Made by a program: the position numbers and the translations under genes. 52,966 nt of DNA from a bacterium (GTDB lineage Bacteria > Krumholzibacteriota > Krumholzibacteriia > G020349025): assembly GCA_031362565.1 (NCBI GenBank), contig JANLSU010000091.1, positions 1 through 52,966 on the forward strand, written 5' to 3'. The notes beneath the pieces are model-generated. The model worked only from the letters and a program-made list of their open reading frames with translations. It made no database searches and was not told the DNA's origin. Positions 1-52,966 of this stretch are shown here, one piece after another (within the stretch, counting starts at the first letter, position 1; every line of letters starts with the position of its first letter).

Positions 1-561
1 GATACGAACCCGCAGGAACTCGCCGCCGCGGTCCGGCATCTCGCGGCCGAATGCGCGGCAATCCCGGACGAACCGAAGGGCACGCGGGCGCGATGCTTCA
101 CGACCATCGGTGACGCGCTCTACGACGCCGACGAGTGGCTCCTGGGGGCGCGAATCCACGCCCAGGCGCTCACGACGTTTCCGGAGGACGCTGGGAGTCC
201 CTTCGGGTGGCACTTCGCAGTGCAGGAAGCCTTCGGCCTCGCAATGGCGGGCGAGTTGGACGCGGCTCAGGCGCGGAGCGACGCAATCGACGGCGCGGCG
301 CTCCGCGCCGGCGCGGAACTCATTGTGGCGTGCGGCGCGGATGAGGCCCGGTACTGGGCGACGCGGCAACGGCTCCGCCGTCAACGCGGTGAAGTCATCG
401 ATGCCGCCGTCGAGGCGCGCATCGTCGAACTCGTTCAACGAGTGTCGGTCGTCGCCTCGCGCTCGCCCGACCGCGCGGCATACGTCCGCAACCTGTTCTT
501 CGCGATGCTGCATCGCGATCTCTGGCTGCTGCGATCGCTGGACGGCGCTCCGGCGAGTTGA
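1..561 (+). CDS. hypothetical protein, 5'-truncated by the window edge
   Basis: Frame 1 is open from base 1 (DTNPQELAAAVRHL...) through the listed 220..561 ORF to TGA; Ala/Leu-rich helical composition; no motif recognised. Confidence 0.55.
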   Translation, partial: DTNPQELAAAVRHLAAECAAIPDEPKGTRARCFTTIGDALYDADEWLLGARIHAQALTTFPEDAGSPFGWHFAVQEAFGLAMAGELDAAQARSDAIDGAALRAGAELIVACGADEARYWATRQRLRRQRGEVIDAAVEARIVELVQRVSVVASRSPDRAAYVRNLFFAMLHRDLWLLRSLDGAPAS

Positions 562-578
562 CAGCGCCGTTGCGGGCG

Positions 579-1880
579 TTACCGCGTCCCGCCGGCTTCC
601 GGCGCCAGCTCGAGAAAGAGCGGCGGCGGCTCGTCATGGACGAGAGACTCGAATTGGCGCCGGAACTCCTCGGGGCTCATCTTGACGACGGCTGCCATTT
701 TGGCGACTTCGGCGGCACTGACGAAGTCGGTGCGTGACAGCCGGATCATGTAGCGCCGGGCGATCGCATAGCGGGTGGAATGGATGTCGACCAAGCGCAC
801 CCGCGTCCGGCCCGTTTCGGGGTCGTAGAGATCCGCGAACGGCACCGGCACGAAATTCCCTGCCTGCATCGACACCAGCACCGCATTGCCGCCTTCCAAC
901 AAATACTTGGCGGCGCAATAGCCCAAGTCGCGGGTGTATTCCATGTCGTACGGAATCGGATCCGCCGAGCGCAGCTCGTAGCCGATGTTCTTGGCGACAA
1001 TCGTCGTCTCGATGCCGAGTTCCTCGAGGCGGGCGGTCACGGCGCGTTTCAGGATGCCGCCGATGTCGATTTCCGAGATGCGCACGTGGCCGTGGGCATC
1101 GCGTTCTGCATCGCGCACCTGTTCGAGGTCCTGCGGATCGATGTCGAGTACGACGCCTTCGGCAATGACCGCGACGCCATCCGTACGCCCTTGAGCAATG
1201 CGTTTGATGACCGATCCGGCGAGCGTATCGGCGATGGTTCGCAGGCGCAGCGGCCGGGTGGTGAATTCTTCCGGGATCAGGGTAATCGTCGCACCGGCGG
1301 CCTTGCCGACTCCGAGCGCCAAATGCCCCGCCTTGCGTCCCATGAGAATGGTGAAGTACCAGCGCCGCGTCGTCCGCGCATCCACCATGAGATTCTTGAG
1401 GGTGTCGACCGCCAGATGGCGCGCCGTCTGATAGCCGAAGGTGTCGACGTGCGGCGGCAGGTCGAGATCGTTGTCGATGGTTTTGGGCACGTGCACGACG
1501 CGAATCCGCCCGGCGGCCTTCTTCTCGAGCGACAATGCCGAAAAGGCCGTGTCGTCGCCGCCGATCGTGATCAGCGCCCCGACGCCGAGTTTGGTGAGCG
1601 CCGTGACGCAGTTCTCGAGCAACTGCGGATCCTTCGTGGGGTTGGCGCGCGAGGTGCCGATGTAGGAGCCACCGCGAAAATGCATCCGGCTCACGCCATC
1701 GATGCTGAGCGGCCGCCAGTGGTCGGTGTCGCCCTGCATGATCCACTCGAAACCGTTTTCGATCCCGATGACCTCGACGTCTTCGAGACAGGCACGGATC
1801 GTCGCGGCGCCAATGACACTGTTGATGCCTGGCGCGGGCCCGCCGCCGACCAGAATCGCGATGCGCTTCAAACCATTCAT
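579..1880 (-). CDS. pfp: 6-phosphofructokinase, probably pyrophosphate-dependent
   Basis: GGGPAPG, GGSYIGTSR, TIGGDDT, PKTIDND, MGRKAG and GYELRS motifs; start taken at ATG of MNGLKRIAIL. Confidence 0.9.
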   Translation of the reverse strand: MNGLKRIAILVGGGPAPGINSVIGAATIRACLEDVEVIGIENGFEWIMQGDTDHWRPLSIDGVSRMHFRGGSYIGTSRANPTKDPQLLENCVTALTKLGVGALITIGGDDTAFSALSLEKKAAGRIRVVHVPKTIDNDLDLPPHVDTFGYQTARHLAVDTLKNLMVDARTTRRWYFTILMGRKAGHLALGVGKAAGATITLIPEEFTTRPLRLRTIADTLAGSVIKRIAQGRTDGVAVIAEGVVLDIDPQDLEQVRDAERDAHGHVRISEIDIGGILKRAVTARLEELGIETTIVAKNIGYELRSADPIPYDMEYTRDLGYCAAKYLLEGGNAVLVSMQAGNFVPVPFADLYDPETGRTRVRLVDIHSTRYAIARRYMIRLSRTDFVSAAEVAKMAAVVKMSPEEFRRQFESLVHDEPPPLFLELAPEAGGTR

Positions 1881-2060
1881 TCCGAACGCCTCCCCAGCAC
1901 CCATGCCAACCAACCGGCGGGCAACAAGGCATGATACGCCGAGTCGGTATAGGATGTCACGGAGCCACCCTTCCCCCAAAGAGGAGACGCAGCACTGAAT
2001 CCGCAACGCGACCGCTTCGAAGCTTGGGTCGACGCCACATTCGAGCGCTGGCTCGGCGAA

Positions 2061-2756
2061 TTGCGCTGGAGCGAGATCGCGCGCGCCCTCGGCGCTCTAT
2101 CCACGGACTACGTGCAACGCCGCCACCGCGTGCAGGCCGGTGAGGCACTCGAGGGCCGCGGCAAGCGCGCCGCATTCGCGCTGTACTACGCGCCGCGCCA
2201 CTACGTTCTGACGCGCGAGGTCCTGCAAGCGCTCGGCGCAGCGGCAGCCCCCGCGCTGCCGATCGTCGATTTGGGCTGCGGCCTCGGAGTCGCGGGGGCT
2301 GCATGGGCGGCGCTCCACGATCCACCGCCCAGCGTCACCGGCCTCGATGTCAACGAGTGGGTGCTCGGCGAAGCCCGCATTGCCTACCGCGCGCTCGGTA
2401 TCAGGGGCCGTGCGGTTCGTTCCTCCGTCGAGCGCTTCCGCTTCCCGGCGGGACCGCTGCACCAGGTCGCGGCCTTCACGGTGAATGAACTCGAGACCGA
2501 AGCACGTGACGCGCTCTTGGCCCGGATCCGGCAGGGCGCGCCGGCCGGCGGCGCGACCCTGGTGATCGAGCCGCTCGCAACCCGTATTGCACCGTGGTGG
2601 AAGGACTGGGCGGCGGCGTTCGCGGCGCTCGGCGGCCGCGCCGACGAGTGGCGCTTCGACGTGCCACTGCCGGGCCGGGTCGCCGAACTCGGGCGCTCGG
2701 CGCATCTGGATCCACGCGAACTCGGCTGCCGCTCGCTCTGGATCAGCGCGGCATGA
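2061..2756 (+). CDS. class I SAM-dependent methyltransferase (Rsm22-like)
   Basis: ALYYAP, motif I VDLGCGLG, GLD, LVIEP; the true start may lie upstream (CTG at 1995). Confidence 0.7.
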   Translation: MRWSEIARALGALSTDYVQRRHRVQAGEALEGRGKRAAFALYYAPRHYVLTREVLQALGAAAAPALPIVDLGCGLGVAGAAWAALHDPPPSVTGLDVNEWVLGEARIAYRALGIRGRAVRSSVERFRFPAGPLHQVAAFTVNELETEARDALLARIRQGAPAGGATLVIEPLATRIAPWWKDWAAAFAALGGRADEWRFDVPLPGRVAELGRSAHLDPRELGCRSLWISAA

Positions 2757-3963
2757 GGGCATCCGCCAAGAGCCGCAAGAACAGGCCCACGTCGGTCACG
2801 ATGCCGACCGCCTGGGCGGAACCGCGGTCGACCAGCTTGGTGACGACGGCGGGATTGATATCCACACACACGGTCTTGACCCACGATGGCGTCATGTTGC
2901 CGACGCCGATACCGTGCAACATGGTCGAGAGAATAATCTCCATGTCGGCGCCGACAATTTCCGCCGCCGTGCGGGATTGCGCCTCGATGAGATCCATGAT
3001 CGTGTCGGGCAAGGGCCCGTCGTCGCGGATGCTGCCCGCCAGCACGAACGGCACGCCGGCCCGTACACACTCATAGAGAATGCCGTTCTGCAGGACGCCG
3101 GTCTCGACCGCGGCCCGCAACGACCCACACTTGTTGATCTGATTGATGGCCCGCATGTGGTTCATATGGCCATCGTGGACCGGAATGCCGCTCATCTGAT
3201 CCACCCCGAGCGAGGTGCCGAAGAGCGCCCGCTCGACGTCGTGTACGGCAACCGCATTGCCCGATAAGAGCGACTGCACGTAGCCGCCGCGAATCAAGCG
3301 TCCCAGATGCTCGCCACCACCGGTGTGCACGACGACCGGACCCGCAACAACCACCATCCGGCCCTTACGGGCGCGAATTTGCTGCATCTCCTCGGCGATC
3401 ACGTCCACCATGCGCTCGACGCGGCGTTCCGACGACACGTCGTTCGCCATGAACACGAAGTCCTTCGCCTGCTTGGACTTGAACGGCGGATAAACGCGCA
3501 CCCCGGTGGCGCCGCAGACCACGAGGTCACCGGTGCGAATGTCGCGCAACTTGACGCAGCGCGCCGTCTTGGCACCACGGTCGACCACCAAGCAGGCATC
3601 CATGCGCTGGTCCCGGACTGCGAGCCATTCGCCCCCATGGAAGACTTCACTGCGATGATTCGTCGTCGAGTAGAAGTCGTCGGGGACAGTCCGGTCCCCG
3701 GTGCTCGGCTCGAGCCGCGCCGGCTCGTTGCCCTCTACGACGCAGCCCAGACTCACGAGGTCGTTGACGACCAAATCGACGACGTTGGACGGCCCCTGCA
3801 CGGTCAGCCACAAGCGCGAGAAATCGTCCACCTTGCGGCCGATGTCGAATTGCCGCAACTCGTACGACGCGCCGTTCTCGACGATGAGGTCGAGACAGCG
3901 CGACATGAGTCCGGTGTCGATGAGGTGGCCTTCGGCGCGCAAATCCACGGACCGGTGCGGCAT
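2743..3963 (-). CDS. TIGR00300-family protein (LOR/SDH-like, ArgZ/AgrE C-terminal ornithine cyclodeaminase-like)
   Basis: GHLIDTG, DFYSTTNH, FMANDVSSER, GPVVVHTGG, GNAVAVHDVE, AGSIRDDGPLP, VCVDINPAVVTKLVDRGS. Confidence 0.85.
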   Translation of the reverse strand: MPHRSVDLRAEGHLIDTGLMSRCLDLIVENGASYELRQFDIGRKVDDFSRLWLTVQGPSNVVDLVVNDLVSLGCVVEGNEPARLEPSTGDRTVPDDFYSTTNHRSEVFHGGEWLAVRDQRMDACLVVDRGAKTARCVKLRDIRTGDLVVCGATGVRVYPPFKSKQAKDFVFMANDVSSERRVERMVDVIAEEMQQIRARKGRMVVVAGPVVVHTGGGEHLGRLIRGGYVQSLLSGNAVAVHDVERALFGTSLGVDQMSGIPVHDGHMNHMRAINQINKCGSLRAAVETGVLQNGILYECVRAGVPFVLAGSIRDDGPLPDTIMDLIEAQSRTAAEIVGADMEIILSTMLHGIGVGNMTPSWVKTVCVDINPAVVTKLVDRGSAQAVGIVTDVGLFLRLLADALMPR

Positions 3964-3978
3964 GCGATCCCCTTCTTC

Positions 3979-4018
3979 AAAAAAACCGGGCCCCGGAGTG
4001 TAGTCCTCCAGGGCCCGG
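3979..4018 (-). terminator. intrinsic terminator downstream of the S8 peptidase gene
   Basis: Minus strand reads CCGGGCCCTGGAG-gactaca-CTCCGGGGCCCGG-TTTTTTT: 13-bp stem with one G-U pair, followed by 7 U. Confidence 0.8.
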
Positions 4019-4045
4019 CCGTCGAACCGATTTCGAAACCGCGAA

Positions 4046-6796
4046 TCAGTGCGTCAGTACGACGCGCTTGACGTACGTGTGATCCGGCGTCTGGTAGTGG
4101 ACGAAGTACAGCCCGGCTGCGAGCTTGCGCCCGTTCGCCGCGCTATCCCAGGTCACCGAGTAACGGCCCGCATGATGCGCGCCCTCGGCCAGGGTCGCCA
4201 CCACGCGGCCCTTGACGTCGATGACGGTCAACCGGATATCTGCGGCGCGCGGCAGCGCGAACTGGATCTCCGACGACCCGCGCGTCGGGCTCGGTGCCGG
4301 CGACGCGAGCCCGAAGGACGTGATCCGTGCCCCCGCCGTGCCCGACAACGGTCCGAACAGTGCGGTCATTCCACGCTCGTTGGTCGCCGCCACCTGATAG
4401 CAGTAGGTGCGGCCCGGCTCGGCGCTGGAATCGAGCGCGATGCTCGTGTTGCCTTCTTCGCGGTGTTCCGTGGCGATCGTGCTCCACGGACCGACCGCGG
4501 CATCGGCACGCTGCACGACCACATTCGAGATCGGATCCGAGTTGCGGTCCAACTGCCAACGCAGTTCGATGCCGCCGTCCACGGAGCTGAGCTCGAACGA
4601 CGCGAGCATGACGTCCACCGTCGCATCGATGGTGAACGTCGCGTCGCTTTCGTCCTTGCCGGTGTTGCCGGCGGCATCGCGGGCCGTCACCCGCAGGATC
4701 GCCGTCGTGGTCGCCGGACCGGTAACGTTCCAAGCGAAAGATCCGGTGTTGGCGGTCGCGAGTGCGATGTTCTCGTACGGACCACCGATGCCGTTCCGCG
4801 ACACCTGCAGGTCGACATTGGTGACACCGCCGAGCGCATCGGTCGCGTTCCAGGTCAGGTTCACACTGTTACCGACCTGCACCGTCTCGCCGCCGTTCGG
4901 AGCCGTGACCAGCGTCACCGGGTCGACCATGTCGCCCAGGAACAACTTGCCGACCCCGAAGTCCTTGTTCCACACCGCGCCCGTGAAGCCGTCGACGACC
5001 GCACGGCCGGTCAAGAACGTCTTGACGAACGCCGGCGTCACCGCGCCGTATTTCTGCATGATGAGCGCCACTGCCCCCGCGACGTGCGGTGCAGCCATGC
5101 TCGTCCCCTGGTTCATGGCGTGCTTGTTGCCGTCCGGCATCAGCACCGAGGCGCTGCCCGGACACGCGACAGCGACGTCGAATGTCTGGGCCGAGGCGAT
5201 CGCCGAACCCGGTGCGGCGATATCCGGCTTCTGGCGGCCATCACGCGTGAAACCGGGGCTCGAGAACGAGCAGATGTTGCCAACGCCCACGGAGCCGTTG
5301 AAGTTGATGTTCGTGCGCCCGCCGCAGTCGGTCCAGAAACGCTTGCTGGCCCATGCGGCCACCGAGATCGCCTGCGCGGAGTTGGTCGGCTCGCTGATGA
5401 GTTCCTTCGTGTTGTCGTTGCCGATGACGAAGTTCGCCGTCGTCGTGTTGTTGAAGAACCGCCACAAGTCCACTTCGCCGTTGGCCGCGCCCAGCGTCAC
5501 CGGAATGAACGTGAACGTCCAAGTACCGTTGGCGTTGTTGCCGGAGGCGATGTTGATTTCGACGTAGACCTCGGCGTCGCCGGTCGCCGTCAACGTGGCG
5601 CCGTTCTCCAAATAGACGTTGCCGTTCGCGGTCGCCGTACCTGGGAAGGCCGCATTCATATTCCCGAGCGTGATCGGCCCGATGACTGTGCCGTTGGGCG
5701 TCGTGATCCTGACGTTCAGGTTTTCGCTCGCTTCGTAGTAGCCGTCGATCGCAATGGTGCGGCCCGTGCCCGAGCCGGTCACCGTCATCGTGACGTTGGT
5801 GCCGACGCCGGCCGCGAACACGTCCGCATGCCGTGCAAGGCCACGATCGTTGCCGCACGAAACGACCACGACGCGTCCCGGACCGGACGCGGCGTTCAGG
5901 GCCGTTTCGAAGGCACTCGTGCCGTCGTGCGGTCCGAACTGCGAGCCGAGCGACAGGTTCACGACGGCGTTCTTCGAGAGCGACGTGGCGCGGCCGAAGA
6001 TGTAGGAGACGCCGTCAATGACGTGGGTCGTGGTGAGGTCGGTCTTGACCTCGACCAAGTCGGCCATCGGCGCCATACCGACGAACGTGAAAGCGGGAAC
6101 GGCGCCGCCCGTATCGCTGCCGTCGCCGCCGGCGATCCCCATCACGTGGGTGCCGTGGCCGTTGGTGTCGACCTGGCGGGCGGTGTGGGCGTTGATGTCG
6201 GCCGCGTTCCACTCCGACCCGTACGCGAAGCCGCCGGGGTTCGGGCCGATGGCGTCGGTCTGGTCCCAGATGTTGAGCAAGCGCGTGTTGTTCGCCGCAT
6301 CGCGGAAGTCGCCATGGTCATAGTCGACGCCCGTATCGACGTCGCCCACGATGACTCCGGCGCCGTTCAGGCCTGCGAAGCCGGGACCGGCCCCACGCAG
6401 CAGGTTCGCACCCGTGGTCGGGGTGCTGGCGTCCAGCTCCAGCTCCACCGGCGCGGCGCCGCGAATAGCGTCGACTCCCGCCAGTGCCGCGACGGCATCG
6501 ATGGCCGAGGCCGGCACGGTGGCGGTGAAAATGCCCGGCAGCTCGGTGCGCACTTGCGCGCCGGCGGCCTCGAGTTCCGGCCGCGAAACCGTGCCCTGAA
6601 TGAAGACGTCGAGGTCGCCTGCCGCGGTGATTGCGGCCGAGCGATCCTTCATGTCCGACACCGCCACCCCGGCGCGGAGTTGCGCGAGAGCGACGCGGGC
6701 GCGCGGATCAAGCTTGCTCGACTCGGCAAATGCACCGTGGGCAGCCACGGCGATGCCGAGCACCGGCAGCCAAAAGCGGACGTTGAAGCGCAGCAT
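4046..6796 (-). CDS. secreted S8 (subtilisin-like) serine peptidase with C-terminal FlgD-Ig/T9SS-type domain
   Basis: Signal peptide MLRFNVRFWLPVLGIAVAAHGAFA; catalytic motifs VDTGVD, GHGTHVMG, GTSMAAPHVAG; C-terminus PSPTRG...IDVKGRVV...W...LAAGLYFV; GAGAGG RBS before ATG 6796. Confidence 0.9.
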   Translation of the reverse strand: MLRFNVRFWLPVLGIAVAAHGAFAESSKLDPRARVALAQLRAGVAVSDMKDRSAAITAAGDLDVFIQGTVSRPELEAAGAQVRTELPGIFTATVPASAIDAVAALAGVDAIRGAAPVELELDASTPTTGANLLRGAGPGFAGLNGAGVIVGDVDTGVDYDHGDFRDAANNTRLLNIWDQTDAIGPNPGGFAYGSEWNAADINAHTARQVDTNGHGTHVMGIAGGDGSDTGGAVPAFTFVGMAPMADLVEVKTDLTTTHVIDGVSYIFGRATSLSKNAVVNLSLGSQFGPHDGTSAFETALNAASGPGRVVVVSCGNDRGLARHADVFAAGVGTNVTMTVTGSGTGRTIAIDGYYEASENLNVRITTPNGTVIGPITLGNMNAAFPGTATANGNVYLENGATLTATGDAEVYVEINIASGNNANGTWTFTFIPVTLGAANGEVDLWRFFNNTTTANFVIGNDNTKELISEPTNSAQAISVAAWASKRFWTDCGGRTNINFNGSVGVGNICSFSSPGFTRDGRQKPDIAAPGSAIASAQTFDVAVACPGSASVLMPDGNKHAMNQGTSMAAPHVAGAVALIMQKYGAVTPAFVKTFLTGRAVVDGFTGAVWNKDFGVGKLFLGDMVDPVTLVTAPNGGETVQVGNSVNLTWNATDALGGVTNVDLQVSRNGIGGPYENIALATANTGSFAWNVTGPATTTAILRVTARDAAGNTGKDESDATFTIDATVDVMLASFELSSVDGGIELRWQLDRNSDPISNVVVQRADAAVGPWSTIATEHREEGNTSIALDSSAEPGRTYCYQVAATNERGMTALFGPLSGTAGARITSFGLASPAPSPTRGSSEIQFALPRAADIRLTVIDVKGRVVATLAEGAHHAGRYSVTWDSAANGRKLAAGLYFVHYQTPDHTYVKRVVLTH

Positions 6797-7139
6797 GTGT
6801 ACCTCTCGGTTGTTCTTTAGGGCTTCGAAAATTGAGAGCCCCGGCAGAGGCCGGAGCGCCAACACGCACGATCGAAAATCTTTGGGAACCGAGGACCTCC
6901 AAGGGCAAGCTGCGGTCGAGCCGCGAGGTGCAAAGCGATCACTCGGCACAAAACGGCAGCCAACAAGCGACCGAGGGTGAATTTGCCGGGGCAATTCGCC
7001 GCGCTGCTCGTGCTGCCTTGGGGGCCTCGAGAAAGCACCCCCCTGAACCACTGGAATGCCGCCAGTCTAGCCGAGCGAACCAGGCCCTTGCACGCGGATT
7101 CTGGGGTATCCTGCCGGCGGATGGTGGATGGAGGGACGC

Positions 7140-8183
7140 ATGAGCGGATCGGGGCTCGGCTCACCGGTACACATCGAAGCCGGCAAATCCCTGCGCGCGC
7201 TGAATACGTTCGGCATCGAGGCCACAGCGAAGCTGTTCGTCGCGGTCACGAGCGCGGACGCGTTCCGCGCCGTCGTGGGCGACCCGGCCCTGGGGCGGGA
7301 ACCCCGGCTGATCCTGGGCGGCGGCAGCAACCTGCTCTTCACCCGCGATTTCGACGGCCTGGTGGTCAAGAACGCCATCCCGGGCATCGAGGTCCAGCGC
7401 GAGGACGCCGAGCACGTCTGGGTCCGTGCCGGGGCGGGCGAAATCTGGCACCACCTGGTGCTCTATTGCGTCGACCGGGGTTTCGCCGGACTCGAGAACC
7501 TGTCGCTCATCCCCGGCCAAGTCGGCGCGGCGCCCATGCAGAACATCGGCGCCTACGGGGTCGAGATGGAATCGGTGTGCGAGTCGGTCGAGGCGCTGGA
7601 TGCCACGACCGGCGAGAGCGTCGTTTTCACGCACGCCGACTGCGAGTTCGGCTATCGCGAGAGCGTCTTCAAACACCGCTCCAAGGGCCGGTTTTTCATC
7701 ACCGCGGTGAATTTCCGGCTCAACAAGACACCCAAGTTCGAGGTCGGCTACGGTGACGTCCGCAAGACGCTCGACGCGATGGGCGTGCATGACTTGACGA
7801 TCAAGGCCGTCAGTGACGCCGTCATCCAGATCCGGTCCTCCAAACTCCCCGATCCCAAGGTGGTGGGCAACGCCGGGAGTTTTTTCAAGAACCCGGTCGT
7901 GCCGCGCCCGCAATTCGAGGCACTGCACGCCGCGCACCCCGCGATGCCGCATTACCCGCAAACGGACGGCAGCGTGAAGGTCCCGGCCGGTTGGCTGATC
8001 GAGCAATGCGGCTGGAAGGGACATGTCGCAGGCCAAGCCGGAGTGCACGACCGGCAGGCGCTCGTGCTCGTCAATCGGGGCGGCGCAACCGGTGCGGAGA
8101 TCTACCGCTTGGCGCTCGCCGTGCAAGCCTCGGTCCTCGAGCGCTTCGGCATCGAACTCACACCTGAGGTCAATCTGATCTAG
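7140..8183 (+). CDS. murB: UDP-N-acetylenolpyruvoylglucosamine reductase
   Basis: NTFGI, LGGGSNLL, GLENLSLIPG.VGAAPMQNIGAYG, FGYRESVFK, GNAGSFFKNP, QALVLVN, LTPEV. Confidence 0.95.
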   Translation: MSGSGLGSPVHIEAGKSLRALNTFGIEATAKLFVAVTSADAFRAVVGDPALGREPRLILGGGSNLLFTRDFDGLVVKNAIPGIEVQREDAEHVWVRAGAGEIWHHLVLYCVDRGFAGLENLSLIPGQVGAAPMQNIGAYGVEMESVCESVEALDATTGESVVFTHADCEFGYRESVFKHRSKGRFFITAVNFRLNKTPKFEVGYGDVRKTLDAMGVHDLTIKAVSDAVIQIRSSKLPDPKVVGNAGSFFKNPVVPRPQFEALHAAHPAMPHYPQTDGSVKVPAGWLIEQCGWKGHVAGQAGVHDRQALVLVNRGGATGAEIYRLALAVQASVLERFGIELTPEVNLI

Positions 8184-8275
8184 CGACGCGATTCTCCTGG
8201 AAATCGACCGGCGAATCCTGTATTAATATCCCCAGCCCCAAGAAAAATCGTCCGCATTCCACCGCGAGGCCCATC

Positions 8276-9712
8276 GTGCTGATTTTCGATCGCACCCTGA
8301 GGGCATTGGCGCTGGGCACGCTCCTCTTGGGCGCGTCTATCGCACATGCCGCCGGTTCCGTCATGTTTGCGAGTGGGGCGAGTACCGGCGAAAAGCCGCA
8401 ATCCAAGCTCTGGTACCACGACGGCTCGTACTGGTGCATCCTGCGCGGCCCGAGCGGCCTGGCGTTCTACGAGAAAGTCGGCACGGCCTGGGTGCGCGGC
8501 ACGTTCACCGGCGCCGTCCTCCAGTCGAGCGGCAACGCCGACGTGAAGTGGAGCGGCACGACGCTCTCCGTGCTCGTGTATGCCGGCACTTCGAAGCTCT
8601 ACGAGTACACGTACAATACGACGCTGCGCATTTGGGTGCCGGCCGTGGGCTTCCCGGTCACGGTGCCGAATCCGAGCGGTTCCGAAACCATGGTCCTCGA
8701 GCGGGACTCGAGCGGCCGGCAGTGGACCGCTGTCGAGGGCGGCAGCAAGATCAACGTCTACTATTCGACGAGCGCCGATCACCGAACCTGGTCGCAGACG
8801 CCCGTGGTCTTGCAGTCCGGCGTCAACGCCGACGACATCTGTTCGGTCGTCGCCTTCGGCGGCAACAAGATCGGCGTGTTCTGGTCGGATCAGAATCGCG
8901 ACGAGTTCGGTTTTCGGGTTCACAATGACAGCGACGCCCCCACCTCTTGGAGCGCGGAGGAGTCGGTGTACGCCGGTTCCGGCCACGCCGACGACCACAT
9001 CAACCTGGCGTTCGATTCGCTGGGCCGCGTCTATGCGATCACCAAAGACGCGCACGACCGCATGGCCCTGCATCGCCGCGGCGTGAACGGCGGTTGGACG
9101 ACCAAGACCAGTGTCTCGGGTGGCAGCAGCACGCGCGGCATCGTCATGGTGGCCGAGCAGGATGCGAAGGTGTACATCCTCTACACGCGCTGGGGTGTAA
9201 GTCCGAATCCCATTCAATACCGCGTCGCCGACATCAACACTCTCACCTTCGGCGGCGAGACGACCTTCATCACTTCGGGTTCCAGCATGAACAACGTCAC
9301 CGGGATGAAGCAGATTCTGCCCGCCGGGAGTCTCATTGCGGCCGCCGCCAACAGTTCGCAGAGTTTGTTCAACAGCTTCGGCAATCCGCCCCCACGCAGC
9401 GTCACGAAGGTGGCGCCGGACGGCGCCGATACCGTGCAGCGGCCATCGATCACGGCCGCACCGAATCCCTTCAATCCTTCCACGACGATCACGTTTCGAA
9501 TCCCGGACGCGTCATGGACCCGGCTCGCCGTGTACGACGTGCACGGCTGGCAGATCGCCATCCCAGCCACCGGGATGTTGACGGGCGGCGAACACACGGC
9601 GCGCTGGGATGGGCGCGACGTCGAGGGCCGGACCGTTGCATCCGGCATCTACTACCTCGAACTGCGCGCCGGCGCGACGGTCTTGCGCCACAAGGTCGTC
9701 TTGGCGAAATAG
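8276..9712 (+). CDS. secreted beta-rich (propeller-like) protein with C-terminal FlgD-Ig/T9SS-type domain
   Basis: Signal peptide ending AHA; TGEKPQSKLW and ADDHINL segments; C-terminus APNPFNPSTTITF...YDVHG...WDGRD..G..VASGIYY. Confidence 0.75.
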   Translation: MLIFDRTLRALALGTLLLGASIAHAAGSVMFASGASTGEKPQSKLWYHDGSYWCILRGPSGLAFYEKVGTAWVRGTFTGAVLQSSGNADVKWSGTTLSVLVYAGTSKLYEYTYNTTLRIWVPAVGFPVTVPNPSGSETMVLERDSSGRQWTAVEGGSKINVYYSTSADHRTWSQTPVVLQSGVNADDICSVVAFGGNKIGVFWSDQNRDEFGFRVHNDSDAPTSWSAEESVYAGSGHADDHINLAFDSLGRVYAITKDAHDRMALHRRGVNGGWTTKTSVSGGSSTRGIVMVAEQDAKVYILYTRWGVSPNPIQYRVADINTLTFGGETTFITSGSSMNNVTGMKQILPAGSLIAAAANSSQSLFNSFGNPPPRSVTKVAPDGADTVQRPSITAAPNPFNPSTTITFRIPDASWTRLAVYDVHGWQIAIPATGMLTGGEHTARWDGRDVEGRTVASGIYYLELRAGATVLRHKVVLAK

Positions 9713-9742
9713 GCTTTGGGAGCCCCAGTTCGCAGGTGCGGT

Positions 9743-10441
9743 TCAGCCGAGATCAAAAAGTAGGATCTCGGCTGGATCGCGCCCCTGGATGTTGAGCGAG
9801 CTCTCGTCACTCACTGCCGCACCATCACCCGCTTCGAGATCGATGTCGTTGAGATGCACCCGCCCACGTGCGACTTGCACCCAAGCGTGCCGGCGCGGTG
9901 CGAGCGGATGCTCGACGCGCGCCCCCGCGGTGAGTAGCGTCGCATAGAGCCGCATGTCCTGATGGACGGTGACGCTGTTGCCGCTGCCCTGCCGCGACGC
10001 GACCAGGCACAGCTTGTCTTGGCGCGCCGCAACATCGAAAGATTTTTGCTCGTAGCCCGGCGCGAGGCCGCGCTTCTCGGGCACGATCCAAATCTGCAGG
10101 AAATGCACCGCGGCATCCTTCGACGCATTGAACTCGCTGTGCAAGACCCCCGTGCCGGCCGTCATCCGCTGCACATCCCCCGGGCGGATCACCGAACCAG
10201 TGCCAAGCGAATCGCGATGTTCGAGCCCGCCCTCCAGCACGTAGGTCAGGATTTCCATATCGCGGTGTGGATGGGTTGGAAAGCCTTGCGCCGGTAGCAC
10301 TCGGTCTTCGTTGATCACCCGCAGGGTTCGGAAGCTCTCGTGCTCCGGGTCGTAGTAGTCGGCAAACGAGAACGTATGGTGGGTGTCGAGCCAGCCGTGG
10401 TCGGCGTGGCCGCGTTCTCGGGCCGGGCGGACGATGATCAT
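9743..10441 (-). CDS. pirin family protein (YhhW-like)
   Basis: RGHADHGWLDTHHTFSFADYYDP, LRVINED, GFPTHPHRDMEI, HSEFN, LQIWI; start at MIIVRP. Confidence 0.92.
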   Translation of the reverse strand: MIIVRPARERGHADHGWLDTHHTFSFADYYDPEHESFRTLRVINEDRVLPAQGFPTHPHRDMEILTYVLEGGLEHRDSLGTGSVIRPGDVQRMTAGTGVLHSEFNASKDAAVHFLQIWIVPEKRGLAPGYEQKSFDVAARQDKLCLVASRQGSGNSVTVHQDMRLYATLLTAGARVEHPLAPRRHAWVQVARGRVHLNDIDLEAGDGAAVSDESSLNIQGRDPAEILLFDLG

Positions 10442-10554
10442 GGCACGCTCCTCGATCTGGGGCCGGCAGTCACACGCCGACAGCCTACCGCAGCGGCGGG
10501 ACTTCTTGCACAATGGCGCCGTCGGAATACCGCACCGCGAAAGGAACCTTGCCC

Positions 10555-11793
10555 ATGAGCGGACAGCGAACCGGTCGCAAGGACGATCGCCTGTTCGTGC
10601 GCGAGGGACGCCGCAGCTACCGGCGCCAGTTCTCGCGCACCGAGGTGCGTTTGGGCGCCGGCGTGCTCGTGGTGTTGGGCGCGATCGGGGTCTGGGTCGC
10701 ATGGAAGGGGGCGCATCCGGATCCCAGCCTCTTCGAAGCCGGCTTCGAGGCCGGTGACGCGTCGGTCAAGGCCGCGCCCCGGACCGTTTCGGACGGCAAC
10801 GCACCAGGTGCGGCCGACCGCAGCGAGGGTGGCCCAGCCACGAACCGCAGTGCCGCCGTCGAGACCGGCAGCCGTGCGGCGCTACCCGCCGATCTCGCGG
10901 CCCCGGGCTTTACGACCGGCAAGGCCACCCACTTCGACCCGACGAACTTGTACGTCAAGGTGGATGGACGTGAGGACTACTACAAAGGCTTCGGCTTCAA
11001 GGCGCTGCACTGTGTTTCGCTGACGGCGAGCGACAATGACGCCGTGACCGTCGACATCGAACTCTTCGATCTTGGGACGGCGGCCAATGCGCTCGGCGCC
11101 TATGCGGGCGAGCGCGCGCCCGATGCGGCTTCGCAAGTGAACGGCAGCGGCCTCTGGCACCGGTCGCGGAATGCCGAGTTTGCGACCGTGGGCCACTACT
11201 ACGCCCGTATCCTGGGCGCCGACGAATCGGCGCCGGTGATCGCACAGCTCGAGCACGCCCGGCGCGCTCTGTCGGCCGCCTTGCCCGCAGAACCGCTGCC
11301 CTGGGGATACGAGCTGTTCGTGGCCGGCATGAAGCTCGACCCGGGCCAGGTGTCTTACACGCTCGAGAACGCGTACTCGCTCGGTTTCGCACGCAATGTC
11401 TATTCGGCGCCGCTTGGCGGTGGCGACGCGGAAGGTTTCGTGGTTGCGACCGCCGACGCCAAGAGCGCCACCGCGCTCGCGGCGCGCTTCATCGAGGGTT
11501 TTCTCGACTACGGGGACGACGCCGGCACCGAGCATGGCCTGCATTGGGTCCGCGACCGCAATCTGCACACCCTGGTGACCACCCAGGCGGCCGGCGTCTG
11601 GGTCGTTGGAGTGCGTGGCGTTGCCGATGCCAAACGTGGTGCGAGCACGTTGGCGGCGCTCGAGGCCGCGGTGCGTGCCTTGCCGGCGGCAACGGTCGCG
11701 CGCGCCCAGGCGGACGCTGCCGCCACGCCCGCCGAGACCCCCGCTTCGTCGAGTGATCCGGGCGGCGCCGGCAATACGGAACCGCACGGCTAA
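10555..11793 (+). CDS. membrane-anchored DUF6599-like protein
   Basis: One N-terminal TM segment; NLYVKVDG...Y...GF and IELFDLGT..NALGAY segments typical of DUF6599; sits upstream of DUF362. Confidence 0.65.
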   Translation: MSGQRTGRKDDRLFVREGRRSYRRQFSRTEVRLGAGVLVVLGAIGVWVAWKGAHPDPSLFEAGFEAGDASVKAAPRTVSDGNAPGAADRSEGGPATNRSAAVETGSRAALPADLAAPGFTTGKATHFDPTNLYVKVDGREDYYKGFGFKALHCVSLTASDNDAVTVDIELFDLGTAANALGAYAGERAPDAASQVNGSGLWHRSRNAEFATVGHYYARILGADESAPVIAQLEHARRALSAALPAEPLPWGYELFVAGMKLDPGQVSYTLENAYSLGFARNVYSAPLGGGDAEGFVVATADAKSATALAARFIEGFLDYGDDAGTEHGLHWVRDRNLHTLVTTQAAGVWVVGVRGVADAKRGASTLAALEAAVRALPAATVARAQADAAATPAETPASSSDPGGAGNTEPHG

Positions 11794-11928
11794 CCCTGGG
11801 TTACAACCTCGTTACAAGTAGCACTCAGCGGTCGGCCGTGGTGGGCTGAATGTGTGGCGTGTTACGATGTTTGCCGTCCGTTGCGATCGTCCTCGCACGC
11901 GGCGTTCGTGGAAGGGGGCCTCGTTCTC

Positions 11929-12972
<1,044 letters not shown>

Positions 12973-13018
12973 ACTCGAGTCTCGCAATGCATTCGCCCGA
13001 GCGCGGGGAGACGCGCCC

Positions 13019-14794
<1,776 letters not shown>

Positions 14795-14808
14795 GACGGA
14801 GGAACGAC

Positions 14809-16023
14809 ATGCAAGACGATGCCAAGCGAATCAGCCGGCGGGATTTGTTCAAACTCGGAGCGGCGAGCGCCGGAGCGATGGCTCTGGGTGCAGGGCTGCC
14901 CGGGCTGGTGCATGCTGAAGACAAGGCCGCGGTGCCGGCGTTGCCGCAGGTGCCGCGGCGCAAGCTCGGCAAGACTGGCAAGGAGATTCCGATTCTACTC
15001 ATGGGCGGCGCGATGAAGCTCGATCCCAAACTGGATCCGAAGCTCGCCGAGTGTTTGCGGTTCGGCGTGAATTATTTCGACGCTGCCGACTGTTACGCCG
15101 GTGGAACCTGCGAGGGCGCCGTCGCCTCGTTCATGAGTACCGCCGGCATCAAACGTGAGAGCGTTTGGATCACGAGCAAGAGCGACGCCCACGACCCGGC
15201 CGGGTTCGAAGCCACGCTCGCGACAAGCCTGCAGAAGCTGAACACGAAGTACGTCGACATGTACTTCCTGCACGCCTTACAGGACGGCAACTTCCTGAGC
15301 CCGGAGATGGCCAAGACGGCGGAGCGCCTGAAGAAGGAAGGCAAGATCCGCCACATCGGTTTCTCGTGCCACGATGCGAACGTCGCGGAGCTGCTGCAGA
15401 AGGCAGCGACGCTCCCCTGGATCGACGCGATCATGTTCAAGTACAACTTCCGCGATTACGGCAACAAGCCGCTGAACGCCGCCATGGACGCGTGCCACAC
15501 GGCCAATATCGGCCTCATCGCCATGAAGACTCAGGGCTCGGAGGCCTCGTTCGCGGATGCCTGGCAGAAATTCCAAAAGGTCGGCAAGTGGTCGAAGCAG
15601 CAAGCGGTGTTGAAGGCCGTGTGGTCCGATGAGCGGATCACGGCCGCGGTGTCGCACATGGATTCCATGGACAAGCTGAAGCAAAACATCGCCGCCGCGT
15701 GCGACAAGTTCGAACTGGGCCAAGCGGAAGTCGAGGCCATCGAACGCTACGCGGCCGAGACCCGGTCGCTGGCCTGCAACGGCTGCGAGCACATTTGTAA
15801 CGCCGCGGTCGATGCCCCGGTGCGCATCGGCACGACGCTGCGCTATCTCATGTACCACGACGTCTACGGCCAGCAAGACGAAGCGCGCGCCGCGTTCGCC
15901 AAACTGCCGGCCGAAGCCCAGCGCATCGCCGGTGTCGATTACCGCCCGGCCAACGCTGCCTGCCCGCACGGCGTCGACGTGGCCTGGCACATGCGCCGTG
16001 CCGCCGAGGTGCTGCAGGCATAA
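14809..16023 (+). CDS. Tat-exported aldo/keto reductase with C-terminal Fe-S motif
   Basis: SRRDLFK signal; [57 protein letters not shown]...CP. Confidence 0.88.
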
Positions 16024-16095
16024 CGGCACCAAGGGTGTCGCGGCCTTCCGTCACTGGGGCGAAAGGCCGTGGCGCTCCGGTGTATGCTCCCGGGC

Positions 16096-16788
16096 ATGAC
16101 GGAGTCATTCCCGCGCGCCGTGCCAGCCAGCGATCACTCCGTGCTCGTCGAGTTCGGGGATTCGATCGGCCTCGACCTGCACCGGCGGGTGCATCGGTTC
16201 TTCCTCACGATGCAACGGCATGCGGATCCATTCGTTCGCAATCTGCATCCAGCCTATGCTTCGGTGCTGGTCTGTTTTGATCCGGACGCAATCTCGCACG
16301 CCGGCATCGCGGCTCTGATTCGGGCCCGGCTCGAGTGTCTCGACGCGCTGGAGTTGCCGCCGCCGCGTCTCGTAGAGATCCCGGTGTGTTACGCCCCGGA
16401 GTTCGGACCCGACCTGGAGTTTGTGGCGGCGAGCCATGGCGTGACGACGGCGGACGTAATCCGCGCCCACAGCACGCCCGAGTATCGCGTCTACTTCCTC
16501 GGGTTCGCGCCGGGATTCCCCTATCTGCATGGCTTGCCGCCCGAACTCGCGACGCCGCGCCGTGCGAGCCCGCGCCTGCGAGTCGCCGAGGGTAGCGTCG
16601 CCATCGGCGGTGCCGTGACGGGGATCTATCCGGTAGCGTCGCCCGGCGGTTGGAATCTCATCGGCCGTACACCGGTGCGCCTTTTCACGCCCGACACGAA
16701 TCCGCCCGTGCGGCTCGAGATCGGCGATCGCGTTCGCTTCCAGGCCATCACGCGCGATGCGTTCGACACCTCGGAGCACCACGCCTGA
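16096..16788 (+). CDS. pxpB: 5-oxoprolinase subunit B
   Basis: PAYASVLV, VEIPVCY..EFGPDL, YFLGFAPGFPYL, GSVAIGG..TGIYP..SPGGWNLIGRTP. Confidence 0.9.
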   Translation: MTESFPRAVPASDHSVLVEFGDSIGLDLHRRVHRFFLTMQRHADPFVRNLHPAYASVLVCFDPDAISHAGIAALIRARLECLDALELPPPRLVEIPVCYAPEFGPDLEFVAASHGVTTADVIRAHSTPEYRVYFLGFAPGFPYLHGLPPELATPRRASPRLRVAEGSVAIGGAVTGIYPVASPGGWNLIGRTPVRLFTPDTNPPVRLEIGDRVRFQAITRDAFDTSEHHA

Positions 16789-16806
16789 GATTGGAGCTGC
16801 GGTCGC

Positions 16807-17757
16807 ATGGCGGTCATTCGAGTCGTCAAACCCGGGCTCTCGTCGACGGTGCAGGATCTGGGGCGTCCGGGATACGGATATCTGGGCGTTTCCGCCTGCG
16901 GCGCCGCCGACGCGTTGGCGCTCCGTGCCGGCAACCGCCTCTTGGGCAACGACGACGATGCAGCCGGCATCGAAATGACGCTTCTTGGAGCCGCGGTCGT
17001 TTTCGACGCCGCAACGACCGTGGCATTCACGGGTGGCGAGTTCGCCGGTGAATTCCGCGGCGCGCCGCTTCCTTGGTGGCAACGGCTCGACGTCGGCGCC
17101 GGCGAGCGCATCGACATCGGCCCGAGCCGCACCGGCGCCCGCTGCTACTTGTGCGTCCGTGGTGGTATCGCCGTGCCGCCCTTGATGGGCAGCCGGTCGA
17201 CACATGTCATGAGCGGCTTGGGCGGGCACGCGGGGCGCCGGTTGCAGGCGGACGATGTGCTGCCCATTGGTCCGGCCCCGCGCGGCGCACCGTTCCCGGC
17301 GGCAATCGACCGCGAATCTGTGCGGCTCTTGTATGCACCGGGCCCGATTCGCGTCACCTGCGGCCCGCAAGCCGATTCCTTCGTGGACGATGCATGGGCA
17401 CAGTTCACCTCCGAGCCGTTCCAGGTCGCCGAGCAGTCCGACCGGGTCGGCATACGGCTTACGGGGCCGGTGCTTACGCGCCGCGATTCACGCGAGATTC
17501 TGAGCGAAGGAGTCTCTTTGGGCGCCATTCAAGTGCCGCTGGATGGGCAGCCGATCCTGCTTTTCGTGGACCATCAAACGACCGGCGGCTATCCCAAGAT
17601 TGCGAATGTGTGCAGCGCCGATCTGCATCGCGTGGCACAATTGCGGCCTCGCGACGCGGTGCGCTTCACCCTCGTCTCATTCGAGGCGGCCGAGCGCTTG
17701 CGTCGTGAATCGCAAACCCGCGTCGATGCGTTGTTCACCGGAGGATCGGGCGCATGA
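16807..17757 (+). CDS. pxpC: 5-oxoprolinase subunit C
   Basis: TVQDLGR.G, GN.LLGN, GSRST, SDRVGIRL, GAIQVP..GQPI, QTTGGYPKI. Confidence 0.9.
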   Translation: MAVIRVVKPGLSSTVQDLGRPGYGYLGVSACGAADALALRAGNRLLGNDDDAAGIEMTLLGAAVVFDAATTVAFTGGEFAGEFRGAPLPWWQRLDVGAGERIDIGPSRTGARCYLCVRGGIAVPPLMGSRSTHVMSGLGGHAGRRLQADDVLPIGPAPRGAPFPAAIDRESVRLLYAPGPIRVTCGPQADSFVDDAWAQFTSEPFQVAEQSDRVGIRLTGPVLTRRDSREILSEGVSLGAIQVPLDGQPILLFVDHQTTGGYPKIANVCSADLHRVAQLRPRDAVRFTLVSFEAAERLRRESQTRVDALFTGGSGA

Positions 17758-19001
17758 TGGCCTGGAGCCGCGAGATTTCACGCCGGCAGTGGCAATGCCT
17801 GGGTGCAGCACTGCTGGGCTGGATGCTGGACGGCATGGACATCATGCTCTATGCCTTCGCGCTCAGTGCCATTCGCGCCGAGTTCGGGCTGAGCGCCGCC
17901 GGGGCCGGGGCACTCGCTTCGGTGACGCTCGTCGCATCGGCATTTGGTGGAGCGGTGTTTGGTTTTCTCGCCGACCGGTTCGGCCGGGTGCGAGCCCTCG
18001 TCGGCTCCATCCTCGTGTACTCGATCTTCACGGCGCTGACGGCGACGGCGCGTGGGATTCCCGAACTCGTTCTGTGGCGCGCCCTCGTCGGGCTGGGCCT
18101 GGGCGGCGAGTGGTCGACGGGTTCGGTGCTCGTTTCCGAGACCTGGCCCGCGGCACATCGCGGCAAAGCGATCGGCTTCATGCAGTCGGGCTGGGCCATC
18201 GGTTACATCCTGGCGGCGCTTTGCGCGGCGGCCATCTTGCCGCGCTTTGGTTGGCGCATGCTGTTCGTGATCGGAATCCTGCCCGCCCTCGTCACGGTGT
18301 GGATCCGCCGCGCGATTCCGGAGCCGGAACTCTGGCGCGTTCAGCGGGCGAAATCGGGGCCGGTGCCGGTGCGCACCGCGCTCGGCATGATGATCCGGCC
18401 GCCGCTTCTCGGCCGCACGTTCTTCGCCACGCTGACCACGACCTGCGTGCTCTTCGCATATTGGGGCTTGTTCACCTGGATCCCAACGTTCCTCTCGACA
18501 CCGATCGAAAAGGGCGGCGCCGGTTTGAGCATCGTTCGTTCGTCGACCTGGGTGATCCCGATGCAGATCGGCGCCTTTTTCGGCTACACGCTCTTCGGTT
18601 TCGCCGCCGACCGGTTCGGGCGGCGCCCGGCGTTCATCGGATTTCTGCTGGGCGCGGCGATTCTGGTTCCCGTCTATTGCCTCGCAGGCCGCAATCCAAC
18701 CGTGCTGATCCTGCTGGGCCCGGCGGTGGGTTTCTTTGGACATGGTTACTTCAGCGCCTTTGGCGCCATGTTGTCGGAATTGTTCCCGACGCGGATTCGT
18801 GCGACCGCCCAGGGGATTGCATACAACACCGGTCGCGGGGTGAGCGCCTTCGCACCGTCGCTGATCGGGGCGGTCGCCGATCGATCCGGCCTCGGCCTGG
18901 CTCTCGCGTGCACGTCGGCATTCTTTGTTCTGGGAGCGTTGGCGAGCTTGTTCTTACCGGAAACACGCGCCACCGAATTGCCGGCCGAGGTGGGCTCATG
19001 A
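17754..19001 (+). CDS. MFS transporter (SHS/AAHS-like)
   Basis: About 12 TM segments; GFLADRFGR motif A twice, GLGLGGEW, SETWP..RG, SELFPT.IRAT, LPET; ATGA overlaps with pxpC and pxpA. Confidence 0.9.
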   Translation: MMAWSREISRRQWQCLGAALLGWMLDGMDIMLYAFALSAIRAEFGLSAAGAGALASVTLVASAFGGAVFGFLADRFGRVRALVGSILVYSIFTALTATARGIPELVLWRALVGLGLGGEWSTGSVLVSETWPAAHRGKAIGFMQSGWAIGYILAALCAAAILPRFGWRMLFVIGILPALVTVWIRRAIPEPELWRVQRAKSGPVPVRTALGMMIRPPLLGRTFFATLTTTCVLFAYWGLFTWIPTFLSTPIEKGGAGLSIVRSSTWVIPMQIGAFFGYTLFGFAADRFGRRPAFIGFLLGAAILVPVYCLAGRNPTVLILLGPAVGFFGHGYFSAFGAMLSELFPTRIRATAQGIAYNTGRGVSAFAPSLIGAVADRSGLGLALACTSAFFVLGALASLFLPETRATELPAEVGS

Positions 19002-19771
19002 GCATCCGGCGCATCGACTTGAATGCCGACGTCGGCGAAATCTCCACCGCGCTCGCCGATGGTTCCGAAGCGCGCCTGGTGCGCGCCGTGACCTCGGTCA
19101 ACATCGCCTGTGGTGGACACGCCGGGAATCCCGCCAGCATGGCCGCCCTGGTGGCCATCGCGCACCGGCTCGGGGTCGCGATCGGCGCCCATCCTTCGTA
19201 TCCGGACGTGACGCACTTCGGCCGTGACGTCATGCACATTTCGCCGAGCGACCTGCAGGCGTCCATCACCGCGCAGGTCGAAGCATTGATCGACGTGGCC
19301 CGCGCGCAGGGCGCCCGGGTGCGGCACGTGAAACCGCATGGCGCTCTCTACAACCTCGCCGCCACGAGCGCCGATGTCGCCGCGACGATCGGCCGTGCCC
19401 TCGAAGAGTGGCGCAAAGATCTGATTCTCGTCGGACTCGCCGGTGCGCCGGTGCTGGACGTCTGGCGGGAGGCCGGATTTCGCGTTGCCGGCGAAGCCTT
19501 CGCCGACCGGCGCTACGAGCCGGATGGCAGCCTGCGCGGCCGGCACCATGTGGATGCGCTTCTGACTGATCCGGCCGGAGCGGCGCAGCAGGCGCTGGAC
19601 GTCGTCGAAGGCCGCGGCGCCGTCTCGGTCACGGGCAGCCGCGTGCCGCTCGCGCCCGAGACTCTCTGTGTGCACGGCGACACCCCCAACGCGGTGGCGA
19701 TCGCGCAGGCCGTGCGCGCCGCACTCGAAGCCGGCGGCATCAGAGTGCAGCGCCTCGGCGGGGTGGCCTGA
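18998..19771 (+). CDS. pxpA: 5-oxoprolinase subunit A (LamB/YcsF)
   Basis: IDLNADVGE, NIACGGHAG, IGAHPSYPD..HFGR, HVKPHGALYN, EAFADR.Y, TLCVHGDTP. Confidence 0.92.
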   Translation: MSIRRIDLNADVGEISTALADGSEARLVRAVTSVNIACGGHAGNPASMAALVAIAHRLGVAIGAHPSYPDVTHFGRDVMHISPSDLQASITAQVEALIDVARAQGARVRHVKPHGALYNLAATSADVAATIGRALEEWRKDLILVGLAGAPVLDVWREAGFRVAGEAFADRRYEPDGSLRGRHHVDALLTDPAGAAQQALDVVEGRGAVSVTGSRVPLAPETLCVHGDTPNAVAIAQAVRAALEAGGIRVQRLGGVA

Positions 19772-19919
19772 AAAATCGCTCCGCCCTCGGAGCGTCGTTG
19801 CCTTCGGTCACCCCAACCATCTATCATCGCACCCACTGAGTCCAATTTTGCCGAAAACCACGGTCGGCGGCGCGGCGGGAAGCTCGCGACGCAGTCGCGC
19901 GTTGAACGGGAGGCGAACG

Positions 19920-21176
19920 ATGCCAGGCCGGCAAGTTTGTTTCGCGCTCGTAGTGATCGCCCTCGCGGCTCCGTGCAGAGCCCAGGAAGACTCGACCAGC
20001 GTGCTGCCGGACTGGACCGCTGTCGGCACCAATTTTTTCCCGCTCGCACCCGCGGCGGTCGTGCAGCCCGCGGTCACGGGCGCCGACGTCACGGACGCCC
20101 ACGCCTACTTCGTCGCCGACCCGTTCCTGTTTCAAGAAAAAGGCATCTGGTACTTGTTTTTCGAGGCGACGGTGCCGCTGGGCGTGATCGCAGTCGCGAC
20201 CAGCAACGACGCGCTGCACTGGAACTACGAACGCATCGTGCTCCGCGAGACGGCGCAAGTCTCGTTTCCAAGCGTGTTCAAAGCCGACGGCGAGTTCTAC
20301 ATGACGCCGGAAACGACGGCATGGCACGCGGTGCGCCTGTATCGGGCGGCGAGCTTCCCGCGCGGCTGGACGCTGGTTTCCGAATTGGTCACCGGGCGCG
20401 ACTTCGCCGATCCGACGATCTTCCGGTATCACGGCCGGTGGTGGATGTTCGTCAGCAACGCGGCGAGCGATACCTGTTGGCTGTACTCCAGCGACACGCT
20501 CGAGAGCGGCTGGGTCGAGCACCCCGCGAGCCCGATCATCGCCGGCAATCGCGCCCGGGCCCGGCCGGCGGGCCGGGGGCTCGTGCTGCAAGGCGACCGG
20601 GTTTTCCGCCTGGCGCAGAACGACACGCCCAACTATGGGCATGCGGTGCGGCTCTTCGAAGTCGACGTGCTGACGCCGGAGACGTATCACGAGAACCTTT
20701 CTCCCGACAGCCCGATTCTGAATGCCAGCGGCGCGGGATGGAACGCCGATGGCATGCACACCTGCGATCCGTGGTGGACAGGCGACCATTGGATCGCCGC
20801 CGTGGACGGTCAAGCGAACGGCCAGTGGAGTATCGGGATCTATACGACGCCGGTACCGGTGACCGGAGTGCCGATTGAACCCGATGCGGCGGCGGGGCGA
20901 TCGATGCTGCAAAGCGCCCCGAATCCGTTCGGCAGGACGACGCGGATCTCGTACCGCTTGAGCCCGGCGCCGGGGGCCGCCTCGGGACAATTCTTGATCA
21001 GCGATGCCGCGGGCCGCATCGTGCGGTCAGAGCGCTTGACGCCTTGGCCTGCGGCCGGTTCCTTCCTCTGGGATGGGCGCGACGCCTCGGGGCAGCGTCT
21101 GCCGGCCGGCGTGTACTATGGCCGTGCCGCGTGCGGTGATCGCGCCGCGACCGTGCGGCTGGTGATTTTGCGGTAG
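19920..21176 (+). CDS. secreted GH43-like five-bladed propeller (GINT1 N-terminal-like) protein with FlgD-Ig C-terminal domain
   Basis: Signal peptide; ADPFLF...LFFE, YMTPE..RLYRA..FP..W, DPTIF, RPAG, GMHT.D; C-terminus APNPFGR...DAAGR...WDGRDASG..LPAGVYY. Confidence 0.75.
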   Translation: MPGRQVCFALVVIALAAPCRAQEDSTSVLPDWTAVGTNFFPLAPAAVVQPAVTGADVTDAHAYFVADPFLFQEKGIWYLFFEATVPLGVIAVATSNDALHWNYERIVLRETAQVSFPSVFKADGEFYMTPETTAWHAVRLYRAASFPRGWTLVSELVTGRDFADPTIFRYHGRWWMFVSNAASDTCWLYSSDTLESGWVEHPASPIIAGNRARARPAGRGLVLQGDRVFRLAQNDTPNYGHAVRLFEVDVLTPETYHENLSPDSPILNASGAGWNADGMHTCDPWWTGDHWIAAVDGQANGQWSIGIYTTPVPVTGVPIEPDAAAGRSMLQSAPNPFGRTTRISYRLSPAPGAASGQFLISDAAGRIVRSERLTPWPAAGSFLWDGRDASGQRLPAGVYYGRAACGDRAATVRLVILR

Positions 21177-21227
21177 TGCGCCAGGCGTGTCGCGTTTGGG
21201 CTCGCCGGATCGAACGCGAGGGGCCCC

Positions 21228-22433
21228 GTGCGACGCGTGCTGTTGTTTTCGATCCTGCTCATCCTCGGGCTCGCCGGATCACAACTCCTTCCCAGCGCGC
21301 TCGGCGCCGCATTTCCCGCTTTGGCAACCGCAATCCGCGTGCTGACGATGCTCGCGCTCGCCTTCATCATGATTCACGTCGGCTACGAATTCGAGATCGA
21401 CCGGACGCGGCTGCGTTCGTACGCGGTGGACTACGGTGTCGCTGGCACTGCGGCCGCACTGCCCTGGCTGCTGTGCGCGCTCTACTTCGTGTTCGTGATG
21501 GCGCCGCGGGGCGCGGCCACGGAGTTCGGCCCGTGGAAGGAAGCCCTGCTGGCGGGCCTCTTCGCGGCACCCACTTCGGCCGGCATCCTCTTTTCGATGC
21601 TGGCGGCGGCTGGTTTGTCGTCGACTTGGCTGTTCAAGAAAGCGCGCGTGCTGGCCATTTTCGACGATCTGCAAACGGTCCTCTTGATGATCCCACTCAA
21701 GATGATGATCGTCGGCCTGCGGTGGCAGCTGGGGGTGATCGTCGTGGTGATGGCGGGGCTGATCGGACTCGGCTGGAAGTATCTGCACCGCGTCCCGATC
21801 CCCGTGACCTGGCCTTGGGTTCTCGGCTATGCGGGCGCGATCACCCTGGTCTTGGAAGCGATCGATCACGCCAGCCGGCTCATCGATGGCACGTTGCCGA
21901 TTCACATCGAGGTCCTGCTGCCGGCGTTCATCCTCGGAACCGTGTTGGCGCGCCCGGCAGGCCACGATCCGCACCAAGACGATGCGCGGGAAGGCCATCT
22001 CGAGGGACCAGAAAGCGCTACCGAACAACGGGTTGCAACCTGGGTCTCGGCCGCCTTCATGGTGTTGGTCGGCCTGTCCATTCCGGTTCTGTCTCTGCAG
22101 GGCGCCGCGGGGGCCGGCGGGCTGCTATTGCACACTCTCGCGCTCACCCTGCTGGCCAATACCGGGAAGATGTTCCCCATGCTGTGTTACGGGCGGGAGG
22201 CGACGCGGCGTGAGCGGCTCGCGCTCTGCATCGGCATGTGGCCGCGCGGCGAAGTGGGCGCCGGCGTGCTCGTGGTCTCGCTGTCGTTTGGGATCAGCGG
22301 CGCGATGATCACCGCTGCGACGCTGTCATTGGCGTTGAATCTCCTCTGCACCGGGCTTTTCATCTTGCTCGTCAAGCGGCTTTTGCGGCGCGAGCCATTG
22401 ATGACGAATTTGTCACGTGGCGGCCGCATCTAA
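21228..22433 (+). CDS. cation:proton antiporter family membrane protein
   Basis: About 11-12 TM segments; APTSAGIL, LAIFDDL, GK, GMWPRGEVG motifs of the CPA type. Confidence 0.75.
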   Translation: MRRVLLFSILLILGLAGSQLLPSALGAAFPALATAIRVLTMLALAFIMIHVGYEFEIDRTRLRSYAVDYGVAGTAAALPWLLCALYFVFVMAPRGAATEFGPWKEALLAGLFAAPTSAGILFSMLAAAGLSSTWLFKKARVLAIFDDLQTVLLMIPLKMMIVGLRWQLGVIVVVMAGLIGLGWKYLHRVPIPVTWPWVLGYAGAITLVLEAIDHASRLIDGTLPIHIEVLLPAFILGTVLARPAGHDPHQDDAREGHLEGPESATEQRVATWVSAAFMVLVGLSIPVLSLQGAAGAGGLLLHTLALTLLANTGKMFPMLCYGREATRRERLALCIGMWPRGEVGAGVLVVSLSFGISGAMITAATLSLALNLLCTGLFILLVKRLLRREPLMTNLSRGGRI

Positions 22434-22716
22434 CACGCGCCCGTGCTCGTCGCAAGAGCAGGCCCACTGGACGCCGCAGCCGGAACGGAACCTGCAACAA
22501 CGGATCCTGTACATATAATGTCCGTCGGGAATCGGCCGATGAGCGCGAGCACCGCCCTGGGCCTCCCCCACGGTCGCCTGGAGCGTCGCGGCGTCCGGAC
22601 GCCCGGACGGTTTCAACGGATTCGCGAAGTTCGTGGACACATCGGCGTGCGCTTGCTACCTTACGGGTGCCAGAGTGCTTCGCCACGGCGCCGGGGCCCC
22701 AGAACGCACGCCCGGC

Positions 22717-23796
22717 TTGGACCTCTCTCACAGGAGCACCAGCATCTCCATCTCGAATGCGACCGCCCCCTCACGGTCTTGGCTTACCCTCGTCGCCCCC
22801 TACCAGGTGCCCAGCACGCGTAAAGCCGTGCGGCAAGTTTGCACGAGCTTCCTGGCGTATATGGCGATGTGGGCCTTGATGGCGCTCAGCTTGCGGGTTT
22901 CCTACCTGCTGACCCTCGCATTCAGCCTGCCGGCGATCGGCATGCTCGTTCGCATCTTCATCATTCAGCACGACTGCGGGCACGGCTCGTTCACGAAGTC
23001 CAAGCGCGCCAATAACATCATCGGCTTCGCGTGCGGCGTCGTGACGTTGACGCCCTACTCGTACTGGCGGCGCAGCCACGCGATCCATCACGCCACCGCG
23101 AGCCAGCTGGACAACCGCGGCACCGGTGACGTCTGGACGCTGACGATCGATGAGTACGCTCGCGCACCGCGCTGGCGCCAGGCCCAGTACCGTCTGTTCC
23201 GGACGCCCTTTTTCCTGCTGTTCATTGCGCCGGTGGTCCAGTTCGTCGTGCTGCAGCGTTTCCCGTGGAACGGGCCGTGGCGCTGGTCGCGCCAGAACGC
23301 CAGCATCCTGTGGACGAACCTGCTGCTGTTGGCGATTTACGGGGTTCTCATCCACTGGATCGGATGGAGGTCCTTCATCCTGGTCCAACTGCCGCTTGTG
23401 GCTCTGATGGGCAGCGTCGGCATGCTGCTCTTCTATGTGCAGCATCAGTTCGAAGGCACCTACTGGGCCAAGAGCGCCGACTGGGACTATGAGACGGCGG
23501 CACTGCGCGGCAGTTCATTCTTCAAGCTGCCACGCGTTCTGCAGTGGTTCACGGGTAACATCGGTTTTCACCACATCCATCATCTGAGCCACCGCATTCC
23601 GAACTACAACCTGCAGCGTTGCCACGACGACAACCCCAGGTTCCAGAACGTCAACATCATCACGCTGCGGTCGTGCCTGCGGACGCTGAACCTACAGTTG
23701 TGGGATGAAGAGCGCCACATCCTCGTCAGCATCCGCGAAGCCAACCGGCGCCTCAAGGCGCGGACCATGGGCCGTCCCGTCCAACCGGCGCACTAA
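22717..23796 (+). CDS. membrane fatty acid desaturase (Bacillus Des-like); start uncertain
   Basis: Three His boxes HDCGH, HAIHH, HHIHH; QHQFE; GNIGFHH; IPNYNL. Confidence 0.9.
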   Translation: MDLSHRSTSISISNATAPSRSWLTLVAPYQVPSTRKAVRQVCTSFLAYMAMWALMALSLRVSYLLTLAFSLPAIGMLVRIFIIQHDCGHGSFTKSKRANNIIGFACGVVTLTPYSYWRRSHAIHHATASQLDNRGTGDVWTLTIDEYARAPRWRQAQYRLFRTPFFLLFIAPVVQFVVLQRFPWNGPWRWSRQNASILWTNLLLLAIYGVLIHWIGWRSFILVQLPLVALMGSVGMLLFYVQHQFEGTYWAKSADWDYETAALRGSSFFKLPRVLQWFTGNIGFHHIHHLSHRIPNYNLQRCHDDNPRFQNVNIITLRSCLRTLNLQLWDEERHILVSIREANRRLKARTMGRPVQPAH

Positions 23797-23934
23797 GGCT
23801 CGCACGGTCTTTCCTTCCAGCACGCTCCCCCCGTGGCCTGTCCCATGCGGCCCGCACTCAGCGGACCTGGCTGGTTGCTTGGCCTGGGGCCGTTTTTGCG
23901 TCAAGATCCAGTGGGGTAGGAACGGAGGGTGAGG

Positions 23935-25020
23935 ATGGAATCCGCAGCGCTGGAGCCCACCGTCGCCCGCAGTTTGCGGGCCCTCGGGCACATGATCGGC
24001 AATACCCCGCTCCTCGAGCTGCACTGCACCTACCGCGGCCAACCGCGCCTGGTGTACGCGAAGTACGAGCAACTCAACATGACCGGCAGCATCAAGGACC
24101 GGATCGCGCTGCACATCCTGCGGCAGGCCTACGAGCGCGGCGAAATCCGGCCCGGAGACCGGATCGTCGAGGCCACGAGCGGCAACACCGGCATCTCCTT
24201 CGCAGCTCTGGGCGCCGCACTCGGGCACCCGGTCACGATCTTCATGCCGGACTGGATGAGCGCCGAACGCCGGGCCCTGATTGCGAGCTTTGGCGCCACC
24301 ATCGTCCCAGTGAGCAAAGCCGCGGGCGGTTTTCTGGGCGCGATCGCCGGCGCCGAGGAACTCGCGGCCCGCACGCCGCAGGTGTTCTTGCCGTCGCAGT
24401 TCGCCAACAGCGCCAATGTCGACGCCCATTTCACCACCACCGGGCCCGAGATCTGGTGGCAGTTGCGTTTGCACGGCCACACCCCCGATGCGTTCGTGGC
24501 CGGAGTGGGCACCGGCGGCACGGTGATGGGCGTCGGGCGGTTCCTGCGCTCGCAAAGGGCCGGCATTCGCGTTCACCCGCTCGAACCCACTGAGTCGCCG
24601 ACGTTGCGCACCGGCTACAAGGTGGGATCGCACCGCATTCAAGGCGTCTCGGACGAATTCATCCCCGCCGTCGTGAAGCTGGACGAGTTGGACGCGGTGG
24701 TGGACGCATCGGATGGCGATGCGATTCGGATGGCGCAGAAACTGGCGCGCATCGGTCTGGCGGTCGGCATCTCGTCGGGCGCCAACTTGATCGGGGCGCT
24801 GCGAGTGCAGGACGAACTCGGCGCCGGCTCGACCGTGGTCACGGTCTTCAGCGACAGCAACAAGAAGTACTTGAGTACCGCTCTCACGCAGGAAGAACCT
24901 GCACGCCCAGACCACGTCACCAGCGACGTGGAACTGCAGGGCTATCAGGTGTACAACCGCGTTTGCGCCGCTTGCGTCGGCGACGATCCCGTCGAGAATC
25001 CGCCGGCGCGCCTGCGCTGA
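23935..25020 (+). CDS. PLP-dependent cysteine synthase family protein
   Basis: [51 protein letters not shown]. Confidence 0.9.
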
Positions 25021-25078
25021 TGGCCCCGGGTGCCCGACCGCCTTGTCGCCGAGGTTTCCGCTCGGGCATTCTCGCGGG

Positions 25079-26332
25079 GTGACGCCGACTTCGAAACCCA
25101 AGACTTCGCTGGGCAAGGACCGCATCCAGGTGCTGCTGCTCGAGGGCGTACACCCGAGTGCGGTCGAGTTGTTCCATGCCGAGGGCTACACCAACGTCCA
25201 GATGCACGCCAAGGCGCTGCCCGAAGAGCGCCTGGTGGCGTTGCTCGCCGACACCCACATCCTCGGAATTCGCTCCCGCACCCAGCTCACGCCCAGGGTG
25301 CTCGAGCAAGCGCCGAAGCTGATTGCGGTGGGCGCGTTCTGCATCGGCACCAACCAGGTCGACTTGGCGGCTGCCGAAGGGCTCGGCATCCCGGTGTTCA
25401 ACGCCCCGTTCTCGAATACCCGCAGCGTGGCCGAGATGGTCGTCGCGGAGGTCGTCCTGCTCCTGCGCGGCATCCCGGCCAAGAGTGCCGCCGCGCACCG
25501 TGGCGAGTGGATCAAGTCGGCATCCGGCGCCCGTGAAGCGCGCGGCAAGGTGCTCGGCATCATCGGCTACGGACACATCGGCACCCAGGCGGGCTTGCTG
25601 GCCGAAGCCCTCGGCATGCAAGTGATCTACCACGACGTCGAGAGCAAGCTCGCACTCGGCAATGCGACGCCGGTCCGGACTCTCGACGCTCTGCTCGAAC
25701 GTGCCGACGTCATCACGCTGCATGTGCCCGACACGGCGCAAACGCGGCTCTTGATCGGCAAGAAGCAGATCGCGCGCATGAAGCCCGGGGCCGCACTCAT
25801 CAATGCCTCGCGCGGCACCGTGGTGGATCTCGACGCCCTCGCCGCGGGGCTCGAATCCGGGCATATCGCGGGTGCTGCCGTCGACGTGTTCCCGCACGAG
25901 CCCGAATCAAACGATGAAGTCTTTGCGACGCCGCTCGCCCGCTTCGACAATGTCATTCTGACGCCGCACGTCGGTGGCAGCACCGAGGAAGCGCAAGACA
26001 ACATCGGCCGCGAAGTGGCGGAGAAACTGCTCCGTTACAGCGACAACGGTTCCACCCTGACGTCGGTCAATTTCCCCGAAGTCGCGCTGCCGGCGCACGC
26101 CGGCAAGCACCGGCTGCTCCACATCCATCGCAACCGGCCGGGCATGCTGTCGGCCGTGAACGAAGTCTTCTCGCGCCACGGCGTCAACGTGGCGGCGCAG
26201 TACCTGCAGACGACCCCTCGGATCGGCTACGTCGTCATCGACGTGGATCCTGCCGACCACGACGACACCCGGACGCTTCGCCGCGATCTGGACGCCATCA
26301 ACGGCACCATCCGGACGCGATTGCTGTACTGA
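25079..26332 (+). CDS. serA: D-3-phosphoglycerate dehydrogenase (E. coli type with ACT domain)
   Basis: GIRSRT, FCIGTNQVD, NAPFSNTRSVAE, GIIGYGHIG, INASRG, TPHVGGST.EAQ, HIHRNRPG. Confidence 0.95.
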   Translation: MTPTSKPKTSLGKDRIQVLLLEGVHPSAVELFHAEGYTNVQMHAKALPEERLVALLADTHILGIRSRTQLTPRVLEQAPKLIAVGAFCIGTNQVDLAAAEGLGIPVFNAPFSNTRSVAEMVVAEVVLLLRGIPAKSAAAHRGEWIKSASGAREARGKVLGIIGYGHIGTQAGLLAEALGMQVIYHDVESKLALGNATPVRTLDALLERADVITLHVPDTAQTRLLIGKKQIARMKPGAALINASRGTVVDLDALAAGLESGHIAGAAVDVFPHEPESNDEVFATPLARFDNVILTPHVGGSTEEAQDNIGREVAEKLLRYSDNGSTLTSVNFPEVALPAHAGKHRLLHIHRNRPGMLSAVNEVFSRHGVNVAAQYLQTTPRIGYVVIDVDPADHDDTRTLRRDLDAINGTIRTRLLY

Positions 26333-26445
26333 CGCCTGGGCCGGCCAGGCCCGAGCCTGTCCGTGTGCCTCGCCGGGCGTAGAATTTGCATGATCACTGT
26401 CGCTGTTGTTTCTCGTTGTCCCCTTTGGGCATGCGGGAGGATCGC

Positions 26446-27774
26446 GTGGAATATCGACCTTCATTCTTGCGTCTGGCGCTCGGGGTGGCCCTTGTCGCCG
26501 GCCTGGTGTCGGGATGCGAGGACGACATTGCGCCCAGCACATTCGACGCAACCGCGCCGTCCACGGTAGCGGATCTCCGCGCCACGGTTGTCGACGCGCA
26601 GTCCATACGCTTGGATTGGACCGCGCCGGGGGACGACGCCGGCAGCGGGCGGGCGACGGCCTACGAGATCCGTTATTCCACGACTGCCATCGACGCACAG
26701 AATTTTTCCAGCGCGGCCCCAGCCACCGGGCGCACGCGCCCCTCGACCGCAGGCACGGCGGAGAGTTTCACCGTTGGCGGCCTCGACGACAGTTTCACGT
26801 ATTCGTTCGCGCTCCGGACAGCGGACGAGTCCGGCAACTGGTCGGCCGTTTCGAACGTGATCCTTGCGGTTGCACTCGACGAAGCGGCACCTGGGCAGGT
26901 CACGGACCTCGGGCCGGCGGCCATCACGCTGCGAACGGTCACCCTGGCCTGGACGGCCCCCGGCGACAACGGCGTGGAAGGAACGGCGACGCACTATCTG
27001 GTGCGTTACGCGGCAGGTTCAAGCCTGGTTTGGGACACGGCGCTCCCGGTCGCCGACGCGGACGTTCCGGCTCCGGCAGTCGGCGGAACCAGTCAGGAGT
27101 GCGTCATCAGCGGATTGCAGCCCTTCCAAACGTATAGCTTCGCCATTCGAACCGACGACAACGCCGGAAACTCGTCGCCGGTTTCGATTCCAACCACCGC
27201 ACTGACGGACACGCCCGGGGACGAAACGGAGTTGGTCGAGAAGCTCGTATGGGTGTACGCCCACCGCGACGCCGCCAACTACCCTGGACTCTTTTCACCC
27301 GACTTCCTCCATCGCTCGAGCGATGGCACGACCGAGTGGGACGTGACCGAGGAACTCCGCATTCACCAGCGGATGTTCCGGCCGCAGGACGTCGCGCCGG
27401 CCGACACCCCGGTTCCCGCGGACTTGTGGCTCGTCTCGATCACTGCCGCGCTCACCCGAGGCGGACCCTGGAACGAAATGTCGGAATTCTATTTCGACCC
27501 CGACACCAACCCCACCGGTCTCGACCCGGTGCGGTGGCGTGTGATCGGCACCGACTACAGCAACGCCCTGTTTTTTCAAACCCAGGGTCCAACGCAATAC
27601 CAAGCCGACGGCGTCCAGTTTTTCGTCGTCGTCGAGGACTTGTCGTTGCGAGTCGGCACGGCAGGCAAGTTCAGCCTGTACCGCTGGGAAGATCTTGGTT
27701 CGCAGAACGCGCCCGGCTTGCGAGCCGCAATGGCGATCGCCAGTTGGAGCGAGGTCAAGAGCCTGTACCGCTGA
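26446..27774 (+). CDS. lipoprotein with two fibronectin type III domains, an unknown C-terminal domain and a SWSEVKSLYR tail
   Basis: GGAGG RBS before GTG 26446; lipobox VSG-C; two repeats of WTAPGD.G..G.AT.Y.(I/V)RY ... YSFA(L/I)RT.D..GN.S.VS. Confidence 0.8.
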   Translation: MEYRPSFLRLALGVALVAGLVSGCEDDIAPSTFDATAPSTVADLRATVVDAQSIRLDWTAPGDDAGSGRATAYEIRYSTTAIDAQNFSSAAPATGRTRPSTAGTAESFTVGGLDDSFTYSFALRTADESGNWSAVSNVILAVALDEAAPGQVTDLGPAAITLRTVTLAWTAPGDNGVEGTATHYLVRYAAGSSLVWDTALPVADADVPAPAVGGTSQECVISGLQPFQTYSFAIRTDDNAGNSSPVSIPTTALTDTPGDETELVEKLVWVYAHRDAANYPGLFSPDFLHRSSDGTTEWDVTEELRIHQRMFRPQDVAPADTPVPADLWLVSITAALTRGGPWNEMSEFYFDPDTNPTGLDPVRWRVIGTDYSNALFFQTQGPTQYQADGVQFFVVVEDLSLRVGTAGKFSLYRWEDLGSQNAPGLRAAMAIASWSEVKSLYR

Positions 27775-27783
27775 ATTCGCTGC

Positions 27784-28764
27784 TCACGGCTCCCAAATAG
27801 CGACTTCGAACCGGCCGTTGGAATCGGCGGCGCCGCGATACATGCCGGCGCTGTTGAAGACGAGGGCGATTTCGCCGTTGTGTGAGACGGCGATAAGGCC
27901 GCCGTCGCCGGGCTTGAGCTTGCCGTCGATGACTGCGTGCGCCGCATCGGCGAGCGGCATGGCGCGGTACTCGACCAGCGCCGCTACGTCGCGGGCGACG
28001 GTATTGCGGATGAACTGCTCCCCCTGGCCGGTGCACGAGACAGCGCAGTTGCGGTCGTTGGCGTAGGTTCCGGCGCCAATGATCGGGGCGTCCCCGACCC
28101 GGCCCCAGCGCTTGTTCGTGAGGCCTCCCGTGGAGGTCGCCGCGGCCAGATGCCCCTGCGTGTCGAGCGCCACGCAACCTACGGTGCCGAATTTGTTCTC
28201 CGCCAAAGCCTTGCGTAACTCCTCCCGGCGCCGGCGCGTGTCGAACCAATGGTTGTTGACGGCCGGTATGCCCTGGGATCGCGCGAACGCCTCTGCCCCC
28301 TCGCCCACGAGTAGCACGTGTTTCGATTGCTCCATCACGAGCCGTGCGAGATGGATGGGATTCTTCACTGTTCGCACCCCTGCCACCGATCCGCAGGCGA
28401 GTGTTGCACCGTTCATGATGGCGGCGTCCAGCTCGTGCGTCCCGTCGTGCGTGAAGACGGCACCTTTGCCGGCGTTGAAGAGCGAATCGTCCTCGAAGAA
28501 CTGCACCACGGCCTCGACCGCATCGAGACTCGTCCCGCCCTGCGCCAGAATGCCGCGGCCCAACTCGAGCCCACGCTGGAGCGACGCGCGGTACGCCTCG
28601 ACAAGCACGGGGTTCATGTCCTTGGGAATCGTGCCAGCGCCACCGTGCAAAGCGATCGCCCAGCGTGGCTTGGACGCGTCCGCGGCAGGGTTCTGTGCCG
28701 CCGACAAAGCGACAGCGAGAGCGACGGCCACGATCATCAAGAGGCGGCCCAGGCGAATTCGCAT
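27784..28764 (-). CDS. iaaA: isoaspartyl peptidase/L-asparaginase (Ntn hydrolase) with signal peptide
   Basis: IALHGGAG, FNAGKG, ELDAAIM, NPI.LAR, GTVG.VA, ATSTGG, GRVGD.PIIGAG.YA, SCTG.GE. Confidence 0.92.
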   Translation of the reverse strand: MRIRLGRLLMIVAVALAVALSAAQNPAADASKPRWAIALHGGAGTIPKDMNPVLVEAYRASLQRGLELGRGILAQGGTSLDAVEAVVQFFEDDSLFNAGKGAVFTHDGTHELDAAIMNGATLACGSVAGVRTVKNPIHLARLVMEQSKHVLLVGEGAEAFARSQGIPAVNNHWFDTRRRREELRKALAENKFGTVGCVALDTQGHLAAATSTGGLTNKRWGRVGDAPIIGAGTYANDRNCAVSCTGQGEQFIRNTVARDVAALVEYRAMPLADAAHAVIDGKLKPGDGGLIAVSHNGEIALVFNSAGMYRGAADSNGRFEVAIWEP

Positions 28765-28934
28765 CGCAAATCTCCGGGAAAAGGTGTGAAGCCCTGCGGA
28801 GCATAGCAGAAGACCGCACCAAGGGTCCCCTGCACGGGCCACGGGTGGTACGCTCCGGCGCGCCGGAGCGGCGCGCGAGTACAGCTGCCGTCGCGCGGCG
28901 ATTTTCCCCCGAGCATCCGAAAGAGGGGCTTGGC

Positions 28935-30662
28935 ATGCAGCGGGTCGGCAGGGTTCTGATCGCGCTCTGTTTGTTCGGTGCGGTGCCGGCGCACGCCAAG
29001 TCGCGCGCCGACGCCGGCCTCGCCTACCGTTTCACGCTGGTCCGTTCGCCGGCGGTTTCGGTGCACGTGGAATTGCAGTGTCAGGGCTCGGACAGCAGCG
29101 CAACGTGGCTGGTCGTGACCCGCGAGTGGGGCGGAGTGGACACCGGCGGCGACGACCTCGCGAATGCCGCCGCTTGGGGGCCGGCCGGCGAGACGCTTGT
29201 CGTGACGCACCCGCAACCCAACCGCTGGCGGGTGCAGCACGCGCCGGGCGCTGCCATTCGCTTCACGTACGAGATTCCGGCCAACGCGAATCAAGACGAC
29301 AGCAGTCCAAAGACCCACCGGCGGCCCATTGTGAACGAGCGCCTGTTCCACATGTACGGCGATGTGGGACTCGCGTGGCCGGACGGCCTCGATGAAGCCG
29401 CCAAGCGGCGCATTTCGGTGGCATGGATCGATTTCGAACCGGCGGGTTGGCGCGTCGCGAGTTCATTCGGCACCGGGACGCGGCCGCGCACGTTTTCCAC
29501 CAGCCTCGCGCAACTACACAGCTCGGTGTGGATGGCGGGCGACATCGATGTCATGCGCCGCGACATCAAGGGGCGGCCGCTGTGGATTGCAGCGCAGCGT
29601 GGGCCGTGGACGTTTCAATTGAGCGAGTTCGCCGCCATGTCGCATACGATCGTGCGGATGGAGCGCCAGTTCTTCGACGATTATAACTATCCGTTCTATT
29701 TGATCACCCTCGTTCCGACCGGCAAGGCCGGTACCGGCAGCCACTCGTTGGGTGGCACGGGGCTCACGAATTCATTTTCGCTCTGCATGATTCCGGATAC
29801 GCCATTGCACGCCGATCTCGGTGCCGGTATGAACGTGGCGGCGCTGCTGGCCCACGAGATGTTCCATCAGTGGGACGGACACACGATCGTGCCGGCCGAT
29901 CCCGAAGAGCTGTGCTACTGGTTCACGGAAGGCTTCACCGATTTCTACATGCGGCGCCTGTTGCATCGCAACGGGCTCGTATCCAACGATGATTTCGCCG
30001 CGCATGTGAACAAGAAGCTCAGTGGACTGTGGACTACGGAAGTACACGCTGCCCCGAACGCACGGATTCAAGCCGATTTCTGGAAGAGCCCGGCTGTGCA
30101 ACGCCTGCCCTACCTTCGCGGCGACGTCATCGCGATGATCGTCGATCATGCGATCCGAATCCGGTCCGGTGGCAAGCGCAGCCTCGATGATCTCATGCGT
30201 GAACTGGTACGCGACGCGAAGGCACACCACACGAAGGTCTCCACGGACCTTCTGCTCGATCGCTTCGCGACGGAGGCCGGCCCGGAAACCGCTGCACACG
30301 TGCGGTCGGTTGTCGCCGATGGCGCGACCCCGGTCTTGGCGCCCGATACCTTCGCGCCGTGTTTCGCAGTCGAGGAGCAGGAGGTTGCGCCCTTCGAAAT
30401 GGGCTTCGATTTCGACCGCGCGCGCCAAAGCCACACGATCACCGGGCTGGTGCCCGGCTCGGCTGCCGCCCGAGCCGGACTCCAAGAAGGACAAAAAGTC
30501 AGCGCCTGGAGCGTGACATACGGAGACGTCTCGCGGCCCGTGGTGATCACAATTCTGGAAAACGGCGATCGCCGGGACATCCGCTACGAGGCCAAGGGTC
30601 CGTCGGTGCGGGCACCGCAGATCACCGCGAGACCGCAACCCGCCGGGCGCTGCGCCCCCTAA
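28935..30662 (+). CDS. secreted M61-like zinc aminopeptidase with PDZ-like C-terminus
   Basis: Signal peptide ending AHA; LLAHEMFHQW (HExxH) plus WFTEGFTDFY; PY.RG; PGSAAARAGLQEG. Confidence 0.8.
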   Translation: MQRVGRVLIALCLFGAVPAHAKSRADAGLAYRFTLVRSPAVSVHVELQCQGSDSSATWLVVTREWGGVDTGGDDLANAAAWGPAGETLVVTHPQPNRWRVQHAPGAAIRFTYEIPANANQDDSSPKTHRRPIVNERLFHMYGDVGLAWPDGLDEAAKRRISVAWIDFEPAGWRVASSFGTGTRPRTFSTSLAQLHSSVWMAGDIDVMRRDIKGRPLWIAAQRGPWTFQLSEFAAMSHTIVRMERQFFDDYNYPFYLITLVPTGKAGTGSHSLGGTGLTNSFSLCMIPDTPLHADLGAGMNVAALLAHEMFHQWDGHTIVPADPEELCYWFTEGFTDFYMRRLLHRNGLVSNDDFAAHVNKKLSGLWTTEVHAAPNARIQADFWKSPAVQRLPYLRGDVIAMIVDHAIRIRSGGKRSLDDLMRELVRDAKAHHTKVSTDLLLDRFATEAGPETAAHVRSVVADGATPVLAPDTFAPCFAVEEQEVAPFEMGFDFDRARQSHTITGLVPGSAAARAGLQEGQKVSAWSVTYGDVSRPVVITILENGDRRDIRYEAKGPSVRAPQITARPQPAGRCAP

Positions 30663-30770
30663 GCCTCTTTCCAGACGGCCGGGCCACATGAAGGGCGACC
30701 TGCGGGCCGTGTTTCGGGTGTCGCATTCAATCGCATCATTCCGCGTCGCGCCTTATCGCGGCGGCCCAAT

Positions 30771-30803
30771 GTTCACGAGATGTTAACAAACCGTTCATCG
30801 TGT
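30771..30803 (+). promoter_or_regulatory. three 11-bp direct-repeat units, PHO-box/OmpR-family operator-like
   Basis: GTTCACgagat GTTAACaaacc GTTCATcgtgt start at 30771, 30782 and 30793, about 90 bp upstream of the porin gene. Confidence 0.65.
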
Positions 30804-30891
30804 GAAAGCAGTGTTTCAATAGAATTATGAACGAGTCACGAGAACATCCAACATTGGCGGAATCGACAAAATGTTGCTCAAGGAGGCAAGC

Positions 30892-32247
30892 ATGACCGGC
30901 AGAGGAGCTTTGTGCGGCGTGGTGGCGCTTGTGGCCGGACTTTGCATGGCGGCCGCCGCACACGCACAAGCATTCTTCTATCGTGAGGAGGCGCGGGACG
31001 GCCGCATTTACGTCTTTGCGCAGACCAGCGCGTACCAGAACTGGATAAAGGCGAACGGCGAGATGGGGAAGTCCACCTCGCGGATCGGCTACGGTCCGAA
31101 TGGCGAGACGGTGGTCTTCGATAGCGACGACGCCATCAATCTCTACAACTATAAGCACGACAAGGCGGGCGAGGTCTTCGCCAAGCCGGCGGAACCGCCC
31201 AAGCCCGCCGCCGAACCGGTCGCCAAGCTCGGCGGTACGATCTTCTCGGAGTACGTTTTCACCCATGACCCGGCCGAGAAGGACGCGAGCGGCAATACGA
31301 TCCGCAAGACTGCCTTCGAGGTGCGCCGCGCCTACATCAACGTCACGGGCAACATCTCGGACATCCTCTCGTACCGGGTCACGCCCGATGTCGCAGCGCG
31401 CCAAGCGACGGCGTCGAGCAACCTGCCGGCGGGCGCGAGCGTCAGCTCCAACTTGGACGGCAGTCTCACGTACCGCCTCAAGTACGCCTACGGTCAGATG
31501 AGCTTCGACCGCTGGATGCGGACGAAGGGCTCGTGGCTTCGCCTCGGCCAGCAACAGACACCCTACGTGGACTTCATCGAAGGTGTGTACCGCTATCGCT
31601 TCGAAGGCACGGTGTTCGTGGATCGCGAGAGTTTTCTGAGCTCGTCCGACGTCGGCATCTCGGGCCGTTGGGTGGCGCCGCGCGAATACGGTGACCTGCA
31701 CCTCGGCATCTACAACGGCGAGACGTACTCCAAGCCGGAAGCCAACGACCAGAAGGCGATCCAATTGCGGGCTTCGCTGCGGCCGCTGCCGCGCTCGGCG
31801 GAACTCAAGGGGCTCCGCCTCACCGGGTTCATCGACCGCGACCGGCCGCTGCGTGGCGGCAAACGCAACCGGGCCGTCGGTGCGCTGACCTTCGAGCATC
31901 GCTTCGTCAACGCCGGCTTCGAGTTCCTGCGGACCCGTGACCGTGCGAACGGCAGCGCGGCGATCATCGATGCGGATGGATACTCGGGGTGGATCACCCC
32001 GCGGACCAAGTTCGGGCTCGAAGGGCTGCTGCGCTACGACAGCCTGCGCCCGAACCGGAACAGCCCAGCGTCTAACGACGCGCGCCGCTCCCGCACCTTG
32101 GTCGGGGCCGCGTACTGGTTCAAGGCGGCCGGGAAGTCACCGCTCGCAGCCGCCGTGCTCGCCGAGTACGAGCACGTGAAGTACGACTCGTCGTTCAACA
32201 AGGTCGACGAGAACCGCTACGCTCTCAAGTCGCTTCTCGCCTTCTGA
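30892..32247 (+). CDS. outer-membrane porin (OprO/OprP-like) with a small N-terminal extra domain
   Basis: AAGGAGG RBS; signal peptide; FEVRRAYINVTG, RLKYAY, LRLGQQ.TP, GIYNGE; amphipathic strands; C-terminal Phe. Confidence 0.75.
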   Translation: MTGRGALCGVVALVAGLCMAAAAHAQAFFYREEARDGRIYVFAQTSAYQNWIKANGEMGKSTSRIGYGPNGETVVFDSDDAINLYNYKHDKAGEVFAKPAEPPKPAAEPVAKLGGTIFSEYVFTHDPAEKDASGNTIRKTAFEVRRAYINVTGNISDILSYRVTPDVAARQATASSNLPAGASVSSNLDGSLTYRLKYAYGQMSFDRWMRTKGSWLRLGQQQTPYVDFIEGVYRYRFEGTVFVDRESFLSSSDVGISGRWVAPREYGDLHLGIYNGETYSKPEANDQKAIQLRASLRPLPRSAELKGLRLTGFIDRDRPLRGGKRNRAVGALTFEHRFVNAGFEFLRTRDRANGSAAIIDADGYSGWITPRTKFGLEGLLRYDSLRPNRNSPASNDARRSRTLVGAAYWFKAAGKSPLAAAVLAEYEHVKYDSSFNKVDENRYALKSLLAF

Positions 32248-32259
32248 GATTGCAACACG

Positions 32260-32292
32260 GCGGGGCGGCCTCTCGGCCGCCCCGCATCTTTT
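32260..32292 (+). terminator. intrinsic terminator between the convergent porin and mtrB-like genes
   Basis: GCGGGGCGGCC-tctc-GGCCGCCCCGC is a perfect 11-bp stem, followed by ATCTTTT. Confidence 0.75.
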
Positions 32293-32322
32293 CCCAACCC
32301 TTGTTGCAGTTGCCCGCTTCGC

Positions 32323-34476
32323 CTAGAACCGCTGCGTCGCAAACACCGCAAAGCGGTGGGCACGGTAGTCGAGCGAGCTGTCACCCAGGAAGACGGCGTT
32401 CGAGACTCCGCCGGCGGCGACGTTCAGCAGTTGCACGTTCTCGCTCGCGAAATCATTGACATCGAAGCGCTCGAAGGCGTAACGCCCGGCGATCTCGAGA
32501 TCGTGCGAGACGTGATAGCGGGCCTCGATGGCTACGTCCTGCAGGTCATAGCGCGTGTCCGGCAGGTCGACTGCGGTGTGCTTGAAGTTCCCGAGGTCAT
32601 AGACGCCGGTCGCCCGGCTGAAGGTGTAGGAAACCTCGACATCGAGGCGCTCGGGCTTCGCCCACCAGTCGGCGGACGTATACATATAGGTGTTGCGGTC
32701 GGAAATCGCCGCGGTCCAGCTTGTCGTGTCGGAGAGGACCACGGTGGCGCCGGATTCGCGTGATTTTTGATCGAGCGCCGAGCGTTCATAGCCGCCGCCC
32801 AGCGTCCACATGAAGCGCTCCTGCGGGGTCACCGTCGCATAGGCCGCGACAAGGTGGTGCTTCGCATCGCGCAACCCCAACGCGGACTTGTTGTAGTTGT
32901 CGTGCGCGAAGTCGTACGCACCACCGAAGACCAAGCGCGGATTCGGGGTCCACGAAACCGCCGTACCCAAACGGTTCTGGATGCGGTCCGCGATATCGAA
33001 CCGGCGCAAGCCTGGCTGTTCCTCGAACGCACCCGCGCCATTCCGATAGTCGTCGACCGCGAAGCCCGTGCCCTCGCGTTTGCCATGCCGGTAGTCGGCT
33101 CGCAGCATCAATCCACTCGCTGGGCGCACCCGGATGTGGCCCCCCAGAACGTTCTCGTCGTCCTGCTCGAGCTCGCGGAAAGTGCGGTCGCGGCGCCGAA
33201 ATTCGTACAGGCCGCCAACAGTGATCTGACGCGCGACATCGAGATCGACATCGATCCCGCTGACCTTTTGCGTGTTGCCGAATGGGTCGTTGGTGCGCAG
33301 GCCGGCGTTCCACGTCTGATCCAGGCGCGCACCGCCGGTAAACGTGTACTCGGGCGTGGTGTTGTCGTAGGTGTCGTAGTGGTACCGGACGGTGCCCGAC
33401 AGGCGCGACCAGGGGCGCGACGTGAGCCGGTAGTCCTGCGTGAACACCGTCGCCTCGCCCTTGGTGCTGCGCGCCGGCAACGAATCGAGCGCCGATTCCG
33501 GGATCGCGGTGTTGACCGTGTACGGCAGCCACTTGTCGTTCTGCTCCGCCCGGCTGACCGCCACCTGAGCGCTGAAGATCGTCTGGTGCGGCAGTTGGGT
33601 GACGACGAGGAGATTGCCCCGCACGGTATGATTATCGGGCGCGAGGTCGAGCTGCCCCTGGGCGCTGCCATCGCCGTTGGTGTAGAAACTTGGGCCCGTG
33701 CGGTCGGTAAGCCGCTTCGGATTGTCGAGCAGGATGCGATCGACGCGGTTGATGAACTGCGACACGCCGGCGCCACCCTGCACGGTAACGCGCGGTCGGC
33801 GGTACTCGAGCACTGCATCGGCGTCGATGATCCGCTGTGAAATGGGCAGCGGCAGTTCGATGGCACTGTTGAATCCAAAGGCCATTCCGTACGCCTTGCT
33901 GCCGGAGCGCTGGCGCCGCGTGCCGCGGACATCCAGACTCCAGTGCTTGTCGGCCCGCGCTCGCACCCGCGCCTTCGAAACATCGGTACGGAACCCGAGC
34001 GGGATCCGCCCGGCGTCCTTCAGGAGATCCGTCATTGTCGCGACATAGGCGGCGGGATTGTCCTGATTCAACCGCTGCAACGAGTCCGGCAGCGAAAAGA
34101 CGCCGGCCCGGCCTTGCGTATAGGGCGTCCGCGACACCCAGCTCAAATTGTGCGGCACCTGCGCGGAACTCACGTCGACCCGCAGCCGCGCGCCGTTGGA
34201 ATATGTCAGTGCCGTCATTTGGTCGTTCGCCAACGCATGCACGCCGCGGAGCAATACCGCGTGCCGCCCCTGAGCGTTGTATAAGTAGAACGACTCCAGA
34301 AGGCCGCCCTGCGGCACGTCCCGGAATTCCTGGAACTTGGCTTCGGGTGCATTCTGATTCCACCACTGGCCGCCGAAGCGAATCTCGCCCTGCGTGTCCG
34401 ATTGCGCGCCCGCAGGCGCGGCGACGGACATCATCCCGAGAGCGAGGAGCGCGGCAAAGAAGCGTTTGTTGCTCAT
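32323..34476 (-). CDS. MtrB/PioB-family decaheme-associated outer-membrane beta-barrel
   Basis: Signal peptide; AKFQEFRDVP.G, ELPLPI, LAPDN, LRRFDIADR, terminal F; directly downstream of a decaheme cytochrome; GGAGG RBS. Confidence 0.88.
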   Translation of the reverse strand: MSNKRFFAALLALGMMSVAAPAGAQSDTQGEIRFGGQWWNQNAPEAKFQEFRDVPQGGLLESFYLYNAQGRHAVLLRGVHALANDQMTALTYSNGARLRVDVSSAQVPHNLSWVSRTPYTQGRAGVFSLPDSLQRLNQDNPAAYVATMTDLLKDAGRIPLGFRTDVSKARVRARADKHWSLDVRGTRRQRSGSKAYGMAFGFNSAIELPLPISQRIIDADAVLEYRRPRVTVQGGAGVSQFINRVDRILLDNPKRLTDRTGPSFYTNGDGSAQGQLDLAPDNHTVRGNLLVVTQLPHQTIFSAQVAVSRAEQNDKWLPYTVNTAIPESALDSLPARSTKGEATVFTQDYRLTSRPWSRLSGTVRYHYDTYDNTTPEYTFTGGARLDQTWNAGLRTNDPFGNTQKVSGIDVDLDVARQITVGGLYEFRRRDRTFRELEQDDENVLGGHIRVRPASGLMLRADYRHGKREGTGFAVDDYRNGAGAFEEQPGLRRFDIADRIQNRLGTAVSWTPNPRLVFGGAYDFAHDNYNKSALGLRDAKHHLVAAYATVTPQERFMWTLGGGYERSALDQKSRESGATVVLSDTTSWTAAISDRNTYMYTSADWWAKPERLDVEVSYTFSRATGVYDLGNFKHTAVDLPDTRYDLQDVAIEARYHVSHDLEIAGRYAFERFDVNDFASENVQLLNVAAGGVSNAVFLGDSSLDYRAHRFAVFATQRF

Positions 34477-34486
34477 GGCCAACCTC

Positions 34487-35407
34487 CTACCTCAGGAAGA
34501 ACTTGCCGGACGGGTGATTCGAGCCGTGAATCTGGCTGTGGCAGTTGACGCACGACCGGTTGAACAAGCGATTGCTGCCGAGGTCCGGGGAGTCGTACAG
34601 CGTGCTTGGATGGCGCGTCGTGATATGACAACGCTGGCACAAGAACGGCAACTTCCCTGCTAGAACTTGCGGATTGTTGGAACCGTGCGGGTCGTGGCAG
34701 TTCAAGCAGTCCTCACGCACCGGGGCGTGCTCCCACAGCATTGGGCCGCGCTTGTCGGCATGGCACGAGATGCACAGCTCGCTCGTGGTCTGTGCCCGGA
34801 GGTTGTGCGGCGACACCGAACCGTGCGGGTTGTGGCAATCGACGCAGCTCATGCCACCTTCGCGGAGCGGCATGTGCGCCGTGCGCGCCATGGCGATTTG
34901 TTTATCGACGTGACACTTGAGACAGAGCTGGCTCGCGTCCTTTGCCGTCAGCAGGCCGGCGCCACCCGGGCTCTTCGGGTTGTGCACACTGTGACACTCG
35001 ATGCACTTCACGTCGCGCTTGGCATGCTCGGCTTGGGACCAAAACGCCTGTTCGCCCCCGTTGTGGCAAGTGATGCAGGCCTGGTTGGCCTCCATCGCCG
35101 GCGCCTTCTTGAAATTCCGGATTGTCGCGAATCCCGGGTTGCTGCTGTCGCCCGCCGCCTCGGCATGTGCGGAACCAGGCCCATGGCAGGACTCGCAGCC
35201 GACCACATCACCGACGAGTTTGGCATCCATTTCGGCGCGGGTGTGCGGATTCGACTGAAAATGATTCCATTGGTCCTCGTGGCACTCCTTACAGGCTTGC
35301 GAACCGATATTCGTCGGCGGCGACTGAGACCAGCAGGGTTCGCCCCCCCAGGCCACCAGCACGCAACCGAGCAACACGGCGTCGAACGGCGAGCGACGAT
35401 ACTTCAT
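34487..35407 (-). CDS. DmsE/MtrA/PioA-family decaheme c-type cytochrome
   Basis: Ten CxxCH motifs counted; CESCHGPGS.H, CHNPHGS, KRGP.LWEHAPV.E.C..CH.PHGS, CHSQIHGSNHPSG. Confidence 0.93.
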   Translation of the reverse strand: MKYRRSPFDAVLLGCVLVAWGGEPCWSQSPPTNIGSQACKECHEDQWNHFQSNPHTRAEMDAKLVGDVVGCESCHGPGSAHAEAAGDSSNPGFATIRNFKKAPAMEANQACITCHNGGEQAFWSQAEHAKRDVKCIECHSVHNPKSPGGAGLLTAKDASQLCLKCHVDKQIAMARTAHMPLREGGMSCVDCHNPHGSVSPHNLRAQTTSELCISCHADKRGPMLWEHAPVREDCLNCHDPHGSNNPQVLAGKLPFLCQRCHITTRHPSTLYDSPDLGSNRLFNRSCVNCHSQIHGSNHPSGKFFLR

Positions 35408-35683
35408 GGAGTCACCCCGGCTCTCTGTGACATTTGCACGCACCAGAATTCGCATGAAACGGGCCGCTGTCAAACGACAAGATTCGTCCTTTGAGTCGGG
35501 GACCCCGCGCCAAACAGGATGCTGCATTTCTTGTCCTAGCGTCGACTCGCAGCGTAGTGCGTCGCAGCCCGGCTTTTCAACACATCCTCGATGACATATT
35601 CGTCATGAGATTGACGCGCGGCGCCCTCGGGCTCGTCCGGCAGACGCTTCCCGGCCACGCCCGGTTCCGAGTACCCTCTCGGG

Positions 35684-36790
35684 ATGAAGCACCGTCGACC
35701 AAATGCACCGGCTTGGCTGTGCGCCTCGGCGCTATTGTTCGGGGCACGAGCGCGTGCTGCGCCGGTGGATGTTCTCCCGGAAGCCGCTGTCGAGCACTTC
35801 GCCGCGCTCGCGCTCGCGTGTGTCCACCAGGAGTACCCGAACAAGATCGCCCACGTGTTGGCGAGCGATGCCGACGCGCTACCGCCGCGCGAACTCACGC
35901 CCGCCTTCTACGGCTGCTATGACTGGCATTCGAGCGTGCATGGCCACTGGCTGCTCGCCCGCCTCGCGCGCGCGTATCCGAATGCGCCGTTCACGCCGCG
36001 GGCGCGCGCGGCGCTGGCAGCCGATTTGACGCCCGAGCGCATCGCCGCTGAAGTGCGCTACTTGCAGGGCGCCGGCCGGGTTTCCTTCGAGCGCCCCTAC
36101 GGCTTCGCCTGGCTGCTGCAGTTGCATGCCGAACTGTCGGAATGGAACGATCCGCAAGCCCGCGACTGGGCCGGGGCGCTCGCACCGCTCGCGCAGCTCG
36201 GCGCGGCGCGACTCACAAACTGGTTGCCCAAGCTCACCCATCCGATCCGGATCGGCGAGCACGACCAAACGGCATTCGCGCTCGGTCTTGCGATCGATTG
36301 GGCGCGGACGGTGCACGATTCGACAAGCGAAGCGGTCTTCGTCGCCGCGGTGCGCCGGTTTTACGTCGGTGATCACGCCTGTCCGCTGAGCTACGAACCC
36401 TCGGGGCAGGACTTCTTGTCACCGTGTCTTGCCGAAGCGGATGTGGTCGGACGCGTGCTGACGGCGCCGGATTTTGCGGCGTGGCTGGCCCGATTTCTCC
36501 CGGATCTGCCGGCCGACGGCAGTGACACGTGGCTCGATCCCGGTGTGGTCACGGACCCCACCGACCCGAAGCTCGCACATCTCGATGGGCTCAATCTGTC
36601 GCGCGCCTGGATGCTGGAGGGCATTGCGGCACGCCTCCCCAAGGGGGACGGGCGCATTCCGGCGCTTTCCAAGACCGCACGCCGGCACCGCGAGATGGCA
36701 CTACCCCGCGTGACCGGCGAACACTACGAGGGCGGTCACTGGCTGGGCAGCTTCGCGACCTACCTCGTGACCGGGCGCGGGTTGCCATGA
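35684..36790 (+). CDS. DUF2891 domain protein, probably secreted
   Basis: EYPNK, PAFYGCYDWHSSVHGHW, FERPYG.AW, EPSG.DFLSP, HLDGLNLSRAW, Y.GGHWL.SFA. Confidence 0.85.
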   Translation: MKHRRPNAPAWLCASALLFGARARAAPVDVLPEAAVEHFAALALACVHQEYPNKIAHVLASDADALPPRELTPAFYGCYDWHSSVHGHWLLARLARAYPNAPFTPRARAALAADLTPERIAAEVRYLQGAGRVSFERPYGFAWLLQLHAELSEWNDPQARDWAGALAPLAQLGAARLTNWLPKLTHPIRIGEHDQTAFALGLAIDWARTVHDSTSEAVFVAAVRRFYVGDHACPLSYEPSGQDFLSPCLAEADVVGRVLTAPDFAAWLARFLPDLPADGSDTWLDPGVVTDPTDPKLAHLDGLNLSRAWMLEGIAARLPKGDGRIPALSKTARRHREMALPRVTGEHYEGGHWLGSFATYLVTGRGLP

Positions 36791-36812
36791 GCCCGCGAGC
36801 CGCGTGCGAGCA

Positions 36813-36992
36813 TCACCGTTGACTGACCCACCAGCGGCGGATCTTGTACTCGAGAACGTTGCGCGTCTCGGCTTCGAAAATCCTCCACACCTGCGCATCC
36901 ATCGGCACGCCAACGTACACACCCGCTTGCTCGCGGATCGCGAAGCCGAGGTAGTTCTGTTCCATCGTCGAGTCTACGGTTCTGTGGGTCAT
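36813..36992 (-). CDS. small hypothetical protein (59 aa)
   Basis: GGAGG 8 nt before ATG 36992; protein-like composition; fills an intergenic gap. Confidence 0.6.
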   Translation of the reverse strand: MTHRTVDSTMEQNYLGFAIREQAGVYVGVPMDAQVWRIFEAETRNVLEYKIRRWWVSQR

Positions 36993-37263
36993 CTCAGTCA
37001 CCTCCGGTAATGGCCGGCAAGCGGCCTTTCTCTGGACTCATGCACAGTTGGGGCCACCCGGGCCGAACAGCGCAAACAGCTGCACAAACGACAGTTAAAT
37101 TGACGCAAGCGATCGAGGAGGCCCAGTGGTGCTACGCAGAATTCGCGCCGCTCGCAAGCTTTGCGCCCGGGCTTGGCCTTGGGCGCAAGAGACCCAAGTA
37201 CCGGCGGTCCCGTCTTCGGGCTAGGATTCCGGGGTGGACTTCAAAGGGCTAACTGGGGGTTCC

Positions 37264-37728
37264 ATGGTTCACGATTGGTTCCCGAACGGCGCCGCGCACT
37301 ACCTGATTGGCGGCGTGTTGATCGGCGTCGCCGTCAGTTTCGCATTCGCGATGTCGGGCCTCGTCACCGGCATGAGCACGGTTTTCAGCGCCGCGTGGTC
37401 GTACGTTTCGGATCGGTCGTTTTTCCAACAGGCGCGATTCACGACCAGCCGTCAGTGGCGCCTGGCACTCGCTGCGGGCCTCGTACTGGGAGGCTTGTTG
37501 TTCGTGGCCACCGGCGGATCCGCATTTCAAACGCACGTGAGTTGGTGGCAGCTGGCGATCGGTGGATTCATCGCCGGATTCGGCGCCCGCATGAGCAACG
37601 GCTGCACCTCCGGCCATGGGATCTGCGGTCTCGCTTCGTTCCAACTGCCGTCACTCACCGCAGTCGTTACATTCCTGCTGACCGCAATGATTGCGGCGCG
37701 CATCGTCGCGCTGATCGGGGGCACATGA
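37264..37728 (+). CDS. YeeE/YedE-family sulfur-compound transporter subunit
   Basis: GGVLIG, G.VTGMS, GFGARMSNGCTSGHGICGL. Confidence 0.88.
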   Translation: MVHDWFPNGAAHYLIGGVLIGVAVSFAFAMSGLVTGMSTVFSAAWSYVSDRSFFQQARFTTSRQWRLALAAGLVLGGLLFVATGGSAFQTHVSWWQLAIGGFIAGFGARMSNGCTSGHGICGLASFQLPSLTAVVTFLLTAMIAARIVALIGGT

Positions 37729-38159
37729 GCCGGGCGACTCTGGGTGTGGCGCTTGTGAGCGGGATAGGATTCGGCTTCGGCCTCGCGTACTCGACCATGA
37801 CGCGACCCGAAGTCGTACTCGATTTTCTGCGCTGGCGCGATTTTGGGATGTTGCTCGTGCTGGGTGGGGCCGTGGCCGTCACGACACCCACGTATCAGCT
37901 CCTCCCGAGACTGTTGCGGAAGCCGGTGCTCGCCGACTCGTTCGGGAAGCATCACTCGGTCATGAGCCGGCAAACGATCGGCGGGGCCGCGCTGTTCGGG
38001 ATCGGATGGGGCATCGGTGGGGTGTGCCCCGGTCCCGCGATCGCCGGTCTCGGCGCCGGAAATTGGCCGCTCCTCGTCGCGCTCGGCGCCATGCTGTTGG
38101 GCGCGTACGTCCAGGGCTGGATCGCCAGCCGTCGCCGCGTTGCCGCGCCCGATCGCTGA
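37725..38159 (+). CDS. YeeE/YedE-family partner subunit
   Basis: GIGFGFGL..S.M..PEVVLDFL, GAALFGIGWGIGGVCPGP; ATGA overlap with the previous gene. Confidence 0.88.
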   Translation: MSRATLGVALVSGIGFGFGLAYSTMTRPEVVLDFLRWRDFGMLLVLGGAVAVTTPTYQLLPRLLRKPVLADSFGKHHSVMSRQTIGGAALFGIGWGIGGVCPGPAIAGLGAGNWPLLVALGAMLLGAYVQGWIASRRRVAAPDR

Positions 38160-38197
38160 AGCTTAAATCGCCGTACGAATGCCCGGACCCGCGGTAG

Positions 38198-38400
38198 CTA
38201 CCGGTACAAGCCTTTGACACGACCCCAACTCGTGGGCACGACTGCGATCCGCCAATCCGGTAGACCGGTCGCGACCCAGACTTGCGAATACGACGAGTCC
38301 AATCCTGGGTACCTTGCGAACGCGATCGTCTGGCCGTCGGGCGACCAGGCGGGCGATCTGCCTTCCGTGAGCTGCACCGCGGGGCGATGGAGTGCCTTCG
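38198..38400 (-). pseudogene. 3' remnant of a TolB/PD40-repeat secreted protein ending SWGRVKGLYR
   Basis: QLTEGRSPAWSPDGQTIAFAR is one PD40 repeat, followed by the tail motif; no signal peptide or further repeats upstream. Confidence 0.65.
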
Positions 38401-38586
38401 TGACTCCAAAGTGTACTCCTGCAGCCATTCCGTGGTGAACGATTCGTCGCGGGCGGGGAGCGGCAGGCGAGTCACCCACCGGTGCTTTACATGTTCCGGA
38501 CGGCACGGTGAGTGCTCCCTGAGTGCTCAGGATCGGAACCAAGCAGTCGGAGTTCGTCAAACACCGTCCCGCAGTTCCCTCGTCCC

Positions 38587-38615
38587 TTGACTTCGGGTAT
38601 AACCATAGTTATACT
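38587..38615 (+). promoter_or_regulatory. sigma70 promoter with overlapping palindromic operator for the mazEF-like operon
   Basis: TTGACT-N17-TATACT; perfect inverted repeat GTATAAC-cata-GTTATAC at 38597-38614. Confidence 0.85.
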
Positions 38616-38621
38616 AGTGGT

Positions 38622-38858
38622 ATGAAGACCGCCATATCGATCCCGGACCCCGTATTCCGCTCCGCCGAGGCCTTGGCCCGGCGGTTGAAGATTTCGCGCA
38701 GCCACCTCTATGCGAACGCGGTGGCGGAGTTCGTCGCCAAACACCGTCGAAACCAGCTCACCAGGCAATTGAACGACGTGTACTCCGGCACCGAGGGCGG
38801 AATCGACGCCGACTTGCTTTCCCTGCAGCAACGCTCACTCCCGGATGAGGAGTGGTGA
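38622..38858 (+). CDS. ribbon-helix-helix antitoxin (ChpI/MazE-like)
   Basis: MKTAISIPD..F..AEALARRL.ISRS.LY..A..EFV...LT..LN.VY...EW; overlaps the toxin start. Confidence 0.85.
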   Translation: MKTAISIPDPVFRSAEALARRLKISRSHLYANAVAEFVAKHRRNQLTRQLNDVYSGTEGGIDADLLSLQQRSLPDEEW

Positions 38859-39196
38859 TGCTTCGGGGAGACGTTTGGTGGGCAACGCTTCCACAGCCGG
38901 TTGGATCCGGTCCAGGATTTCGACGCCCGGTCGTTCTCGTTCAGTCCGATGCGTTCACGAGAAGCCGCATCCGCACGGTCGTGGTCGTAGTCGTCAGTTC
39001 GAACGCACGCCTGGCGTTGGCTCCGGGAAACGTGCAACTTTCGGCCGAAGTATCGGGGTTACAGCGGGACTCCGTCGCCAACGTGTCGCAAATCATCACG
39101 ATCGACAAGGCGTTCCTTGTCGAACGATGCGGACGCCTTCCCGAATCGATCATCCGTCAGATCGAAGAAGGACTGCGCGTCGTTCTCGCCCTGTGA
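38852..39196 (+). CDS. mazF: PemK/MazF-family endoribonuclease toxin
   Basis: RGDVWWA.L..P.GS.PG.RRPVVLVQSD.F, PGNV.L, SGL..DSVANVSQI.TIDK. Confidence 0.92.
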   Translation: MVMLRGDVWWATLPQPVGSGPGFRRPVVLVQSDAFTRSRIRTVVVVVVSSNARLALAPGNVQLSAEVSGLQRDSVANVSQIITIDKAFLVERCGRLPESIIRQIEEGLRVVLAL

Positions 39197-39409
39197 CGGT
39201 CGCTCTTTCCGCGCAACGACCCGCACTTTCTGGGGAGCGACTTCGACCTGCCGCCGACACGGGCCTCGGAAGTCATCGGTCGTGTAGCGGCGGCTCGGGT
39301 TGGAAAACCGAGGCGGGCTGGCAACGCTCGCCACCACGACCGGGGCGTCGAGTGCCGCGTCAGTTTCATATTGCGAACCTGGCACCACGGCCCTTGCCGC
39401 AGGGTCACG

Positions 39410-39750
39410 CTATCGGACGCGCACCAACTGCCGGCTGGCGGTCAAGCCTCGGGTCTCCAGCCGGTAGAAGTAGATGCCTGGTGCGGTCAGAACGCCTCGA
39501 TCGTCGCGCCCATCCCACGAAGCATCGTGGTGTCCGGCGTCGAGGGTTCGATCGACCACGCGACGAACTCGGCGGCCGGCGGCGTCGTAGATCGTGAGGC
39601 GGGCGGGCGCTCGGGTGCCCAGGTCGAAGGCGATCGCCACGCTTCCGCCTCGGAACGGGTTGGGATGACTCGTGCCGAGCCGACTCCGAAGCACGATCGC
39701 TCCGATCGTTGCCGATACCGGCGCGAAGAACGCGCTCTCCCCTCGTGACT
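39410..39750 (-). pseudogene. orphan C-terminal FlgD-Ig/T9SS-type domain (gene remnant)
   Basis: SHPNPFRG...IAFDL...IYDAAGRRVRRVVD....GHH...WDGRDD.G....PGIYFYRL, with no signal peptide or cargo domain upstream. Confidence 0.7.
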
Positions 39751-39886
39751 GAGCGCGACGGTTCTCTGTGGAGCCTCTGCAACGACCAGGTCGTGCGGTG
39801 GGAGCGCTGCGGCGCGACGGCACGGTGATCCGTAAGGATTCCCCCCAACCTCTGACATGATTGCTGCTGCTGGCGAAGCCCAGAAG

Positions 39887-39970
39887 CAGAAAACGGCCGC
39901 TGGAGCCGACTCCAGCGACCGTTTCGCAAACTGGCTCCGCGGTCCGTACGATTTGCGAACCATTCGATTC
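39887..39970. repeat. cassette-boundary repeat copy A
   Basis: Hairpin AAACGGCCGCTGGAG/CTCCAGCGACCGTTT, then AACTGGCTCCGCGGTCCGTACGATTTGCGAACCATTCGATTC. Confidence 0.85.
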
Positions 39971-40029
39971 ACAATTACGCGCCGGCTCCAGGCCACTTCG
40001 AAGCTCCCGCGCCTCGGCGGCCAGAGTCT

Positions 40030-40506
40030 TCAGGCGAGCCCTTCAGGCGTGCACTCAAGAGCGAGCTCCGACGCGACCTGGGGCTCCGGTGGCGCGGGAA
40101 CTTTGCGGCTCGCGAGGAAGCGCGCGACAACCTCCGGCGGCAGGGCATCGTCGTAGCCCCAGATTCCGGGGCGAATCTCGACCTGGTACTCGGTCAGCGA
40201 GTCGACCGGAATGGTGGGGCTGAGATCAGGGCCAACGATGTCCGTCCCTTCGTCCCAGGGCGCCTGATCCTCGGCCGCCAACTGCAGCGCGTTGCGACGG
40301 TAGCTGCGTTGGGCCCGGGACGAGCCTTTGCGAGGCGCGATGCGCAACTGCCGCCGCTGGATCACCGAGCGCACGAACAGGACTGCCGCGAAGACGATGA
40401 GGATCGACACGTCCGCCTGCCTTTGGGCCACAAACAGCACCGTGAGGACGCCCGCAGTACCCAACAACGCCATCAGCACGAAGTCGGTGAGCAATGCCGT
40501 CCTCAT
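40030..40506 (-). CDS. hypothetical membrane protein (2 TM)
   Basis: GAAGGAG RBS; two hydrophobic segments and a polar tail; main ORF of cassette A-B. Confidence 0.65.
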   Translation of the reverse strand: MRTALLTDFVLMALLGTAGVLTVLFVAQRQADVSILIVFAAVLFVRSVIQRRQLRIAPRKGSSRAQRSYRRNALQLAAEDQAPWDEGTDIVGPDLSPTIPVDSLTEYQVEIRPGIWGYDDALPPEVVARFLASRKVPAPPEPQVASELALECTPEGLA

Positions 40507-40817
40507 GACTACTCCTTCGCTCGGGGTGCTGCCTGGGAGGCATCCGGGAACGTTGCGACCCGTTATTAAGCTAACATTGCTGTGTTAGGGTTCGATTGGG
40601 TCGGTGTGATGCTTCAGTGTCGGGATTTGTGGAATTCCACGCAAATACCCTCGGCCGACCACAGTCGCGCCGTTCTAGCTCGTCATCGTCGCGCAGAAGT
40701 TACTGGACGCCGCTTCTCGTTCTTGGGATCGAGAAGCACCTCGAGGAAGCCGGCTGTATGGTCCTCGAGGCCAGCCGACGCGGTGTAGATCGCCGCATCG
40801 CCGAACTCGTTCTTGAT

Positions 40818-40918
40818 GGTTCGAATCATAAGAAAGGCCCCACAGTCAAATGACTGCAGGGCCTTCGCTTCCGAAACTGGCTCCCCGGTCTGTACGATTT
40901 GCGAACCATCCGGTTCGA
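40818..40918. repeat. cassette-boundary repeat copy B
   Basis: GGTTCGAATC...AAGGCCCCACAGTCA-aa-TGACTGCAGGGCCTT...AACTGGCTCCCCGGTCTGTACGATTTGCGAACCATCCGGTTCGA. Confidence 0.92.
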
Positions 40919-41118
40919 CATCCGGCGGTGACGACTCAGATCACTGCACCGCGCGTAGACATCGGGTGTGAAGACGGTGGACAAGAGCGAAACGGTCTTG
41001 CCACCCCGCCCGCTCCCGCGGTACGTCCAGTAACCCAATCGTGAAATGTGTTCCAGCAGGCACGAGGAGTGCTCGGCGACGACGACGGGCGCGTTGTGAG
41101 CCCCGACGCAAGGCGATC

Positions 41119-41644
41119 ATGACGAAGTCTCAGGAAGCCCTGCCCTCGGATCGGATCCGCCAGTCGATACTGTTGATCCGCGGACAGCGGGTCATGCTCG
41201 ATGTGGACCTGGCTCTGGTTTACGGCGTGACGACGAAGCGCCTGAACGAGCAGGTCACACGCAACCAGGACAGATTCCCGGCAGATTTCATGTTCCGCCT
41301 TACCAGGCAGGAGAAAACAGAGGTGGTCGCAAATTGCGACCACCTCCAAGGCCTCAAATTCTCCAAGGCGCCGCCGCGAGCCTTCACGGAACACGGCGCC
41401 ATCATGCTGGCGGCGGTCTTGAGCAGCCCCGTCGCCATCCATGCCAGCGTGCAAATCGTGCGAGCGTTCGTGCAGCTGCGCGAGATGCTGTCCGGCCATC
41501 GGGATCTTGCCGACAAACTCGCGGTGCTGGAGCGGCGGTACGACCATCAGTTCAAGGTCGTGTTCGACGCTATCCGCGAACTGATGATCCAAGGAGCATG
41601 CTCCGAAGAAGGAGATCGGCTTCAAGGCGTCGGGTCGCCGGTAG
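41119..41644 (+). pseudogene. ORF6N (KilA-N-like) DNA-binding protein with a frameshift near the C-terminus
   Basis: IRGQRVMLD.DLA.VYGVTTKRLNEQV.RN.DRFP.DFMF.LT, P.AFTEHGAIM; the family-typical tail PKKEIGF lies in another frame after ~41587 and ends at TAG 41642-41644. Confidence 0.8.
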
Positions 41645-41694
41645 GTGGTGAGCGGTTGGGAATCGCGCCAGGCGCAAAAAGGCAAGTGCGCAGG

Positions 41695-41797
41695 GGTTCG
41701 AAGCGTACAAAACGGCCCCACAGCCAAGTGGCTGCAGGGCCGTCGCTTACGAAACTGGCTTCCCTGCCCTGTACGATTTGCGAACCGTTCGGTTCGA
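41695..41797. repeat. cassette-boundary repeat copy C
   Basis: GGTTCGAAGCGTACA...ACGGCCCCACAGCCA-ag-TGGCTGCAGGGCCGT...AACTGGCTTCCCTGCCCTGTACGATTTGCGAACCGTTCGGTTCGA. Confidence 0.9.
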
Positions 41798-41995
41798 GGT
41801 GCGTCGCGCCGCACGAAACCCATGAGCGGGTTCCGCTCGCGTGGCCGACGGGGGTACTGGCCCCAAGGCTTGGTTTTCGCTTCGATGCCCGTCTGGACCG
41901 GAGAGGCTGCCTTCCCTTGAAGAATAAATGGGGTATGCAGTGGTCCAAAATACCCCTATCCTTGTTCTCTGTACCCCGTTTCCGGGAGCGCTTTG

Positions 41996-43069
41996 ATGCA
42001 CTCTCTAGATCGTAAGTTCCTATCAAAACTGACCTTTACGCCAGAAGAGGCAGCCACGCTTCGGCAGCTCGGAGAATGCCGCGGGCGACAGGACCTCTTC
42101 AGGAAACAGCGCCCTGAGGTCCTTGAGGGTCTTCGAACGGTTGCCGTTGTTGAGTCGAGCGAATCGTCCAATCGCCTCGAAGGAATCTCTATTCCTCACC
42201 ACCGCTTGGAAAAAATCGTCCTGCATCAGACAGCGCCTCGCAACCGGTCCGAGCAGGAAATCGCCGGCTACCGCGACGCACTAAATCTCATCCATGAATC
42301 GGCCGATGACATGCCCTTCACGGTCGGCGTTGTCCAGCAACTGCATCAGCAGGTTTTTCGTTATCTACCCGGCAGCGCCGGCCAATGGAAGATGAGCGAC
42401 AACGAAATCGTCGAGCGCGACCCGGATGGGTCCGTGCGCGTGCGCTTTCGACCGGTGCCCGCGGTCGCAACCCCGCACCTCATGCGCGAGTTTGTCGAGC
42501 ACTTTGCCAAGGATCAGCAAGACCGAACCATCGACTCGCTTGTCCTCGTACCTTTGGCGATCCTGGACTTCCTCTGTATCCACCCGTTCACAGACGGCAA
42601 CGGCCGTGTCGCGCGGCTGATCACGCTGCTCTTGCTCTATCGCTCCGGCTACGAGGTGGGACGTTACATCAGTTTGGAGCGTATCTTCGAAGAATCCAAG
42701 GAATCGTACTACGAGACCCTGGAGTCGAGCTCTCAGGGATGGCACGAGGGTGCACACGACGCGCACCCGTGGCTCGACTACTTCTGGGGCGTGTTGCTTC
42801 GCGCTCATCGTGAGTTCGAAGATCGCGTCGGACACGTCACAACCGGGCGGGGCGCCAAAACGGCGCAAGTGCGCCGAGCGGTGCGCGCCAAGAATCTCCC
42901 GTTTTCGATATCCGAACTCGAGCGAGATTGCCCGGGTGTCAGTCGCGAACTGATTCGGCGCGTCCTCCGTGAAATGCGAGACGCGGGGGAGATTGAAACC
43001 CAAGGCGCGGGTCGTGGCGCCCGCTGGCGACCTCTTGTTGGTAAGCATCCGGCCTCCCCGCTCGGGTAA
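41996..43069 (+). CDS. Fic family protein with C-terminal winged-HTH-like domain
   Basis: HPFTDGNGRVAR Fic motif; N-terminal SNRLEG inhibitory-type motif; C-terminus FSISELERDCPGVS...G.GRGARW. Confidence 0.92.
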   Translation: MHSLDRKFLSKLTFTPEEAATLRQLGECRGRQDLFRKQRPEVLEGLRTVAVVESSESSNRLEGISIPHHRLEKIVLHQTAPRNRSEQEIAGYRDALNLIHESADDMPFTVGVVQQLHQQVFRYLPGSAGQWKMSDNEIVERDPDGSVRVRFRPVPAVATPHLMREFVEHFAKDQQDRTIDSLVLVPLAILDFLCIHPFTDGNGRVARLITLLLLYRSGYEVGRYISLERIFEESKESYYETLESSSQGWHEGAHDAHPWLDYFWGVLLRAHREFEDRVGHVTTGRGAKTAQVRRAVRAKNLPFSISELERDCPGVSRELIRRVLREMRDAGEIETQGAGRGARWRPLVGKHPASPLG

Positions 43070-43135
43070 ATCTGTGCGAACCGGCTCCCGCGCCGGTATG
43101 GCACGCGCCTGATCGAGGCGTCCGAGGAGAGCGCC

Positions 43136-43224
43136 GGTTCGAATCATGAAAAAAGCCCCGCAGCCAACTGACTGCAGGGCTTTCACTTAGAAACTGGCTC
43201 CCCGTGGCCGACGCTATTCGAACT
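43136..43224. repeat. cassette-boundary repeat copy D (variant right arm)
   Basis: GGTTCGAATC...AAAGCCCCGCAGCCA-ac-TGACTGCAGGGCTTT...AACTGGCTCCCCGTGGCCGACGCTATTCGAACT. Confidence 0.88.
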
Positions 43225-43345
43225 ATAGTGGCAGACGCAGACTGGTGGAACGGGCGACGGCGGGCGGTTCTGCGGGGAATCGCGTTGTTGGGATGACTGC
43301 ATGGGAACTGCTTTGGGCCCCCAGAGCGGGCGACAGCGCGCGCCA

Positions 43346-45745
43346 TCAACGTGCCAAATGCGTCCGCAGATACCGTCGGTACAGCTCGCAACTGAAATCG
43401 ATCTTGTTGTCGCCGCTCTGGAAGACCACGCCGGCCGCGAGGAGCCGGTGGAACCCGTCCGCGTCCTTGAGCTGCGGGCTCTCGAGCGAGGCCCGCAGCG
43501 CGTCCATGACCTCGGGCATCTGTGAGACCGACACGAGAATCCGCTTGAGATGGTCGCCGAACGGTCCCTCATCCTGGTCGGCCTGCGCGAGCAAAGCCGG
43601 AAAATCCATCACGCCGCGTTTGACGACGTCGAGCGCCCGCCGGGTGAGAAACGGCTGGCCCGCGATCAAGGCACGCAACGCCTGCACTTCGCCCGGCGAA
43701 ACGAGTGGCGCCCCGTACCGGCGGTTCAATTCCTCCATCTGATTCAGATCAAAACCCTGCAGCTGCAAGTGCCGCCCGACGTTGAACGGTGATTGATTCA
43801 GGTCTCGAATGAATAGATGCGCCTCGGTCGCGTAGCTGATCACGACAGTGAATAGGCTCCACGGCCCCTGCGGCTCGGTGGCCCGCGCGTTGTGCCAGGA
43901 GCGGACGAGCCCGAAGAAGTCGCTGGCGAACGGCGTGCCGAACAGCTTGTCTGCCTCGTCCATGAACCACACGAGCGGCTTGGGCGAGGCCTCGATCAGG
44001 GCGCGAATGGCGTTGTCGAGATTGATGCCCGGCCCGAAGACGTCGAGCCACTCGTTCGCGAAGTCGTACGTGGTCCCGAGTTGGCGCGCCATCGTCGCCG
44101 CGAGCAACTTGTAGAACTGATCCTCCGAGGCAAGCTGCGAAGAGCCGATCTTCTGGAAGTCCGTGCTCGCGTGGCGCAGCCCCAGCTCGCGCCCGAGCTG
44201 CGCGCCGCGCCCGAGGAGCGACGTCTTGCCGATCTGGCGTGGCCCCTTGATGAGGATGATGCTTTCGCCGGCCTTGAGCGCATCGAGGAACTCCGCGTCG
44301 ACGCGCCGCTCCATGTAGAACGGCGATCCGGGCGGCACCGCGCCGCCAACCGGTTCCAGCACCACGTCCGCCGACTTCTGCTTCAGCGGTTCGGTGAGCG
44401 CGGTGACGACTTCTTCGACCACGCGCGCGTCGTCGTTCGGTTCCTGCCAGAGGCAGTAGTTGAGCTGCTGAAGGATCGCCCCAGCGGCCCCTCCGAGTGG
44501 TTTGTCCGAGCCAATCCGCACCGGCAGGATCCGCGGCTTGCCCTTGGTGCGCGACTCGTCGCCGGCGGTCTCCAGTTCATATTCCAGCATCTCGCTGCCG
44601 GCGGCCGAATCCGACAGCAGCGGGATGACGGCATCCGCGGACCGGATGCGCTCTTCGATCGCCTTGGCCCATTCGACGCCGATCTTGAGATGCCGATCGA
44701 TGAACACGTCGTGGCCCATCGCCACGAGGCGCTCCTCCAAGAGACGCATCAGCTGCTCGTCCGGCTGCGCTTTCCGCTTGTAGAGCAGCACGATGGAGAG
44801 CGGTTTCACGGCCGCGGCAATCGGCCTCGCGGCTGCAATCGGCGCACTACCGGATGGTGCGGGGCGGTCGTGGCCGTCCAGCTGCTGTTTGAGGCTCCGC
44901 AGATCCACTTGAAAGTCCAGGACGCTCTGGTAGCGCTCGTCACGCCTCTTGCGCAACGTCTTCGCCACGATGCGTTCCAGTTCCGCGGGCAGATCGGGCC
45001 GGACGCGGACGAGGGGCGGCGGCTCGTGTTCGAGGATCGCGACGATCACGTGACTGTTTGTCTCGCCGGCAAACGGCGCCGTCCCCGCGATCATCTCGTA
45101 GAGCACGACTCCCAGACTGAAGATGTCCGAGCGCGCATCGACCGGCGCGCCGCGCGCCTGCTCGGGCGACATGTAGCCGCATGTGCCCAGCACGGTGCCG
45201 AAGTCGGTGTTGACGCCAAGCGCGGTCTCGGCTGCGGCGTCCGCGTCGGGAGCCGATGCTTCGGTCAGTTTCGCCAAACCGAAGTCCAGGACCTTGACCA
45301 GGCCGTCGGCCCGCACCATCACGTTCTCGGGCTTGATGTCCCGATGGACGATGCCGGCGTGGTGCGCTTCGACGAGCGCACTCGCGATCTGAATCCACAC
45401 GTCGAGCATCTCGCCGAGACTCATGCGCTGGCGTGCGAGGCGGGTGCGCAGTGTCTCGCCGTCGATGAACTCGGTGGCGATATAGTGCCGGTCGCCCGCC
45501 TGGCCAATCTCGTAGATCGTGAGGATCGTCGGATGGTTGAGCGCCGAGGCGGCGCGCGCTTCCTGTTGAAAACGGCGCACGCGGTCTTCGCTTTTGGTGA
45601 ATTCGTCGGACAGCAGCTTCAGCGCGACCTTGCGGCCGAGTTTCGTGTCTTCGGCGAGATACACCTCGCCCATGCCGCCGGCGCCAATCGCGGCAAGGAT
45701 GCGATAGTGAGCGATGGTCGTACCGGGCGAGAGCGACGTCTTCAT
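43346..45745 (-). CDS. Ser/Thr kinase-TIR-AAA_35 (STAND-like NTPase) fusion protein
   Basis: GAGGMGEVY, VALK, HRDIKPEN, DFG, YMSPE; TIR-like segment DVFIDRHLKIGVEW...ADAVIPLLS....SEMLEYE; GGAVP..SPFY.ER, Walker A GPRQIGKTS, FMDEAD, QSPFNVG. Confidence 0.88.
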   Translation of the reverse strand: MKTSLSPGTTIAHYRILAAIGAGGMGEVYLAEDTKLGRKVALKLLSDEFTKSEDRVRRFQQEARAASALNHPTILTIYEIGQAGDRHYIATEFIDGETLRTRLARQRMSLGEMLDVWIQIASALVEAHHAGIVHRDIKPENVMVRADGLVKVLDFGLAKLTEASAPDADAAAETALGVNTDFGTVLGTCGYMSPEQARGAPVDARSDIFSLGVVLYEMIAGTAPFAGETNSHVIVAILEHEPPPLVRVRPDLPAELERIVAKTLRKRRDERYQSVLDFQVDLRSLKQQLDGHDRPAPSGSAPIAAARPIAAAVKPLSIVLLYKRKAQPDEQLMRLLEERLVAMGHDVFIDRHLKIGVEWAKAIEERIRSADAVIPLLSDSAAGSEMLEYELETAGDESRTKGKPRILPVRIGSDKPLGGAAGAILQQLNYCLWQEPNDDARVVEEVVTALTEPLKQKSADVVLEPVGGAVPPGSPFYMERRVDAEFLDALKAGESIILIKGPRQIGKTSLLGRGAQLGRELGLRHASTDFQKIGSSQLASEDQFYKLLAATMARQLGTTYDFANEWLDVFGPGINLDNAIRALIEASPKPLVWFMDEADKLFGTPFASDFFGLVRSWHNARATEPQGPWSLFTVVISYATEAHLFIRDLNQSPFNVGRHLQLQGFDLNQMEELNRRYGAPLVSPGEVQALRALIAGQPFLTRRALDVVKRGVMDFPALLAQADQDEGPFGDHLKRILVSVSQMPEVMDALRASLESPQLKDADGFHRLLAAGVVFQSGDNKIDFSCELYRRYLRTHLAR

Positions 45746-47462
45746 TTGACTCCAGCGTTCTGCGGCGCCTTCGTCAGCGGCGCCTTCGTCAGCCACATCA
45801 TGGCATTGCCGCGCCCGTCGATGCTGACGATCGATTCGCCGTTGGCCGTGAATCGCGCCCGGGAGACCGTCTCGCGGTGGCCCACAAGCGACGTCAGTTC
45901 CCGAAACGTAGCCGCGTCCCAGACCCGGACGGTCCGGTCACCCGAGGCCGTGACAATGCGGCGGCCGTCGGGCGCGAAGGCCGCATCCCCGACAAATTGC
46001 GAGTGCCCGACCAGTTTCCCCAGCAGGCGGCCTGCGATCACGTCCCAGACCTCGGCGTTGTCGTTGGAGGTGCTCGCAACGAGCCGAGTGCCGTCCGGCG
46101 AGAACATCACATTGTTCAGGCCGCCACCGATCCGCGGGAAGGCACGCGCTGCCCATGTCGTGGTATCCCAGACCCAGAGCTCGTTGCCCCACAGACCGGC
46201 CGCCAGCCATCGGCCGTCCGGTGAGACCTTCGCAGTCCCTATATTCTGCGGTGTTTGCAACTTTTTGACGACGCGCCTCTCACCGGTATCCCAGATTTCA
46301 GACGTCTTGTCCGCGAAATACAGAATGGCGTGCCGCTTGTCGGGGAATTGCCGGAAGCCGTTGGGTACCCTTTCGTTCGCCGGAAGCGTCATGACGGATT
46401 CGTGCGTGTCGAAATCCACGACGTCTAGCCGGCCGGCGGCGCGCTTGACGATCCCCCAGCTCTCGCCGCTCTCGGGGTTGACCAACGGCACCCCGGCGAA
46501 CCAGCCGATCCGGCGTGATTCGCCACGGAGTGGATCGCGCTCGAACGCCGTGCTCCCACACCTTACGCGGGCGATGGCGTTCCCTGTGAGCACCGCCGTC
46601 GCGTCCGCCCATTCTGACCCGCCCAGCGCCGTCGGCGTTTCGACGTAGGACGCCGGATCGTAAATGCGGAGCGTGGTGTAGCTGGCGGCGACGCGTGTCT
46701 TGTCCGGTGAGATCGACAGAAGGCCGGCATCGGGAAACGTCTGTAGAAGTCTCGGTTCCGGCCCCTGAAGGTCGTAGAGACGGCCCAGACGGTCCCAACA
46801 CGAGGCGGCCAGCCACATCCCGTCTGCGGAGAACTGGAGATGGTACACCTGCAGATCGGCCACCTGGGCGCGGCTGATTTCCTTCCGTGCGCGCAGGTCC
46901 CACAACTGGACCCACCCGGTCATCGTGCTCGTCGCGAGCCGCTCGCCATCAGGTTGTAGCACTCGCGAATGCCGGCGAAAAATTCGTTGGCGCTGAACGA
47001 CAAGCTGCGCGTCGCGTCGATTTCATCGACGAAAATGACGATCTGCGAGTCGACCTTCTCGAGCGCCACGTCGCGCAAAGCGGAGAAGAAGCGCTGCATC
47101 GGGCTGAGCGCCTGTTCCTCCTGCCAGTTGCGCAGCATCTCGGCGCGCAGGCCGAGGGCGCGGCCGACTTCGACGACGAGGCCCGCGTACCACTGGTCCG
47201 GTGTGACGTTGCGGCCACCGATCTTCGTCAGATCGACAAAGGCCGTGCGCGCGCCTGCCGCCTGCAACCGCGCCATCGTGCGCACGCAGAGCGACGATTT
47301 ACCCATCTGCCGCGAGTTGAGGACGTAGCAGAACCGGCCGCCGGACAGGGCCTCGAAGAGCGCCGCGTCGGCGCCGCGCTCGACGTAGCTCGGCGAGTCG
47401 AGTGGGACAGTGCCCCCGGAGACAAAAAATCCTTCCGCACCGGCGGTGGCGGCGCCTTGCAA
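45742..47462 (-). pseudogene. AAA_35-WD40 protein with an out-of-frame internal deletion
   Basis: The 5' part (GGTVP..SPSYVER.AD, SRQMGKSS, IFVDEID, FFAGIRECYN) runs at ~46952 directly into WD40 repeats in another frame (PDGERLAT...LWD, GHSQFV..AAFAPDGRRIVTASGDRTVRVWD). Confidence 0.8.
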
Positions 47463-47801
47463 GCGGAACCCCTCTCAAAGTGCGGAAACCAAACGGTGTC
47501 TGCACGACACAGCATAGCGTGTGGCGAGGTTCGGCGACAACAGGCATGCCTCGCGTGTGTCGAGCGCCGTCGCATGGGCCCCGGCGAACCCCGCGCTTCG
47601 CTGCGATCGCTCCGTTCCGTTTCCATTGATCCGGCCGACCGGCCGGATGCGCTGAGCTGGCGCTGGGCGCCACCCCATTGCCGGGCAAGACTCGAAGCGT
47701 TCTACTACCTTCCCTGGCGGCGATCACCGCGGCGTGCGGATCGACGAATCCACACCCGCACCCCGAGCGCGATTCTCAACTGGAATGGCGGACTCGAACA
47801 C

Positions 47802-50438
47802 GTGACGATCAACGCGGGGACGATGCTCGGGCACTACCGGATCGCTTCGGCGATCGGCGCGGGCGGCATGGGCGAGGTGTACGCGGCGCGAGACACCAAG
47901 CTGAACCGAGACGTCGCGATCAAGGTACTCCCCGAAACCGTGGCCCGGGATTCGGAGCGCCTGGGGCGGTTCCGGCGCGAGGCGCAGGTGCTCGCTTCGC
48001 TCAACCATCCGAATATCGCCGCGATCTATGGACTGGAAGAGTCCGGTGACATCCACGCGCTGGTGATGGAGCTCGTCGAAGGGCCCACCCTCGCGGGTCG
48101 TATCGCTGCGGGGCCGATCCCTCTCGACGAAGCGCTGATGATCGCCAAGCAGATCGCGGACGCGCTCGAGGTCGCGCACGAGCGTGGCATCATTCACCGC
48201 GATCTCAAGCCCGCAAATGTGATGGTGACCGACGACGACAAGGTCAAAGTGCTCGACTTCGGCCTCGCCAAGGTGTTGACCGGCGAGAGCGACCTCGACG
48301 ACCTCTCGCACTCCCCCACGGTGATCGAAGCCACGCAAGCCGGAGTGCTTCTGGGCACGGCCGCCTACATGAGTCCCGAGCAAGCACGCGGCCGGGCGGT
48401 GGACAAACGCACGGACCTCTGGGCATTCGGCGTCGTGCTGATGGAAATGCTGACGGGCAGGCGCCTCTTCACCGGCGACACCGCCACCGATGTGATCGCC
48501 GCAGTGCTGACACAGCAAGTGGATTGGACGGCGCTGCCGGACGCGACACCCGCGCCAATTCGCCGCCTGCTGCGCCGGTGCCTCGAAAAGGACCACAAGC
48601 GCCGGCTGGCCCACGCGGCGGCGGCGAAGTTCGAGATCGACGATGCGCTCGCCGGTGTAGGCGATGGCCTGGCGATCGAAAGTCCAACTCGATCCGCGCC
48701 CTCCTCGCGTCGGACGGCGTTGCGTGTCGTACTGCCCGTCGTGTTGCTCACGGCGGTTGTTGCCGGCCTCTCGGGACGGGCTCTCCAGCGACGCGGACCC
48801 AGCATCGCGCCTCGCGAGCTCATGCTGACAATCGTGCCGCCCGACAGTGTTCGTCTGCGACCGGTCGGAACGATGAATTCGCCGCCGCACATTTCGCCGG
48901 ATGGGTCTGCCGTCTTGTTTCTGAACGGCACCGATCACTCTCTGTACGTGCGCCGCCTCGATTCACCCGACCTCCTGCGGGTGCCCGGTTCGGACGTGGT
49001 CCGGAACGAACCGTTCTGGCGCGGCTCGGCCGCTGTCACATTTCCCTATCTGCAGCAGCAGCTTCTCAGCGTCCGCCTTCCGGACGGTGCGCCAGAAACG
49101 GTGATGCCACTCGATGCATTCTCCCGCAGTGGCAGTTGGAGCGATGCCGGTACACTGTTGCTTTCGGCGCTCAATCACCTCGTGACGCGCCACCCGGATG
49201 GCACGACCGCAACGGTCGCGATTCCCGGCGACCGAACCGGTGACCTCGTGTATCCACAATTCCTGCCGGGAGGCGAAGATTTTCTGGCGCTGTTCAAGCC
49301 CGAGGGCAGCGACGGTGAAGCGTGGCTTGCGACGCTGAACAAGGATACGGTCACGAGGCCAACCGTTCTCTTCAAGAACGACACCGCGGCCAGCTACACG
49401 TCGTGGGATGGTGGGCGTGTGCTGTTCGTCAAGAACGATAACCTGTACTCGCAACACCTGAACAGGTCCGCTCGCGCGGTCGAGGGCTCGCCCGAGCTCG
49501 TTGTGCGAGGCGTCGCCTCGCAGCCAGGCCTGCAACGGGCCGACTTTTCAGTCGCCGAAAACGGGACGGTCGCTTGGCGCCCGGGTCGCGCCGCACTCTC
49601 CCAAGTGATGGTCTTTGATCGCCGCGGTGTGGTCGTGGGTCCCGCCGGCCCCGCGGGCCCGATCGAAACCGTCGCTGTTTCGCCCGTTGACGACTCGCGC
49701 CTGCTAGTTCTAGGGCCGGATGCATGGCTGGTCGACGTCGGCCAAAACGGCCGCGTCCTCCTCCCGGGTGACGTGGAGTGGTGGAATTGGTCACCCGACG
49801 GCGGCAAGGTGTTGGGTTTGCGCGGGGAGAACCGGCTCGTCGCGCGACCCGCCGACAGCGTGGGTGGCGTCGACTCCGCCGGCCAGTTCCCGTCAGGCTC
49901 GTGGCATCCCAAAGCCATTTCACCCGACGGGAAATTCATTCTGGCGCGCCAACTCTCGGGAGCCGCAAGCTGGGCTCGCCTTTCCGGCATCGACGCGGCA
50001 GGCTCATGGACGCCACTCGCTGGATCCGACGAGTCGCTCGCCGACCTCGGCTTTTCGCCGGATGGCCAGTTCGTTCTCTACGATGTGTATGCGTCCGGGC
50101 GCGGCATTTACGTCCAACCGTTTCCAGGTCCGGGCCGGCGCCAGCTTGTCGACCAAGATGGGATCGATCCGGTGTGGCGCGGCGATGGGAAGGAGATCCT
50201 GTTCACGCGCGGTGCGGCCGTGTGGTCGGTCGCGGTCACGCGCTCGGGCAGCTCGCTGGCGTTCGGCAGCCCGCAGCGATTGTTCGAAGGAGTGCGCCGC
50301 GCACCCAGTGGCGTCAATCAGAGCAGCGGCCTTGCCGTGTCGCACGACGGTACGCACATCTTCCTGGTGCAGGGCGTCGAGCAGCCGGAAGCGAATCTCA
50401 TTCACGTGATGATGCGAGTCGCGAAGCACCAACGATGA
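47802..50438 (+). CDS. Ser/Thr protein kinase with TM segment and TolB/PD40-like propeller
   Basis: GAGGMGEVY, VAIK, HRDLKPAN, DFG, YMSPEQ; hydrophobic segment; repeated SPDG motifs; P.WRGDGKE; start at GTG 47802. Confidence 0.9.
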   Translation: MTINAGTMLGHYRIASAIGAGGMGEVYAARDTKLNRDVAIKVLPETVARDSERLGRFRREAQVLASLNHPNIAAIYGLEESGDIHALVMELVEGPTLAGRIAAGPIPLDEALMIAKQIADALEVAHERGIIHRDLKPANVMVTDDDKVKVLDFGLAKVLTGESDLDDLSHSPTVIEATQAGVLLGTAAYMSPEQARGRAVDKRTDLWAFGVVLMEMLTGRRLFTGDTATDVIAAVLTQQVDWTALPDATPAPIRRLLRRCLEKDHKRRLAHAAAAKFEIDDALAGVGDGLAIESPTRSAPSSRRTALRVVLPVVLLTAVVAGLSGRALQRRGPSIAPRELMLTIVPPDSVRLRPVGTMNSPPHISPDGSAVLFLNGTDHSLYVRRLDSPDLLRVPGSDVVRNEPFWRGSAAVTFPYLQQQLLSVRLPDGAPETVMPLDAFSRSGSWSDAGTLLLSALNHLVTRHPDGTTATVAIPGDRTGDLVYPQFLPGGEDFLALFKPEGSDGEAWLATLNKDTVTRPTVLFKNDTAASYTSWDGGRVLFVKNDNLYSQHLNRSARAVEGSPELVVRGVASQPGLQRADFSVAENGTVAWRPGRAALSQVMVFDRRGVVVGPAGPAGPIETVAVSPVDDSRLLVLGPDAWLVDVGQNGRVLLPGDVEWWNWSPDGGKVLGLRGENRLVARPADSVGGVDSAGQFPSGSWHPKAISPDGKFILARQLSGAASWARLSGIDAAGSWTPLAGSDESLADLGFSPDGQFVLYDVYASGRGIYVQPFPGPGRRQLVDQDGIDPVWRGDGKEILFTRGAAVWSVAVTRSGSSLAFGSPQRLFEGVRRAPSGVNQSSGLAVSHDGTHIFLVQGVEQPEANLIHVMMRVAKHQR

Positions 50439-50888
50439 TCACCGCCGGGCATCGGATGCCGGATCGGGAGCGTCACAGAGCCCTCGTCACTGACTAGCGT
50501 TGCCGTCGTACCAAATGGAAGCGCGCGCTACGCGGGATCGGCATCGTCGCGGCACATCTCGACGCGGGCGCACAACGGTTCGAGGAGCGCGTTGCAAAAC
50601 TTCCTCCCGCTGTGCTCGATTCTCTTGATGCAGGCATCACCGATCTGCTGCGCAAGCGGGATCGTGGGCGCGGACACACCGGCGCCGATGACAAAGAAGA
50701 AGGGTGACTCGGACCCATGCGGCGTTCATTGTCTCGGCGAGGGCTTCATCCAGTGATAGCAAGTTCGTTGGCATGGTGACCGGCCCCAGCTCAGTTCAAC
50801 GGCCTCGGACTCAGCCGGCGCAGGGAATAGAACGACGCGAACCTCCACGGATCTTTGCGCGGTGAGATCTTACAGCGGTAAGCACGAT

Positions 50889-50974
50889 GCAGAAAAGGCC
50901 GCCGGAGTTGCCTCCAACGGCCTTTCCGCGAACTGGCTCCCCGGTCTGTACGATTTGCGAACCATTCGCTTCGA
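50889..50974. repeat. cassette-boundary repeat copy E
   Basis: AAAGGCCGCCGGAG-ttgc-CTCCAACGGCCTTT...AACTGGCTCCCCGGTCTGTACGATTTGCGAACCATTCGCTTCGAG. Confidence 0.9.
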
Positions 50975-51247
50975 GCTACCACGACTCGGACCGCGTCGCG
51001 ACCGCCCTACCGGCCTGGGTGAAACGACCCAGATGACCTGCGATGGCTCGCGTCGCTTGCCTCGCGCCAGCCCGAGGCGGTGGTGACTTCGGTCGACCAG
51101 AACCGGCCGATCTCTGCTTTTTTTCTTCGTACCCATGGTTTGTTGAGTGCCAATTGCCGATACTTGCGCCCGCATGATCTACGTGCGCTGATGGGAAGTC
51201 GTGCCTGCGTCCCGCGAAGAACTCGTGGGCTTGAGAAGGAACACCTC

Positions 51248-51961
51248 TTGAACAATCACAAGTTAGGATTTCAACGGTCGCTTACGGCGCTGGGTCATCC
51301 GGAATTACAGCGCGCACACCGGACCTGTTCATCGCTCCTTGCTGTGGGAGCCATGGCTTGGGTTGCCTTCTCTCTTGCCGTGGTCGCGCCTGCCAATGCT
51401 ACCAGCGGGGTGGCCAGCTTTTCGGGTGGCGTGGCCACAACCGCGGGACAGCGGTACGGCGGTCTCGCAAACACGACGATTGGCTGGAGCTTCACGGTGG
51501 GAGCCCAAAACATCACCGTGTCAGCCCTCGGGTTCTTCGATCAGGATGGGGACGGGCTCAATACGGCGCACGAGGTTGCGATTTGGACCACCGCGGGTTC
51601 ACTGTTGGGCTCTGAGACGGTTCAATCAGGAACCGCGAGTAACCTCGTGAACGGATTTCGGTTCGAGCCCTTGGGCAGCGCGCTTGTGCTTCTAGCCGGT
51701 CAATCGTACGTCGTCGGCAGCCACATCACGCTCAGCTCATCCGACGTGTTCTGGGCCGGGACAACCGCGACGTATGCCCCGGAGATCACCTATGGCACGG
51801 GCCGTGACATTGAGCAGCCATTTAACCAAGGATTCGCGTTTCCGTCTCGGACGCGAGGCGACATCACCGGTGGTTTCTTTGGCCCGAATTTCCAACTCGA
51901 CGGTTCTGTCGTCGGCGTAGAGTCCGACACGTGGGGCGCCGTTAAACACCTCTATCGCTAG
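51248..51961 (+). CDS. secreted DUF4082-like beta-sandwich protein ending TWGAVKHLYR; start uncertain
   Basis: Signal peptide ending APANA; TIGWSFTV...ITVSALGFFD..GDGL..AHEVAIW...G.LL...NGFRF...FGPNF; GAAGGA before TTG 51248. Confidence 0.75.
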   Translation: MNNHKLGFQRSLTALGHPELQRAHRTCSSLLAVGAMAWVAFSLAVVAPANATSGVASFSGGVATTAGQRYGGLANTTIGWSFTVGAQNITVSALGFFDQDGDGLNTAHEVAIWTTAGSLLGSETVQSGTASNLVNGFRFEPLGSALVLLAGQSYVVGSHITLSSSDVFWAGTTATYAPEITYGTGRDIEQPFNQGFAFPSRTRGDITGGFFGPNFQLDGSVVGVESDTWGAVKHLYR

Positions 51962-51993
51962 AGAGAAGCCGACCTGGAATGTCCCGTGTTTAA

Positions 51994-52035
51994 GCCTCCC
52001 TCCGCTCCCGGGTGGGGGGAGGCCTTCGCCTTTTT
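51994..52035 (+). terminator. probable intrinsic terminator
   Basis: GCCTCCCTCCGCT/GGTGGGGGGAGGC stem (G-U pairs on the + strand), then CTTCGCCTTTTT. Confidence 0.55.
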
Positions 52036-52109
52036 GAACACCGGAGTCGGAGATTATGTGACCGCGGTGGAGCGGGTGACCGGCTGGGTTGTCGCCAGGC
52101 AGTGCCGAT

Positions 52110-52210
52110 GGTTCGAAACGTACAGAAAGGCCCTGCAGCCAACTGGCTACAGGGCCTTCGCTTGGAAACTGGCTCCCCGGTCTGTACGATTTGCGAACCG
52201 TGCGGTTCGA
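52110..52210. repeat. cassette-boundary repeat copy F
   Basis: GGTTCGAAACGTACAGAAAGGCCCTGCAGCCA-ac-TGGCTACAGGGCCTT...AACTGGCTCCCCGGTCTGTACGATTTGCGAACCGTGCGGTTCGA. Confidence 0.92.
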
Positions 52211-52252
52211 GCTTCTACGGGCTGGCCCACGCCCTGCCGTCGCTTCGTTCTG

Positions 52253-52291
52253 ATAACAAAGATTGACAAATTTTGCTATTCAGGGTAGGCT
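52253..52291 (+). promoter_or_regulatory. sigma70 promoter and operator of the parDE-like operon
   Basis: TTGACA(52263)-N17-TAGGCT(52286); imperfect inverted repeat ATAACAAA...TTTGCTAT around the -35. Confidence 0.75.
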
Positions 52292-52297
52292 TCCCGT

Positions 52298-52564
52298 ATG
52301 AACGTCTCGCTCACTCCAGAACTCGAAGACTTCGTGAAGCGCCTGCTCGCCTCGGGGCTTTATACGTCCGCAAGTGAGGTTGTCCGCGACGGGCTGAGGC
52401 TGCTTGCCGAGCGCGAGGTGTTGAAGGAAACCCGCCTCGGGGAACTCCGGAAGCAAATTGCACACGGCCTCGCCGAAGCCCACGCCGGCAAGCTCAAAGA
52501 TGGCGAGGAAGTTCTGCGAGAAGCGGTACGAGCAATTCGCAAACGCAGTAGGAAGAGGGCGTGA
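52298..52564 (+). CDS. parD: ParD-family antitoxin
   Basis: MNVSLTPELEDFV...LASGLYTSASEVVRDGLRLL...LR..I..G. Confidence 0.92.
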   Translation: MNVSLTPELEDFVKRLLASGLYTSASEVVRDGLRLLAEREVLKETRLGELRKQIAHGLAEAHAGKLKDGEEVLREAVRAIRKRSRKRA

Positions 52565-52854
52565 CCCCCTACGTCGTCACCGAGCTCGCCGAGTCCGACC
52601 TCATCGAAATCGCTTCGTACATCGCCGAAGATAACCTTGCGGCTGCGGAACGCGTCCTCGCTGACTTCAAGGCGGCCTTCGAAAAACTCGCTCAAATGCC
52701 CGAGATGGGACATCTCCGCCTCGACCTCGCCGACGAGGAACTACGGTTCTGGTCCGTCCATTCCTACCTGATCATCTACCGCCCGGAGACCAAACCTCTT
52801 CAAGTCGTTCGCGTCCTGAGTGGCTACCGAGACATTCCGGAGCTGCTGCGCTAA
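52561..52854 (+). CDS. parE: RelE/ParE-family toxin
   Basis: AESDL.EI..YIAEDN..AA...LA..PEMGH.R.DL...YLI.YR.....V.RVL.G.RDI; GTGA overlap with parD. Confidence 0.92.
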   Translation: MTPYVVTELAESDLIEIASYIAEDNLAAAERVLADFKAAFEKLAQMPEMGHLRLDLADEELRFWSVHSYLIIYRPETKPLQVVRVLSGYRDIPELLR

Positions 52855-52892
52855 GCACGCCGTTGCTGGAAGCGTCTCGATGAGAGAGTGCC

Positions 52893-52966
52893 GGTTCGAA
52901 TCACAAGAAAGGCCCCACAGCCAAGTGACTGCAGGGCCTTCGCTCACGAAACTGGCTCCCCGTGGT
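52893..52966. repeat. cassette-boundary repeat copy G (cut by the window end)
   Basis: GGTTCGAATC...AAGGCCCCACAGCCA-ag-TGACTGCAGGGCCTT...AACTGGCTCCCCGTGGT. Confidence 0.9.

Follow-up and report, generated by a model that had tools for sequence, protein, structure and literature searches.

We report that the repeat-delimited array in the window, by which we mean the whole stretch of 52,966 nucleotides that was analysed (contig C34 of the 5.4-Mb genome G000), is probably the distal part of an integration hotspot at a tRNA-Asn gene. The explanation that we favour, with some confidence, is that its seven repeats were left behind by recurrent site-specific insertion at this gene, through the tandem accretion of elements of the large serine recombinase (LSR) type and of mini-units devoid of recombinase. 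If they have this origin, very small mobile islets of genes are stacked in the region, somewhat in the manner of an integron. The machinery differs from that of integrons and, by analogy with systems compared below, is of a kind already known.

Number and confinement of the repeats

The motif AACTGGCTYC occurs exactly seven times in the window, always on the plus strand (39929, 40875, 41753, 43192, 50931, 52167 and 52950), with distances from repeat to repeat of 946, 878, 1439, 7739, 1236 and 783 bp. The mean expected by chance is 0.12, and none of 100 shuffled sequences reached seven occurrences. The seven direct copies reported in the preliminary description are thus real, with their spacings, and so is their absence from the first 38 kb, where neither the pattern search nor nhmmer found any copy. 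The full repeat, of about 95-115 nt, goes far beyond this 10-nt core; the boundaries of copies A to G (Table 1) were set with nhmmer, and copy G is truncated by the contig end, as the window is the entire contig. Copies B, E and F are identical over 28-29 nt in the core.

A profile built from the seven copies was then run with nhmmer against the whole genome. Besides the array itself, it recovered only the locus of tRNA-Asn (7e-7) and, with weak scores, two degenerate copies on contig C75. Scatter of the MITE or REP type, named in the preliminary description as a refuting outcome, is not seen in G000, where the repeat is confined; it is seen in three other genomes (G208-G210), where the core is dispersed.

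Table 1. Position and content of the features discussed (window coordinates unless a contig is given)
Feature	Position	Strand	Content
Chromosomal flank of array	38585..39186	-	syntenic, at 72% identity, with DNA downstream of G001 tRNA-Asn
Repeat A	39887..39981	-	main-type arm, tRNA-Asn 3' end, type-2 terminator flank as at C128 tRNA-Asn; without left GGTTCGAA box; copy most distant from tRNA
Unit A-B	40030..40506	-	158-aa membrane protein, two hydrophobic N-terminal helices, no Pfam family
Repeat B	40816..40928	-	main-type arm, tRNA-Asn 3' end, type-1 terminator, GGTTCGAA box
Unit B-C	41041..41643	+	ORF6N-domain gene (PF10543, 3.6e-28)
Repeat C	41695..41806	-	built as B with 1-nt indels; degenerate
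Unit C-D	41993..43069	+	Fic/DOC-family protein (PF02661, 2.9e-13)
Repeat D	43134..43229	-	second arm type (D-type), similar to far end of 39-kb LSR island of G171
Unit D-E	43346..45796	-	Ser/Thr kinase + TIR + AAA_35 fusion (Pfam)
Unit D-E	45742..46962	-	WD40 repeat protein (Pfam)
Unit D-E	46887..50438	+	1183-aa Ser/Thr kinase (Pfam)
Repeat E	50887..50983	-	main-type arm; terminator flank almost identical to that after C128 tRNA-Asn
Unit E-F	51080..51961	+	DUF4082 protein ending ...TWGAVKHLYR (Pfam)
Repeat F	52108..52220	-	main-type arm; left box is the clearest inverted arm copy
Unit F-G	52298..52564	+	ParD antitoxin (Pfam)
Unit F-G	52561..52854	+	ParE toxin (Pfam)
Repeat G	52891..52966	-	truncated by contig end; start of D-type arm
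LSR	C128:37316-38893	-	Resolvase, Recombinase and Zn_ribbon_recom domains; abuts tRNA-Asn

Anatomy of the repeats

Read on the minus strand, the repeat consists of three parts: a conserved arm of about 25 nt, the 3' end of tRNA-Asn, and the terminator which follows this tRNA. The arm has the sequence GGTTCGCAAATCGTACAGACCGGGG in its main type, present in five of the seven copies, while copies D and G have the second type; the tRNA-Asn 3' end stands beside the arm in all seven. On this strand, CCGGGGAGCCA and the terminator match the 3' end and the flank of the real tRNA-Asn gene (C128:37282-37357), and the other terminator type, with a GGTTCG box, is found after the real tRNA-Asn genes of G001 and G029. 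The arm pattern is present in 13 of the 208 genomes of the class, and the control gave no match.

The distance from TGGCTCC to CGAACC is 17 nt in the repeat arm versus 12 nt in the tRNA, which places CGAACC 5 bp further out. According to PMC3783163, the zinc-ribbon motif of serine integrases is displaced by 5 bp between attP and attB. The shift observed here agrees with this rule, though only in the half-site on the tRNA side; its counterpart is not clearly symmetric. Judged by their sequence, the repeats are attachment-site junctions and not attC sites, and strand exchange would then have to take place inside GGAGCCAGTT, the stretch shared with the tRNA-Asn 3' end.

Other identities were tried for the repeat and rejected. 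A tRNA or another structured RNA was dropped, as ARAGORN called no tRNA gene within the window, no Rfam family reached its gathering score there or E <= 1 in four related loci, and RNAalifold found no consensus fold on either strand for 35 low-GC copies. The core can be read as coding sequence (...WLPGLYDLRT...); the natural variant L042 places a stop in this frame, and the variable positions are inconsistent with codon third positions. Promoter readings rest on sigma-70-like boxes, located in the loop of the terminator, and on an ECF-like -35/-10 pair; in the G000 copies, the spacing of these elements is wrong or inconsistent.

The tRNA-Asn locus and its serine recombinase

Upstream of its tRNA-Asn, the related genome G001 matches C128; downstream, it matches positions 41340-41209 of the window (88%) and then positions 39186-38585 (72%). 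Hence, we concluded that a single tRNA-Asn locus, at which G000 has extra units, is flanked by C128 on one side and by reversed C34 on the other. The same locus of G001 holds only the tRNA-Asn, the terminator and a 132-nt ORF6N remnant, and the flank of repeat C with the adjoining ORF6N gene matches the DNA immediately downstream of the real tRNA-Asn of G001. This synteny supports the stacking of the units at one chromosomal site, which the preliminary description had claimed, and in the comparison with a relative, which it had proposed, the content of the locus differs. The synteny also places the array beside the tRNA-Asn 3' end, the join in G000 being interrupted by a contig break. Contig walking found the final 15-55 nt of C34 nowhere else in the assembly. 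Repeat G is a candidate for the far junction of an LSR island that starts on C128, and it stays a candidate because the ends of C128 and C34 share no overlap.

The gene of this LSR lies directly after the tRNA-Asn on C128 and is convergent with it. Homologues are present in 21 of the 208 genomes of the class; among the 16 LSR loci scanned, nine adjoin a tRNA-Asn, two a tRNA-Glu, two a tRNA-His/Arg and three no tRNA. The arm is found at the far end of the LSR island in three of four testable cases, namely G086 (4.8 kb), G177 (4.7 kb) and G171 (39 kb, D-type arm); for the LSR island of G087, no arm was found within 20 kb. The only LSR of the C128 family in G000 groups with islands bearing the D-type arm, which leaves the main-type units (five of the seven arms) without a cognate enzyme in the assembly. 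Canonical serine integrases are not known to recombine attP with attL. Tandem stacking would need such a reaction, and the junctions in the array appear attP-like on both sides. These points count against the preferred explanation.

Units and cargo

The six units measure 0.8-7.7 kb. Five of them, of 0.8-1.4 kb, contain a single gene or a toxin-antitoxin pair; the sixth (D-E, 7.7 kb) contains two Ser/Thr kinases, one of them in a fusion with TIR and AAA_35 that looks defence-like, and a WD40 protein. Each unit has its own copy of the tRNA terminator flank, and the orientation of the cargo is mixed. The ORF6N frame is, from our reading of the sequence, broken near 41590-41600, its natural end being the TAG at 41641-41643 in another frame, and the true start of the DUF4082 protein is probably downstream of 51080. 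The gene content announced for the units was recovered by Pfam on 25 ORFs around the array, with no recombinase or transposase domain among them, again as announced; tblastn with the LSR found no remnant of it in the array. When the 13-kb array was compared with the 208 genomes of the class, no cassette appeared in another context, the only matches being of about 70% to the kinase and Fic domains.

Proposed mode of accretion

The preferred explanation would work as follows. Elements of the LSR family would insert successively at the 3' end of tRNA-Asn, so that the newest would stand beside the tRNA and the older ones would be displaced outward; the element encoded right after the C128 tRNA-Asn is probably the newest. 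The six units, which keep both element ends and have no recombinase, would be recombinase-less derivatives or satellites, like cis-mobilizable elements, and any movement of theirs would rely on an LSR provided in trans. The preliminary description had supposed that a trans-acting recombinase stacks the cassettes. A credible agent does exist outside the units, beside the tRNA-Asn, but that the mini-units move as cassettes we infer at most.

If this is true, serine-recombinase elements build ordered stacks of single genes at a tRNA gene in uncultured bacteria of the FCB group, and an integron-like outcome is reached via different chemistry. The sequences also suggest a concrete recombinase/site pair, made of the LSR, a putative attB (T-loop and acceptor end of the tRNA) and a putative attP that mimics it with the 5-bp shift; pairs of such kind are useful in genome engineering. 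For annotation, this tRNA-Asn may be flagged as a hotspot for defence-like and toxin-antitoxin cargo.

Comparison with known systems

The closing claim of the preliminary description, a distinct gene-capture platform, was overstated. A site at the 3' end of a tRNA gene, an array of tandem units without integration module at this 3' end, direct repeats joined to a motif foreign to the target (here the arm) and an LSR on the reverse strand by attL are features of the kind seen in the ssrA islands of Dehalococcoides and comparable to those of staphylococcal SCC. In the account of the ssrA islands (McMurdie et al. 2011, PMC3146451), which itself draws the comparison with SCC, the islands are, like the G000 array, in tandem downstream of a tRNA or tRNA-like gene, with a direct repeat of the target 3' end, next to which stands a conserved motif that has no counterpart in an alignment with the target; the inferred insertion point lies, as here, within the region from the T-loop to the 3' end; a CcrB-like serine recombinase of about 540 aa is encoded on the reverse strand by attL, a placement similar to that of our LSR; and many islands (15) have no integration module, as is the case of our units, such members being interpreted as cis-mobilizable. 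Unlike the ssrA islands, the elements described here have tRNA-Asn as target, in Eisenbacteria and allied phyla, and an arm conserved across several phyla; the C128 LSR was not seen to be accompanied by a second, small serine recombinase, most units (five of six, at 0.8-1.4 kb) have the size of integron cassettes, and every unit has its own copy of the tRNA terminator flank.

The composite SCC/SCCmec islands of staphylococci lie at the 3' end of rlmH, depend on large serine recombinases and regenerate a usable site upon insertion; their tandem elements are parted by repeated integration-site sequences, and some of them, devoid of recombinase, are served in trans. The Enterococcus cassette chromosome is related to them. 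With SCC, the G000 array has in common an LSR at the locus, tandem units parted by copies of the integration site beside a single conserved gene, the absence of a recombinase from units and, in the proposed model, a site regenerated by insertion and an enzyme acting in trans. The target gene is a different one, and SCC differs further by its recombinases (CcrA and CcrB, or CcrC), by its larger units (kilobases to tens of kilobases) and by the lack of tRNA mimicry.

With integron arrays and CALINs, the G000 array shares an order of small recombinase-less units each having a conserved end site, a cargo rich in small genes of unknown function and in toxin-antitoxin pairs and, in the proposed model, the position of the newest unit next to the primary site. 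Unlike integrons, it has no R''/R' or L''/L' boxes, its site holds a tRNA 3' end, its cargo is of mixed orientation and the enzyme linked to it is a serine recombinase and not IntI. A rough scan found no attC pair (RYYYAAC/GTTRRRY) in C34 and no cluster of them anywhere in G000, and the GTT/AAC boxes of the repeat, examined by eye, point outward, not inward. No tyrosine recombinase domain, as would be expected of an IntI at the array end, is present in the 25 ORFs around the array; the intI of G000 is on a separate contig, C130, the tail of which has canonical R'-type boxes. A canonical integron exists separately in the class (G086), and its canonical attC sites look different from our repeats, which, as had been stated from the outset, are not attC.

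Finally, elements of the ICE, IME and CIME types accrete at tRNA genes in streptococci, where some keep att sites and have no integrase or transfer genes; they use mostly tyrosine integrases and conjugative helpers. Tandem site-specific accretion, with att sites kept in units without integrase or transfer genes, is found in both cases. Unlike these elements, the G000 array shows neither a tyrosine integrase nor a conjugative helper.

Alternative explanations

The 24-nt core recurs across phyla, and it is near-identical in distant ones. In the low-GC lineage of G208, G209 and G210 there are 69, 51 and 32 dispersed copies, respectively (0 for a reversed-pattern control), while 38 of the 41 genomes scanned around G208 lack the core. 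Two cassettes are in opposite order in G209 and in G210, with breakpoints at cores, and G202 and G198 have mini-arrays built on this core. No LSR homologue was found at E <= 1e-10 in these five genomes, nor any match to the Recombinase domain in G208-G210. These LSR-less genomes count against the preferred explanation, which does not account for the lineage with its many copies and shuffled cassettes; so does the finding of no array cassette in another context within the class. The order swap, the presence of so many copies in only three of 41 genomes and the mini-arrays without nearby recombinase prompt a tentative reading, to which we give much less credence than to successive insertion at tRNA-Asn: a mimic of the tRNA-Asn 3' end, of about 45 bp, would define a multi-phylum cassette system of integron scale and independent of integrons, served by LSRs in some lineages and by an Xer-like tyrosine recombinase or another trans-acting enzyme elsewhere. 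Each unit would comprise its own terminator or promoter, a gene and the site, at which it would be inserted, excised and reshuffled. Such a wider system may be indicated by a core that is almost unchanged between distant phyla and has multiplied in a lineage without the enzyme.

Somewhat less probable, and in our opinion unlikely, is that the units are not cassettes and that the array is a fossil record of seven full-size LSR islands which inserted at tRNA-Asn and then decayed by deletion of their interiors, with no mobility at the level of cassettes. Full-size islands with the same ends do exist (those of G086, G177 and G171), the ORF6N gene is frameshifted here and reduced to its remnant in G001, degeneration is seen in copy C and on C75, and no cassette has been found in a second context. 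However, all six units retain both ends without any recombination gene, five of them trimmed to one gene or toxin-antitoxin pair, and random deletion would often take an end. The identity of copies B, E and F in the core suggests recent activity or selection, and the mini-arrays of G202 and G198 are comparable.

It is quite improbable that we are dealing with an intergenic element of selfish or regulatory nature (MITE/REP-like, or a promoter-terminator module), which would spread or be retained without any site-specific insertion and would have formed the array by homologous recombination between copies. The G000 element does have terminal inverted repeats of about 17-20 nt, and the copies of G208-G210, genomes devoid of LSR, are intergenic, dispersed genome-wide, co-oriented with genes and contained in a conserved element of about 130 nt. 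Yet in G000 the repeat is confined to the tRNA-Asn locus and one other tRNA-linked island, it includes the tRNA 3' end and flank, it is found at the far end of LSR islands, and it has neither consensus fold nor Rfam family; moreover, its absence from most genomes around G208 means that it is not an ancient regulatory motif.

Least probable of all is the action on the core of a tyrosine recombinase in place of the LSR, either an Xer-like or tRNA-targeting integrase, since three members of one Xer-like family lie 1-2.5 kb from core clusters in G208, and to this the Xer-like 11-6-11 spacing of family f1 (core, 6-nt spacer, inverted GTTCGA) would correspond, or the integron integrase of G000 (C130:96081-97358, 250 nt from the C130 end; TIGR02249, 449.6 bits for a cut-off of 265): the second arm is unconserved outside family f1, G000 has no close homologue of the G208 integrase (best 24% identity, E 1.8e-6), the G086 integron integrase is followed by canonical attC (GTCTAAC...GTTAGGC) unlike the repeat, the C130 tail has GTTAGAC and GTTAGGC boxes, and the attC scan of C34 was negative. 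A search of G000 with a dif consensus gave no dif-like site, and the 11-6-11 spacing is seen only in copies of family f1.

Sequencing runs

In run X3, one joint links 38978 to 52166 and another links 50974 to 39032; both were set aside as evidence, since they have a depth of about 2.6x, were matched at 90% likeness and may derive from other organisms. In the likely source run, assembled contigs end at cores B, E, F and G.

The repeat carries the 3' end of a tRNA-Asn gene

The seven copies of the 10-nt core AACTGGCTYC located in the preliminary description are recovered by an exact count (7 in the window, all on the plus strand), for a mean of 0.12 expected by chance from dinucleotide-preserving shuffles. 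The repeated element is longer than this core and extends over 95-115 nt. We letter the copies A to G from left to right; G is truncated by the end of contig C34, the whole of which forms the window, in an assembly (G000) of 5.4 Mb, 133 contigs and 65% G+C. Read on the minus strand, each copy consists of a conserved arm, GGTTCGCAAATCGTACAGACCGGGG, then of AGCCAGTT, which forms, along with the bases before it, the 3' acceptor end of a tRNA-Asn, and lastly of an intrinsic-terminator hairpin with its T-run. ARAGORN and Rfam found no RNA gene in the window; the real tRNA-Asn gene lies on another contig of G000, C128 (see the table). In copies E and A, the 3' end and the terminator are near-identical to those of this gene; the remaining five copies have a terminator of a second type and after it a GGTTCGAA box, precisely the layout seen 3' of the real tRNA-Asn in two relatives, G001 and G029. 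Since the 3' ends and flanks of the copies match real tRNA-Asn genes, we concluded that the left two-thirds of the repeat is a tRNA-Asn 3' end with its flank. Only the arm, about 25 nt long, is foreign to the tRNA; it is of a main type in five copies and of a second type in D and G.

Contigs C128 and C34 belong to one locus

In G001, a member of the same family, the tRNA-Asn gene itself matches C128, and so does the DNA upstream of it (C128 31857-33936); downstream one meets first C34 41340-41209 (an ORF6N remnant, 88% identity) and further on C34 39186-38585 (72% identity). This means that C128 and reversed C34 are the two sides of one locus, which holds the array in G000 versus almost nothing in G001. 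Content is thus variable between relatives, as the cassette array of the preliminary description would have it. The other possibility considered there, a repeat scattered like a REP or a MITE, does not hold in G000: a profile of the seven copies, searched against the whole genome, matches only these copies, the tRNA-Asn locus (E 7e-7) and two degenerate copies on contig C75. On C75 (locus L088), a tRNA-Arg(TCT) gene and its partial copy, from the anticodon loop onward, bracket an islet of about 3.2 kb which contains these two degenerate arms.

A large serine recombinase adjoins the tRNA

The gene immediately after tRNA-Asn on C128, in convergent orientation, encodes a large serine recombinase (LSR) of 525 aa, in which Resolvase, Recombinase and Zn_ribbon_recom domains are present; beyond it come an XRE-type regulator, a DnaB/AAA_25 helicase and the contig end. 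LSR homologues are present in 21 of the 208 genomes of the class, and tRNA-Asn is the neighbour in most of the loci scanned. More distant homologues (27-49% identity; L092, L099, L100 and L102) adjoin tRNA-Glu or a tRNA-His/tRNA-Arg pair and not tRNA-Asn, which suggests that the family has switched tRNA targets.

Four LSR islands can be traced on long contigs (in G086, G177, G171 and G087). In three of the four, the far end bears the arm beside a copy of the tRNA 3' end; for the G087 island, a search over 20 kb gave no arm. The G171 island has an arm of the second type, like copies D and G, and its LSR is more similar to that of C128 than any other homologue (48% identity). Hence repeat G may well be the far junction of the C128 island, with no overlap of contig ends linking the two in the assembly. 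When attL and attR are compared in G086 and in G171, the crossover is narrowed down to GGAGCCA(G/A)TT; that of the C128 LSR is predicted to fall inside GGAGCCAGTT.

Features of the tRNA-Asn locus and of related loci
Feature	Location	Position or size	Number of loci
tRNA-Asn(GTT), real gene	C128	37282-37357	
LSR island with arm at far end	G086	4.8 kb	
LSR island with arm at far end	G177	4.7 kb	
LSR island with arm at far end	G171	39 kb	
LSR loci neighbouring tRNA-Asn			9 of 16 scanned
LSR loci neighbouring tRNA-Glu			2 of 16 scanned
LSR loci neighbouring tRNA-His/Arg			2 of 16 scanned
LSR loci with no neighbouring tRNA			3 of 16 scanned
Islet region (L088)	C75	1-3400	
tRNA-Arg(TCT)	C75	148-224	
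Partial tRNA-Arg(TCT) copy	C75	from near 3367	
Degenerate repeat arms	C75	near 1150-1190 and 3158-3200	
ORF6N frame change	window	41590-41643	
Genes of unit D-E	window	43346-50438	
DUF4082 cassette protein	window	51080-51961	
Integron integrase	C130 (L045 1294-2571)	96081-97358	
Canonical integron	G086:C2	L060 11504-19400	
Long dyad site (L037)	G202:C1	9900-13150	
Long dyad site (L038)	G201:C1	10200-11260	

The geometry of the site is informative for one half-site. CGAACC starts 17 nt past TGGCTCC in the arm versus 12 nt in the T-loop of the real tRNA (reverse strand). For serine integrases, Rutherford et al. (PMC3783163) placed the zinc-ribbon-domain motif at positions 16-24 of attP half-sites and 5 bp nearer the centre in attB. 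By this rule, we infer that the arm would be a P-type half-site and the tRNA T-arm the matching B-type half-site. The other half-site is only weakly symmetric.

Cargo of the units and proposed mechanism

Pfam bears out the cargo attributed to the units in the preliminary description (membrane protein, ORF6N, Fic, secreted protein, parDE) and agrees with it that they hold no recombinase or transposase (0 of 25 scanned ORFs has such a domain). In the long 7.7-kb unit D-E lie genes for a fusion of a Ser/Thr kinase with TIR and AAA_35, for a WD40 protein and for a Ser/Thr kinase of 1183 aa; this combination resembles an anti-phage or STAND-type defence module. The two ends of the unit conform to the C128/G171 type, with a flank like that of C128 at E and the second-type arm at D; no LSR remnant was found in it. 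The C-terminal residues of the DUF4082 cassette protein are ...DTWGAVKHLYR. The natural ...PKKEIGFKASGRR end of the ORF6N gene is reached only through a change of frame, so that this gene is either a pseudogene or wrongly assembled; in G001, just a 132-nt remnant of this gene persists beside tRNA-Asn.

We propose that elements of the LSR-type family would insert at the tRNA-Asn 3' end, bringing their own terminator-bearing flank, and that later insertions at the tRNA-proximal site would push older ones outward. The six window units, with both ends kept and no recombinase, would be recombinase-less derivatives or satellites, which could be mobilized only by an LSR acting in trans. Contigs of public runs end at repeat cores. 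Some points speak against the mechanism: for the type of arm present in five copies, G000 encodes no cognate LSR, attL is to our knowledge no target for canonical serine integrases, and none of the array units was found in another context among the 208 genomes of the class.

Relation to known systems

The idea that small units accumulate at a single site, probably through a trans-acting recombinase, survives from the preliminary description; that of a distinct gene-capture platform does not. The units sit at an attachment site in tRNA-Asn, and they are arranged as a variant of the known tandem serine-recombinase islands and not as a new platform. SCC composite islands and the ssrA islands of Dehalococcoides are systems of one kind. 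The latter are the closest description that we found: as set out in PMC3146451, they stand in tandem downstream of a tRNA-like gene, with a 20-bp direct repeat of the target gene 3' end adjoined by a conserved 15-bp motif which does not align with the gene, and a reverse-strand gene for a CcrB-like serine recombinase beside attL. The same paper reports 15 islands without an integration module, read there as cis-mobilizable.

For the tRNA-Asn array, integrons are an analogy only. As the preliminary description held, the repeat is not attC, since neither a rough scan nor inspection by eye reveals attC boxes; it is quite unlike the GTCTAAC...GTTAGGC sites in the canonical integron of relative G086. 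That integron, from the same class, has at least 10 such sites 3' of the integrase and on the same strand, spaced 550-1290 bp. G000 itself encodes a bona fide integron integrase on contig C130 (TIGR02249, 449.6 bits for a cut-off of 265), 250 nt from the contig end, with canonical GTTAGAC and GTTAGGC boxes in the tail. Hence G000 probably has a canonical integron whose array is not assembled, and in which integrase and cassettes are probably co-directional.

The core in other lineages

An exact IUPAC scan, with one genome per species, finds the 24-nt core in 24 loci, from Acidobacteriota, Krumholzibacteriota, Latescibacterota, Zixibacteriota, Verrucomicrobiales, one gammaproteobacterium and three low-GC complete genomes; within the class, 13 of 208 genomes have it (control 0). 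G202 has a five-copy array, and G198 two copies with a tRNA remnant.

In the low-GC genomes G208, G209 and G210 (loci L064-L072, L082-L085 and L130-L132), the core is dispersed in 69, 51 and 32 copies respectively (control 0), always intergenic, co-oriented with genes and within a conserved element of about 130 nt, for which no consensus fold and no Rfam match were found. These are the only 3 of the 41 genomes around G208 to have the core, which is therefore a lineage-specific expansion and not an old regulatory motif. Some of the cargo falls into a family of paralogues with more than 20 members. Between G209 and G210, two cassettes of about 1.7-2.7 kb (about 90% identity) stand in opposite order, with breakpoints at cores and different neighbours; such swaps may reflect cassettes reshuffled at the site, or could also result from homologous recombination between the repeats of about 130 nt. 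Neither an LSR homologue nor a Recombinase-domain match was found in these three genomes; one family of Xer-like tyrosine recombinases, however, has three members in G208 at 1-2.5 kb from core clusters.

In two Latescibacterota genomes (L037 and L038), the site takes the form of an extended dyad, TCTGGAC GATT TGCGAAC, about 22 nt, then GTTCGCA AAAAC GTACGGT; a second left half sometimes follows directly, giving one-and-a-half sites 70 nt apart.

Follow-up and report, generated by a model that had tools for sequence, protein, structure and literature searches.

Serine integrase genes that overlap their own attachment (att) site have been described in Dehalococcoides, in which DsiB, an integrase of ~540 amino acids, has its stop codon outside the island and the islands are arranged in tandem at the 3' end of the structural RNA gene ssrA (McMurdie et al. 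2011, PMC3146451). According to that account, 15 of the islands have no integration module and were proposed to be cis-mobilizable elements, full DsiB function was proposed only on the circle or beside an adjacent island, and the DsiB C-termini were called divergent. The locus described here is similar in that an integrase gene overlaps the att site and tandem elements occupy the 3' end of a structural RNA gene. It differs from the islands, as that account presents them, in four respects: the target is tRNA-Asn (tRNA-Gln in relatives) and not ssrA, no DsiA-like module is seen in the portion of the element on contig C128 that is present, the modules are mostly 0.8-1.4 kb, and, whereas the C-termini there are 'divergent', purifying selection conserves the tail on the P' side, which falls into defined families.

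Comparable stacks are formed by CIMEs, which have no integrase, keep their att ends and pile up site-specifically at the 3' end of a gene (Pavlovic 2004, in PMC5704250), tandem accretion leaving chimeric internal att sites (PMC5704250). The modules of the present locus are likewise integrase-less, with att ends kept, and stacked at a gene 3' end; however, the tandem case in that source involves tyrosine integrases and the family here is one of serine integrases (PMC5704250). Furthermore, unlike those of CIMEs as presented there, the att arms of this locus encode part of the enzyme.

The Int protein of myxophage Mx8 is a tyrosine recombinase. Its attP lies within the integrase gene and integration creates a new 3' end and an altered specificity (reviewed in PMC6070905), a likeness to the present locus in both the position of attP and the change of 3' end, although Mx8 Int is a phage enzyme and is described in that review without a cassette stack. 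In mycobacteriophage BPs, attP lies inside the gene for the repressor, which on integration loses a degradation tag from its C-terminus, the BPs Int keeping its own tag in both states (PMC3694055), whereas the candidate tag here would sit on the integrase itself. The LI/A118, Bxb1, SPbeta and phiC31 integrases share with the present family the domain order, the fold and a 5-bp offset between P and B motifs, as far as these are described in PMC3783163. Compared with these phage enzymes, the crossover-spanning segment and the tail are extra, the solved structures ending near model residue 473, and the left arms of C128 type have no clear mirror motif. The layout itself was thus known before, from DsiB and from the analogous Mx8 Int; what is added here, by sequence comparison, is protein-level selection on the tail.

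The repeat array and the recombinase of the genome

The window (the whole stretch of 52,966 nt that was analysed) contains seven direct repeats, A to G, with six modules between the seven junctions (Table 1). Repeat G, a seventh copy truncated by the contig end, had been overlooked by the sequence-only reading; repeat C carries a one-base shift inside the core, and the tail of D belongs to a separate family from those of A, B, C, E and F, with the length of the helical tail family of C128-type large serine recombinases (LSRs). A weight matrix built from non-window arms, which leaves the shifted C and the cut G unscored, placed five window copies at 31.6-38.5 bits and gave just two other hits, at 22 bits, elsewhere in the 5.4-Mb genome. 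Genome-wide Pfam searches gave no recombinase hit on the array contig (C34), and the modules, without integrase and with att ends retained, have the form of cis-mobilizable elements. ARAGORN found no tRNA in the window, and the single Rfam match in 36000-52966 (E 0.74) was taken as chance. Among contigs of four runs, one run leaves the A-B module almost without cover and holds a joint 43224-50941 with just 24 letters on a side; neither observation was counted as evidence.

Table 1. Features of the repeat array, in window coordinates
Feature	Position	Strand	Support
MazE/MazF-like toxin-antitoxin pair, far end of array	38640..39196	+	PemK_toxin; synteny
Left arm A, dead 3' end of C128-type LSR gene (DMIAAAGEAQKQKTAAGADSSDRFAN)	39853..39931	+	77% over 91 nt to C128 LSR
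Core and P' arm A; short beta-type tail WLRGPYDLRTIRFTITRR	39932..39985	+	
Cargo A-B: 158-aa ORF, hydrophobic N-terminus, without family	40030..40506	-	
Left arm B, non-coding type: motif and terminator-like hairpin	40818..40877	+	
Core and P' arm B; tail WLPGLYDLRTIRFDIRR*	40878..40931	+	
Cargo B-C: ORF6N domain protein	41119..41640	+	PF10543 E 1e-28
Junction C: non-coding left arm, core +1 base, tail ..YDLRTVRFEVRRAARNP*	41696..41825	+	
Cargo C-D: Fic/DOC protein	41993..43069	+	module also in metagenome contig L105
Left arm D, non-coding type	43136..43194	+	
Core and P' arm D; 33-aa tail WLPVADAIRTIVADADWW...LLG*	43195..43296	+	
Cargo D-E (7.7 kb module)	43346..50438	mixed	
D-E: kinase-TIR-AAA_35	43346-45796	-	
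D-E: WD40 and AAA_35 pieces	45742-47462	-	
D-E: kinase, C-terminal repeat region	47802-50438	+	
Left arm E, dead 3' end of C128-type LSR gene (EKAAGVASNGLSAN)	50891..50933	+	94% over 54 nt to C128 LSR
Core and P' arm E; tail WLPGLYDLRTIRFELPRLG..	50934..50990	+	
Cargo E-F: DUF4082 protein, signal-peptide-like start	51368..51961	+	
Junction F: non-coding left arm, core, tail WLPGLYDLRTVRFELLRAGPRPAVASF*	52111..52253	+	
Cargo F-G: ParD/ParE toxin-antitoxin pair	52298..52854	+	module also in L103, L105
Junction G: non-coding left arm, core, D-type arm start (WLPV), cut by contig end	52893..52966	+	

The genome encodes on contig C128 an LSR of 525 amino acids (P0001), which reads through the repeat core into antisense tRNA-Asn, where its C-terminus (..GLSANWL-LGQDSNLRPSG*) is encoded. 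A gene of this genome reading into a core, as had been predicted, therefore exists, but it ends in the antisense tRNA and not in a window tail. The domains anticipated for such an enzyme are present: an N-terminal serine resolvase domain (PF00239, 80.2 bits, above the cut-off), a Recombinase domain (PF07508, 61.8 bits) and a zinc ribbon (PF13408, from precomputed annotation), together with a coiled coil. The core is the 3' end of tRNA-Asn, its Trp-Leu codons being the antisense of the tRNA acceptor end; full antisense tRNA was found at the LSR end in 59 of 80 related loci (35 Asn, 20 Gln, 4 other), and at 57 of these the LSR frame includes the Trp codon. In the right arm, the distance from the core to the Arg-Thr motif exceeds by 5 bp that to the copy of the motif in the tRNA T-arm, the offset that serine-integrase ZD motifs have between attP and attB in the description of PMC3783163. 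Judged by its motifs, the right arm is the P' arm of the element, an attP-type motif followed by a coding tail. LSR ends of L103/L265 type contain a mirror motif in the left half-site, displaced by one base; no copy was seen in 58 C128-type left arms, so that the site geometry is only half explained. A second LSR of the genome (contig C59) ends in a gene-like target and not in the repeat core.

A predicted model of P0030, a homolog of the C128 LSR, matches the SPbeta, Bxb1 and LI integrases with Z of 13.7-15.7 (rmsd 13-23 A, 209-449 residues aligned), and in all rows but one the solved LSRs align to about residue 473, short of the crossover residue Trp497. AlphaFold predicts two confident helices in the tail; a second AlphaFold model was poor overall (pTM 0.46).

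No overlap joining C34 and C128 was found, and adjacency of the array to tRNA-Asn in this genome is given by synteny only, across an assembly gap. In the relative G001 and in G005, window genes sit downstream of tRNA-Asn; in G001 a homologue of the MazE/MazF-like pair adjoins it by synteny, and the arm seen as left arm B abuts it. The array presumably joins C128 across the gap, and junction G is possibly the left end of the C128 element, given that inferred link. The left arm A hairpin is predicted to be able to terminate tRNA transcription on the minus strand.

Protein-level conservation of the tails

Arms were collected by profile search of the genomes of 50 of the 80 related loci, picked for long contigs, and from 151 genomes of the class, sequence being taken for part of the matches. 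The six translations and codon variants listed by the sequence-only reading are all present, and its view that the changes are coding-like is borne out: in 22 disjoint pairs from 110 arms, mismatches beyond the motif were distributed 128/102/194 by codon position, 194 of the 424 falling on the third, and pN/pS was 0.44 in the tail frame against 0.97 and 1.26 in the other frames. The helical family gave 77/55/118 within the tail, and the left arms gave no such excess (46/40/46). For codons 11-16 of five window copies, departures from the column majority were 7/4/12, which is suggestive only; with five homologous metagenome arms added, codons 11-17 gave 15/8/29 (position 3, p=7e-4, an optimistic value because the arms are related). 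Stop-free length does not favour the tail frame (65% vs 68% and 82%, all arms), beta tails range from 16 to over 50 amino acids, and early stops and frameshifts occur in several arms. The substitution pattern shows that the tails beyond the motif evolve as protein, under purifying selection.

The proposal that the right arm is an LSR C-terminal tail, completed when a gene is joined to it at the core, found its examples in P0030 and P0043, full-length LSRs that read through the core into W-L-P-x-x-D-x-x-R-T tails, and in L113, an LSR of at least 530 open codons that runs into a beta-type tail. Such tail-type ends occur in 2/120 full-length homologs and in 24/150 representatives, a few of these 24 pattern-defined tails (P0249, P0258) looking like chance, and 103 of the 120 homologs end in tRNA antisense or in a stub of at most 5 amino acids. 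L090, at first sight an intact LSR with a tail, was left out of the count, its frame breaking at 345 amino acids. The more specific expectation of a full-length protein with the exact YDLRT[IV]RF tail failed: none was found, the four aligned window tails had no match among longer proteins, and the nearest among 270 proteins was only P0123, a 161-aa fragment with HDLRTI. The counterpart of the window beta tails is the 3' end found in a different LSR clade (L103, L265), which they mirror, and an L103-type query found no such LSR in this genome. It had also been stated that the tails have no credible start, which is true, but in-frame LSR 3'-end remnants precede A and E.

Modules have been exchanged between genomes. 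The left arm of L105 matches D (67/69) and its right arm matches F (34/36), so that modules D-E and E-F are missing and the core joins the Fic module directly to that of ParDE; this junction gives comparative support to recombination by an LSR at the core. The L103 array reaches tRNA-Asn through an LSR remnant. Given that near-identical modules (92-94%) occur in differing orders and break in the core, the exchange is recent on that scale.

A probable stack of modules without recombinase, and its alternatives

It is suggested, with a probability of roughly 0.85, that integrative modules are stacked in tandem at the tRNA-Asn 3' end and that the repeats are their hybrid att junctions, left by LSRs whose crossover falls within the last codons of their own gene. 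In the excised circle (attP) the gene would run into the P' arm and gain the conserved tail; after insertion (attR) it would run into antisense tRNA and end in an unconserved stub, leaving the tail at the far end of the element. Repeated insertion at the tRNA, with loss of recombinase genes, would yield cargo modules, each with an orphan tail at its start and, at its end, a left arm that carries a terminator for the tRNA. The tail would thus belong mainly to the circle state, in which selection presumably acts, and would be carried along by recombinase-less modules, which may still move in trans.

It is possible, though doubtful, that the junctions are true att sites but the modules immobile, their coding signal being inherited from autonomous ancestors and now without function. 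The frameshifts and early stops of several arms, the finding of an LSR directly feeding an arm in 0/110 cases (strict pattern) and the failure to find the cognate clade of the beta tails in this genome all fit this possibility. However, modules of 92-94% identity in different orders, broken at the core, speak against immobility. For individual copies, such decay is compatible with the stack.

A further scenario is that a resident LSR takes its C-terminus from the adjoining cassette, different tails setting different activities. Shufflons consist of inverted repeats and invertible segments, the variable segment that lies adjacent being fused to a constant gene that is intact. The sequence-only reading had drawn this parallel, coupling cassette order to the C-terminus of the enzyme, and in its support the LSR 3' remnants at A and E continue in frame into tails that belong to a different family, several tail families exist among homologs, and in L064 (unpublished genome G110), where a second LSR sits at the tRNA, the upstream LSR frame reads into the helical tail of the next element. 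This scenario is improbable, given that no intact recombinase reads into a window tail, the array holding only remnants of 15-30 codons at A and E, that the core carries a frameshift in the C and C75 copies, and that beta-tail length and the prevalence of tRNA-state or stub ends are as described above. Moreover, all seven copies are direct repeats, without inversion. With no recombinase in the array and nothing inverted, the array is therefore a stack of modules that lack a recombinase, and not a shufflon.

DNA constraint could in principle generate the periodicity through the motifs that bind the recombinase and through inverted copies of them, the peptide being a by-product. Part of the site does behave in this way: inside it the third-position excess is absent (56/36/43), the Arg-Thr part is DNA-level because none of the three positions of its codons varies in 10/10 arms, an inverted motif copy lies 4 nt downstream in window-type arms and ~20 nt downstream in related arms, and beta-tail conservation at nt 34 and 36-39 is also compatible with an inverted motif. 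However, DNA symmetry alone does not account for nt 31 and 33, which are invariant although they are spacer bases without a symmetry partner, nor for nt 35, which the palindrome needs and which changes in 4/10 arms, each time synonymously. In addition, codon 17 keeps Arg in 10/10 arms through four codons, D and L104 differ by 7 synonymous changes with the stop position unchanged, and conservation in the helical family runs up to the stop at residue 33 and ends there, the same 12 pairs being near random after it (131/129/118 of 540). Beyond codon 10 this reading is largely refuted, and as a general account it is very improbable.

Integron cassettes carry attC sites with paired R boxes. That the array is such a series, worked by the integron integrase on contig C130 (TIGR02249, 448.6 bits, cut-off 265), is scarcely credible despite its small one-gene, toxin-antitoxin-rich modules and the position of both IntI and the array at contig ends, where adjacency is possible, since the array and the LSR element have the tRNA-Asn end as their common core, module changes fall at that core, a scan without positive control gave no attC-like box pair in 38000-52966, and no copy of the repeat was found on C130.

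Possible direction control and significance

In the 33-aa helical family (D type), 5/45 tails end in Ala-Ala against a background of 1.8% and 0/90 tRNA-state ends do so; the window D tail ends in LLG and the beta tails have no Ala-Ala end. The resemblance of this often Ala-Ala-ended family to the ssrA tag suggests a candidate degron present only after excision, and attP lies inside the LSR gene, as in the BPs-type integration-dependent tag. A regulatory role of the tail towards the enzyme, with a state-specific degron as the likeliest form, is a tentative proposal, and the fuller scheme is slightly more so: that this tRNA-targeting family sets direction by rewriting its own C-terminus, with an ssrA-like degron in the circle form and a tail-less, stable inserted form. 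Enzyme made from the circle would carry the two-helix tail and be short-lived, so that the circle would not be reinserted at once. The tail-less enzyme would excise and would insert recombinase-less cassettes in trans, which would make the tRNA locus the serine-recombinase counterpart of an integron.

Given that almost all database entries for these integrases represent the inserted form, those who mine or engineer the clade probably test a truncated protein. The orphan tails are a handy marker of element ends and of cassette stacks at tRNA genes. With a tail under selection at the opposite end of the element, the DsiB question of 2011 becomes directly testable, and if the tail is a degron or a directionality module, it would represent serine integrase control without a separate factor.

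The array and the origin of its core

The host genome is 5.4 Mb at 65% GC, and the window is an entire contig of it (C34), the right end of which holds seven direct repeats with six modules between them (table). Family searches found no match to recombinase families anywhere on C34. The sequence shared by the repeats is instead found on contig C128, where the gene of a 525-aa large serine recombinase (LSR) runs antisense into tRNA-Asn, ending ..KPFDVIAVAAEAHTREKAAGVASNGLSANWL-LGQDSNLRPSG and a stop: its Trp-Leu codons are the core common to the window repeats, and remnants of the same 3' end form the left arms of A (77% over 91 nt) and E (94% over 54 nt).

Repeat cores and modules at the right end of the window
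Feature	Core position	Length	Cargo or remark
Repeat A	39932		
Module A-B		946 bp	unknown ORF
Repeat B	40878		
Module B-C		879 bp	ORF6N protein
Repeat C	41757		one extra base
Module C-D		1438 bp	Fic protein
Repeat D	43195		
Module D-E		7739 bp	kinase/TIR/WD40 genes
Repeat E	50934		
Module E-F		1236 bp	DUF4082 protein
Repeat F	52170		
Module F-G		783 bp	ParDE
Repeat G	52953		truncated by contig end

An antisense tRNA at the gene end is the rule for this LSR family. It is present in full at 59 of 80 related loci (35 Asn, 20 Gln, one each Cys, Glu, Ser and Pro), 20 lacking a full one and one lacking the 3' end; in the 120 proteins nearest to it, the C-terminus is tRNA antisense in 90 cases, a stub of five residues or fewer in 13, a W-x7-R-T tail in two and something else in 11, with four lacking the anchor. 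In the right arm, the Arg-Thr codons are a copy of the T-arm motif of the tRNA, placed 5 bp further out from the core. Given that, in LI integrase, a 5-bp outward offset of the zinc-ribbon binding motif distinguishes attP from attB (PMC3783163), the right arm is identified as an element's P' arm. The LSR element of C128 (39042-41687, truncated by the contig end) carries an HTH gene, an unknown ORF and a DnaB-like helicase, and resembles a replicative or satellite element.

Coding constraint on the right arms

The sequence-only reading had proposed that the right arms are swappable recombinase C-terminal tails; its translations from the core are correct, and past the motif the arms do evolve as protein-coding sequence. 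Arms were collected with a sequence-only model of the site extending to one codon past the motif, the scoring matrix covering the first 29 bases only, which found them in 46 of the 50 genomes that carry an LSR (E<=0.3, tRNA halves included) and, among 151 genomes of the class, in 46 (E<=0.02). A matrix from non-window arms only gave five window copies at 31.6-38.5 bits and two weak matches elsewhere in the genome. The collection comprised 136 distinct arms, with one match in a shuffled-sequence control, of which 110 with a score >=24 and sufficient sequence were tested. Past the motif, mismatches by codon position were 128/102/194 in 22 disjoint pairs picked on DNA identity, and pN/pS was 0.44 in the tail frame versus 0.97 and 1.26 in the others; the arms are related, so p-values are optimistic. 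No third-position excess occurs inside the site (56/36/43) or in left arms (46/40/46). In 12 pairs of the helical tail family the counts were 77/55/118 within the tail and near random after the stop codon (131/129/118 of 540), so that the signal ends with the stop. Stop-free length across arms does not favour the tail frame.

A rival reading attributes such periodicity to DNA symmetry alone. In the window's own tail family (five window and five metagenome arms) no position of the Arg-Thr codons varies, which is a DNA constraint, and symmetry may contribute to how well nt 34-39 are conserved. Past Arg-Thr, codon 12 encodes Arg through three codons and codon 17 through four, and codon 15 is hydrophobic in nine of the ten arms. 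Symmetry alone fails for two reasons: two spacer bases lacking a symmetry partner are invariant, and a base needed by the palindrome varies synonymously in 4/10 arms.

The proposal that a tail completes a recombinase ORF held in part: full-length LSRs P0030 and P0043 read through into such tails, but protein searches did not find the exact YDLRT[IV]RF tail on any full-length protein. Such tails end 24 of 150 representative proteins (mostly fragments, from a query favouring tails), and L113 has an LSR with at least 530 open codons ahead of a beta-type tail. The helical family (consensus near WLPFLDTYRTxCxxPxPEFRxxLExxR; exactly 33 aa in 13/45 tails) accompanies C128-type enzymes. Tail D and its homolog on metagenome contig L104 are 33 aa with the same stop position and a C128-type LSR remnant lies at the end of module D-E, which by its sequence thus resembles a C128-type element that has been stripped. 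The short beta tails, those of A, B, C, E and F, correspond to the 3' end of a different LSR clade (L103, L265), which a search of the host genome did not find. In AlphaFold models the helical tail forms two helices (pLDDT 82-88). Solved LSRs align only up to about residue 473 in all rows but one, and the crossover Trp497 comes later; insertion therefore disrupts none of the known domains, and the tail is an addition to them.

Other ends were also seen: a third family, WLPGLxSQSVxxWD.. (P0125, P0130, P0162, P0220), and long tails with a helix-turn-helix-like end by eye (P0063, P0123). At L017, L161, L184 and L185 (G054, G141) a nearly symmetric second 48-bp site lies about 70 bp past a beta-type arm, its left motif overlapped by the 'PRVR' end of the tail.

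Probable position at tRNA-Asn and exchange of modules

The same repeats are present on metagenome contigs L103-L106, and L103 runs ParE, junction, cargo, junction, cargo, LSR remnant, tRNA-Asn. In L105 the Fic module is joined directly to the ParDE module, without modules D-E and E-F, by a junction whose left arm matches D at 67/69 bases and right arm matches F at 34/36; on this sequence comparison, array modules exchange at the core. In the relative G001 a non-coding left arm of the B/C/D/F/G type adjoins tRNA-Asn, with a MazEF pair resembling that of the window coming next, and genes from 16-19 kb of the window are found downstream of tRNA-Asn in G005. We infer that the array sits at tRNA-Asn and that C34 joins C128; no sequence overlap between them was found. 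Compensatory changes in 3/15 pairs keep a left-arm hairpin, which fits a terminator for the tRNA. The array is not a shufflon, although a shufflon-like coupling had been suggested. It is probably not an integron either, even though the genome has an integron integrase near a contig end at C130:96081-97358 (TIGR02249, 448.6 bits). A simple scan of C130 from 70000 to its end found no attC-like site.

Several further features were observed. Non-coding left arms (40818-40825, 41696, 43136, 52111, 52893; also L225, L248, L017) open with a copy of the T-arm-like motif; it lies some 57 bp away from the core, beyond reach of a standard half-site, and is conserved in two families. Another stack, on contig C75 (148-4607), lies at tRNA-Arg and contains partly duplicated tRNAs, small modules and decayed copies of both tail types (at 1188 and 3189). 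The complete chromosome G067:C1 has a large natural stack at 481629-703693, where six or more P' arms, all on the same strand, are spread over 220 kb ahead of tRNA-Asn. In L105 (3685-6022) a transposase and helper ATPase pair, IS21-like by eye, lies inside the Fic gene. Cargo proteins at 38198-38560 (-), 51080-51961 (+) and L103:1024-1767 have a common C-terminal motif like TWGxVKxLYR, which we take to be a possible sorting signal. The minus-strand region 43346-47462, where a kinase-TIR-AAA_35 gene is followed by AAA_35 and WD40 fragments, perhaps of a single broken gene, is possible defence cargo.

Candidate tail function and proposed mechanism

The layout itself is known. In McMurdie et al. 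2011 (PMC3146451), dsiB overlaps its att site, tandem islands lack integration modules, and the enzyme is suggested to reach its complete form only in the circle or next to a second island; other parts appear in CIME accretion (PMC5704250), Mx8 Int (PMC6070905) and BPs tag removal (PMC3694055). A literature search for selected tails in tRNA-targeting LSRs, with most subscription papers outside its coverage, gave no relevant description. The present analysis adds proof at the codon level, exchange exactly at the core and a degron lead.

Judged from tail ends, the best lead for function is proteolysis. Among the 27 helical tails that are 28-36 aa long (limits picked after seeing the data), five end in Ala-Ala, 10 in Ala and one in a charged residue, the background in long ORFs of the host being 1.8%, 12.6% and 33%; over the full set, Ala-Ala ends 5/45 helical tails versus 0/90 tRNA-state ends. 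The host tmRNA tag ends QLAA. None of the window's own tails ends in Ala-Ala (D ends LLG), which limits the degron claim.

Most probably, the excised circle makes the LSR with its tail, and insertion at tRNA-Asn replaces the tail by a stub and strands it at the element's far end; later insertions and loss of recombinase genes then give a stack of modules. Selection on stranded tails would have to act when they are translated, whether on the circle or downstream of another LSR, the latter being a layout found in L064 (unpublished genome G110; outside the codon tests and the 27-tail count, and one each of the 45 helical tails and 80 related loci).
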